From assembly GCF_009914755.1 (NCBI RefSeq), contig NC_060947.1: DNA of 64,000 nucleotides, one strand, 5' to 3'. Made by a program: the position numbers and the translations under genes. Position 1 is the first letter of the stretch. Each line of letters starts with the position of its first letter. This document shows, piece after piece, positions 1-64,000 of this stretch. The DNA is from the human T2T-CHM13v2.0 reference genome, Homo sapiens. The notes under the pieces were generated by a model. The model did not search any database, was not told where the DNA came from, and saw only the letters and a program-made list of their open reading frames with translations.

Positions 1-458
1 AGCCAAAAGTAATTAGAAAGCATAAAATGAAGGAAATGCTGGCCCTGTCCTCCTGCTTTTCTGCCTAAAGGCAAAATATAGATTCTCCTTTACTGGAGAT
101 GACTCTAAACTCTTATCAGCCCAGAGATGGCATCAGAGAGATCTGCAAACAAAACTTACTCCATTAAGTTTCTTACAATATATTTACCTTCCCACCATTG
201 CTGTCCCTTGGTAGCTGAAACCACTTTCCTTTGTCTTACCATTTCTCTACACATGCATTGTTCTTGGTGGAATATATCCTGTAAGCCAGATTTCTAATCC
301 ACTGCCTTGAGCTACCTTTCACTGAGATTTCTCCTGTATGATGTGAACAGCACAGGCGAATCAGCTTCCTTTTTCCTTCTGTTGACTTGCCTTTTGTTAC
401 AGGAGTTCATCCCAACTGAGCTTATGGAGGATGAGAAAAAGTATATTTCTTCCCTGAT
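1..458 (+). mobile_element. ERV1-class LTR fragment (MER34/MER39-like 3' part)
   Basis: 3' end 'ccttttgttacaggagttcatcccaactgagcttatggaggatgagaaaaagtatatttcttccctgata' resembles MER34/MER39-type LTR ends; recognised by eye, subfamily uncertain. Confidence 0.4.
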
Positions 459-887
459 AATAGACTATGGCCGAATTTTTCTTTAATAAGATGGCATTTA
501 AGCTGAGATCTTATGGAGAAAGGTGGTTGGCCATGGCAATACATGAGGAGAGAATGGGGAAAGAGCAAATGCAAAGACATTTGAGGGACTTGGAGAAACA
601 GAAAGTCAGAACGTGACCAACAAGGGGGAAGTAATGAGAGGGAGATCTTTTGGAGAAATATCCCAGGTGAGTCTTTGTGGGACACATGTGTGCCAGAGTC
701 TGAAACCATTTATTCAGATGTAGTAAAAGGGCCTTCAATTTTATTACCCTGATTGCTACGGGAAGCTACTGGCAGGTGTCAAGCAGAAGAGTCTAGTAAT
801 CATTCATGTGGATTGAGTATAAATCACTTTGACTGCTGAGTGGTGCTTGGGTGAGAATCGGAACAGGGAGACCCAGTTAGAACACTG

Positions 888-1509
888 CAGTTGATCTTCA
901 TTATCTGCAGATTCTGTATTTGTAAATCCATCTAGTTGCTACGTTTATTTGTAACCCCCAAGTGAATACTCCCTGTGCTTTTGTGGACATGTGCAGAGTG
1001 GTGAAATATTCTAGTACATTCCCAGCTGAGGTTGAGTAAGGAGACACTCTGCCTTCTTGTTTCAGTTCTCATACTGTAAATAACTATTCTTTTCGTGGTC
1101 TATCTAGGGCTATATTGTTTGTATTTTTGTGCTTTTTGTTGGTGCTTTTGCTGTTTACAATGGCCCAAAAATGCAGTGCTGAAGTGCTGCCTAGTGTTCC
1201 CAAACACAAGGCAGTTGTGATGTGCCTGCCTTACAGAGAAAATACATGTCTTAGATATGCTTCATTTATGCATGCATGACAGTGCAGTTGGGTGTCAGTT
1301 CAATGTTAGTGAATCAACAATATATATCCAGTAAAGTATGTTTGTACGAAAACACACCCAAAACAAAGTTATATATTGGTTGGTTGATGAAAATGAAACT
1401 GGAGCTCACGGGAACCTAACCCTGAATTTTCCAAGAAGAAATGGTTCCATATTCAGTGTTTGTGATGACCTCTTAGAGCACAACTACCTCCAATAAGCAG
1501 AATTAACCG
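888..1509 (+). mobile_element. MER82 (TcMar-Tigger DNA transposon), near full length
   Basis: Begins CAGTTGATCTTCATTATCTGCAGATTCTGTATTTG and ends ...AATAAGCAGAATTAACCG-TA. Internal 'cccagctgaggttgagtaaggagacactctgccttcttgtttcag' follows the MER82 consensus. Confidence 0.8.
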
Positions 1510-1894
1510 TATCCCAGTAGTCCAGGTGGAAGACAAAGGTTGTAGAATTGGTGAGAAGTGGTTGAGCTTGGTCAACTGGCAGGGTTTGGGAGTGATCTGG
1601 ATGTTGGACAGGAGAAATGGAGAGGCACTGCCATGTGTGGATGCTACGTGGACAGGCAGGGAAGGGTTGCATCAATAAAAAAGGAACCCACATGAAGAGG
1701 GCAGCATTTGAACTGTTCCTTGAAAGGATGAACTCGTGCATTTCAAATTTATTTATCACATATACACATGTATTTAAGTGGAAGTTATATACTCACACAG
1801 CACGGGAACATAAAGCTTAGAAAATTTATGAGCAAAGTAGAGTTATTTCTTGTAGTATTTTTAAAGGACATGTTTGTTTTGTGTGTGTGTATTG

Positions 1895-2509
1895 GGAACT
1901 CAATCCTTATCTCACTACAAATACATTAACACAAAATAAATTCATTGGCCTATACACAAAAGCTAACACAGTAACATTTCTGGAATAAATCATAAGAGAA
2001 AAATCAGCAACCATAGGGATAAGACATAAAACTATAAACTATAAAAGTAAAGAATTGATAAACTAGACTTCATCCATGTTAAAACTTTTCTCTGGAATAC
2101 ACAAATACACAAAAAAATGTCAGACACAGGATGGAAGAAAACATTAGCAATCTAATCTAATAATGTAATGGAATTCAATATATATAAAGAACTCTGATAA
2201 CTCAACAATACAGATCAAAAAAGCCAATTAAAGATAGCAAAAGACACATTACGTAAGAAGAAATGTAAATGGCCAATAATGACACGGAATGTTGCTCAAC
2301 ATCATTAGTTATCAGGGAAATGTCAATTATATCACAATGCAACTCCACTCTGTACCCACTAGTCTGGTTTAAGTGGAAAATTCTGACAATTTCAAGTGTT
2401 GTCAAAAATATGAATGCTTACTCACCACTTGTGGGAGTCTAACTTGGGAAAAGTCCTGGAAATTTGTCATAAAGTTAAGCATAGTGACCATATAACTCAG
2501 CTATTTCTC
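1895..2509 (+). mobile_element. Old L1 (L1M) ORF2 3' fragment
   Basis: 'aaatggccaataatgacacggaatgttgctcaacatcattagttatcagggaaatg' is a typical degenerate L1 ORF2 C-terminal segment. Confidence 0.7.
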
Positions 2510-2523
2510 CTTTCTTTCTTTCT

Positions 2524-2578
<55 letters not shown>

Positions 2579-2636
2579 CTTCTTTTCTTTCTCTCTCTCT
2601 TCTTTCCTTCTTTCTTTCCCTCCCTCCTTCCTTCCT
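2510..2636. repeat. (TTTC)n / (CCTT)n microsatellite
   Basis: Direct inspection. Confidence 0.95.
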
Positions 2637-3141
2637 CAAATTTATTCAATATTCATTGAACCTTTCTGATTTTTAAAAGACTGCTCTAAAGTCGATAAAT
2701 ACTATATAACTTACATTCGATTGCAGTGAGGGGCAGAGAATTATCAAGCAAAATTATATTTCAAAAGATTATTTCTTTAAATGGGGTTAAACTCTATGAA
2801 GAAAAAGTTATGTATTTCAGATTGAAAGAGAGTAAAAGGAGAATGTGGGCAACTTTGTATAAGGTGATTAGGGAAGCAAACCTGGAATAATGTTATTTAC
2901 AGAAATTAATGCAATTAATGGACATATTCTATACTGATGGCATATTTCTATATAATCTCTGCCTCTAAATATGTAGGCATAAATCATTTTTCTTTAACCA
3001 ATATATAGGTCTCTTTTTTAACCAAAAGAATTGTTTAATAGAGAAAGAAGACTTCGTTGAATCCAAACGGTGAGAGACATCAATTTTAAACCAAAAGTAC
3101 TTCTGGGTGTTGGCAGATATCCTCCATAGACAGCTACCTCT

Positions 3142-3296
3142 CTGTGGTTTTCAAGATGGTGCCCTTAGGATATAGGCATCAGCATCACCTGGCAACCTTA
3201 TTTAAAGGGAAGCTTCCAGTGACTACTTCTGGCAATCTTATTATTAACAAGCACTTGGGCTGATTATTTGGTATCTTAAAGTTTGAATACCATTGG
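3142..3296 (+). mobile_element. MER5A/B (hAT-Charlie) fragment
   Basis: 'ctgtggttttcaag...gcatcagcatcacctgg...aacaagcac...aaagtttgaataccattg'. Confidence 0.6.
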
Positions 3297-4575
3297 CTGT
3301 CAGTTGCAACTTTAAAAGTGCTGACATAAGATTGAGGAGGGTATATTTGATTCTGAGTACACCAGGCAGGATCTTATCTTTGTGATACTGAGCCATGGGG
3401 GACTTCTTAACTTTATGCAGGAACTTCTTAGGCTGCCTGGACTACCAAGCTCTAGTCTTTCCTGGAGAACACTGAGATGTGAGTATTAGATCTTGGGGCC
3501 AGGAGTTCTGGCCAAGTTGGAGCACTGAGGATGCAAGAAAAATCTCTTAAAATCTCACAGACTCAGTTTGCACCTTGGAGAAGAAGATCAAAGTGGTAGT
3601 ATATATATGCACAACCCTATTGCCCCTCTCCAATGAGGCTTTGAAGATCATATGCATACTAAACCTAATGTTGATATTCACAGTTTTCATGCAAGAAAAG
3701 AATAGAAAGTGATTGAGTTTCTACTGTGTATTAACACCTTTAAAAATATTATCTCAATTAAAATTGCTGAAATCTTCTCCATGACAGTTTAGGGACAGTA
3801 TTGCTTTCTACATCCTATAGGAAGAAATAATTGGTTGAAGCAGGAGAATAGAAATGCAAATCCAAACCTTGCTTTTGCCACAAGTTCAGGTTAACTCTAG
3901 AAGCATTATTTGATTATTTTATTCTAAATTCCTTTCTTTTTAAATTAAGAGTATTTCATGCGCTCCTTGTATGCGTCAATCAAGAAAGACTTTAATTTGG
4001 CTTTTTTTAATGATCCACCACCCTTCCACGTGCTGTCTAATAACATGTTCTAATATTATGATAGCATTGCTGAGTTCCAAAAATGCATTTCATAATTGAG
4101 ATGGTGGCTTATCAATGGCAGCAGGCTTAAAATGAACAAGAATCCAAATACTTGTTTCAAGAGTTTATTTTTTATTCCTGATTATCTAAAAACTGCTAGG
4201 CAATTTTTTACCTAATCATATCTCAAGTAGTGTTCGATGAAAACATTTTTTTTAACCCATGGAAACATAAGCAATGGAAAAAAAGTGCATGTGAATAAAC
4301 AGCTTTATTTTGGAAATCTAGGGAAGAAAATATAGCACACCATTTCCCAATTTGTTTTCCTACTCAAGACTTGTGTTGAAAACACCAAGCCAAAGATAAT
4401 CCATGGTTCTTAATCGTATACTGTTAGATGTGCATGACCAAGCGTTGTCAGATGTGCATGACCAGGCATTGTTACAGCTCCCCCTATTGACCTATCTCCT
4501 GTCTTCTTCTCATTAGAACATTTGTTCTTTGCCCCAGAGTAAGGCATCTGGCCATATTTTCATTAATTCATTCTA

Positions 4576-5004
<429 letters not shown>

Positions 5005-6650
5005 TCAAATGCTTCCATATGTAGGTGTGGGCGTATCTGTGTTTACATATGTACATGTATTTATGTGTGCATGCAAACGTGTGTGTACATATATAACTAA
5101 AAATCATATCTATAGTACAAATATATATACATACATATGATTTTTTCAGTAGTATGTGTATACACATATATGCGGTACATACAATCATACATATAGTACA
5201 AATATATATCTGTGTGTGTGTGATTTTTTTAAAAGATTTGTGTTCCACCAGGAGGCTATTTCCAATATTTGTATGGACTCTAAAGGATTAAATTAATTTA
5301 TACTACAGTCCACCTTCTCTTTTAACATTTAAAACTAGAATTTTTATGGCTAGATGGTGATATTTCAATGAGCAATACCTTCTACATAATAAGTCATTTA
5401 AAAACTTGCCATTTAAATCAATAAAATTTTGCACTCAATACTTTTGCACTCAAAAGTATTTTAAAGTTATCTAATATTTTGAACTTTAATTCACTTATCA
5501 AACAGAAAACATCCACTTGGGAAAGTCTAATACACCTTTGGTTAACTGCACAATGTTTAAAATCCAATAAAACTTAATAAAATAATATTTTACCAACAAG
5601 AGAATTAATTCCTATGAACTATTTATCTATTTGTATAGTCTGAGGCTCATCATAAATCAAATAAAAGCATAGTACCTCAGAGCAGAGAAGTACACATAAT
5701 ATGCTTGTCCTAACATGATTTTTATTACTTGCATTTCCCTCTGGAGGAATACAGTGAATGAATTAATGAAGTTGGCTTTTATTACTGATTCATTGCATAT
5801 AAAATGAAAAAGCCGCTTTGGATGTTCAAGAATTTACATGCAAAGTAGACTAGGAATTCCAATGTCAGTTTATGGGCTATATATATGTACTGCAGAAGGA
5901 ACAGGGAAAACACAAAACTGAGGGTGTTTTCTGGTGGATGGGACTGCCAGGAGGTCAGTGTGCCTTGGCTGAAGGAACACGGGGTGGTTTGTAAATAAAG
6001 CATACAAACCATCAGCCTAATATTTTTGGTATGGACATCAGGATGTCTGTGGGCAAACCAAGTCAATTGCTAAATGCAAAGTTGCAGATTGAAGGCTGCT
6101 GTGGACATGAGGCTTGAGTCCCCAAGGGTGTCCTAGACATTGGGATATTAGTTTGGACCCTGCCAGAGTTGGTTCAGGGGTCAGGGTAGGACTGCAGCTT
6201 TTTACATGGTTTTAGGTGAAAATGGGGGTCGATGTTGCCTTTAAAGCCTGTTCAGCAAGGAGACCACTTTGCCAGGCTCTATTTATGATTGACAATAAAT
6301 GAATTATCTGTTTCCTTTCCCGTGCCCACGACTTCACTTTACTATTGTGACAACTTTCTTAGTGAGAGAGAGAGCAATGCTGGATGAAAGGGCAATGGAT
6401 TGTTACTGAGAACTTTGTTTTGTGTGCAGAGGTGAAGTGAACAGGGGAGTAGAGGTTATAAAGTGTTATTCGGGTTCTATGTGAATACCTCTGGGTTTAT
6501 TGGAACGTCTGAATGCGATGCCTTTCTCTCCTGCTAAACAGTAAGTAAGGACTGGGTCTGCTCCTGCAACATGGCACAGTATCTGGCCTGAAAAAGTACT
6601 CGATTAATATTTATTAAACAAATGAATGAGGTTAAGTGAATATATAGAAT

Positions 6651-6693
6651 GATGGATGGATGGATGGATGGATGGATGGATAGATGGATGGAT
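6651..6693. repeat. (GGAT)n microsatellite
   Basis: Direct inspection. Confidence 0.9.
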
Positions 6694-6729
6694 TAATAAA
6701 TGGTTCATAGTGTGCAAAAGAGGGAAGAA

Positions 6730-7029
6730 GGCTGGGCATGGTGGCTCATGACTGTAATCCCAGCACTTTGGGAGGCTGAGGTGGGCAAATTGCTTGAGCC
6801 CAGGAGTTTGAGATGAGCCTGGGCCACATAGGGAGAACCCATCTCTCCAAAAAAACTTAAAAAGTTAATCAGGCATGGTGATGCACACCTGTGGTCCCAC
6901 ATACTCAGGAGGCTGAGGTGGAAGGATCACTTGAGCCCAGGAGTCCAAGGCTGCAGTGAGCTATGATCGTGCCACTGAACTCTAGCCTTGGCAACAGAGC
7001 AATACTCTGTCTCAAAAAAAAAAAAAAAA
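6730..7029 (+). mobile_element. AluJ
   Basis: Right arm 'ggatcacttgagcccaggagtccaaggctgcagtgagctatgatcgtgccactg' is AluJ-diagnostic; poly(A) tail present. Confidence 0.9.
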
Positions 7030-8394
7030 TGAAAGAAAGAAAGAAAAAAGTAGGGGCGAGGCATAAAATGAAAAAGAAATGCTCATTACATTTTTTTGAA
7101 GTTATTAAAACATACAAATAAATCAGAGTAGTCCTTTCAAAGAAAGATTAGATTAGACAAAACCTCTGGTACCAGGTCTTATGCCTGGTGAGACTTTGGA
7201 TCTCCTCCTGGACAAGAACTTTCTACCCTGTTATAAACATTCAAGGCAATCTCTTAAGTGCTCTAAGTGATTGAGCATCTATCCCTGTGATGCAACCCGA
7301 AGCTACCAAAACCCTCCCAGATTTCTACTTAGTTCTGCCTCTTCCTTCTCCTTCTCCTTCTCTTTATTCTCCTTCCGCTCCTTCTTCTCACTCTCTTTCT
7401 TCTCTTGTTCAGAATTTATCTACTTCTTTAAAAGTAGGCAGGAGCAAGCTTGGTCAAAATAAAAATGTTGTAAAACCTTGATTTCGTTAGTTTTGTTGTT
7501 ACCCCCTGACAATGCAGTAAGCTCAGAACTGCTAAGATTTGATGATGGAATTTGACCAAAAATTACCAGAAAATCCTGCATGTTGTACAGGAAGGGGGCC
7601 CTGAGACACTTGGAACTTTACAAGAGCATCAGAGAAACAGGCAATTGGGCAACACTGAGGAAAGGCAGAGAGGTGAGGGAGAAGATGTAAAATGTCACTG
7701 ATGTAATTTTGCCTAGAACCACCCACAGCACATCGTAAAAACTAATTAGATCTCTGAAAAGAGACATGCAAGAGTGGATAAGTGAGCTCCTTAGGTCAAA
7801 GTGTTAAGGAGGTCCATAGTTACTGAGGTAAGAGAAAGAAGAACCATCAGAATGGAAGGAGTATTCAGAAACATGAAAGATGATTATGTGAAGGCAGTGT
7901 CTAGGCGAAGAAAATTAAAAATTATAAAGGAGGAACAATGCATCAAATGAAATACAAGAAGCCAAGAAGTCTCGGAGGCTTAGGATGCTTGAAAGGATCC
8001 TAAGAGGAGTTTCTCCAAGGGGCTGAAATGGATATTAGAAAATATATTAGCTAATATATGCAGGAGAAGTTTACAGAGGACATTATCATAATTGAAGGGA
8101 CAGGAGTGGAAGTAAACGTTTCCATTACGTGTAGTTGCATGAGTGTATCTTTAGAGATGACGATCAGAGAATTCTGGAACACCCTGTGATACAATATAGT
8201 GTAGTTTTTATGACCTAAAATAGCACATTAGGTAGCTTCTTGATTAATGTCATTACAGTGGCCTGGAGTTAAGGTGCTCTTCAATTGTCATATTCCTCTA
8301 CAAACCTACACTGGTGAATTACATGGAAATAGCTAAAGGACCCAGGCAATTGTTGGTTGACGGTGTGCCTTAAATATATCATGTTAATATAGTG

Positions 8395-8520
8395 CTTGCA
8401 GTTTAAAATGTCTTCCCACATACATTTGCCCATTTAATTTCCTCAATGTGAGGCAGGTGCTAATCTCATTTTATAGTGAGAAAATTGAGCGTTAGAGAGG
8501 CTGAAAGTGATACCCTAATA
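8395..8520 (-). mobile_element. MIR fragment
   Basis: 'ctcattttatagtgagaaaattgagcgttagagaggctgaaagtga' is the MIR core in reverse orientation. Confidence 0.6.
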
Positions 8521-8913
8521 AGGGGCAAGAGTTGTTCTTTTTTGTCAGCTAGGTCAACGGCCATTTATGCCATTGAACTCATATCAAGTGCTCTTCTTCT
8601 TTCTCTATAACTGTGGGAAGACAAAGGTTTATCCCAAAGTGTGTGCTATAAAATCAGTCCTGCAAGTCATATTTCCACGCATATCAATTTTGCCAATGTA
8701 CACATTGCAAAATTACTTTTGTTCTTCCATTGTTCCATCGACAAAACACTAACGATGAGAAAAATATCTAATCCATGGGTGCTACGAGAATTAAGTAAAT
8801 TAACATGTGTAACCTTCCTAGAAAAGTGCTTGGCAAAAGTAAGCAGAAAATAGATATTTATCATTATAATTGTTGGTGTTGTATTGTTATGAATGAAACG
8901 AAAAACAAAAGTA

Positions 8914-9279
8914 TAGTCATGCACAGCATAATGGCATTTTGATCAATGATGGACCACATATAAAATGGTAGTCCTATAAGATTATAAGGGAGCTGAAAAT
9001 ATTCTATCATCTACAAATATTGTAGCACAACACATTACTTTTTCTATGTTTAGATATGAAAATACCATTGTGTGATAATTGCCTTCAGTATTCAGTACAG
9101 TACCATGCTGTTCAGGTTTGTAGCCTAGGAGCAATAGCCTATACCATATAGCCTAGGTGAGTGATCGACTGTACCATCTAGGTTTGTGCAAGCACACTCT
9201 GTAATGTTTGTACAATGACAAAATTGCCCAGTCTCACATTTCTCAGAATGTATCCTCATCATTAATCAGTGCATGACTA
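8914..9279 (+). mobile_element. Tigger3a (MER7A) DNA transposon
   Basis: Terminal inverted repeats TAGTCATGCA...TGCATGACTA flanked by TA; internal 'gtagcctaggagcaatagcctataccatatagcctaggtg'. Confidence 0.88.
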
Positions 9280-10080
9280 TAAACATTTTTTGGGCGGAAA
9301 CCAATTTTTCACTTGTGAACCATCTCCGATCAGTAACAAAGTGTCCTGTTAGCTCCCATATGAAGGAGAGCAATGCTTGAGTGGCAAGCAGGAATGAAAG
9401 CGCAGTTCACCTACCTGTCCCGTGTGCTCTCAGGCTCTCTTCCATCAGCAGCAAAGCCCTCCTCCCACCCACACACACAGAGTCATGCACGTACTCACAC
9501 AAATTCACTCACATGCATACACAGACAGGGTCATACACACACTCACACACACCTTCACTCACACATACCACCATGTACCAAGAGTCATACCTACCACCAC
9601 CAAGGACGCCATCCTCCTGGCAACATCGAAAAGAAAGAAGAGAGGCCTTGCAGCTCGCCAGAACTATTTCTTGATAGCCACACTTGGGCAATGCGGTATT
9701 TGATGTGTCTTCATGGAGGCATCACCTTTGCTGTTGTTATCTCATCCACATGGCCATAGTCATTGCTTCACAGAGGACTGGGTAAAAAAAAAAAAAAAAA
9801 CAACGCAAATAAATGACCACTCACAGGTTCTGAGTGGTGAGTGAGTAAATGTTGGTGCTGGCTCAGGATGGCTAATGGGAACTGCTAGCAAGTTAGCTGG
9901 GGCCAGCCTGAAGGGCCTGGGGAGTGTGCTGCTGGCCGCAGTAGCCACTTCAGAGAAGCCTCTAATAGCAATGCCAGGAAGGGACAGATAACACTGGAGC
10001 AACTTCAGGGCATCAACTCCCAGATCCTAGCTTGGCTGCCTGTCTATTGTCCTGTTTCCTGAAAACACCAAGGAATGGAG

Positions 10081-10880
10081 TCATTCATTAACTCAGCAAA
10101 CACTTAAAGATTGCATTCTGGGTTCTGAGTGGTTTTAGGTGCTAAAAAGAGAATAATAAACAAAACCACAAGGCTTTTTGTCTTCTGGAGCTGATACTTA
10201 AATTGATGTGAGACAGATGGTACATAACACAAAAAAACAGCTGTTATCGGTTAAAATTAGGAACAATGAAGAAAATGAAAGAAGATAATGGAACAGAAGA
10301 TGACATTGGATGAGATGAGCCTCTATGAAGAAAAGGAGAGAGTAACAGGCCAACGGGTAAGTTGGGGGCAGGTACGGCGGCATAAGTTGGTGGATGCAAC
10401 AAGTGAGCTGAAAATTGAGTGGCGAGAAGGAACCTACCATGAAAAATAAATGTGAGGAGTATGTATTTCTGGCAGTGCAACTAAGAACTGGCAAGGTGCT
10501 GAGATAAAGGCTCTAGAAAGGTGTGGTGTGTTCACGGCATAATGAACAGGAGGAGAGAGAGTTGTAAGAGGAAAACTCAAAGAGATAAAAGTGATGTGCC
10601 ATGGGGAAAAGATGGGTTTAATTATATTTGGATGGAGAGCGATGGACAGGTTAGTAGCCTCTCAGTAAGAAGGCCTGATTTACAATTTTATAGGACCATT
10701 CTGGTTACCAAGTGGAAGGTGGTGTGAAGGGGTAACGTGAGAAAAGCAGAACGACCTGGGAGCTCAGACAAGAGGTGAAAGCAGACATGGGCCAAAGCCA
10801 TCAGATTCATAGCACATTTGTAAGACACAGAAGAAAACTTGCTGCTGGATGAGATGCAGGGTGTGAGTCGATTATCGAGG
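10081..10880 (-). mobile_element. L2 3' fragment
   Basis: Starts 'tcattcattaactcagcaaacactt' (L2 3' tail, reverse) followed by purine-rich L2 body; boundaries approximate. Confidence 0.65.
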
Positions 10881-11821
10881 AAAATGCTCTTCCAAAAGAA
10901 GTAAACGATATAAATGATGGAACGTATTACAAAACCCAACCCGAAATTATTGCCAGTATCAGAGCTAACAATTCTAACCTGAATGATCATCCATCTCCCT
11001 ACCCCCTACAAAGAGTCATTCATGAGAGACCATGAGTCTAAAACATCATTATTGAATAGGACAAAGCGTGAGGTCTTTCTCAAAAAGGGTCCTTATCCTA
11101 GGCATGTTTCATATCCTGCTTTGCTAAAATTGCCTCTTTGTTTAAAATTATGAAATCATGTTTTGAACAAATGAATGAAATTGAAAATTCATATGCAATA
11201 GCTCTATTGACATGGGAAAATAACGTGTTTGTGTGAACATGATTCACTCACACTGCCTCTTCAGATACGAACAAATCATTTTGTAACATCGGTTTAATTC
11301 CATCTTTCTCTCCATATTGTAAAGATTATCTTTCCAACTTCACTTCAGAATAATGGTTATTATTATTGTAAATTGTAGTTCTTCTCCCCTTTTTTCTTAG
11401 TCATTATATAGTAGTTGATTATCTCTCTTTCTGCAGGGGTTGAGGTCCCCATTTTTATTTCCAATTTGTGATTTCCAGCTCCGTATTTTACAGTATTATA
11501 TTTTGTGCACTCGGCTATTGTAAAATGATTTCCTATTGCCTCTTTTGGGGGCATAGATTTGTAGCAATTTAGCCTTTTTTATCCATTCTTCCCAGAAGGC
11601 AGTTTGCTGACATTTATGGAGTTTGAACTGTTACAGAGAGTGAGATGTGCTTTGCATAAGGACATTTCTGTCATTGTTCTTGAGGTTAATGCTATGTGGG
11701 CTCCAGTGGCCATGCTGAAATGGAGTGTGAGGTATGAATCATTTCATTTTGATTTTTTCAGTGTATCAGAAAAGGACAAGGATGTATTGCTATGCTGCTG
11801 ATGGTACCAGAAACTCTTATC

Positions 11822-11868
11822 TGATGATGGTGATGAAGATGATGATGATGATGATGATGATGATAATG
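11822..11868. repeat. (GAT)n microsatellite
   Basis: Direct inspection. Confidence 0.9.
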
Positions 11869-12660
11869 TACTAATTATGTTCTGCGTTCAGAGACAGGGG
11901 AAGCTTTTGGGTGACTGTCATTAATCTTCTAGCACTGACAGAGACTATCAAATGGAATAAGGTAGGGTAGCCTCAGAGGAAGGAAGGAAGGTCCTCCTGC
12001 AATCATATGCAGTTGTCAGGAATAAGTCACCCCTCTAACTCTTTATATTGAGCCTCTCGATAGGGGATATGAAAACAGAGAGAGGTACTCAATGTCTACT
12101 CCGTCATTCTCCTTCCTCCCTGGCAAACTGCTTTCCCAAATACCAGATAGGGAAAGGTCCCAAACAGCAGCAAGATTCAGGACTATTGTTGCAAAGTAAA
12201 TGTGGTTCTTGGATCGATATAAATATCTGGAGACTCTGAAAAAGGCCAAGTGCTTTACTTCAGATAGTTGATGCTTGAGAGCAAACTGCACACAGTCCTT
12301 TTGAAGTCAACAGTTTATCAGGGCATTACAGATACACACTTCTTGGGCCTTCGCGAATACACTCATTGAGAGGCAATTTGATGTTATATCTTTGTCTTCT
12401 CTAGAGAACGTTATCACACAGATGTCGATTTGGGTAGTGTTTTTATAATTTTGCAAATGAATTATTGCACATTGCATCTACTGTCACTCATAAAAGCCCA
12501 CACAATATTCCTTGAATTTTAATTCGAGAAGTAGCAGGGGATCAGGGGAAGGAAGAGATTCACCCCTAGGAATAAATGTGTATGTTTTCTCTTATCAGCA
12601 AAAAGTATATCTATGTAGGTAAATAATGAAGACAGAATTATACACCTTTTAAGAGTTATG

Positions 12661-12972
12661 TTTTTGTTGTTGTTGTTGTTGTTGTTGGCTTTGAACAGAG
12701 TCTCACTCCGTTACCCAGGCTGAAGTGCAGTGGCACAATCTCGGCACACTGCAACCTCCGCTCCTGGATTCAAGCTATTCTCCTGCCTCAGTCTTCCGAG
12801 TACCTGGGATTACAGGCACGTGCCAACACACCTGGCTAATATTTTGTATTTTAGTAGAGACAAGGTTTCACCATGTTGCCCAGGCTGGTCTCAAACTCCT
12901 GAGCTCAGGCAATCCGCCCGCCTCTGCTTCCCAAACTGCTAGGATTACAGGCGTGAGCCACCACTCCTAGCC
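12661..12972 (-). mobile_element. AluS with (TTG)n tail
   Basis: Reverse Alu; degenerate TSD GAGTTATG (12653-12660) / GAGTCATG (12973-12980). Confidence 0.93.
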
Positions 12973-14241
12973 GAGTCATGTTTTCAACCCATAAGAGTTC
13001 ATAGGTAAAGGATATATACATATATATATATATATATAGCCATCAACAAATGTTGACCTAAATTTACAACTCAAGCTTCCCAAACTACTCAATATGAGCG
13101 CTCAGGAGTACCAAATTCTTCAGGGTTTTCTGATGGACTTTGTCTTCATTTATTCTTTATGTTTTATGTTGTGCCTTGTCTTCATTTGAGCGTTGCCTCA
13201 CAGTCTTTTGGTTTTCAGCTGACACAAACATCAAATTAGTGAGAAGGAAAGTCTTTTGTTGGGGCTGTTTATGCCTGGTCTCTTTGAGAGTCTCAAGTGT
13301 CCTGGGGTGTCCAGAAGCCATTTTCTCAGTTATGTTTCTCAGGACACAATTCTGAGACATAAGGAGGCCTAACTGCCAAACTCCTCTTTGGGCTTCCTGC
13401 CATGGATTGTATTTCATTTCTAGATAATACAGCGAAAATAGAGCCATCCATACATTGCAGTATCATAGGGCTCAATGACTCATTAGACCTATGAAGAAAA
13501 AGGACACAAAAGGAAAAACATAAATAAATGCAAAAACTATATTCTGAATGATTTGGTTCAGTGGATAACAATAATTAAAAGGTGAGCTCACTTGATGAAT
13601 TTGGGGGAACAACCAAAAGATCATCAAAATTGTAGATGACTCAGAAATAGATTAAAAACAGACCTAACAGGTCACAGAATCTGAATTTCTCCTCTCCACC
13701 TTCTAAACATGCCTCGCGATTTTCTTAACCACCAAATCTTTCTCCTGATCATAGACAACTCTCACCCAGGTTGTCAACATATATAAAACTGGTTAAAATG
13801 ATGAGAGGTCTTCAAATTTATTCAGAGTAAATGCTGCTTTAAAAATGGTCATGCAGCATTGAAAAACGATCATGTGGAAAAAACATACTTGGACTGAAGT
13901 GAGACTATATAACCTGTCTGATTTGGGTACAAAACAGTCTTATTTCTTCCACGTTGGTCACAGTGACAATGATAATATTATTATTTTATGGATTTTCTGG
14001 ACATCTTCCATATGCACAGTTGGATGGTTATTTGATGCATTTATTTTTCTGAGTAGCTGATATTAAGTCAATTCTTGCTCTTGCTACATGAAACTAAGAG
14101 CTTTTCTTTCACAGTCACATACCACGGGCTCTGGCTAACCAGCATGCAGGGTCACAGTCAGGTCAAAGAAGCATCCTAAACCCAATTGTGTCTTAATTTT
14201 AGAAAATGGAAAAGATCAATATACTCCATGTAGAAGAATAG

Positions 14242-14596
14242 TGTATTAGTCTGTTTTCATGCTGCTGATAAAGACATACTCGAGACTGGGAAGTAAAAGA
14301 GGTTTAATTGGACTTACAGTTCCAAATGGCTGGGGAGGCCTCAGAATCATAGTGGGAGGCAAAAGGCAGTTCTTACATGGCAGTAGCAGGAGAAAATGAG
14401 GAAGATGTAAAAGCAGAAACCCCTGATAAAACCATCAGATCTTATGAGACTTATTCACTACCACAAGAACAATATGGGGGAAACCGCCCCCGTGATTCAA
14501 ATTATCTCCCACCGGGTCCCTCCCACAACATGTGGGAATTATGGGAGTACAATTCAAGATGAAATTTGGGTGGGGACACAGAGCCAAACCATATCA
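14242..14596 (-). mobile_element. THE1 (THE1C/B-like) solo LTR
   Basis: TGTATTAGTC...CCAAACCATATCA, 355 bp, perfect 5-bp TSD AATAG (14237-14241, 14597-14601). Confidence 0.92.
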
Positions 14597-14774
14597 AATA
14601 GGTAGGTACATCATGGACCCTGCATGAAAGAGAGTATTCTACAGATTTTAAGAGTCATGTTTTTAACCCATTTCAGTTCATGAGTAAATGATCAAAAATA
14701 CAATATTGACACATAAAGGCTATTGGTACCATCTATATATTAATTAAGTTTTTAGAGATATATATATCTTTAAG

Positions 14775-14817
14775 GATAGATTGATAGATAGACAGACAGA
14801 TAGATAGATAGATAGAT
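14775..14817. repeat. (GATA)n/(GACA)n microsatellite
   Basis: Direct inspection. Confidence 0.9.
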
Positions 14818-15254
14818 CTATATATGCCCCTCATTATACTCTCTCATGTTTATCTGCCACCATACATAGAAAGAGAGACACAGAGAGAAGGTGAAGAAGA
14901 AGGTGAGGGAAGAGGAGGTACGGGAGAGGAAGAGAAGGAGAAGGGGGAAAGAGGTGATAATTTTTAAAAAGCTGCAGTGCAATGCAAAAAAAAAAGCACC
15001 AGCACCTACAGAAAACAAACACCCACTTTAATTTTTCCCAGTGGTGGAATTGATTGTTCTGGGACCTGAGTAAAAGAGCAGGGATGTCTCTGTCTATTCT
15101 CTCTCTCGAGTCAGTCAGTGTGATGCTGCTGGCCTGTGTTTGTGTTTGAATGAGGAAAGACCTTCACTCTAGTAATGACCTAGCAGTTAGCTTGGAGGAC
15201 CTTGGACATATTTGTCCAGTTCCATTCAATACTCCCATAAAGTGCCTGTGGTAT

Positions 15255-15607
15255 TATATTAGTTTGCTTTCATGCTGCTGATAAAGATATGCCTGAGACT
15301 AGGAAGAAAAAGAGGTTTAATTGGACTTATAGTTCCACAAGGCTGGGGAAGCCTCAGAATCTTGGTGAGAAGTGAAAGGCACTTCTTACATGGCAATGGC
15401 AAGAGAAAAATGAGGAGAAGCAAAAGCAGAAACCCTGGATCTCACGTCAGATCTCATGAGACTTATTCACTATCATAAGAATAGCAAGGGAAAGACCGGC
15501 CCCCATGATTCTATTACCTCCCCCTGGGTTCCTCCCACAACATGTGAGAATTCTGGGAGATGCAATTCAAGTTGAGGTTTAGGTGGGGACACAGCCAAAC
15601 CATATCA
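15255..15607 (-). mobile_element. THE1C 3' LTR of an interrupted provirus
   Basis: THE1C-type 'aattctgggagatgcaattcaagttgag'; preceded by GGTAT (15250-15254); adjoins the polypurine tract (reverse complement of ttccacccctagcccctcc, 15608-15626). Confidence 0.92.
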
Positions 15608-16536
15608 TTCCACCCCTAGCCCCTCCAAAACCTCACATTTCAAAACAAATCATGCCTTCCCAACAGCCCCACAAAGTCTTAACTCATTTCAGCATTAACC
15701 AAAAAGTCCACAGTCCAAAGTCTCATCTGAGACAAGGCAAGTCCCTTCTGCCTATAAGCGTGTAAAATCAAAAGTGAGCTAGTTACTTCCTAGATACAAT
15801 GGGGGTACAGGTATTGGGTAAATACAGCCATTCCAAATGGGAGCAATTGGCCAAAACAAAGGGGTTACAGTGCCCATGCAAGTCCAAAATCCAGTGGGGC
15901 AGTCAAATTTTAAAGCTCCAAAATGATCTCCTTTGACTCCAGGTCTCACATCCAGGTCACGCTGATGCAAGAGGTGGGTTCCCATGGTCTTGGGTGGCTC
16001 CGTCCCTGTGACTTTGCAGGGTACAGCCTCCCTCCTGGCTTTCATGGGCTGGCGTTGAGTGTCTGCAGCTTTTCCAGGCCCACGGTGCAAACTGTCAGTG
16101 GATCTACCATGATGGGGTCTGGAGGATGATGGCCCTCTTCTTACAGCTCCACTAGGCAGTGCCCTAGTAGGAACTCTGTGTGGGGGCTCCAACCTGACAT
16201 TTCCCTTCCACACTACCCTAGCAGAGGTTCTCCATGAGGGTCCCACCCCTGCAGCAAACATTTACCTGGGCATCCAGGCATTTCCATACATCTTTTGAAA
16301 TCTAGTGAAGCTTTCAAAACCTCAATTCTTGACTTCCGTGCACCTGCAGGCACAACACCACGTGGAAGCTGCCAAGGCTTGGAGCTTCCGCCCTCTGAAG
16401 CCACAGCCCAAGCTGTACGTTGGCTCCTTTCAGCCAGAGCTGGAGTGGCTGGGACACAGGGCACCAACTCCCTAGGCTGCACACAACACAGGGACCCTGG
16501 GCCTGGCCCATAAAATACACGTTTTCCTCCTGGGCT
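15608..16536 (-). mobile_element. THE1 internal sequence, 3' portion, abruptly truncated
   Basis: Continuous THE1-int ('gtccaaagtctcatctgagacaaggcaagtcccttctgcct', 'ccaagctgtacgttggctcctttcagcc') ending at 'ttttcctcctgggct'. Confidence 0.9.
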
Positions 16537-17061
16537 AGAGATAACTAGATGAAGCCAGTACCTGGAATAAACATATTCTTTGTCATATTTTTTCTTATGT
16601 CTTAGTGACATAAAACTAGACATTTAGTGGTACTTAGGCAAACAGTTGAATAAACAACTAGCAATTAGCAGGAAAACTGGTTGAACATAGAAAGTTTAGT
16701 AACCATTCTAGTCAACTCTGTGTTCTTATTTTTTTTGGATTGTTGACTAGGTACTATGGATACAGTAACTAGAGTTACCTGGGTAAGAGTTAAATACAGA
16801 ATCCTCCATAAAACTAGAATAACTGGTTAAAGACAAGTATAAAATTTCATTCTTCTCAACATTTCTCATTTCTTGTTGGAATAATGAGTTAGTTCTGTTA
16901 ATGTGTAGTAGTACCTAGGTTACTACAAATCAAGAACTAGGAAGAGATGACTAGACTAGGATAAGTATTTGACACCAGATGGTGAAAAAAAAAAACCAGT
17001 GTTTTCAAATAGAAACTCTTATTTCCTGTGTGATTAATGAGTTAGAATTAGTACTGGAGCT

Positions 17062-17610
17062 ATCTCTATGAGATGTGGATTTCATTTTGGGGGGTGGTAC
17101 ATACTCAACAGATGAAATTTTGGGTCATATGGTAGTTCTATTTTGATTTTCCAAGGAACCATTATACTGTTTTTCATAATGTACCAATAACATTTCTGCC
17201 CTGTAAGGGTCCCCTTTTCTGCACAACCTAAAAGGGTTTCACTCTCTCCACACCTTTGCCATCATTACTTTTTATCTCTTGACTTTTTGCTAATACCCGT
17301 CCTAACAGGTGTGAGGTGATAGTTCATTGTGGTTCATTTGCATTCTCTGATTATTAATGATGTTGAGCACATTTTCATAAACCTGTCAGCCAGTTGTGGG
17401 TTTTCTTTCGAGAAATGTCTATTAAAGTCCTTTACCTATTCGTAAACCAGACTATTTTTTTTTTTTTTTTGCTATTGAGCTGTATGAGTTCTTTATATAC
17501 TTTGGATATTAACTCGTTATTAGATATATGGTTCACAAATAGTTTCTCCCAAACCATACCCTGCCTTTTCATTTTGTTGATTGTTGACTGTGCAGAAGCT
17601 TTTAGTTTCC
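17062..17610 (-). mobile_element. L1M (L1MA/MB-like) fragment
   Basis: 'gggtcatatggtagttctatttt', 'cctaacaggtgtgaggtgatag', 'gctattgagctgtatgagttctttatatactttggatattaac'. Confidence 0.8.
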
Positions 17611-17611
17611 A

Positions 17612-17754
17612 GGCTGCTCACTTGCCCTACATATTTCAGCTTCCTAGACCCCCACAATGTGTGAATGTGTGAGCCAATTGCTTAGAGTAAAGCATATCGT
17701 ATATAATATTATTCATAAATAAATACCATACAATAGTAAATAGATGTTTATGAC

Positions 17755-17799
<45 letters not shown>

Positions 17800-17851
17800 A
17801 AATATCCTGTTGGCTTAGTTTCTCCTTCTCTGAGGAACCCAGCCTGATACA
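17612..17851 (+). mobile_element. MLT2 (ERVL LTR) 3' fragment with internal (CA)n at 17762-17799
   Basis: 'cccccacaatgtgtg...gtgagccaatt...tcctgttggc...gaggaacccagcctgataca'. Confidence 0.6.
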
Positions 17852-18057
17852 AATACCCAGCTGAGCGAGTGTCTTTGCTGATCTTCACCGCCTGAAGCCA
17901 GTGCTTTAAACCATGAGAATGAAACATTGAGGGGCACTATGTGGACACTGGGAGAAGGAAGTGAGATGGAAAAGTTCTTTGATTGCATCCAAGAAGTGAA
18001 TGGTCCTCAAGGTGCAGCAGAGGAATTTGTAGGAGAGAGGGATGATTGATTGACGGC

Positions 18058-18360
<303 letters not shown>

Positions 18361-18654
18361 AACTGACGTCTTCATATAGCCCTCCGTCTATCCCAGTTAG
18401 CATGGAGGGATTTTAGGTAGGTCATACAGAAACTGGGTAATGATGGCAGGTGTGGAGGAACAGAATGTACCACTGAATGGGAGGTCCGGGGGAAACATGT
18501 GGCGGAAATATCCTCCCGTGCCACGTGATCTGCCAAAATTGAACATGGGGAGTTTAGGAGGGGTGACATGTCAGTTTGGGAACTATCTTTAGGGGTGCTA
18601 ACCCAAATCTCCCTTTCTCCAATTAGAGCACCCTGCCTTCCTCATTAGATGTCA

Positions 18655-19633
<979 letters not shown>

Positions 19634-19734
19634 ACGGCCAAGTACTCCCCTATCTCTGAGAGCAGCGACTAAGTTCAGGCCCAGCCGCCAGACCTCAGAG
19701 ATCTCACCAGCGGGGTGCTTGCCATTCTGATGAT

Positions 19735-19740
19735 AATAAA
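19735..19740 (+). terminator. Polyadenylation signal AATAAA
   Basis: ~100 nt after the stop codon, followed by GT-rich downstream elements (tgtgttg, tgtgttctct). Confidence 0.85.
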
Positions 19741-19784
19741 ATGAATGTGTTGCAAATTGATCTGAGTGACTCTGTGTTCTCTGA

Positions 19785-20279
19785 TGGTGGGGAGGGAGGG
19801 AGGGAGGGAGGAAGAGGTGGTGTGTGGGGGGGGAGGGAGGAAGAGGTGGTGTGTGGGGAGGGAGGGAGGAAGAGGTGTGTGGGGAGGGAGGGAGGGAGGG
19901 AGGAAGAGGTGGTGTGTGGGGGGGGAGGGAGGAAGAGGTGGTGTGTGGGGAGGGAGGGAGGGAGGAAGAGGTGTGTGGGGAGGGAGGGAGGGAGGAAGAG
20001 GAGGTGTGTGGGGAGGGAGGGAGGAAGAGGTGTGTGGGGAGGGAGGGAGGGAGGAAGAGGTGTGTGGGGAGGGAGGGAGGAAGAGGTGGTGTGTGGGGAG
20101 GGAGGGAGGGAGGAAGAGGTGGTGTGTGGGGAGGGAGGGAGGAAGAGGTGTGTGGGGAGGGAGGGAGGGAGGGAGAGGAGGTGTGTGGGGAGGGAGGGAG
20201 GGAGGGAGGAAGAGGTGGTGTGTGGGGAGGGAGAAAGGAAAGAAGGAAGGAACAAGTGGTATGTGGGGAGGGAGGGAAG
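19785..20279. repeat. G-rich VNTR (CRI-S232 RU2): ~16 units of GTGTGTGGGGA(GGGA)nGGAAGAG
   Basis: No C on the + strand from 19782 to 20252; 13 perfect GTGGGGAGGGAGG copies. Confidence 0.95.
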
Positions 20280-20669
20280 TGGGGTCCCGTGGGGTTGAGG
20301 TCACAGGGACAGGTCACAGTTAGCCAGACAGGAGGATAAGGATTGCGTCATGGCTGAGCACTGGAGACAAATTTCCCCTTCACAGGATGACTCCGCTTCT
20401 TACACGGTTTGTTTCTTCATGCAATCTTGCTAGCACATACACCAAGTACCAAGAACTGGATTCTACCTACTTAGGTTTCACTGTCAAAATACCTTTTCGG
20501 TTATAGAAACCGATGGAAGAATCGTTTCCATCTCTTTCCTTTCAGCGTCCCCTCCCTGCAATCTAATATAATTAAGAAGAAAAATTCAAAGTAGAGAAAA
20601 ATCTATCTACTTGAAAAAAGCCTTTTTATTTTTGCAACTCAGGAGACAGAAAGTACAATTCATATTTCC

Positions 20670-22105
20670 ATACATTAGAAATACACAGGTCTTTTCTACA
20701 TCTAGTAGAATTTACTATATACAAATATATGTAAATTTTTATATAAATAAAATATACAACTATATTTACTATAGACAAACAGATTATATGTTTACATATA
20801 AAATATATACATATAGACAAAATATGGAATATATATTTATATATAAAATATATAAGTATAAATAAATGTAAATATAGATTATACACATTAGAAATACACA
20901 ACTCTTTTTTGTACATAGTAGAACCTATTATGTATATTTATATATTAATATATCTTCTTATGTTTTTATATTTAGATTACATATATAAATATTTATATTC
21001 TATATATTATATATAAAACATTAAACATATATTTATATTTATAAATAATATATCAATATAGACATCAAATCTATATATGAAACCTATCTATAAATATAAA
21101 TACATGAAAATAGATATATATAAATATATATAAAATATATATTCTATATGTGATCATTTATTTTAGAAGGTAAGGTGTTGTGATTGTTGAAGCATCCTTC
21201 ACAGATTAAAAAAAGAAAGGAAATTATCATTTTAAGAAAAATAAAATAAAAATAAAAAATAAATAAAGTACAAAATTCCCAGTTGTCAATAATTACAATG
21301 AGAGAATAATATAGAACTTGCTATATATAGAAAGTATTTCTATATATATTTCTAATATATATATTATGTATATAGTATTTCTAATGTGTATATATGTAAT
21401 GTACATTTATATATATAATTATATAAATGCACAGATCTTTTCTATATATAGTATAATGCACTGCTGTATTTCTAATGTGTTATATATATTAAACCTATAT
21501 TTATATATATTTATATAAATACACAGGTTTTATACATATTTATATAAATACACAGGTATTTATATAAACATATAAACACACAGGTCTTTTCTATGTATAG
21601 TAGAATTTTGTATAGTAGAATTTATGATACATTTAGAAAAGACCTGTGTATTTCTATATTTATATTTAGAAAAGACCTGTATATTTCTAATGGATATATA
21701 TATAGTTTGTATTTATATGTATATTTATAGATAAATATATAATCTCTATATATTTATATATCTATTTCTATGTATTTACATTTAGATAGAGATCTATTTC
21801 ACATATAGATTATATAAATATATTCTATGTAAATATATAAATACATATATAAATATGTAAATATATTTATATTTATGTATAATATATAAATAATATATAA
21901 ATATGTAATGCATAAAGATAAATATACAATATATAAAATATATATTCTATATGTGATCATTTATTTTAGAAGGTAAGCTGTTAGTATTGTTGAAGCATGC
22001 TTCTCAGGCAAAAGGAGAAAGGAAATTATCATTTTAAGAAGAATAAAGTACAAAATTATCACAATTTAATTTCCAGTTGTTAATAATTACACAGACAGAA
22101 TAACT
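20670..22105. repeat. AT-rich low-complexity block with direct and inverted duplications
   Basis: (TA)-rich; recurring ACACAGGTCTTTTCTA motif in both orientations; ~170-bp segment duplicated at an 803-bp offset. Confidence 0.85.
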
Positions 22106-23191
22106 CATGTCCTTTAATCTTACAATGAATAGCACGTTAAACTTTTATGTGATTCTGAAAATATGAATTTCCATATAATAAGGGTTTGAGATGTAAAGCA
22201 CTAACTTTATAGGCAGTTTTCACTTGTTACATAGATTGTTCTTAGAGCTTTAAAGATGTTAAAATTAATGGTGACTTTGAAGAGATGGTAGCATCATTTG
22301 AGAAACAATAAATGGGTTCTGTTTCATCCTTTCCTTGGTGCAGTCAGGGCTTCACTTCATTAGCTTAGGAAGGGATTTCAGAGCTTTGCATGTTGATCTT
22401 GTAGTTGCCTCCTGTGGAATCCTACGAAACCTAGGACGCTATACCACAGAAACAGGGCCTTGCCCCATGTCCTGAACACCATCATTTTGTGGTATATTTC
22501 TTTTGTATTATTTCTTATATGGAAATACCATATAAGAATGAGCATGCTTGGTATAACTCAAAGCCTGTTTATTTGCAAGGCTGTATTGACCCTGGACAAT
22601 AAATATTTGTATGTTACGGATGAGAAACAAGTCTGCATGAAAAGCTCCTGCTGTCTTTTAGGAAAGCGTATTGGCTGTGGTTGTATATCTCTTTCCAAAG
22701 GGAAATTGGTGAACTCTCTGCTATAGTTTTTTCCATAATGACAGCATAAAAACTGAAATAAACTTATCTTGTCAGTGGCCACTTTTGGGGTTGGTGTATA
22801 TTAGGGAGCACTTTTGCAATGTGTTTCAAAATTACATTCAAGGATTAATTTCATGCACCTTATTTTAATGCCATATTTCCATTCAAGCTCTGCATGTCAA
22901 AACAGTCTGTGATGATTCTTTTGGCATTGAAATAATTATCCATGGCACTTAAACCGTGTTTCTTTCATCATTTCATGGCAGTAGGAGCTTCAACTGCTAT
23001 TTGTTGGGAACCCATCCTGACTAGCTCTTTCACTAGGGCTTCATGTTTTATTGTGATGATTGGCAGACTTGTGTTTCAGACATTTTCAGATTTGGAAAGT
23101 TACTATGATTTTGAAATTATAGATGCAAAAATGTCATTGAATTTACTTTCACAAACTTTTAATTCATTATAGACAATAAGAGGTTTAATCA

Positions 23192-23560
<369 letters not shown>

Positions 23561-24325
23561 TCATTTAAGTCTCTCTTTATTCTACATGTTATACACACAG
23601 TTAAATTAGTTAATAAGAGTGTTAAATACTTTCCCTCCTTCTCCAACTACCCACAATCTCAGGCTTAAAATAAACAGTGGAATGCGTAAAGACCCAAAAT
23701 AATATAACAGCAAAGGTGCAGTTGACTTTTGTAATCAAATGATAAATATCAAAGCTTCCTGACGTTTTTAGGCAAATCTTCCTGTGTCCCTAAAAGGAGG
23801 ATCCCCTTGACAGCAGTCATGAACAACAGGTGATCTGAAATTCTCAGCTGTCAAAGACGGTGGGAGAATTTGAAAACACCTTGTACATATTAAAGAGCTA
23901 AGCATGAGCTGATGCATACATACATATGTCTCTGTCTCATTAGACCACAGGAAACAGGACACATGGCAGGAAGGCTCACGTCGATTCCCCTTGACCATGC
24001 AGCTTCCTCTGCTCCTGACTCCTAAGAACTTTCTGACCTATTGGTCATTCCCAGCTTCAGATCCCCACGCATACCGATTGTTTTTGGCCCCACGTCAGTG
24101 ATACACACGACACAGAATTGCTCTCAAAAAACACTCTGGAATTGAAAAATGACAGGGGAAGCTCAACGCGATGGCTGGGTGCCAGAGGGAAGGCCTTCCG
24201 CTGTTTTGAACACTGATGCTAAGCTCTAGAATAACTGTAGCTGCAGCCTGTTGGACCTGGGCATGTGTCAGGCAGGGTGTGAAATGCTCCCCAAGCACGA
24301 CCTCATTTCTCCCTCACGTTACCCC

Positions 24326-24814
24326 TGTGGATTAATCGGGGCTCTAGAGAGACACCACCAACAGGTTATCAGCAAAGATAGATGAGAGGGGATTTATTAG
24401 GGGAATTAGAGGGTGAAAAGTCTCAGGACAGGCTGTCTGCAAGCTGGAGCCCCTGGGATGCCAGGAGCGTGACTCAGGTCACAACCAAAAACCTCAGAAC
24501 TAGGGAAGTGGATGGTGTAATTCTCAGTATAAAAGGAGCCTGAAGTTCTGGTGTTCAAGGGCAGGAAAAGAAGAATCCCAGCTCCAAGAGAGAAAGGGAG
24601 GAAAGTGCCTTTCCTTTGCCCTGTTTCTTCTATCTGGGCCCTCAGAGAATTGGATGGGGCCTGTCTCTATTGAAGACATCTTCCCCACTCTGTCCACCAG
24701 CTCACGCCAATCTTCCCAAGAATACCTGTGCAGGCTCACCTAGAAACAATGCTTTACTAATTCCTGACGTATTCCTTAAGGCAGTCACGTTGACACCTGA
24801 AATTAACCATCACA
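24326..24814 (-). mobile_element. MLT2C-like ERVL LTR
   Basis: Ends 'cagtcacgttgacacctgaaattaaccatcaca' (reverse of the MLT2 start TGTGATGGTTAAT); internal 'caggacaggctgtctgcaagctggag'. Confidence 0.8.
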
Positions 24815-25889
24815 CCCTGTAAAATGGGTAGTGTCCCCACTGGACAAATGAGACAGACAGTTTGGGTACCTTTCTTATACTGCTTATAGGTTATAGAGCC
24901 AGGATTAAAACTCAGGTCTGCAAAGACCAAATTCTAAACTCCACCCTCTTAAGGACTGCTGCTCAACACTGTGGAAGCAGTACTGCATTAGACACTGTAC
25001 GAGGATTGAAGAGGCATTCGAGACACATCCCCTGCTTTAGGGACCACATCTTAGCTTGCATTCATGACAGGAGTCATGTTTCTGTGACTCTACTATAGAC
25101 CCCGGAACCAAGTGTGAATTGGTACGCTTTAGGTGTGCATACGCTCTGCAGAAATCCTAAGAAAGAGCCAGATAATTATAGGCTCGATTCATATAGGGAA
25201 GTTTTTATGAAAACAGCTTTTAGCCAATTCCTGAAAGAAAATATTTTTACTGGCAGAAAAATGTTCTGCTAGAGAATAACTAGTTGAAGGGCTTTGGGGG
25301 AAGGGGCTCTGGACACATGTCCACGGAAGTGGGGAAAAAAGACACACAGAATAGAAACAGAATTGGGGACCCTTCAGGAAGAGAAGTAAGGAAAAGTGCT
25401 AGCCCAGTAAGCCGATATGTAATTTTGAATCTTAACTAGATTGAGAATTTGGATACAACTCAAAACTAGAAAAGAGTAATTGCACTAAAAAAAAATGGCG
25501 CAGAGCAGGGTAAATTAAAATAAAAATTCATTAATAATGAATTAAATTATTCATTCAACAAACATTTATTGGGCACCTTCCATGGTCCAGGTAGAGGGCT
25601 ACATGCTAATCAAAAAATAATAATCGCTGCCAGGACTGAGCAATGCCTGTGAGTCATCCTTAGACTGGTGCTGGAAGATAGATGGGGCTGTCTTATTCCA
25701 TCCTGAGTTTACAAGAGATGACCCTGAGGACCAGCCAGGCTAAATAACCTTTTCCAGATCACCTAGTACTTGAACCGAAGCTTGTCTGACTCCAAAGCCC
25801 ACACGTTCTCTGATACGCCATGCAGCCAGAAAAGGGCAGTGAAGTACTAAGGTTTGCTAAGGTGTTGAGTATATGGAATAAGATACTCA

Positions 25890-26762
25890 GGAGTATTTTT
25901 AAACTTGTGGTAAAACACACACGACACGACATATACACTCTTAACAAATGTTGAGGTGCATGGTACGGTATTGTTAACTATATGCCCATTGTCCTACAGT
26001 GGATCCTTACAACTTTCTGGGATGGTTAATATTGTCAACTTGGTTGGGTTGAAGGATGTAAAGTATTGTTCCCTGGTGTGTCTGTGAGGGTGTTGACAAA
26101 GGAGATTAACATTTGAGTCAGTGCACTGGGAGAGGCAGACCAACCCTCAGTCTGGGTGGGCACCATCCAGTCAGCTGCCAGCGTGGCTAGAATAAAGCAG
26201 GCAGGAGGTGGGAGAAGCCGACTTGCTGAGTCTTCTGGCCTCCATGTTTCTCCTGTGCCAGAAGCTTCCTCGAACATCAGACTCCAAGTTCTTCAGCTTT
26301 TGGACTCTTGGACTTACACCAGTGTTTCGCCAGGGGCTCTCTGGCCTTTGGCCACAGACAGACTGAAGGCTGCGCTGTGGGCTTCCCTACTTTTGAGGTT
26401 TTAGGACTTGGACTGGCTTCCTGGCTCCTCAGCTTATAGACGGGCTATTATGGGACTTCACCTTGCGATCATGTGAGTCAATACTCCTTAGTAAACTCCC
26501 TTCATATATGCATCTATCCTATTAGTTCTGTCCCTCTAGAGAACACTAATACACTTTCTCGTCTTGTATGACTGAAACTCCATGCCCATTGCACCTCAAT
26601 TCCCCATTTTCCCCTCCCCCAGCCCCTAGCAATGACCATTCTACTTTCTGTGAGTTTAACTATTTTAGATATTTCATAAAAGTAGAATTGGGCAGCATTT
26701 GTCCTTCTGTGACTGGCTTGTTTCACTTAAGCATGATGTCCTCAGGTCCATCTGTCCTGTAG
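25890..26762 (-). mobile_element. L1MA/MB 3' end, interrupted by an MLT2A LTR
   Basis: 'ttgtggtaaaac...gtattgttaactat' | 'cagcccctagcaatgaccattctactttctg...ctgtgactggcttgtttcacttaagcatgatgtcctcagg'. Confidence 0.8.
26018..26553 (+). mobile_element. MLT2A (MLT2A2-like, HERV-L) solo LTR
   Basis: TGGGATGGTTAATATTG...TCCCTCTAGAGAACACTAATACA; perfect TSD CTTTC (26013-26017, 26554-26558). Confidence 0.92.
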
Positions 26763-27317
26763 GAGTGGTTTCTGACATCCTACAAAGTGAGAGGGTTTTG
26801 AAACTTGTGAGACATGCACAAAGGTGGAGAGACTACTATAGTGATCACCATGTTTTCATCATGCAGCTCCAACCACTACAAAAGTCAGCTAATTCCATTT
26901 CACCTGTTACCCTCTCCAAACCTGACCTATCCCCTGCCCAACTCAGTTATTTTAAAGCAAGTCCTAGATTACTTTTTAAGTAAACTGACTTGGGCGTGTT
27001 TAAGAATTTGCCTCAAGTCAGATGGTTTTGATTTTTTAATTTTTTCCTGGTGACAACAGTAATCCAAGATTGAGTAACAATTATTCAAGCCTTACAGAAG
27101 CACACAGAGAGTAACATTTTATAGATGTTACATTTTATAGATCCTCAGTGAGGATCTATATTAGCGATGTGATATATGCCACTGTAAAGCTCTTTCCCAC
27201 CCTGTCCATGTGCTAATGTTGACCTCACAATGTTGTGAGCTTACGTTGCTCTCTAACGCTGTTCACTTAACAGTATAGCCAGACAATGATTTCATCATGG
27301 AACTGAAGCTGAAGATG

Positions 27318-27413
27318 CTGTTCCAACCTCTGCCTGTTACCCAGTTCCAATGTCGCTTCCACATTTTTCAGGTAACTATTCAGCAACTCCCCACTCTATT
27401 GGTACCAATTTAC
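27318..27413 (-). mobile_element. THE1 internal sequence, first ~96 bp after the 5' LTR
   Basis: 'ctgttccaacctctgcctgttacccagttcca...cccactctattggtaccaatttac' is the THE1-int segment adjoining the 5' LTR. Confidence 0.88.
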
Positions 27414-27767
27414 CATATTAGTCCATTTTCATGCTGCTGATAAAGACATACCCGAGACTGGGAAGAAACAGAGATTTAATTGGATTTACAGTTCCACATG
27501 GCCGGGGAGGCCTCAGAATCATGGCAGGAGGTGAAAGGCACTTCTTACATGGCAGCAGCAAGAGAAAATGAGGAAGATGCAAAAGCGGAAACCCCTAATA
27601 AAACCATCAAATCTCATGAGACTTATTCACTATCATGAGAATAGCACGGGAAAAACTGGCCCCCATGATTCAATTACCTCCCTCTGAGTCCCTCCAACAA
27701 CACGTGGGAATTCTGGGAGATACAATTCAAGTTGAGATTTGGATGGGGACACAGCCAAACCATATCA
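27414..27767 (-). mobile_element. THE1C 5' LTR of the interrupted provirus
   Basis: THE1C sequence ending CCAAACCATATCA, followed by GGTAT (27768-27772). Confidence 0.92.
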
Positions 27768-28095
27768 GGTATTATATATATAACATAAGAAATACATGTT
27801 TAGTCTCTGGCCCTCAGTTCCTTGCACCGGAACTTGCCAGGAATGCCTAACAACCTCTAGGTAGAGGTGCTAGGAGAATCTTTTGTTCTAATATTTTGTA
27901 TTTGACCCTCAGTTCCTGACACAGAGCCTTTAAGTCCCTAGGAATGTTTTGGGTGATAGGAGCATCTTTTGTTCTCCTGGTGGGCTCCTGAACAGCCTCA
28001 CGATGGAAGCAGATTGCCAGGGAAACCAACCATGTCATTAGAGGGTTAGAGCTCCCTCTAGGAAGGGGAGAGCAACTGAAGGTTGAGTTGATCAC
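27768..28095. mobile_element. MER21 (MER21C-like) LTR, partial
   Basis: 'ataagaaatacatgtttagtctctggccctcagttcc...cagttcctgacacagagcc...gtgataggagcatcttttgttct...accaaccatgtcattagagggttagagct'. Confidence 0.75.
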
Positions 28096-28137
28096 TTGTC
28101 TTAGTCCATTCAGGGTGGTATAACAAAATACCTTGCT

Positions 28138-28290
28138 GGAGGAGGAAGAAGATGAAGGAGGAGAGGAGAAAAATAAGAAGAAAAGAGGGATGAGAAGGGA
28201 GAAGAAGAAAGAGAAGGAGGAGGAGAAGGAAGAAGAAAAGGAAGAGTGGAAGAGGAAGGAGGATAAGATGAAGATGACGAGGAGGAAAAA
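28138..28290. repeat. GA-rich (GAA/GAG)n low-complexity tract
   Basis: Direct inspection. Confidence 0.85.
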
Positions 28291-29739
28291 TAGAATCTTA
28301 AGAGACATTAACAAATGACTATCTCTAAGTGACAACATTATAGTAACTTTTACTGTTTTTTATTTTCAAGATTTCCAAAATATCATTAACTATTGTCGTA
28401 ACTGGTACTGTATAAAATTAAGAGAGTGTAACAAAGCTGAAACCCCAAATTTTGTGAAAAGCAAGATGCATAGGAGTCAAAAGCTGCTATTAGGAAAAAA
28501 AAAAATAGGGACAGGGCCCCAAGCATTACATGAGGTTAATGTTGGTTGTTTTCTGATGAACACAACACAGGAGAATGTGAGGATCAGGCTTGAGGCTCTA
28601 CCCTTACTTTCAGTAATAGGGGACAAGAAAATGTCTGCATCAAAGAATCAAGGTTAAGGATAAAGAGGTTTCCTTTTAAGCAATTCTGTGGGCTCACTGC
28701 ATCCCCAGCAAGATCCCTTTATTTAGTTTCAAGGCATGGAAGTGTCAAACTGTAAGTTACCTATAGTGTAATACCACTCAGACTAAATTTAGACCAGGAA
28801 GCGTAGTGCACTCAAAGCAAGTAAGCATTAGTCTAAAAGTGATTGTCCTACTGACAGAAGACATGTTGTTTTGCTACCTTTTCCCCACAAATTACTGTGG
28901 TCCTGTATATCAGTTGGGGAGAACGGCACTATTCACTTAGGACAAGTATGAAGAAAATAATTGTTAAATTGTTAAATCCTTACCTTTGGCACCCACCCGA
29001 AGAACTGTGCTTTTACACAAATGAACACGAATGAATACGACTTTTGAAAACAGAGCATTCTTACTCCAAGGTAGTGTGTTAGTAGGAAACTTAGATGATC
29101 TTGATTGTACTTCAGCAAAGGCATGAGTGCCAGGCAGATGCTGTTCTGACGGCTCTGTGTGGTCTGACAGCTGGTTGAGGTGCCATTGGCATTCATTTGA
29201 GATGGTCACCTGGGAAACCGAAATTAACATAGCATCCCTGAATCAGGTAATCATGCACCATCCTTTACCAGGTAGCCACTTTGGGTTTGAACCAAAAAAA
29301 GATGAGCTTGAAAGGTGTGGAGCCTGTAGTAGTGTTACTTGAAAAAGACCTTGTCCTTTATCTAGTTTTGTTGGCACAAGAAAATAAGCATATTTCTTGT
29401 TAGATCTCTTTTTACGCTAGCTATCAGGAGGATAGTTAAACTCTTCATGCAGCATGACAAAGATTTTTTTCAGACATATTTCAGATAGCTGAGATTCCTT
29501 TCTTTGACACACACACACACACACACAAACAAGTATACAAAGCATATACTTGTATATATTTTAATTTTATACTTTTGATTCCTATTATGTTAAATCTTGG
29601 AAATTTTTCAAAAAGCATTTTAAATTATTTAGCTGTTATTTTTGTTTTAATACTGTTATTAAACAATTTCTGTTGTAAACACATTTTCTTATCTCCAAAG
29701 ATAGCACACACTTAGTCAATGTTTCTTATCTTCTTGGTC

Positions 29740-30780
29740 ATCTTCTCCTCTTCCAAATGTTGAACTCTCCCAAGACCCCATTCCTGACACCTGTTTTTCC
29801 TCCAGCTCTTCTGCCTCTGCAGACAATGTTATCCATTCCCATGGTTGTGTATAGCGTTTATATCACGATGACCCCAAATTCTTATCTCCTGTTCTGACTT
29901 CTCCTCTAAAGTCCTAAATCCTAAATCTAACTGCCTAATTCGTATCTACATTTGGATGCCTACAAGGCAACTCAAAATCAGCACGTCCAAAATAAAGCTA
30001 TTGGTTCTAGATCCTACACAAACTCCAGCTCTCTTCTTCAGTTTCTGTGTCTCAGTGAACAGCATGTGCACCCAGGCATATACACGTGATTCCTGTCTTT
30101 CCCTCATCTCACATCCATTAACAGGCTGTATTAATAACTCTTGTCAGCTCTGGTTTTATATTATATTCCACATCTGTTCAATTTTCTTCATTTCCACTAG
30201 TGTCACCTTATTCCATGCAGCCATCATCTTTCATCTTCGTTCTTGCAAGAGTTTCCTAAATGGTCTTCCAGACACCATTAGCTGAAAATTCCCATACTTT
30301 GGGTTATAAAATATTATTCCTTGGATCAAAATTCTCCAGCACTTCCAAACATACTTTAAAATGGAAGCGAAACTCTTACCTAGCCGAGAAGTTCTTATGT
30401 GACTCGGGCTTATGCCCTTCTGCAACCTCATTCCCTCTCACTCTCCTCTCAGTCATGATTCCTTCAGTTCTGTTAGCTCAATGTTTTAGTTCCTTAAACA
30501 CTCAAAGCTAACATTCAGGCCTGAACACTCAGGCTAAACACTCAGGCCTACAGCCTGTTTTAGAAGCTGCTCCCTCTGCCTGGAATAATCTTCCCCAGTA
30601 TCTTCATATGTCTGAGTTCTTCTCGTCTTTTAGATTGCAATTTATATATCTACTCCAAAAAAAAAAAGAAAGAAGCCAGCCCTGACACTACAAAATGAAG
30701 CCATCTACCAGTCAGTCTTCCTAACATTTACCTGACATATTTTTTTCGTGTCACTTATTACTTACTATTTACTTGACTTT
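29740..30780 (+). mobile_element. L2 fragment
   Basis: 'gatgacccccaaattcttatctcc', 'tctacatttggatgcctacaaggcaactcaaaatcagcacgtccaaa', 'gctgctccctctgcctggaat'; boundaries approximate. Confidence 0.75.
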
Positions 30781-32919
30781 GAATAAGTCATCTTTTTACA
30801 TTTCATATTCTCTGACTTTAAAAAGAGCATATTTCATAAAGTTGATTTGAGTATTAAAGGAGTTAATACACATCAAGTGCTGAGAGTAAATATTCACAGA
30901 AGCAATCAATTTATTCTTCCACACAGCAGTCAGTAAATGTTGGTGGACTAGTATTAACTATCATATTATTCAGGATATGAACTAACTTGTTTTAAATTGC
31001 AGACGATAAGTATTAATTCTGCCATGAAGTGCCCGTATCCAATTTTCAAATCACCATTGCTGCCTTCACACTCAAGCAGGTCAGATGGCAAAAGCCCTAA
31101 AAGTGTATAGCTAAAATTACTACACAATGACACTATAACCGTTCTTGCATGTGTCTTTGGTAAACACATGTACCCACTTAGGTTGGATATTTACCTAGGA
31201 ATGAAAATACTGGGTCGTAGAGCATGCATGTATTCAGCTTGTAGATACTTCTGAACAGTTTCCCAAAGTTCTTTTTCCAAAATACACATTTATACTATAT
31301 TTTAGGTATAGTCAAAAGATTTTCAAATTAGCTATCATAAAAAAAATTATCTGAGAATATAATCCATGTGACAAAACATATTCCTATTAGCTCAAAAGAT
31401 TATTATAATTAGAAAGAAATATATCAGCATAAAAATGATATAGGAATTACAAATTATATATCACTCTACATTTGTAATGCCTATATCACTGTTTGGAATA
31501 TCTCATTATTTTAATTGTAACCAATTACTCCAGTTGGAAGCGTCACAGCAAGCAGTATTATATATTTTAGGAATAAATTGAATATATCATCCAATATCTC
31601 ATCCTAACTTCCTACTCTTTCATTTATTAAAGCGTCAAAGTTCCCATTAATGCTCATAAGAATTTTGAATCCACATAAATATATAATTAAGCTGAAGGTG
31701 AATATCTTTCAGGTGGATTTACCAGCAAGTATGAATGTTAAAATGATAGCTAATATACATTTCTACTTTTAATTTATTCAGTGCAGTTATGATACTGCTA
31801 CAATACTCATATTGTTGTGCCATCTATAAGGTTTAAAAATAATTAACATGAAGATGATGTTCTATAATTGTTTTATTGGTTTTTTTATTGTGTGCAAATC
31901 TAATATTGCCTCACTATTGACTCCCTATATAAACAAACTATTTTCCAATTCCTTACAGTAGACAAATATGCTTATTCAATAAGAGAAATGAATATATTGA
32001 AAACAATTTTGATTAATAATATCTTGTATCTTAAGACACAACTTCAAATATTGTGGCATAAAAATTGAATCTAATAATGTGCCTTTCTAGTGGACTTTAC
32101 TATCAAAATAAAAATTCTTAGAGTTAACCTTCTATGGTTTGGAGATAGCGCTATCATAAACTTTGTTACTTTGTTGTGTTTTTTTAAGACTCTTTCCCCA
32201 GTCTACGGACACAACATATTTAATCTGAGTTGTATGTGATGTGTGGTGTGGTTAATTTATTGCCCCGGTTTACGTAAAGTGTGTTAATTATATTTAATTT
32301 GGCATTTTACTTTCACTGTCTAATCAGATTCTAACTATAGAAATTGACAACTTGTGGCTAAATTCATTCTCTTCTTGTGTTTCCAATTGTGTTTTCATTG
32401 GGCTCCTCCTTTGTGTCATTTTTTGTATGTCTTTTGATTTGGTCTTACTAATTTACCTGGACGAAGGAGTAAATCCTACAAAAGTACAAATACATTTATC
32501 ATGGTCTTTATATTGGGAGAACTAATCAATTGGGCTTCATTTTTTAGAATTTGTGTTTTTCTTATGCAATATGGGTTTAGAAGTGGATAGAAAATAAACC
32601 CATTTGGAACATATACGAAGCCCAGTGTTGGTCTAAACTTCCTCACAGGTTACTTGAGTCCTGATCCATCACAAATACAAACACATTTAAAAACATAAAG
32701 CATTATTACAATGGAATCAAAATACCATGACTAAATCCATTTTCCCATCACAATGTCATTTCTTAGATGAATACAAACAATGTTCATATTAAATAGCCAT
32801 TTCTATCATGGATATGAGTTTCTGGTGACTTGTCTTTGCATAATAAAAAGATCTCATTTTTACATAAGCAAAACGAGCACCATAACTTTGCATAATTTAT
32901 GTTTGTATCTTGGCTTTGC

Positions 32920-33130
32920 TGAGAGTTAGATACAATGGAAGGAACAAGGGCATCGAAATCAGGCAAATGTGAGTTCTAAACCAAGCTCTGACATGTGACT
33001 TCAAATTGATCACCATACCATTCTGAGCTGTGGCTCCATCTTATGCAGGATGGAGACAACAATACCTTGAAAAAATATTTGTAAGGCACTTAGCAGACCA
33101 TAAGGTGAGTTGCCCCTCGAAATGCTTGTA
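32920..33130 (+). mobile_element. MIR fragment
   Basis: 'gtgagttctaaaccaagctctgac...ctgagctgtggctccatcttatgcaggatggagacaacaatacc...tgtaaggcacttagca'. Confidence 0.6.
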
Positions 33131-33280
33131 GCAATTTACAACCTTCCATTACCATTTGATAATTCCACTGAATTCTCTACCCCACTGCCCATATCCAACC
33201 AGCTGTTAAGCTGTTGCTATTTGATCTGGAATAAAGTCAAAAGTGGCTGTATGGCTTTGAATGCCCAGGTGGCAAGGTGG

Positions 33281-33980
33281 TATATTAGTCAGTTAAGGCT
33301 GCTATAATGAAATATCATAAACTGGGTGGCTTATAAACAGCAGACATTTATTTCTCACAGTTTTGGAGGCTGGAACTCCAAGATCAAGGCATGGCAGATT
33401 CTGTGTCTGCTGGACTAAATTCCTGGTTCACAGAGATGGTGCCTTCTTGTTATACCCTCACAGGGTGGAAGGGGCAAGGGAGTTCTCTGGGGTCCCTTTT
33501 ATAAGGGCACTAATCGCATTCATGAAGACATTACCTTCATGACCTAATCAACTCTCAAAGCCCCCAACTCCTAATACTATCTGGTGGGAGTTAGGATTTC
33601 TTTTTCTTTTCTTTTTGTTTTTTTTTGTTGTTGTAGTTTCTTTGAGACAGAGTCTCTTGGTTGCCCAGGTTGGAGTGCAGTGCCAAGATCATGGCTCACT
33701 GCAGCCTCAACCTCCCATGCTCAAGTGATCTTCCTGCCTCAGCTCCCCCAAGTAGCTTGGACTGCAGGCACGCGCCTCCTCACCTGGGTAATTTTTGTAT
33801 TTTTAGTAGAGACAGAGTTTCACCATGTTTCCCAGGATGGTCTTGAACTCCAGAGTTCAAGCGATCCACCCGCCTTGGCCTCCCAAACTGTTAGGATTAC
33901 AGACATGAGCCACTGCACCTAGCCAGAGGTTAGGATTTCAAGAAAGGAATTTTGGTGACATAAACATTCAGTCTGTTGCA
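33281..33980 (-). mobile_element. MLT1A/A0 LTR split by an Alu
   Basis: 'ctgggtggcttataaacagcagacatttatttctcacagttttggaggctgg'; resumes after the Alu; GTTAGGATTTC duplicated on both sides of the Alu. Confidence 0.85.
33601..33924 (-). mobile_element. AluJ-like
   Basis: 'gatcatggctcactgcagcctcaacctccc'. Confidence 0.9.
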
Positions 33981-34340
33981 GTGGGTGATAAAAGATGATG
34001 CTGACAGTCTTGCAGGGTCTATTTTATGGAGACCCCAAGTGTCGTATTTAATTAAAGCTAGTCTTTACTCTAAAGGGCAAAGGCCTTTGAATGTGCTCTT
34101 CCTTTGTCTGGATGTTCTGCTATTCTGCATTCATCCATTTCCTCCCTATTCTCCTCTCTGGATTATCACATACGTAATGCCAACTCCTATTTCAAGGAAA
34201 CAACACATCTTTTCCAAGATGGAAGCTTTTTTAAAAAAATTTTCTGCCACATTTCATCTGCTCCATTTCAAATTGCTGGTTCCTGATAGATGCCACTTTC
34301 TTCATGAAGTTTGACTTGCACCTGTAACTGATTTAGGGAC

Positions 34341-34728
34341 TGTATTAGTCCATTCTCACACTGCTATGAAGAACTACCTAGACTTGGTAATTTATGAAGA
34401 AGAAAGGTTTAATTGACTCACAGTTCCACAGGCTGTAAAGGAAGCATGGCTGGGAGCCCTCAGAAAACTTACAATCATGGCAGAGGGTGAAGGGGAAGCA
34501 AGCACGTCTTACCATGGCAGAGGAGGAGAGAGAGAGAGACAGAGTGAAGGTGGAAGTGCTACACAGTTTTAAACAACCAGATCTTGTGAGAACTCATCAC
34601 TATCATGAGAACAGCAAGGGGAAATCCACTCTCATGATCCAATCACCTTCCACAGGGTCCCTGTCCCCACATTGGGAATTACAATTCGACATGAGATTTG
34701 GGCAGGAATACAGAGCCAAACCATATCA
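34341..34728 (-). mobile_element. MSTA solo LTR
   Basis: TGTATTAGTCCATTCTCACACTGCTAT...CCAAACCATATCA; near-TSD GGGAC/GCGAC. Confidence 0.88.
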
Positions 34729-37700
34729 GCGACCTTTCAGGTGAACTCACATGTACTTACGTCTTCAGACATTCATCATATGACGTTGTAGAAGCTTTTG
34801 CAAATGTGTCTGTTTCTCCCCATATGCCTGCATCCCAATAAAGACAGGGATGGCTTTGCCGTTGCTCACCATCATATTCCCATAATTCTACCCTCCTCTC
34901 CAGTTAGTTCTCACTATTCTCACTTCCAAGACCCCAGTCCCACCAGCCTTGGACTTTCTCTTGACTAATTTACTCTCCTATTTGAGGACTCAAGTATCAT
35001 TCTTTATAGGTACAAGCCCTGACAAATACTGATTGGATGGCACAAGAAAGTGAGAAGTATTATATATAAAGGACACAGAGGCGTTTTGGCCACACTTGGC
35101 ACAAGCCCTGGTCACAACATAGTCTATAGTTGTTTCTGCCATTGCTGCTTAGAATTCATTTCATTTTTCTTCCATTTCCTTTTCAGTGAGTTTTCTAGTT
35201 TCCCCCAAAAGACTTATTTAATCATGGACATTGGAGTACTTAATTAATTTCTATTAAGCATGGTTTCAAAATATCTAACACTTACATGCAGGGTCCACTG
35301 CTTTCCTTCACTGACTTCCCTGGTGAATATTGAGCTATTTACCTACAGAGCAGGAAATACACATGGTCTCATTAATCTCTACTCTGCCTAACCCAAACCT
35401 ACTCCCCCGCAAACTCAATGTGAAACAGATTGAGTATTCACTCTCATATATTATTTGGAGAGTACCATTGATTTATACAACTCTTCCTCGGTCAGAAGGG
35501 TAGTGATTCATTGGCCCAATACTCAATTTAACTGCAGGGAAAGTTTCTATTTGTTGAGAATACCATTTCCCAATGCATACAACTGTTACAGGGGGGTTCA
35601 TCTGGTTTAGCCACAAAAGGACTCTCTGCAGGTGTAACAATCTGAAACATAGGAGGACTATTTTGGGAATATTGTCTAAGAATAGGGTAATAGTTCAAAA
35701 TAAATTGAAACAATTATTAAAGTGAAAACATTTACCCTAAGTCAGAAATTATGCTATTACCAATGTGAAGAAATTTAAAGGCAATATGGACCATATCTCC
35801 AGACTTTTCAACAATAATGATAAACAAAGACACACGATTAATTCAGAACTACCACCCAGTCTCTAAGTAATTTTTCTATTAGACAAGTGCCTACTTCTTG
35901 CTAAGCAGTTCGCAGCACACTTTTATTATTGTTTTCTTGTGTGCATATCTTAAATATTGATATTAGCTCACCTAACTTCCTAAAATTATATGAACACTCA
36001 AAATCTCTACTCATATTTTATGTTTTTTAAAGTTTAACTAAAAAAAATAAAATAAATATAGTTTAGAGAAAACAATACCTTAGTGCCAAAATCTTAAAAC
36101 CTTTGGTAAAGAAAGGGCTAAGAGCAGTTTAGGAATTCTTTTTCTTGTTTTACTGGGGACGCCAAGGGAAAGAAAGAAAGATGACTTGGGCAATTTACCT
36201 GTAAGCTTGCAAATGTCAGACCCCTTGGAAAACACTATAATTTTATCTCTTAGTGGGAGATACCATTACCAAGTTTTTATGATCCACTTTTAGCAGACTG
36301 TTGTAACTGGCCTGGTTAGTATTGTTTATAGACTTAGGGACATGGATTTCTGAAAAATGTTACATAAACTATGTAACTGAGTCTAATTGGAAATGTCTCA
36401 TGAAAGAAGCAACTCCCTTCTGCATGAAAGGTGCTCTCACAAGCACTACTTAGAGAACTCATAGTTGGAACCCAGAGTCAGAACGTGTCCTAATGAAAGA
36501 AGAAAGGATTCAAGGAGGAGTGTGGATGGTCCCAAACTTTGTTTTGGCTGTGTGAAATTATTAGTAGCATTTGCCACTGGGCAAGATTTCAGAGTGAGGC
36601 TCATTTAGTAGTCCAATATGTCTAAGCTCTATGCTGATTTTATTTTAGAAGATGTTCCTTACTTTTGTCCCTATTTATTTTATATTTTAATATTTTATGC
36701 CATAGCATTCACTATCTTTGACATATTCGTTTGTAAAGATGGAAGGCTCAAAATCAATGTACTAAGCATCTAACATCAGAAGAAAAAAAAGAAGAAATAG
36801 TAGAGATATGCTCCTTTAAGGATAGTTTTCCTCTTTCTTCTGAGTCTCTTGTTTTTTAATCTCTATTTTGTTTGCCTCAGTCTATACATCATGTTAAAAC
36901 CTATGTCAACTATTTGGTCTTCCTGGACTGCTCATTCCATGTTGAGAGAGACACACTAAAATGTCAGTTGGTAGCTCCTGTTTTCTAATGGTGACCTTTA
37001 TGGTACAATAACTCACTAGAAACCTTGCTATTTCACAAGATGACCATCACTCTCAGCATCTAAATTTTTTTCCTTTGGGTTGGTCAATTTCTTGAGAGAG
37101 GAATTCTGGCTGTTAGCAGTTGGTGAACAGAGGAAAAAAATCAATTAATGATTGTGTATAAAGAATTTAACCTAATTCAGACTTGCAAGGTTAAGAATGT
37201 TTACTTTGAAAAAAAAATCAATAATCATGTTGATATGGAATTTTGCACTAAAAATGCTTGAGGGTGGCAGCCAATAAAGCAATTCCTTCAAAAAACTATG
37301 AGAAAGTTATTCTCCACCTAGAACATTACACAATGCCAGGTAAAGTTACCAATCAAATCTGAGCATACAATACAAATATCTTCACATATTTAAAGTCCGA
37401 AAAATGTATCATCTTTTCTGAGGAAATTACTAAAGGGTATGCTTTACCAAAACAGAAAAGGACTGAGAGTAAAGAAGTCATAGTGCCAACACAAGAGAGA
37501 AACTAAAGAAACTACAGGAGCAATGGTGATAAGAAATTCCAATATCAAAGCTATGCAGCATGTCCAGAGGCAGTGAGTTCAGTGGTTCAAGAACATACAG
37601 ATGTTTTTGGTTATTTTGAAAACAGATGTATATTTCTGTGGGAGAGGCAGAGACAATTCAAGAAGAGCTATATAAAAATTAGACAAGTAAACAAAAGGCA

Positions 37701-39519
37701 ATTACTAACTACAAGGAAAACCAAAGAGATGTACTAGAAGGGAATGCAATCATTGTTCATCATATGGTTTGACCGTGAATAATTGAAATATAGCCTTAAT
37801 AACATAAGCAAAGTATACTTGATTTAGCCAATTCCTGTGTTCATTATCGGTGGAGAGGGAGTGAAAGAAGCAAAATGGTAGCGGAAGTGATAAGAGAGAT
37901 AAATCAATAAGTAATAGGTGGATAATATCTAAATCCAAAAAAAAAACCATAAGCTTGCTATTCAAAAAAAGGAAGTAAATATCTTGAGAAAACAACTAAA
38001 ATAGTTAAAAATGCATGCATTTGCAATGCCAGAAATGGAGAAGAGTGATGGAAAGAACTACTGGTTTTTATTGTAGTCCAATTAGGACAATTTCATTAAA
38101 ATATGCATACATAAATAATATTACATATATATATAATTTCATTTATGTTGAAATTAAGCATTTTTACAAAATTAAAGGTTGTGACTGCCCTGAGATTTTT
38201 TCCCCTATATTGCTAAAGGAATACACGCATTGTTACATGCAAATGTCAGTTTAATTTGCATAATCTTTAAACATTTTTCAACCTCTAAGTTTTGGTATTA
38301 TTGGGCAAGGCTGTGTCCTTTCATTCTAGATAAACTTCTCCTTTGTGGAGAAAATCTGTCAAAATCTGGCCCATTCTTTCTCAGATTTCATTCAACCATC
38401 TTCTCCCATTTCCTTCACCTTGGCCATGATGAAACCGTCCCCAATATTTTTTATGCTCTGCACCTTTTAATATCAAATTCCTTCACCTGCCCCCAGTAGA
38501 ATAAAAAACTTGGAATAAGTTTTTTTCTAAGTTTTTAATTCTTCAAGACCAATTAAAACTAAGGCTCCTTTCAGATGAGGCAGTCAATTCCCCTATTACC
38601 TTCCTCTGCCCACAATACTTTATTTCCATTCTTTCTCCTTTCTCCTGAGAAAGAATAGTTATTTATTCACATGACACTCTTTCTGAACCAAGATGTTCAA
38701 AGGTAGAGACCGTGTCTTATTCCTCTTTACATCCTTTGGGCTGGACTAGCACACTAGCTGGCTCCCAGCAGAAATGCAGGCAATGAACACATTGTGAGTA
38801 AGTTAGTGGGGGGATGACCAGCAAAGGTGCAGTGTAAGTGTAAGTCATTCTTCCTCTTCTGCATGTAAAATCTGCCAGGAGCGACTGAATGCAGCGTCCC
38901 AAAACAAATATCAAAAACTAACCTACAACAATCCAAACCATTGTTCGAATACTAAATTTTTATGAACCACAGAAGTGAATTAGCTCCTTTATCAATTTGC
39001 AAAACATTCAATTTTATGTACAAATATAATATCATTATAATGAGATAGTTTCACAGGAACTGTCTCTCAGCAGAATAAAATTGTTGCTAGAAAGGAAATC
39101 AAACAAAATATTATAAGATGTGTGTTTGTTCACTCGGAATGAACTTTCTGAAATACTTCTCTTGAAATATCATTTATATCTCACACTTAATTTGTCTATG
39201 CCGTCTCGTTACATATTATTCAGATGAAATATCAATAATAGAAGTTGTTTCTGAATTTTACAGAGAAATTATGTGCAAAGTTCTTTGAGTTAATCGTGAG
39301 CTATTTTTAAACTTCTGATTGTTAATGTCCAGAAGGGAATGCTAAGTTGCAGTATTTTCTAAACAGTGTCCACATGTTTACATGGAATTTTGGCTTCTCT
39401 TCACCTATCACTCAATGCTGAATTGTTACCCTTCTGTCTTCAGAAAAGATGAATGGAAAGAAAGGACAGAGAGTCCAATATTTCTGTGAAATCTCTGACC
39501 AGAAGTGCCGATTCTTCAC

Positions 39520-39822
39520 TTATTTTATTTTTTATTTTTTTAGAGACAAGGTGTTGCTCTGTCACCCAGGCTGGAGTGCAGTAGTGTGATTATAGTTCAA
39601 CGCAGCCTTGAACTCTTGGATTCAAGCAATCCTCCCACCTCACCCTCCCAAGTAGCTGGAACTACAGGTGTATGCCACCACACCCAGGTAATATTTTAAA
39701 ATTTTTGTAGAGATGAGGGTCTCACCATGTTTCCCATGCTGATCTCACACTCTGGGCCTTAAGTGATCCTCCTGCCTCAGCCTCCCAAAGCTCTGGGATT
39801 ACAGACATGAGATACTGCACCA
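39520..39822 (-). mobile_element. AluJ
   Basis: 'gtgattatagttcaacgcagccttgaactcttggattcaagcaatcctcccacctc'. Confidence 0.9.
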
Positions 39823-39976
39823 ATCCTCCCCTTATTTTTAGATACTCAGCATCCAATACACTACTTGTGTGTTGCATGGTATATCCTTGATACTTATTTT
39901 AATGAATAAATGCACTAAAGGAATGTGCAATCTCTACAGATGAAGAAAACCCAGTGATATTAAACATGTTATTAGT

Positions 39977-40348
39977 TGTTATAAACTGTATTTTATATCC
40001 CCATAAAATCATATGTTAAATCTCTAACCCCCAGTGGCTGATATTTGGAGGTGGGGGCCTTTGGGAGGTGATGAGATCATAAGGGTGGTGCCCTCAGGAT
40101 GGCGTTAGTGCCCTTATAAGAAGAGACACAAAGTAGCTTCCTTCTTCTTTTCCTTCTTTCCAACATGTGAGGACAAATAGAGAGGACAGCCGTCTACAAA
40201 CCAGGAAGTGGGTTCTTTTCATCAGATCTTGAGTGTGCTGGCATCTCAATCTTGGACTTCCCAGTCTCCAGAACTGTGAGGAAAAATTATTTGTTATTTA
40301 AGCCACTCTGTCTGTGACTTGTTATAGCAGCCTGTACTGACCAAGACA
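39977..40348 (+). mobile_element. MLT1A-type LTR
   Basis: 'atttggaggtgggggcctttgggaggtgat...gtgcccttataagaagagacac...cttggacttcccagtctccagaactgtgag...ttatagcagcctgtactgaccaagaca'. Confidence 0.85.
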
Positions 40349-40449
40349 TACTAACAAATTATGAATAGGTAAAACACAGATGATTTCTTTTTCTTCTTTT
40401 TACTTTTTGTATTTCTGTATATTACTAAAAGTTCTTAAAAATCCTCTGA

Positions 40450-40620
40450 GGACCCTCTACTCAAATTGTGGCAAAAAGACCAGCTGCATCATGGATATCA
40501 CCTGGGCACCTGTTAGGAACACAAATCCTCAGTCGGCTCTCCAGGTCTACTGAATATGAATCTGCATTTTAACAAGATCCCCTGGTGTTTTAGATGCAAA
40601 ATTCAGTTTGAGAAGTACTA
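40450..40620 (+). mobile_element. MER5A
   Basis: 'atcacctgggcacctgttagg...tactgaatatgaatctgcattttaacaagatccc...agtttgagaagtact'. Confidence 0.8.
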
Positions 40621-40759
40621 TTTTAAAAGAGTTTGCTGTAATAACTCGTAAAATGAATCTCTCCATTTTTAAAAAAAGTACCTGATATTGCCATTAACTT
40701 TTTCTTTTCTTAATGTAAATCCCAAGTATTGAGAAATACTTGGGGAAGGGTATTACTGC

Positions 40760-41990
40760 CTACTTGACTGAGCCATTGAGAAGTTCATTTTTCATACAAC
40801 CTTGATGATGGTGAAACACCCAGCCATTTGGTTGCCTGGGGGGAGGGTATTCTGGGGAGAGGAAGTGGAAGCAGGTATTGCCCATGCCTTAGAAGGGCAA
40901 TTGGAGTGTTCAAGGATCAGCAAGAAGCTTATTTTGGCCGGATTAGAATGATAAAGGGAGAAAGAGTAATAAAGTGGTGGGAGGGAAGTCATGTGGGGCC
41001 TTGCAGATCTTTGTAAGGACATTGATGTTTACTGCCAGGGAAATGGGGAATTCCTGGAAAGCTGGAGCAGACAGAGGCTGGCATGATACATTCTATCATA
41101 GAACAGTGTCTCTCTGCCTATGTGTTAATAGTAGTCTACAAGGGGAAACATTGGAATCAGGAATCCAGCTAAAATGTGAATGCTGTGCCTCCAGGGTACA
41201 ATGGAGATGGCTTAGAGAAGGTAGGAGAGAAAGTGGGAAGAAGTGGTCAGATTCTGCTTGTACTTGGAAGACAGACTCTATAAGATTTCCTGAAAGATCA
41301 GATGTAGGTTGGGAAGGACAGAAAGAGCTCAAAAATAATTCCTGAGTCTTCAATTGAGTCATTGACATTAATTAACATGGAAAACACTGCAAGGGAAGAA
41401 GGGATTTTTACTTTCTTCTTTTTCCATTTTTGTTTTGTTTTGTTTTGTTTTAATTTTTGGTTGTGGTGATGACTTCTGGTTTTGACATGTTAGATTGAGG
41501 TGAATATTAGCAACTGTGTAGAACTATTAAGGAAGAGTTGGATGCACAAAATTAGAGTTCAGGTGAGAGGTACAAATTGGAGATAAAAATTTTGTTACCA
41601 GCAGACAAATAGGATTTCAAGTCATTAGTCTAGATAAGACCAGGATGGGACTGTGTATAGATATGAAAATGGAAACATTCAAAGGGTAAGGCTGGACCAC
41701 AATAACATTTAAAGGTTGCGTAGATAAGGATAAATCAATAAAGGAGTCTGGGAAGAAACAACAGGGGAGGTAGAAGGAAAAGAACAGGAGTGTGAGGCAT
41801 CCACACCAAGAAAACTTCCTAAGGTAAGAAGAGAGATGATGACTGTCAAATAAATGATGCTGTAGGTCCAGTCAGCTGAGGTTTGAGGTTGGCATTGCAT
41901 GGAGCAATGTGAAGATCATTGGTGATTGAGAAAAACAGCATATTCACTGGTCAGTTGTGAAGAAAACCTGGTTTAGAAGAAGAAATTGGG
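40760..41990 (-). mobile_element. L2 fragments
   Basis: 'gagaaagtgggaagaagtggtcagattctg', 'ttttgacatgttagattgaggtg...gaagagttggat...agttcaggtgagagg'; boundaries approximate. Confidence 0.7.
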
Positions 41991-42010
41991 ATAAGAAAGA
42001 GATTTATTTG

Positions 42011-42223
42011 CTTCCTTCCTTCCTTCCTTCTTCTTTTCCTTTCCTTTCCTTTCCTTTTCCTTTCCTTTCCTTTCCTTTCCTTCCTTCCCTCCCTCCCTCT
42101 CTCTCTCTCCCTCCTTCCTCCTCTCCCTCCCTCCTCCCCTCCTGCCCCCTTCCTCTCTCCCTTCCTTCTTTCCTCCCTTCCTACCTTCCTCTCTTCCTTC
42201 CTTCCTGCCTGCCTGCCTGCCTG
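42011..42223. repeat. Polypyrimidine (CCTT/CCTTT/CCCT/CCTG)n tract
   Basis: Direct inspection. Confidence 0.92.
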
Positions 42224-42616
42224 ACTGTCTTTCTTCCTGTTAGTATTGTAGAGTTCTGGCTTGCTTCCAAATGTAGTGATCTAGTCCTTGGTGACAAGCT
42301 GATAATGACAGAGAGAGGGAGACTTGTCAAAGGGATAGAGAGGTCCACTCTGGTGTGAACGTGGGGTGCTTTCATTAGATGGGAGCAAAGATGGTTTGAA
42401 ATCACAAGAGTGAAGGAAAGAATGTGTGGGCATGATGGCATGTAGGTGGGTAGAGTGGAGGTCAGAGCTTGTGTAATCTCCCTACTGATGGTTTGGATTT
42501 TCCTAGTAAAATGGGAAGCAAGGTCATGCATGGAAAGTGAGGATAGGAGAGAGAACGTATCACAGTATTGGACATTTCTGAGGAGACAGGAACAGGTGAG
42601 AAATAAGACTTTAGGT

Positions 42617-42930
42617 CTGTGCTATTCAGAATGTGGTCTATAGACCACCAGCATCAGCCTGACTTGGGAGCTTGTTAGAAATGAAGAATCGCCCCAAAAC
42701 AAACAAACCAGAATCTGCACTTTATTAAGATCTCCAAGTGATTTCAAAGCCAGCTTTTCTCAAATTTGCACACTGGAATGAATCAAGACTATTCTAAAAA
42801 TCTGCATGCCCAGGTCACACCCAAGACCAATTTCATAACAATATTCTGGGGATTGAGACCCCAGCATCAGTAGTTTTTAAAACTACCTAGGTGATGTTAA
42901 CATGAAATCAATTTTGATGACCGAATGCTC
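42617..42930. mobile_element. Adjacent MER5A/MER5B fragments
   Basis: 'accagcatcagcctgacttgggagcttgttagaaatg' and 'ccagcatcagtagtttttaaaactacctaggtgat'. Confidence 0.65.
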
Positions 42931-43899
42931 TGGGTATTTAAGCAAGTAAATAAACTCGGGATAGCCCCCTTGAGGATAATGATCCTTCTTTAAAGATACC
43001 AGTCTTCTAGGCTGTGAATTTTTCTCCAGCTATATATGGCTGTTCAGGTGCAGGTGTGGAAGAGGCAATGAAGTGGATTTAATGAAGGCTGAGATTCTGC
43101 CAAGCAACTGAGAACAGCAGATGATGTTCCACTTGCTGTCCCGCCTTCTCTCCCACCCACAATTCTCCTTTCCAACTAGAACAGCTCCCTTTGTATCTGT
43201 TCTACATTTTAGCTTTCTGAAAAAGAGTTAAAAGCAAGTGTGCAAGAGTTAAATGCACTGAAATGTATGATGCCTTTCCCCTCTGTATTCATCAGATCAA
43301 GTGTCTGACAATACAATGGGCTCCCGCTGTGTATGAGTGTGTGCACATGCAAGGCATAAGATTGATTTTTTTTTATTTAAGCTAGAATATACTCATTAGT
43401 AAATCTGTGTGACCCCAGAGTCTTGAATATCATTTCCTTTTTTTTGTTTTGCCTTTCCATTTCTTCCTTTGTTGATTTATACACATTTCCAACTTTTCTT
43501 TAATTCTTCATTTAATTTTGATAATTTGTATTTTCTAATGATATTTCTCTAAAATTTTCCAATTTGTCTTAGGGATTTGTACGTAGTGTTGCCTTAGAAT
43601 CATTTAATATCTTTTCTCTGTCCTATTCAATTTGTCAGGTCTAATTTTTAAATTTTCTCTTTTTTTGCCTTTTTGTTGTATTTTATAGAGTTTTGTCTAT
43701 CTTGCTCATTGATTTAAAGACTAATTTTCTAGTCTTATGTATTTCATTTTTCTCTTTTTATGAAATATAAACATACATAAGACTAACATTTATTATAGAC
43801 AAATTAGACTGATCTGTAGGAAAAGGCAAAACTAGTCATCAGAGACAACCTAGGCATATTTTAAAATGTTAATTATATTTATTATTTTCTTTTTCAAAA

Positions 43900-44745
<846 letters not shown>

Positions 44746-46349
44746 TCTATGCATATTCAATAGCTCTCTGTAAAGATGCTTCTATGCATTTATGTACAGA
44801 CTCTGCCTGCCTATTTGTATTTAAAATGGTCTCATATGACAGTCTTGATTATATCCTTGACTTATTCTTAGTTTGACAGTATAGAGAGTAATCAAGGTGG
44901 GGATGGAGTTACGGAGACTGGGATTCAAATGCTCACTCTGCTACTGCTTTGTGAGATTAAATGTAGAGTATTTTTTATCCACTCTGATGATCTTTCTTCC
45001 CACATATTTTCTGTAGAAAGCAGAGATGATCACACCTACCTCACAAGGATGATGAGAGTATTGTGATTGCAAGTACTTACCACCTCAAGAAATTTACACC
45101 AGTATCAATGGCCATGTTTTGATCTTTATTATTGTAAGCAAATTGTTTTTCAGTCCCTCAGTATGCATTTTGTGTATTTATATCATATTTTTTACATGTT
45201 TCAGAAGTACTTTCGGTGGATTAAAGGATTGAAAAGGATTTAAATAAATAACACTCCTAAAATATAATAGCCAACATGATAAACAATACTCAATATTCAA
45301 ATGTCATTTTTGCATAGATGAAAAATTCTATTGTTTTAATGTGAATTTACTTAAACCCTTTAGGGTTAAATATTTATTCTTCAATGATATGGAAGAAGAA
45401 TATACCCATGAAACGTGGATAAGTCCATGTAGCTCCTTTCAAAGCAGATTCTTGGAGAGAATTAATCCCTCCAGCAATGACTTTTCTTCTCTGCATCTGC
45501 CACTACTAGTTCTAAAAAACATTATTAAAATTATTTTTATATTGTATGGTTGAGGTAAAGACCCTTCATTAAGAAAGACTTAATGAGAAAAATTAATTCA
45601 ACTTCATTCACTATATTTAATATGAATTTTCCTTAAACATGTTTTTGGCAAATTTGGCAAACTGGGCATATGCAAAAGCAATAATTTGCCTTAGGAGAAT
45701 TTTGCATTAGATGAACCAAATTGTGAAAAGTCAGTTATCCAATAAGTAGAGTTTATGCCACACAGTATAATATATAGTGATCTTTATGATTTTCTTACAT
45801 TTTCCTTGTTTATTTTTTGCTTTCTTGTGTCAGGAGCAGAGAAATAGGTTATATCTTCAGCTGTCACATTTATTTTAATTTGCCATTTATGGTTTCCTTT
45901 CAAAGATTCAGGTTTTCTCCTAACTCATTAATTCACACATTTATTTATACTTAGTTCACTGTGCTTTTGAGTTTTGTCCAGTTTTCTTTTCCTATTTGTA
46001 GCCAAGTAAGTTGAAAGAATAGTGAATATATTTTTGTTTCTTTGTTTAACGTAGAAAACTTTTGTGAGTATGAACTTGCCTCTGCATACACATTAACCAT
46101 ATTCTGTGCACTTCAATATTTAGTAATTTCTGATCATCAATGCCACCAAGTGCCACTGTCCTGTTTGCCCAACACGCTCCAGTTTCAGCATGCTTCTAAA
46201 TGGACATAGTTGCTATTTCCTTTTCCTCTTTAACCCTATTTATTTATTTAAAAATATTTATTTGTTGATGCACTGAACAAGATACAGTAGATAAGATTGG
46301 GGAAATAGTCAAAATCTAAATAAATGCATGAATAAAAAGATGCTTTACA

Positions 46350-46685
46350 ATTAAGACAGTGTGATATTAGCAAAAGAACAGACAAATCGATGAAGGAAAC
46401 AGCATAGAGAGCTTAGGAATTGAGCCCCATAGACACAGCCAAATGTTCTTTGACAAAGTAGCAAAGGCAATGCAATGGAGAAAAGATAGTCTTTCAACAT
46501 AATGCATTCGTCAAGACTCATAGAATGTACAACACCGAGAGTGAACCCTAAAGTGTGGGCTTTGGATGATAATAATATGTCAATGTTGGGGTGGCTGGGC
46601 ATGTGTCAGGGCAGGAGGTATAGGGAACTCTATTTTCTGTACAACTTTGCTGTGAACCTAAAACTATTCTAAACAATTTAAAAAG
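46350..46685 (+). mobile_element. L1M fragments (ORF2 end joined to an L1MD/MC-like 3' end)
   Basis: 'tttgacaaagtagcaaaggcaatgcaatggagaaaagatagtctttcaac'; 'gtgaaccctaaagt...tgtacaactttgctgtgaacctaaaactattct'. Confidence 0.65.
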
Positions 46686-48962
46686 ATACTTCAGATAAGA
46701 GTTTTTGAAGGAAATGGCTGAGGTTAGTATAGTATGATAGGAAAGAAGGGGAGGGGGCAAATTTTAATAGGCTCTGGGCTTCCTCTCTGAGGGTAATTAA
46801 CATCCTCTTATTTGGGTAAGTGAAGCTAATTTCCCAGTTGTCAGAGTTTGCTGCTGCTCTTGTGGGGACAGTAATATCATTGCTACCAAATGTTATCAAA
46901 TTTTGCGTATGTGTGTATTTCCATGTGTTTAGGTGAAAGAATATTTTCAAAATTATTATTATTATTTTAAAGCTTAGTATAAATTATTTATTGCCTAACA
47001 TGATCCTTTTGGGGAAGCAACATGTATATACTTGCTAAAACGGAAAGAGCACTTTAATTAATTTGCATCTATTAACCAACATTATTGGTCATATTGCTCA
47101 AATTCCACATTTTTATGTATTTCTGCTGACTTGTTCTGTCAATTTCTGCTGACTTGTTCTGTCAATGACAGAAAAAGTATGTCAAACAATTTAGTATCTT
47201 TGTACTTCAAAAAACATGTTGTGAGTGCATTTCAGATACACATGGATGCTTTATCATTCACCTCATAAATATTCATGATGGGAATAGCTCCATTGACATT
47301 TTATCTTAATTGAAGAGTGCTTTCAAATTTTGTCCTTGACATATTTTAGTATCAAATGTTTGAGCAAATCAAACTTTGTTCCATTTTAGAGGTTTTTGTT
47401 TTGTTTTGTCTTATTTTTAACTTTCTTTAGTCATATGAATTAGGCAAAGACTTGAAACATTCATTTTTATATGATTTCTATAAAGATGAAACTAAGTCAA
47501 ATTACTTAAAACCAATTTCAGATTGTGAAAACAAAATATAAAGACTTCTTAGTAACCTTTCCTAGGGTGATTTAAACAATTCAAATATCAACCAAAACAC
47601 TAAATGCAGTTGTTATCATTCGATGTATATTAATTTTGACAGCAAGTTGATGAGATAATCCAGTTCGACTTTTAAAAAGAGAAAACTAGACAAAGAGAAA
47701 ACATATTGGCATGCACATTCCTTGGTTGAAATACTGATATTTACTTTATATTCAAAGTGCTTTCAGTGTCTGATCAAATCATGGTTTCCATTTTACTATC
47801 TCATGCGCTTCAACCTTAGAGATCATTGTATCATGACGTGTCTTGTTTGGTTGTATCCATTTATGTATTTCACTTGGCACATTGGTACGTGTTAATATGC
47901 ATATTTTTAGAATCCACACAGCAACGCAGTAATGGGTGTGGTCAAGTAAAAAGAATAATTCTTTCAGGGTGGAATCACCATTTGTACAATGCAGCTGTAT
48001 TGGAACTTCTTTGAAACCCACAGCACACAGCTGAGATAGTCCAATTTTTAAAAAGAAATTTACTATACCAATTTTGCAAGCTCAAGATTTTAGAATAATT
48101 TGAAAAGCTTTGAGTTCTACTCATTGCTTATTGTCATTGCTGGCTTAAATTTATTTCCCATCTAGATAGAAATAAAAGGTAAAAAGCTTAATTATTTTGC
48201 ATCATATTTCATTATTTTCTTTTGTTAGTGGTAATGAAATGAAACACATGTCTGAAGTTCACAGAAAGACTCCTTGGTAATGACTTTCTTTAGGCATCAT
48301 TGAGTTTTTTCATTTAATCAATAATTTTATTATTTTATGCAGTGCTTTGCAAAGCATTCCCTTCTGTGGGTTTACATATACATGGATACACAACCAGTCT
48401 GTGGTTTTAAAACATTAATTCCTGTCAAAACTATTTATGTAATTTTTAAATATTATAAATCCCCATGTTTACTTCTTATTGGCATGCTGTCTTTATTATA
48501 TTATGGAATATTATTATTTAGACCTGAAGTTTTGACAAATGACGCAAACAAATCTATTGATTCATTCCGTTACATTATAGGAAAAGTCCCTGTTGGTAGC
48601 AACGCCGCTGAGCTTCAAAACAGTGGCCTTGTCAGGTAATACAAGCCGTGGCATTTTCTTCGCCTCTTTTGACACATGGTGTAGGATAGTATGCAAATTG
48701 GTACAATTCTACAGGGCTGGAGGACAAAAGCAAAAATCAAGATTAAGCAGGGACATTTCCCCCATGTATATTGCTAATACCCACCTAAAGGTAATACAAG
48801 ACATTAACGGATTATGTGAAATCTCCACTTGTAAAATTTTTTAAAAATTTAAGGGGAAATGTGCTTTTAGTTTCTCTGACTTTTGTCAGAAACTTTTCAC
48901 CTAAGTAAAGTTGCTCTTTTACTTCTTGAAATGTTTCTTGTATTTATGCTGAGTGAGTTTGA

Positions 48963-49412
<450 letters not shown>

Positions 49413-51031
49413 TACATATATTTTTTCAAACAAACAAAAGCTTTAGAGTTCTGCAGGCTCACAAAAACCTCCGCTGTTATGAATCATGTTATATTTGAAA
49501 GAATTTTAAACCTATTTTTCAGTTCAGTTCTTCTCCTGTGGTTCTTATGCCAAGGTGACTTCAAGAGTAATATCTACATGGCTAATCAAGTTCTGAAATA
49601 GAGATTGATTGGTGTTTTGGTCCCCACATGTCCACATGGCATTTTCCTTGACAAATCTACAAAGGCACTGATAGGATTATGGGTCATGGATAAAGGAAAC
49701 CAGGTCTGTTGTGGTTGGTGCATCTGCTTGGGGGAAGAGCCTGAATCCAGTATTTTTGTAGGAAAGGAAACCGACATTTCCTATGCCGCCATCACTCCCT
49801 GTGTAGGCAATCCTCTTAGCAACTTCAAGTAAATTTTGTACTCATTTGGCTGATAAATACATTTGAGTTCAGGAGGTTAAGTGACTTGTAAGTGGCTGAG
49901 ATTAGGATTTGGTTTGTCTGGGCTCTTGTGACTGCTCCCTCTCTTATTTTCTGTGGGAGAATAAATATGATTAATTGGGTAACCCATATGACCGGCCTGT
50001 TTGTAGCAACTGGCAGACAAACCATTGAAACATATCTCTTCATATAGGAAAACTAGAGAGGATGGAGATAAAGACATAAAAATAGCATAGACATTTTAGA
50101 AATCTGGATGTAAAAGAGGAATAGACACACAAGGCGAGATGATGTTTGATTATGATACAGAACAGATTCCTAAAACACTTAAATGTAATTAAAGATATAA
50201 AAAGGATAGAACAGAACATAAAAAAGTTATGAATATACAGCACTATAATTAGTTGCTTCTTTTTGAGACACAGCACTAGTTTCAGACTTGTCCATTAAAA
50301 AGGAAAAAAGAGAGAAGGCTGCTTCTGAAGACAAAGACAATTTAAATGCAGAGCTTGGCAGGTGGCTGCCATTGAGGAGGGAAAAACAGTTAGGATAGCC
50401 TTCGAGAAGATCCTCCAAGTGATCAAATATTGTCTAGAGTGCTAGGGAACTTTCACAATTTTATTGGCAATTTAATATAATTCAATCGCAGTCTACATCA
50501 TCAAGACTTAGTATATTCAGTTCTATTTTGCAGAGAGTAATGAATCTGAAATTTATGTTTGGCAGTACACTCCAGAAAGTAACATTTCCCTTGATGCATC
50601 TGCTCTGATAATTTGCTCATTTAACTATACAAATGACACTGCAACTGACCTGGAAAGCCAGTTATACAAGATTCCAACACAGCAGAGACCCTGCAAGCTT
50701 CTAAGACTTTCTCCCACTTTCAAATGTCACAAAGACAGATTCTTAAGAGTGTTTCTGAAAAAAATAGCACCTTGGAATTGGTCCATCTTCAATTAAATGA
50801 TGGTGGTGATCATCCCTATGAAGTTTTGAAAGTCACATCTCTTCTTCAAGAAGGCATTTTGTGAAAGGAAACCAGGATCATTGTATATTGTAAAAGAAAA
50901 AAAAAATCTTAAAGATAGACTCCCTTTCTTTTGAGAAAAAAGAAACATGCAATTTTAAATCTTACAAACACTACTGATTTGAACTTAATGTTGACTGTAT
51001 TAAATTACAAATTTTAAAATGTGGCTTCTTT

Positions 51032-51360
<329 letters not shown>

Positions 51361-51526
51361 TAGCCCCTTTAAATTAAACTTATAAATATTGTTTTTATTT
51401 ATAAATCTAGAAAATCTATAAAATAAGAACGATTCTTTTCAAGGGATCATTTGAACAATATTTGTTAAATTCAAATTGAATAGTGTAAATAACAAAGCAG
51501 TGATACTATCTATGTTATATGTGTGA

Positions 51527-51660
51527 GAGGGGCTTAATACCTACATGATGGGTTGATAGGTGCCGCAAACCACCATGGCACATGATTACCTGTGTAACAA
51601 ACCTGCACATCATGTATATGTACCCCAGAACTTAAAATAAAAATAAAAATTAAAAAAAGA
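51527..51660 (+). mobile_element. L1PA 3' terminal fragment
   Basis: 'gcaaaccaccatggcacatgattacctgtgtaacaaacctgcacatc...gtaccccagaacttaaaataaaa'. Confidence 0.88.
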
Positions 51661-51694
51661 GAGAAAGATCATTTACATAAGTCAAGTGTGAAAG

Positions 51695-51912
51695 CAGAGT
51701 TTCTCCCACTCAGCACTACTGACATTTGTCTCTGGATAATTCTTTGTGGTGGGGGCTAACCCGTGCATTGGAGGATGTTGAGAAGGATCCCTGGTCTCTA
51801 CTACCCACTGGAAGCCAGTGGTAGTCCGCTTCCAGGTATAACAACCAAAAATGACTCCAGACATTGTCAAATATCCCCCAGGGAGTGACACTGCCCCAGT
51901 TGAGAACCACTA
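51695..51912 (+). mobile_element. MER20 (hAT-Charlie)
   Basis: 'cagagtttctcccactcagcactactgacattt...ccagacattgtcaaatatcccc...cccagttgagaaccact'. Confidence 0.88.
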
Positions 51913-53648
51913 TGTTAGAATTTTTTCTTGTAATTCTGCCATTAGGAATATTTTTTTCCCCTTTTCTCATATTTTTTATCCTCTGAAATCTTCCTACCCT
52001 CACCTCTCAGAAAATGTAAGCTCCATGAGAACCTTGTTCATCTTGTTTAACACACGCAGATCCTAGCAACTTCAATACTTCTTGAATACGTGAATACAAA
52101 TATAATCAAAATAAATCTGCTCATGCTCTATTTGACTGGATAAAGGATGTGATTAGATTAATAATATATGTAAATCTTTGTGAGTTCTTCTTCAGCTGTG
52201 TATTAAATGGAATTTTATTTACTTTGGATAAGTGAACTTTACGAATAATATCAATTGTTCACACTTGCCCTATCTCCCCTCTGCTTATTGGGTTACAAAT
52301 TCAACTAATAGCCATTGTAGGCAAGGTTGTGGAGAAATAAGTAAGAAACATATTATTATATACTGTGACTGCTTTGTGGTTTATAAACTGGGAAAAACTA
52401 CAGAATGTCAACATCCCTTGTCAATTGAAAAGGAAAAACACAATTCACATAAACTGGTTGTTTGGCTTTGATTACTTTTCAATGGGATGTTCCAATAACG
52501 GAAATGATGTGTTCGTACTTGTGGGGAAAAATTAATGGTGGACAAGCTCATAGACTTCAAAAGAATGCAAATTAATTTAGGCAGTTTCAGGGCAGGCTAT
52601 ACTGGAAAACAAGAATGAAGCAAAATGAGGTATCTGCTTTTATTAAGGGAGGTGCTAGAGCGTGTGAGGATGTGAGTTCTAAGCTTGATCTGAAGCTAGA
52701 CATGGGCCAGACTCAGCACAGAAGCAAAAATCTCAGCAACACCTGAAATCTAATGTGTTATTCAAGAAAGTGTGGATCCAGGGACTGGCAGAGATAAAAA
52801 CACCAGGCAACTAGTGACAAAGGTCAGAGAAAGCAGGAGTCCGGTACAGAGAAACTCTATCACTGGAGAACAGACATAGGGGTAGCAGGAATTCAGCTTG
52901 CTTGGATGCCAGAGCTTAAACCAGCATCCAGATATGGGAGCTAAGAGTCCAGCAGACTTAGAGAACTAGAAGGGGCTGGTGGTAATGTGCTCCTAGTCTT
53001 TTTGGTCCCAGTATGAGGGACTTATTTCCTTGGAAGACTCCCTCAACTGGGCTTCTAGTAGAGCCATCACATGAGAAATGTTTTGGGCTACAGTTGCTAG
53101 CAGGCATGCTCCAGCACCTCAGGCTGGACCATACCCTGTCCATCTCATTGTGGGGTTAGAGGAGGCATGTGCCATCTGTTGCTATTGACTAACAGGAAAC
53201 TTGGTCCTGTTGTACAGGAAGCAAGGTAGGGAGAGAAGGAGGTAAGCAGAGAGGGAGAGAAGAAAGGAGGGTGGGTGGGAGAATATGATGGGTAGTTATG
53301 TAAAGATATTACATCATTCATGGATTTTACACAATATGCTTAAGTTAAAAGTATACTTTACAAAGCTGTAAATCCAGAGTGTGTGCAGAGTCCTTTCCTG
53401 TAATTGTTCTGTGGATGTCATCATGTTTTGAGATCTTCCCACAATTTTTCAGACAGACTTCCCTAGAACAAAGCATGCCCCCTCCTCCTGTTGCAATCAA
53501 TACTCTAGTTCCTGGAACAGACAAAATGTGAGAAGCTGTAGCTCTTACAGAATGCTGTTTAATAAGAATGATTTCCAGTCTAAAAGTGTGAAATTTTGGG
53601 AACTTTTCTATGCATGTAAGCTATTGCCAGTCTTCTTTGATGACAAAC

Positions 53649-54007
53649 TGATATGGTTTAGCTGTGTCCCCACACAAAACTTACCTTGAATTGTAGCTCC
53701 CACAACCGCATGTCATGGGAGGGACCTGGTGGGAGGTAATAGAATCATGGGGGCGAGACTTTCCCGTGCTTTTCTCATAATAGTGAATGAGTCTCATGAG
53801 ATCTGATGGTTTTATAAAGGGCAGTTCCCCTTCACATGCTGTCTTGACTGCCACCATGTAAGATGTGCCTTTGCTCCTCTTTTGCCTTCCACCATGATTG
53901 TGAGGCTTCCCCAGCCATGTGGAACTATGAGTCCATTAAATCTCTTTTTCTTTAATTACCCAGTCTCGGGTATGTTTTTATTAGCAGTGTGAGAATGGAC
54001 TAATATA
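53649..54007 (+). mobile_element. THE1D solo LTR
   Basis: TGATATGGTTTAGCTGTGTCCCC...GGACTAATATA; perfect TSD CAAAC (53644-53648, 54008-54012). Confidence 0.92.
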
Positions 54008-56595
54008 CAAACATACTCAGGTGTCCTTTGTGGAGAACAATTCTTCCCCAAATCTCCCGTCAAGACAGAACCTTTGTGCCACTCCACTTCATGCTAAACA
54101 GTCCAATTGAGAGCTCTGCCTTGCTGTATCTATTTAAGAATTCTTGCCATTTCATTTGCCCCCCTTTTAAAGTCACTTTCTTCTCCCAGTGCTCTCCTGA
54201 AGCTGCTTTCTCTGAGGCATCTTATGAATTTATGCTGGTTACATCATTCTCACATCTTTGGTATCTCCAAGGAATTGACCATTCTGTTCCCTCCTGTTTG
54301 GCATCAAATGAGCCCACTCGATTTTCCTGCTACTTCCCTTATTATTTACCTGACACCATTGGTCTCTTTGTGTCCCATGAGCCCTGACTGTATTTCTGTG
54401 ATTCCATTGCTGCAGGCTCCTCCTGATCAATCCCCTCATCTGGCAGTTGCTTGTCTCATTTCCTTCCCTGCTTGCCTCTTCATGATTTTGCCTGAGAAAG
54501 CTTCCCTGTTATATTCCTTGAACTTGAATCCCTGGGCTGGGGGGAGTTCTGCAAGAACCTGAGACAGACACCCTGTCTTCTTAGACCCCATCATTCCACC
54601 CATTATCACATCATTAGACTCTAGCTTTGCATTCACTGTCACATCTTTAGGTCTATTTATTTCCTCCTGAACCACTCCCTTCTTCCATGACCACCACCAC
54701 CACCACTCCACTGGAAACCTCTTGCACTCTCATAGCTCTATCACCTCCAGGACAACACATACCAAATTGCCATCCTCAATGCTAACCTTTCTCCAAAGCT
54801 CCCAATTGGATTATTTTCAATGAAATGTCTACAATTCCCACATTTAATATACATAAAAGCAAATCCATCTTCTCTAGGCCACACTGTCTCAAGGACTTGT
54901 TGTTGTTAATCATTTTCTTCCTCGTATCTTCTGCAAATAGGGTCAAAGCAGCCCACTCCACAGTGCTGAGGTTGGAGCTGGGGGTAGAATGGAGACGTTT
55001 AATTCTGGTTTACATTCATGTGATGCCTATACTTAAAGTTATAGTGTCTCCCATAAGACCGCGATACTGGGGAGCTCTTGCACCCAGACATCTGTCCCCT
55101 TCACAGGGCAAGAGCTCCACCCAAATCCAAACCCATATTTGTGGTGTTAGCCAATCCTCTCTGAGTCAAAGCAGTTTGAAAGTCCCAATATTTACCTAAT
55201 TCCTCTTGCTTTAGGCTTTTCTCCAAAACTACTGGTCTGGCAATTCTTTAGAGTCTTTGCAAACTCTTGAATCTTTTAAAGATACTTTAAAATCATATTT
55301 TATTCAGATTTTTAAAAATTACTTTCAGTCAGAAAGGAAATTGTTTTGAATGACCCAGCTAGCATTCCTGGAAATTCAACGATTTCTCTTTTCTCCACCA
55401 TTACTTCAATTCAGAACCTTCTAATCCCATCAGAGAATGATAAAATCATCTCTAAATATGATTTCTTAAGTCATTTCTTGTTCCCACTCAGTGAATTCAT
55501 ATTCCTCTTCCTGAAATACAGTTATGACACCTTCCTCCAATACAGTTCTAACACCTTCCTCCTTCCACACTCAGAAATGGTCAATGTTGTTCCGTCGCCA
55601 AAGAGTCATTACAAATTCCTTTGTCACAGGAATGCAAGTTTGTTTCCAGGACATGCCCTCATCTAATCTTCCACTTTTCACTACTGTGCATTTAAAAGAT
55701 GCTTCAAATAAATGAATTCCACATTAGCAAACCTTCTGTTTCTAAATATGTTTGTGCATACACCCCCTTTCTTCAGCACAGAGTGATCTTCTCAGCTTCT
55801 TTACAAGGCATCTTATTGCACATAGTGCTTACCCGGCCGCCCATGCAAAGAAGCTCTCCTATTCCCTTGTCTCAAGACTCTTTTGCCTTCAACGATACTT
55901 GTATTACCACTTTGTATTCCAGGACTGTGTTTAATATAGCTCATCATTTTGAGTACTGGTATATCACTATTAGGGTACCCTCATCTCACCCAATTACACC
56001 TGATGTAGTGCATATGACATGTAGTGTAATCCATCCTTACCCTGAAGATTTATCTTTTTTAAATGTACACATGACTTTTTAGCAATGAAGAAAATTTCAA
56101 TACAGTTGGTGTCACTCTTACCCAAGTCAACTGGAAAAAGAAGTAACCAAGTCAGGTGTTGAATCATAAGAGGGGTAGGTAAAGAATAAAAGAAAAGCCT
56201 GAACAGAAGTGGACTTTTAGAATAAAACTTGGAATAGGTATCACATGATAAGGTAAAGTAAATCCAGGTTTTAGAACTATCTTTCTATGCCTGGGAGAAG
56301 GGAAAGAGCTCAGACCCAAATAAGAGAGACTGAGAGTATATGTGTTCAGTGCTAAATTGGCAGTGCTAAGCCTAGAACACAGTTTAGGATTGCAGACTGA
56401 GTAGGTTAAATAAAGTTTCTGCTTGTTCATCCATTTTAAGCATCCACAGAACTCTTCTAGGACAATAGTAGGAATCAGCAGACCATAATTAACAACTGCA
56501 AGTCATAAAATCAGAAAGACAAGGAACATTTGGCTCAGGGGAAAACAAAAACAAACAAACAAAAACGTGTTCCACAGAAGAGCATCATTCCCCAT

Positions 56596-56959
56596 TGATA
56601 AGGTTTGGCTGTGTCCCCACCCAAATCTCATCTTGAATTGTAGCTCCCATAATCCCCACATGTTGTGGGAGGTACCTGGTGGGAGGTAAATGAATCATGG
56701 GCGTGGGTTTTTCCCATGCTGTTCTCATGATAGTGAATAAGTTTCACGAGGTCCGATGGCTTTATAAAGGGTAGTTCCCCTGCACATGCTCTCGTGCCTG
56801 CCACCATGAAAGATGTGCCTTTGCTCCTCATTTGCCTTCCACCATGATGGTGAGGCCTCCCCAGCCATGTGGGACTGTAAGTCTATTAAATCTCTTTTTC
56901 TTTATAAATGTCCCAGTCTCAGATATTTCTTCATAGCAGTGTGAAAATAGACTAATACA
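56596..56959 (+). mobile_element. THE1D solo LTR
   Basis: TGATAAGGTTTGGCTGTGTCCCC...GACTAATACA; perfect TSD CCCAT (56591-56595, 56960-56964). Confidence 0.92.
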
Positions 56960-58814
56960 CCCATGAAAGACACTAACTTCTAACCATTGACTTAAAGCTG
57001 TAGGGAAAGAAAATTTGTAAATAGATCTAGTGAGCAAGAGAAGGCAATCATCATTGATTATAGAATTTTCTTAATTTCTAATTTAGTATCATTAACATGC
57101 TCTGAAGGAAGAAAGCTTATTTGTTGTATTTTAATGAAAAGAGTATAATTATCTAAGATTTTCTAAATTTGTGTGTGGCCTTGATCACTCTGTTTTCCCA
57201 TCAGATCTTAAAAATTTGCACCCAAAACGTCCTCTACATGGTTATTAATTGCAGTTGGAATGCACTCTTGTGTTGGCCTTTCATTCACGTATAGCAAGTG
57301 AGTGAATGAATGAATGAATGATTAGTGGAATATTATATGAATTTCTTGTTTGCCTTTCTGCCTCTTCAGATACTACCTTCACTTAGAATGATGCTTAAAT
57401 TAGAAGTGAAACTGGGATTCTTATCTTCTCAGATACAGCATTGCTTTTCAATTTTGTTCATAATTTTCTCCATGAGTTGTTCATTTTAGAAAAACCCTAA
57501 ACAAATATCAAATTATTAGGCTGATTATTTATAATGTTGACTAATATTTAAATCCATATTGATAAAGTTTATTTGTGTGTGTACATCTGGCATATGGACT
57601 TTGCCTTTATTCTGAGTTGTGTGTTTTAGTATTATGCAGAGAGTGTAGCAAATTTACTGTAAGATTAGCCCATTCTGTGAGAAACATCTGTGTACATGGA
57701 AGTTTAGCATTCTTATCCAATGTTTGTCTTCAGATTTTACAAAAGCTTTGGAAACTTTGACAACTTTTCTGTTCCTTGTCATATAAAACTTATTCCTTAT
57801 CCTCTTCATCTTAGAACTACAGTTCAAATTGGAAACGATAATTCAAATATCACATTGTGCTTATAATTTTAGATTATATACATGATCTGTGAAGCAGTGC
57901 TGCACACTTCCCCCCAGTCTGATATCCTTCGGAGAAGCAAAGAAATTCCATACAGTAAAATTTACCAAGTCAAATTAATTTTACACGAACACACCAACTC
58001 TTTTTCTCAACACAAATAGTTTGAAGACTTGGAGTGCTACTTCAGCATATTTCTCTTCCTCTCTTAGTTACTTACGCTCAGATGTAAGAACTCATGTAAA
58101 GATTTGCGTCAACTCTCTACCTACAAACCGTAGGATGTGTTATGTGTTTGAGAATAAATTGGGCTTAAAAGGTCTTCTACCCTTGCAACTTCCCTTCTCC
58201 TCCATTTAGGCCCTAGAGTCCATCTTGGGGGAAATGGCACCAGCAAAGCAAGTTTTAACCCCAGTTACCAAGCTGGATGCATGAAAAACTACAGCCTTCC
58301 TTTCATATTTCATGAATAGAAAAGAAAACTGAAAGGAGGTAAGACTTCTGTGCAAGAATTTTGAAGCCTCTGTTTGAACGCAAAATGAGATTCCAAGAGA
58401 AAGAAAGAACCAAGTCCAGGTCCAGGGCCATCTCGCGCATTGCCATCTACCTAGAGAACACCACTGAGAAAACGCCCGCCTTCTCTCTTGCATAGACATG
58501 AATGAAGGAAGCAGAAAGATGTAGAGGGAGTATTTTCCCAATGCTCATAACTCCTTAACCATGGAGAAGAGTTTTTCTTCTCTTGACAGGAAATAAGAAG
58601 AGGAATAATAAGACATAATTCTGCCGCCACTATCAAAGAAACATGTGAATAAGGACTCCAACTAATGGATATAGCTTAAGACATGAGTTTCCGAATATGG
58701 ATGAAATCGATCCTTAAAATGATAAAAACCAACCCAACTTAAGATTAATATGTTTTCTAAATTAAACACGGTATATTTCTGTTTGTGTATTTCTGCCAAC
58801 CTGATCCTCAAAAT

Positions 58815-59130
58815 TTGAAAATATTAACACTATCCACAGTTATTGAAGGTGTGGAGGAAAATGTTCTCAAAAAATGTTGAGAGAGTATATCTTGGTACAG
58901 CCTTATTTGAAGGGCAATTGCCTAGAATGTCTCAGAATTTTAATTGCGTATGCCTTTGAGCCAGTGATGCTACCTGTAGAGGAATATCCCGTGGAAATAT
59001 TTGTAGTGTGCAAAGACAGATGCACAAAGATCAAAGAGAATCTAAGTGACCACATGTAGGAAATGATCATATGAGTTTTAGTGTACTCAGACATGGGCAA
59101 TCTGTTAAAACCAATGGTTCCTGTGGTGTA
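58815..59130 (+). mobile_element. Old L1ME fragment
   Basis: 'gaaggtgtggaggaaa...ttggtacagccttatttgaagggcaattg...tatgcctttgagccagtgatgctac'. Confidence 0.6.
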
Positions 59131-61889
59131 CTACCTAGTAGTAGGAAAAAACACAAGAGAAAGTTGCAGATGAGTACATACCTTATAGAAAGTATGAACC
59201 AAATCTATTTTTGTACTAGAAAGAAAAAAAGATACACTTTTGCATCTGTGTACCTACATACAAAGGAATACACACCAAAGAAGAACAGTTAATACTCCTA
59301 ACATGTGAATATGATGGACTGATTGGAAGGTGATTTTTTTGTTGTTTTTTAAGCACATATACACTTTGATTTTCAATATGCATCACCATTTGGCATTAAG
59401 ACATACACAGAATTTTTTAAATGTGCTGCCAGATGTGAAGTTTCTAAAAACACTCAGAATCCATGTAGTAGAAAATAGTTGGGTATTTGCCTGCCGCCCA
59501 TTGAAAACCCAAATCTCAATGGGTGGCTTGACAGCCATATATAGACATACATATACCTGACTCCTGTCTTGCTTAGAAGAAGTAAACCCATCTAAAACCA
59601 ATCTGCCCCATGTTGTCAGGCTCAAAAGCTTATTCATTCTAAAATAACCCTGAAAAGAAAATACTTCAGCTCAAATCACAGTTTGGAAATGCTTTGCATG
59701 TAGAAAACAATTGTAAAACTAAGTGACTTTTTCTCTATAAAATTTCAGGAATATAATATTTCTATGAATGTTACTGCAGATTATCTGGTGTCATGAATGA
59801 TATAATAATAAGGCTGCTTATCTGACAAATCTGCCAAATGCAAACAGAGCTTTTAATAAGAGTATTCATCAAGTGTGGGGAGATAGGTCAATTCTAAAAA
59901 TGTCACCATAATCAAAAAACATTAGGAAGTACAAAAACTAAGTATAATATAAAAATTTAATGCCTATGTAGAGTAATTCAAGTCTTTGCATTAACTCCTC
60001 TTTGTATCATTATGTATTCATTTATTTTCAACATTTTGTTATACACCATAAATAAAAGTTTGTTTCTTTCACTTCTCCATGCCTGTTTTCCCATAAATCA
60101 CCTTCTACTGATAGTCGTAGATTATTCAGGAAGAACAAGATAATGGAGTCTTGTTTTCGAGTGTTTTTCTTTATTCTAAACATTCCATCTGTCTAACTAT
60201 ATTTATGGTATGTAAAACACCTGCTTTTATTTCCAAGGGACAAATATAGTTCTAAAGTCACAGCTGGTGATAGTCTGAGAGGGTGTTCAGATACTATTTC
60301 TCAAGCAGGACAGATGGCTATCAAAAGAAACTTTGTAATTTTATTTTTTATCCCCATCAAGAAATTTGGACAAACTCACAGAACTAGAACTGGGAATACT
60401 TCAACATGAACAGTACAGGACTACATGTGAGGAATAATCATAGGCATGTGACAATGGAAGAGATCAAACACTAGGATTCCTAATCTCATAAGAATAATGG
60501 CAATAGCGTCAATACTTAGGACTAAATGGTGGATGAGCAATGATTTCCAAGAGCCATATGAACTAAACAGTTAGATGTAACTAGCTTTGGCCAGGTCTCC
60601 TTCAGAACAAGCAATGGCAGAGAACACTCCCTCCAGTCTGAAAATGAAGGTAGGCATGAAACAGGTAAGTTTAGATTGATTTGTACTAGGATGAGATGTC
60701 CAGACCAATAGATGTTTTGGGATCAAAGGTAGGGCTACCAAAAAAAAAAGATATTGACAAACTGTTGGAGACAGTGATATGGACAATTCCTTATGTAAAG
60801 GGCAAAGTTAACTCTAAAAGTAAGACTTCACCTGTTGTGTAATCAACTTGGGTAAAATCACCCTGGAAGGTGAAAAAAATTCTGATGACCCACACCATAA
60901 ATTTGTTGGTAAACCAGATCTTTCAACCTTGGGCAATCTAAAATGCTTCTTCTTTGTCTCCAGGCTGCGTGAGTTTACTGAAACACTCCACACATGTACA
61001 ATTAGTAAAACTGATAAAAATGTACAAGAAAGAGAGCTCTAAAAATGAATGAGAGAGAATAAGAATATAGATAATGAAGAGACATCATGAAGTTACAGGT
61101 ATTAGCACTTTTGACCTCCTTAGCCTGAGTGAACCAATCTAATTATAACAATTGTAACATTACCTGTGCTTGTTTTGTCTGCTTTGTATGGCGCTTAAAG
61201 CATGAAGAAAATCAGATCTATCAGACTGTGATTTTAATGAAATGATTAAAATTATTTGATTAGGTGTGTACTCAATGTTTAAATGTCTATGGGAATCTAA
61301 TTTGTTAAATTGATTCGCTTTTGCTTTATTGGCTACATAAATAAATATGGATATTTAAAAGAATGCTACATAAATAAAAATAAACCAGATCAAAAAGTAA
61401 AAATGGTGGTGATCTTAATGTGCATAAACTTTTGGGATATTAAGTAATTTCTCAACACTAAAAAGGGCAGATGCCTCAGTATTTCACATTGTTTATAGCT
61501 TGTACAAATTAAACTCTGGAAATACTGGTAAAGGAAGGATGAAACTAAAGATGCAGTGACCTCTGGAATACGGTAAATACATTATATAAATCTGAAGGAT
61601 ATAATCACTAGTTGAAAATATTGTGGTTTTAACATATTTAAATCGAGTGATAGGAAGCAAAGAAGATCACTCCATGGAAGTATTTATAGCTATTAGTAGA
61701 ATTCATTCTTAAGAGAGATTTTGACACTGCAAGGAAAACTTGCAATATAATTCAGCAATTAAAGGAATAAGTTGAAAGAATTAAAAATCAAATGACAAAA
61801 TGTAAAATTGGCAAATATATTATATATACTTTATCATACATCTAGATGGGGTATGGGGCCACTTGAGAAAAAAAACAACATTTTGAGGG

Positions 61890-62480
61890 TTTAAGAGATG
61901 GTGAGGATGAGATCAGTGTTTGGTTACAGATATGTCAAGTTTGAAGATGTTTCTGAGACACCCAACTTGAGGTATTTTGTGAGCAGTTAGATAAACCAGT
62001 CTGGGGCCATATGATGGTAAGTCTGGACCAGAGCTAGAAGTTGGGAGTCATCGACTGATGGATTGCACTTGATGCCTGCATTACTCAGCTTAGAAGAGTG
62101 AGTGGGAAAAGCAGAGGGTTCACAAGATCATCTGAAGAGCTCTGACCTTGAGAGGTTGTGCAGAAGCAAAGAAGGTGACATTAGACACCTAAAAGAGTGC
62201 CCAAGGACTTAGGAGGAAAATGGCAGGAGGGTGCAAGTGTTTGGAGACAGCATGCTAAATACTGCCAGGACATGAAGTAAGGTCAAGAATGAAAAATGTC
62301 CCCTGCATTTGTCAACTCAAATACCTCTTTGGTATCACAGCAAGAGCAATCTTGATGGCATGTTGGGGGCATACCCTACACCACGATGGAAGAAATGTTC
62401 CTAGGAAATGAGTAAACGGAGGTGGCAGTGGTACGACTACTGAGAAGTTTGGTTCTGAAGGTGAGTAGAGAGATACGGTG
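61890..62480 (-). mobile_element. L2 fragment
   Basis: 'agatatgtcaagtttgaagatgtttctgagacaccc...gcagttagataaaccagtctgg...ttgggagtcatc'. Confidence 0.65.
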
Positions 62481-64000
62481 GTGCCTTAAGAGGAAAGTGG
62501 GGCCCTGGGAGGCTTTTATTTTTCACATGGGGGATATTGAAGCCTGTTAGTGGCGGAGAGTATGAAGGAGAAAGGGAGAGGTTGATGATGCTGGAGAGGG
62601 TCTATACATGGTGGAAAGAGCTCCCAGAAAAGGTAAGATGTGTTGGGCTACAAAGTCAACACACATTTCGGGCTTTGAGAGAGGGAGAGACATTTTCTCC
62701 ATTTTGTAAAAGGGAAAAAGGGGAAGTTGGATATATTGACCGTGAGAAGGTGATGGACTCCCCATTAGATGTGTTTCATTTCCTCCATGGTGTGGAAGAT
62801 GAGGTAATATGCTGACTCTGAAAAGAATGGAGGCACCATGATAGATAAGGAGAAGAGAGGAAGAACAAAACCGTTATCCCAGTGGGGAAAGTGAAAGATG
62901 AATTTACTAGGAAGCACTGGTTACTGGCTCTTTTTAAGTGTTAAAATTAATTTAATAGAATTTGAAAACTAAGATTTTTGCAAAATGTGGATATAATAAA
63001 AATATAACCTATAAATTATTTTATAAAGCCTTAACCCTCAAATTATTAACAAACCCCTAAAGTGATTCTATCATCTGAGGTAGAAAGACAAATACTATCA
63101 TTACTTATCTTTTAAAAAGGTTACTACCAAATGCTCTATTAGTTATTAATAGTATTTTTCCTGGAATGGTAGTGGAATTTGTATATTCATTTTCTATTAA
63201 TGGCAATAGTAAAGCAATGTTCTCTAATGAGTTCAGAAACTTGCTCACCAACACTACCGTTCTATGTACAGAATGTTTCATAAAATTTCATATCAGAAAT
63301 AAAACTTTTGATTGGGATATTTTCTGGTTTCTCTTCCAAACTCCCATCCCTCATTTCTTCCATTTTCATCAACCTACCTAACCAAACCTAACCCAGGCAG
63401 CCATGACACCAGCAGGCATTGTTGCCATCCTAGGCTTCTTCACTCCACAACCTTCCAGGCTCCCACCTGTCCGGCTCCCACTACCATCGTCCTAGTTCTC
63501 TGCTTGCGGTTGCAGACTATTTAAGTGTGGTAGGATGCTATAAAAACATGGTACTGTTTTCACTAATTGTCAAAATACATAATCTCAGCTAGTCTCTTGC
63601 ATTTTCTCTGGTAGACCCCCGCTTTTTCATAGCTGTTCCAAACTTAGATGATTTGCCTTTTATTCTGAAAGACAACAGACCTGCTCATGTTTCTCTTCTC
63701 TGTTCCCAAATCCCTTTGTCATAGCCAGCTTCTCTCTCTTCCTAAGATTATGCTTCTCTCGAAGAGTTCTGTCTCAGTCCTCCATCAGTGTTTTTGATCT
63801 GCCCTATGCCAACTTTCACCAGAAACTCGCTCAACAAATGGACTGCCTGGGTATTCTCTTCCTGTCTTCCATTCTCTGGCCCTTCTTTATTTGCTGACAA
63901 ATATGCCCCATTCTTCTTTTTTTCCCATCATCCTACTGTCCACAACCCAAACTAATTTCTATTCACACACCTAACTTTCAATTTTACAGCCCTCTCTCCA

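What the first reader, a model, noticed from the sequence alone, without database searches (positions are those of the whole stretch)
15247..27800. The ~10.8-kb VCX gene block is nested inside a single THE1C provirus
Seen in sequence: two same-orientation THE1C LTRs (15255-15607, 27414-27767; roughly 85% identical by eye) are bounded by the same 5-bp GGTAT (15250-15254, 27768-27772). Each LTR adjoins the correct end of THE1-int (15608-16536 with the PPT; 27318-27413). Rejoining the outer flanks gives TGTGGTAT|TATATATAACATAAGAAATAC..., which resembles an intact MER21 LTR terminus. Between the internal halves lies 16537-27317, containing VCX, RU1/RU2 and much older repeats (L1M, MLT2C, L2/MIR-like pieces). 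Established: MaLRs make 5-bp TSDs, THE1-int is ~1.6 kb (so ~0.55 kb is missing here), and those older families were inactive before THE1C spread. Inference: the VCX duplicon arrived as one block, replacing part of the provirus. This would mark the duplicon ends, make this copy derived rather than ancestral, and date it after THE1C insertion in simians. It also leaves the gene as an LTR-flanked cassette. I am not aware of this being described, but cannot check.
Basis: partly seen in the sequence, partly recalled or inferred. Interest (0 to 1): 0.85.

Follow-up and report, generated by a model that had tools for sequence, protein, structure and literature searches.

The report
VCX block nested in THE1 provirus
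The VCX gene copy next to PNPLA4 sits in a 10.8-kb piece of duplicated DNA that landed inside an old THE1 retroelement on the X chromosome after the X and Y stopped recombining here, and the Y-linked VCY unit carries a scar of that event.

Summary

- **Provirus:** the window holds one THE1-type provirus on the minus strand. Its LTRs are 15255-15607 and 27414-27767, and both are flanked by GGTAT. A 10.8-kb VCX block (about 16536-27317) splits it and replaces 545 bp of THE1-int. Each junction has 1-2 bp of microhomology.
- **Three states of the site:** an older paralogue at chrX 7.2067 Mb is empty, with the flanks adjacent and one copy of the pentamer. The collinear chrY site at 15.035 Mb has the same provirus uninterrupted, including the 547 bp missing here. 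The window has the provirus plus the block. So the block entered on the X after the stratum-4 X-Y split.
- **This copy is truncated:** four other Xp22.3/Yq VCX/VCY units and an ancient Xq28 paralogue continue past the left junction. The Xq28 paralogue also continues past the right junction.
- **VCY carries the scar:** the proximal VCY unit has the window's right junction, the 96-bp THE1-int piece and an LTR. Its distal part therefore came from this X copy (p=0.058, against 0.155 for the gametologous flanks).

The MER21 and THE1C names could not be tested. No paper found describes the nesting. Interest is moderate.

The parts
15250..15254 (.). Left copy of the 5-bp target-site duplication, GGTAT
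   Evidence: The Y gametologue has AGTAT here. The empty-site paralogue has a single GATAT.
15255..15607 (-). 3' LTR of the THE1-type provirus (353 nt)
   Evidence: It differs from the other LTR at 54 of 353 sites.
15608..16534 (-). 3' part of THE1-int, with a purine-rich tract next to the LTR
   Evidence: 37 THE1 copies end at about 16535. (aligns to 8024552-8025804 of a full-length copy). (collinear with the Y gametologue up to 16533).
16535..16536 (.). Left junction. C (or CT) is shared by THE1-int and the donor-type sequence, giving 1-2 bp of microhomology.
   Evidence: Alignments.
16537..27317 (+). Inserted VCX duplicon block of about 10.8 kb (about 10.16 kb without two later Alu-like insertions)
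   Evidence: homologous to chrX 6.08, 7.72-7.74, 8.03 and 8.575 Mb, to chrY 14.88-14.97 Mb, and at 69-83% to Xq28 151.45-151.51 Mb.
17939..19760 (+). VCX gene (annotation supplied with the finding). The CDS reads through a 30-bp repeat array.
   Evidence: Hub annotation. (186-aa translation). (30-bp unit x8.2 at 19382-19627).
19787..20240 (+). Purine-rich 29/59/92-bp tandem array (RU2-like), followed by AT-rich low-complexity DNA to about 21945
18050..18363 (.). Alu-like insertion found only in this copy
   Evidence: the coordinates of the 6.08-Mb, 8.03-Mb and both Y copies are contiguous across it.
23199..23503 (.). Second Alu-like insertion found only in this copy
   Evidence: the other copies and Xq28 are contiguous across it.
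26018..26553 (.). High-copy repeat of about 535 bp. It is present in the window, the 6.08-Mb copy and the Y unit, and absent from Xq28. Homology with the 6.08-Mb copy ends at its edge.
27318..27413 (-). 5' (primer-binding-site side) 96 bp of THE1-int. C27318 is a 1-bp microhomology at the right junction.
27414..27767 (-). 5' LTR of the provirus (354 nt)
27768..27772 (.). Right copy of the target-site duplication, GGTAT
   Evidence: (the Y gametologue has TGTAT).

Best explanation
A THE1-type MaLR element inserted once at this Xp22.3 site and made a GGTAT target duplication. This happened before the X and Y stopped recombining here.

Later, on the X lineage only, about 10 kb of VCX-family DNA was copied into the element's internal region. 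The block contained the VCX gene, its 30-bp coding repeat, the purine-rich array and downstream sequence. The event was non-homologous: 545 bp of THE1-int were deleted, each junction has only 1-2 bp of microhomology, there is no target duplication, and the gene's intron is retained. This fits end-joining or replication template switching, and rules out retroposition.

The source was a longer VCX-type locus whose sequence continued past both ends of the block. This copy is therefore a truncated, derived one.

Afterwards the copy gained two Alu-like insertions and exchanged sequence with its paralogues by gene conversion. Its distal end, including the block/THE1 junction, was passed to the Y, where it now forms the distal end of the proximal VCY unit.

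Shown: the anatomy, the three states of the site, the junctions, and the extents of the paralogues. Inferred: the repair mechanism, the dates, and the route to the Y.
For: 1. A single provirus: matching GGTAT TSDs. The int parts are collinear and non-overlapping with a 545-bp gap against a full-length copy.
2. Empty site: at chrX 7206401-7207050 (minus) the left and right flanks abut, with one GATAT.
3. Pre-insertion state: chrY 15034602-15037096 (minus) aligns to window 15089-16533. It then carries 547 bp absent from the window, then aligns to 27318-27549 and 27721-28006. Those 547 bp match THE1-int in 21 held loci, 17 of them over at least 538 nt. The Y TSDs are AGTAT and TGTAT. X-Y collinearity continues at least 3.7 kb further left.
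4. The X-Y p-distance over flanks and THE1 is 272/1755 = 0.155. This is near the roughly 87% stratum-4 identity quoted in PMC5413550 (passages read).
5. This copy is truncated on the left: the copies at chrX 6.08 Mb and 8.03 Mb and both Y copies share sequence immediately left of the junction, for 1.25-3.4 kb. The 7.736-Mb copy and the Xq28 paralogue also cross it.
6. Right end: the Xq28 paralogue diverges exactly at 27318.
7. Transfer to VCY: chrY 14884302-14887524 aligns to window 24522-27768 at 92.6%. It has the identical block/THE1-int junction and then an unrelated flank. Differences are 160/2771 in the block and 2/96 in int5'.
Against: - The proximal VCY unit combines the left flank of the other copies with this copy's right junction. 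The simplest one-step story (both window junctions original, VCY copied whole from this copy) therefore cannot be complete. Either VCY is a mosaic, or the window's left junction is a later deletion.
- No extant X copy reaches window 26554-27317, so no present-day donor can be named.
- Identity among copies is mosaic, from 87% to 99.7%, so divergence-based dates are unreliable.
- The window's leftmost 1.5 kb is about 10% diverged from the other X copies. Given rate differences, that does not clearly place the insertion after the X-Y split (0.155). The order rests on the Y structure and not on distances.
- No non-human primate genome could be examined.
Confidence: 0.88

Rival explanations
1. The original insertion into the provirus was larger and included the 3.4-kb left flank seen in the other copies. 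VCY was copied from that stage. The present left junction at 16535 would then be a later deletion in the X copy.
For: The proximal VCY unit has both the shared left flank and the window's right junction. A single ancestor carrying both would explain this without invoking a mosaic.
Against: On the Y, the unit's left end abuts unrelated DNA, not THE1-int. At the 8.03-Mb copy the left flank is preceded by a different, full-length THE1 and by flanks with no homology to the window. The Y unit is closest to the window copy only on the right: 96.2% at 25600-26500, against 86.5-88% at 16644-18049. This looks like a mosaic.
Confidence: 0.15
2. Two independent THE1 insertions happen to flank DNA that was already there. 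The matching pentamers are coincidence.
For: LTR-LTR identity (84.7%) is no higher than between unrelated THE1 copies (78-89%), so it does not by itself prove a single element.
Against: The Y site has the same flanks, the same TSD (one change on each side) and an uninterrupted element of about 2.09 kb. The empty-site paralogue joins the flanks directly. The two int parts are complementary, with a 545-bp gap.
Confidence: 0.01
3. This nested copy is the founder of the Xp22.3 VCX family, and the other copies were duplicated from it.
For: It reaches further right than any other X copy (27317, against 26553, about 25417 and 23891). The Y unit inherited its junction.
Against: The other copies and the much older Xq28 paralogue contain contiguous sequence left of 16535 that this copy lacks. 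None of the X copies carries any piece of this provirus.
Confidence: 0.05
4. The THE1 LTRs now have a regulatory role for VCX, as an LTR-flanked cassette or LTR promoter.
For: Only position: the LTRs bracket the gene at about 2.3 kb upstream and 8 kb downstream.
Against: The element is antisense to VCX. The annotated first exons (17939-18011, 18735/18848-18982) lie inside the block. The four other VCX/VCY units held (chrX 6.08 and 8.03 Mb, both Y copies) retain the homologous gene region at 97-99% without this provirus. No expression data were examined.
Confidence: 0.03

Closest known systems
THE1 / ERVL-MaLR non-autonomous LTR retrotransposons
   Same: LTRs of about 350 bp, a 5-bp target duplication, and a non-coding internal part of about 1.56 kb. 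The window element is collinear with at least 17 other copies in this genome.
   Different: The internal part is interrupted by 10.8 kb of foreign genomic DNA and has lost 545 bp. The subfamily (THE1C) could not be assigned here.
CRI-S232 / VCX low-copy repeats of Xp22.3 that mediate STS deletions (name and RU1/RU2 terminology recalled; PMC5705219 and PMC3308322 cite Van Esch 2005 for NAHR at VCX)
   Same: It contains the VCX gene, the 30-bp array and the purine-rich array. It is 87-99.7% identical to the other units.
   Different: This unit is truncated on the left at a THE1 junction, extends furthest on the right, and has two private Alu-like insertions.
Non-homologous duplicative insertion of genomic segments (segmental duplication by end-joining or template switching)
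   Same: The block shows a small target deletion, 1-2 bp of microhomology, no target duplication and no poly-A tail, and it retains the intron.
   Different: Here both the empty and the pre-insertion target alleles survive in the same genome, as a paralogue and a Y gametologue. This gives unusually direct polarity.
X-to-Y sequence transfer at VCY (gene-conversion hotspot: Trombetta 2010 as cited in PMC4104316 and PMC5413550; VCY 'acquired' in PMC7585023; 'proto-sex-chromosome origin' in bioRxiv 10.1101/2024.04.02.587783)
   Same: VCY carries X-derived sequence that is far less diverged than stratum-4 neighbours.
   Different: The reported conversion tracts are about 95 bp and lie inside the gene. 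Here a tract of at least 1.9-3 kb outside the gene carries a structural tag (the block/THE1-int junction) that can only have arisen at this X locus.

Membership tests
THE1-type MaLR provirus (single element) | Two same-orientation LTRs of about 350 bp | tested here: met
   353 and 354 nt, differing at 54 of 353 sites.
THE1-type MaLR provirus (single element) | Identical 5-bp target-site duplication, and an unoccupied site with one copy | tested here: met
   GGTAT twice. The Y copy has AGTAT and TGTAT. The paralogue has one GATAT with the flanks abutting.
THE1-type MaLR provirus (single element) | Internal parts in the correct order and orientation, with no overlap in element coordinates | tested here: met
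   They align to 8024552-8025804 and 8026350-8026798 of a full-length copy, leaving a 545-bp gap. The Y gametologue fills the gap with 547 bp of THE1-int.
THE1C subfamily; MER21 host repeat; L1M/MLT2C/L2/MIR content | Assignment by RepeatMasker/Dfam consensus | not testable with these tools
   No repeat library was available. The left flank has only 4 genome matches, which argues against a high-copy host LTR there.
VCX / S232 low-copy repeat | VCX gene with a 30-bp coding repeat plus a purine-rich array, and homology to the other Xp22.3/Yq11 units | tested here: met
   for the repeats. for the homology.
Non-homologous duplicative insertion | Donor-type sequence continues past both ends of the insert in paralogues | tested here: met
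   Left: five units (chrX 6.08, 7.736 and 8.03 Mb and both Y copies) plus Xq28. Right: Xq28 only.
Non-homologous duplicative insertion | No target duplication for the insert, a target deletion, microhomology only, and no retroposition marks | tested here: met
   A 545-bp deletion and 1-2 bp of microhomology. The intron is retained.
Strict stratum-4 gametologue pair (this VCX copy and VCY) | The Y gene lies at the site collinear with the X gene | tested here: not met
   The collinear Y site (15.0346-15.0371 Mb) has the provirus without any block. VCY lies 70-150 kb away.
Strict stratum-4 gametologue pair (this VCX copy and VCY) | Divergence equal to the neighbouring gametologous DNA | tested here: not met
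   0.058 (160/2771) against 0.155 (272/1755). Gene conversion could also lower it.

The most novel reading that the evidence does not exclude
VCY may not be a simple relic of the proto-sex-chromosome pair. The proximal VCY unit may be a mosaic built on the Y, or on an X intermediate, from at least two different X-linked VCX units. Its left 3.4-kb flank, including the outer 195 bp of another THE1 LTR, would come from the type now at chrX 8.03 Mb. Its distal part, at least 1.9-3 kb, would come from the THE1-nested copy in this window. The exchange appears to end inside a THE1 LTR: window-Y differences jump from 2/96 in int5' to 50/351 in the LTR. The block/THE1-int junction would then be a unique molecular tag for tracing when and how often X-to-Y transfer occurred in apes. 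That bears on the conflict in print between 'VCY acquired in the human-chimpanzee ancestor' and 'proto-sex-chromosome origin'.
Probability: 0.6. Interest if true: 0.6.

Novelty: new member of a known kind. Interest (0 to 1): 0.5.

Why it matters
- **Polarity for one VCX copy.** VCX is a clinically relevant, fast-evolving family: its units mediate STS/X-linked ichthyosis deletions, and VCX/VCY is discussed as a co-amplified X-Y pair. The copy next to PNPLA4 is shown to be a derived insertion made after stratum-4 formation, with exact breakpoints.
- **The proof lies within one genome.** The empty site, the filled site and the filled-plus-block site all survive in it.
- **A structural tag for VCY's history.** The same junction sits beside VCY. 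It shows a kilobase-scale X-to-Y transfer and can be scored in the complete ape sex chromosomes. Published statements about VCY's origin disagree (PMC7585023 against bioRxiv 10.1101/2024.04.02.587783; passages read in both).
- **No new mechanism.** Nested insertions and duplicative transposition are ordinary.

Tried and rejected
- **Y flank outside the VCY unit's LTR.** I searched the genome with it to see whether that LTR is a resident gametologue of an X LTR. A common repeat filled all 40 scored places other than the self match, and no long X homologue appeared. Inconclusive.
- **Window 28000-40000.** I searched with it to extend X-Y collinearity on the right. A repeat filled all 38 rows and even the self match was not listed. 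No information, so right-side collinearity rests on 300 bp.
- **ORFs in the Xq28 paralogue.** 17 ORFs of 42-93 aa, none resembling VCX by eye. Not pursued.
- **Xq28 as direct donor.** Rejected because it is 17-31% diverged from the block, more than the LTR-LTR distance of 15%. It is an older paralogue.
- **The full-length THE1 beside the 8.03-Mb copy as the origin of the window's left half.** Rejected. It is no closer to the window's element than other THE1 copies: it is not among the 37 best and is 82-89% identical. Its outer flanks also do not match the window.
**Bhowmick et al. 2007** (PMC1832091) is not held.
- **Supplements.** Supplementary notes of PMC7585023 (Note S7) and of the bioRxiv preprint (Note S1), which may discuss VCY's origin in detail, were not seen.
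- **Literature on the nesting.** VCX + THE1 gave 11 papers, none relevant; Altemose 2017 mentions the two separately. VCX + segmental duplication + LTR + STS deletion, at least 3 of 4 terms, gave 5 papers, none relevant.


Full report
**Naming.** The paralogous copies are given by T2T coordinates (contig C23 = chrX, C24 = chrY, as the tool reports them). By recalled hg38 position and strand, chrX 6.08 Mb (-) should be VCX3A, 7.72-7.74 Mb (-) VCX2 and 8.03 Mb (+) VCX3B. The chrY pair at 14.88-14.97 Mb should be VCY/VCY1B in palindrome P8. These names come from no call. My scripts labelled the 8.03-Mb copy 'VCX2'.

**1. The observation.**
- Reading the sequence shows GGTAT at 15250-15254 and 27768-27772. 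It directly abuts two THE1-type LTRs, 15255-15607 and 27414-27767.
- The LTRs differ at 54 of 353 aligned sites.
- The element is on the minus strand. The 96 bp at 27318-27413 are the primer-binding-site end of the internal part. 15608-16534 is its 3' end, with a purine-rich tract next to the LTR.
- Searching the whole genome with 16300-16800 gave 40 scored matches: the query itself, 37 THE1 copies that all stop at query 232-237 (window about 16535), and two chrX places that begin at query 236.
- The mirror search with 26900-27420 gave 40 scored matches: the query itself, 37 THE1 copies that start at query 418-420 (window about 27318), one chrY match over the whole query, and one Xq28 match that stops at query 419.
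- Against a full-length 2260-bp THE1 at chrX 8024539-8026798, the window's two parts align to 8024552-8025804 and 8026350-8026798. They are complementary, and 545 bp are missing.
- A third THE1-like LTR at 14242-14596 has its own AATAG duplication. It is an independent solo LTR.

**2. Three states of the same site in one genome.**
- The outer flanks were searched separately.
- Empty site: at chrX 7206401-7207050 (minus, 74-75% identical) the two flanks abut, with a single GATAT.
- Intact provirus: on chrY the flanks lie 2.09 kb apart. The fetched 2.5 kb aligns to window 15089-16533. It then has 547 bp with no counterpart in the window, then aligns to 27318-27549 and 27721-28006. The Y copy has lost about 170 bp of the right LTR.
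- Those 547 bp are THE1-int. They match 21 held loci, 17 of them over at least 538 nt at 77-83%. The Y target duplications read AGTAT and TGTAT.
- X-Y collinearity continues at least 3.7 kb further left and includes the solo LTR. On the right I could show only 300 bp, because one search was swamped by a repeat.
- Over flanks and element the X and Y copies differ at 272 of 1755 sites, p=0.155. This is in the range of the roughly 87% stratum-4 identity quoted in PMC5413550 (passages read).
- The Y therefore preserves the pre-insertion allele. The provirus was one element, and the block entered it on the X lineage after X-Y recombination stopped here.

**3. The junctions.**
- Left: THE1-int runs to ...CCTCCTGGG and the block starts CTAGAGATAAC. 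C or CT is common to both sources.
- Right: the block ends ...GAAGATGC and THE1-int resumes TGTTCCAACC. The C is shared.
- There is no duplication of target sequence, 545 bp of target are lost, and the VCX intron is present.
- I infer a non-homologous DNA-level duplicative insertion (end-joining or template switching), not retroposition.

**4. This copy is truncated relative to its relatives.**
- The copies at chrX 6.08 and 8.03 Mb and both chrY copies share sequence immediately left of the window's junction.
- That shared flank runs 1.25 kb in the 6.08-Mb copy and 3.4 kb between the 8.03-Mb copy and chrY.
- The copy at 7.7356-7.7387 Mb and an old paralogue at Xq28 (151474832-151476228, 78%) also cross that point.
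- On the right, the Xq28 paralogue (82%) matches up to 27318 and then continues with unrelated sequence.
- Xq28 is collinear with most of the block at 69-83%. It even has a VCX-like TATA region, first exon, splice donor and intron, but no start codon.
- It is too diverged to be the direct donor. It does show that the contiguous arrangement is ancestral and that the window's ends are breakpoints.
- The other X copies end earlier on the right: window 23891 (8.03 Mb), about 25417 (7.72 and 8.575 Mb) and 26553 (6.08 Mb). No present-day donor can therefore be named.

**5. VCY carries the scar.**
- chrY 14884302-14887524 aligns to window 24522-27768 at 92.6%. It has the same block/THE1-int junction, the 96-bp int piece and an LTR. 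The flank is unrelated from the first bases outside the LTR.
- The junction could only form where the provirus was, and the Y's own copy of that provirus is intact. This part of the VCY unit therefore came from the X copy in this window.
- Differences are 160/2771 in the block and 2/96 in int5', but 50/351 in the LTR, with a sustained rise from about 27460. This suggests, but does not prove, that the exchange ended by recombination inside a THE1 LTR. One earlier 60-bp bin also has 21 differences.
- The same Y unit has the left flank of the other copies, down to the outer 195 bp of the LTR of the full-length THE1 beside the 8.03-Mb copy.
- It is nearest to the window only on the right: 96.2% at 25600-26500, against 90.3% to the 6.08-Mb copy, and 86.5-88% at 16644-18049.
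- It also lacks the window's two private Alu-like insertions.
- I read the Y unit as a mosaic. The alternative is that the original insertion was larger and the window later lost its left flank. That cannot be excluded (about 15%).

**6. Dating (inference only).**
- The relative order is: THE1 insertion, then the X-Y split, then the block insertion, then transfer of the junction to the Y.
- The junction-bearing tract is about one third as diverged as the gametologous flanks (0.058 against 0.155).
- Absolute dates are unreliable. Identity among copies ranges from 87% to 99.7% in a mosaic pattern that indicates gene conversion.

**7. Literature.**
- A VCX + THE1 search found 11 papers, none on this structure (passages of PMC5705219 read). 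A second search with VCX, segmental duplication, LTR and STS deletion found nothing relevant.
- X-to-Y conversion at VCY is known, with tracts of about 95 bp (PMC4104316, PMC5413550, PMC3308322; passages read).
- VCY's origin is stated differently in different papers: after the macaque split (PMC6790999, citing Hughes 2012), acquired in the human-chimpanzee ancestor (PMC7585023), proto-sex-chromosome origin (bioRxiv 10.1101/2024.04.02.587783), and a gametologue pair (PMC13616518). Passages only were read in each, and their supplementary notes were not seen.
- The nesting would be visible in any RepeatMasker track. I call it undescribed only as far as these searches go.

**8. Verdict.** The kind of event is ordinary. 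The value lies in the exact polarity it gives for one VCX copy and in the junction tag beside VCY.

Noticed in passing
window 14242-14596 (TSDs 14237-14241 and 14597-14601): A solo THE1-like LTR, in the same orientation as the provirus and 650 bp upstream. It has its own AATAG duplication and is 90-92% identical to many genomic copies, so it is probably a younger subfamily. It is also present at the collinear Y site.
   Followed up: partly
window 18050-18363 and 23199-23503: Two Alu-like insertions present only in this VCX unit. The other X units, both Y units and Xq28 are contiguous across them. One lies upstream of or inside the first intron region of VCX.
   Followed up: partly
L047 (chrX 151500001-151510000), about 2580-3040; also chrX 151453122-151453363 and 151474832-151476228: An old Xq28 paralogue of the whole VCX block (69-83% identity), scattered over about 57 kb. 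It has a VCX-like TATA region, first exon, splice donor and intron, but no ATG. It is a possible relic of the progenitor of the VCX family. Its gene context was not identified.
   Followed up: partly
window 24200-25800 against chrX 6.080-6.082 Mb: Identity to the 6.08-Mb copy rises to 98.7-99.7% here, against 82-96% in the adjoining stretches. The same happens at 18200-19400 among all X copies (97-99.5%). These look like recent gene-conversion tracts.
   Followed up: no
chrY 14888817-14890320 against 14965223-14966612 (L029/L030, L037): The two chrY VCY units are 99.9-100% identical through the gene and left flank, but only 90-94% identical distal to the purine-rich array (window-equivalent 21900-23891). 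The distal arm's homology stops at window-equivalent 24031. The near-identical palindrome arms therefore seem to end inside the VCX-type unit.
   Followed up: no
chrX 7718796-7721890 and 7735593-7738711 (minus); chrX 8575113-8579329 (plus): One VCX-type unit has its two halves about 14 kb apart, presumably because of a very long purine-rich array. A partial unit without the gene region lies at 8.575 Mb. Both are known from search tables only.
   Followed up: no
chrX 8024539-8026798 (L044/L045) and chrY 14898228-14898421: A full-length 2260-bp THE1 lies 3.2 kb left of the 8.03-Mb VCX-type unit. The outer 195 bp of its LTR and the LTR/flank junction are shared with both chrY units, where the LTR is truncated against unrelated DNA.
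   Followed up: partly
window 53647-54005 and 56596-56959: Another pair of THE1-like LTRs, in the opposite orientation and about 2.9 kb apart. It is probably a second provirus. They are 84-86% identical to an LTR at chrX 6093758-6094133 near the 6.08-Mb unit.
   Followed up: no
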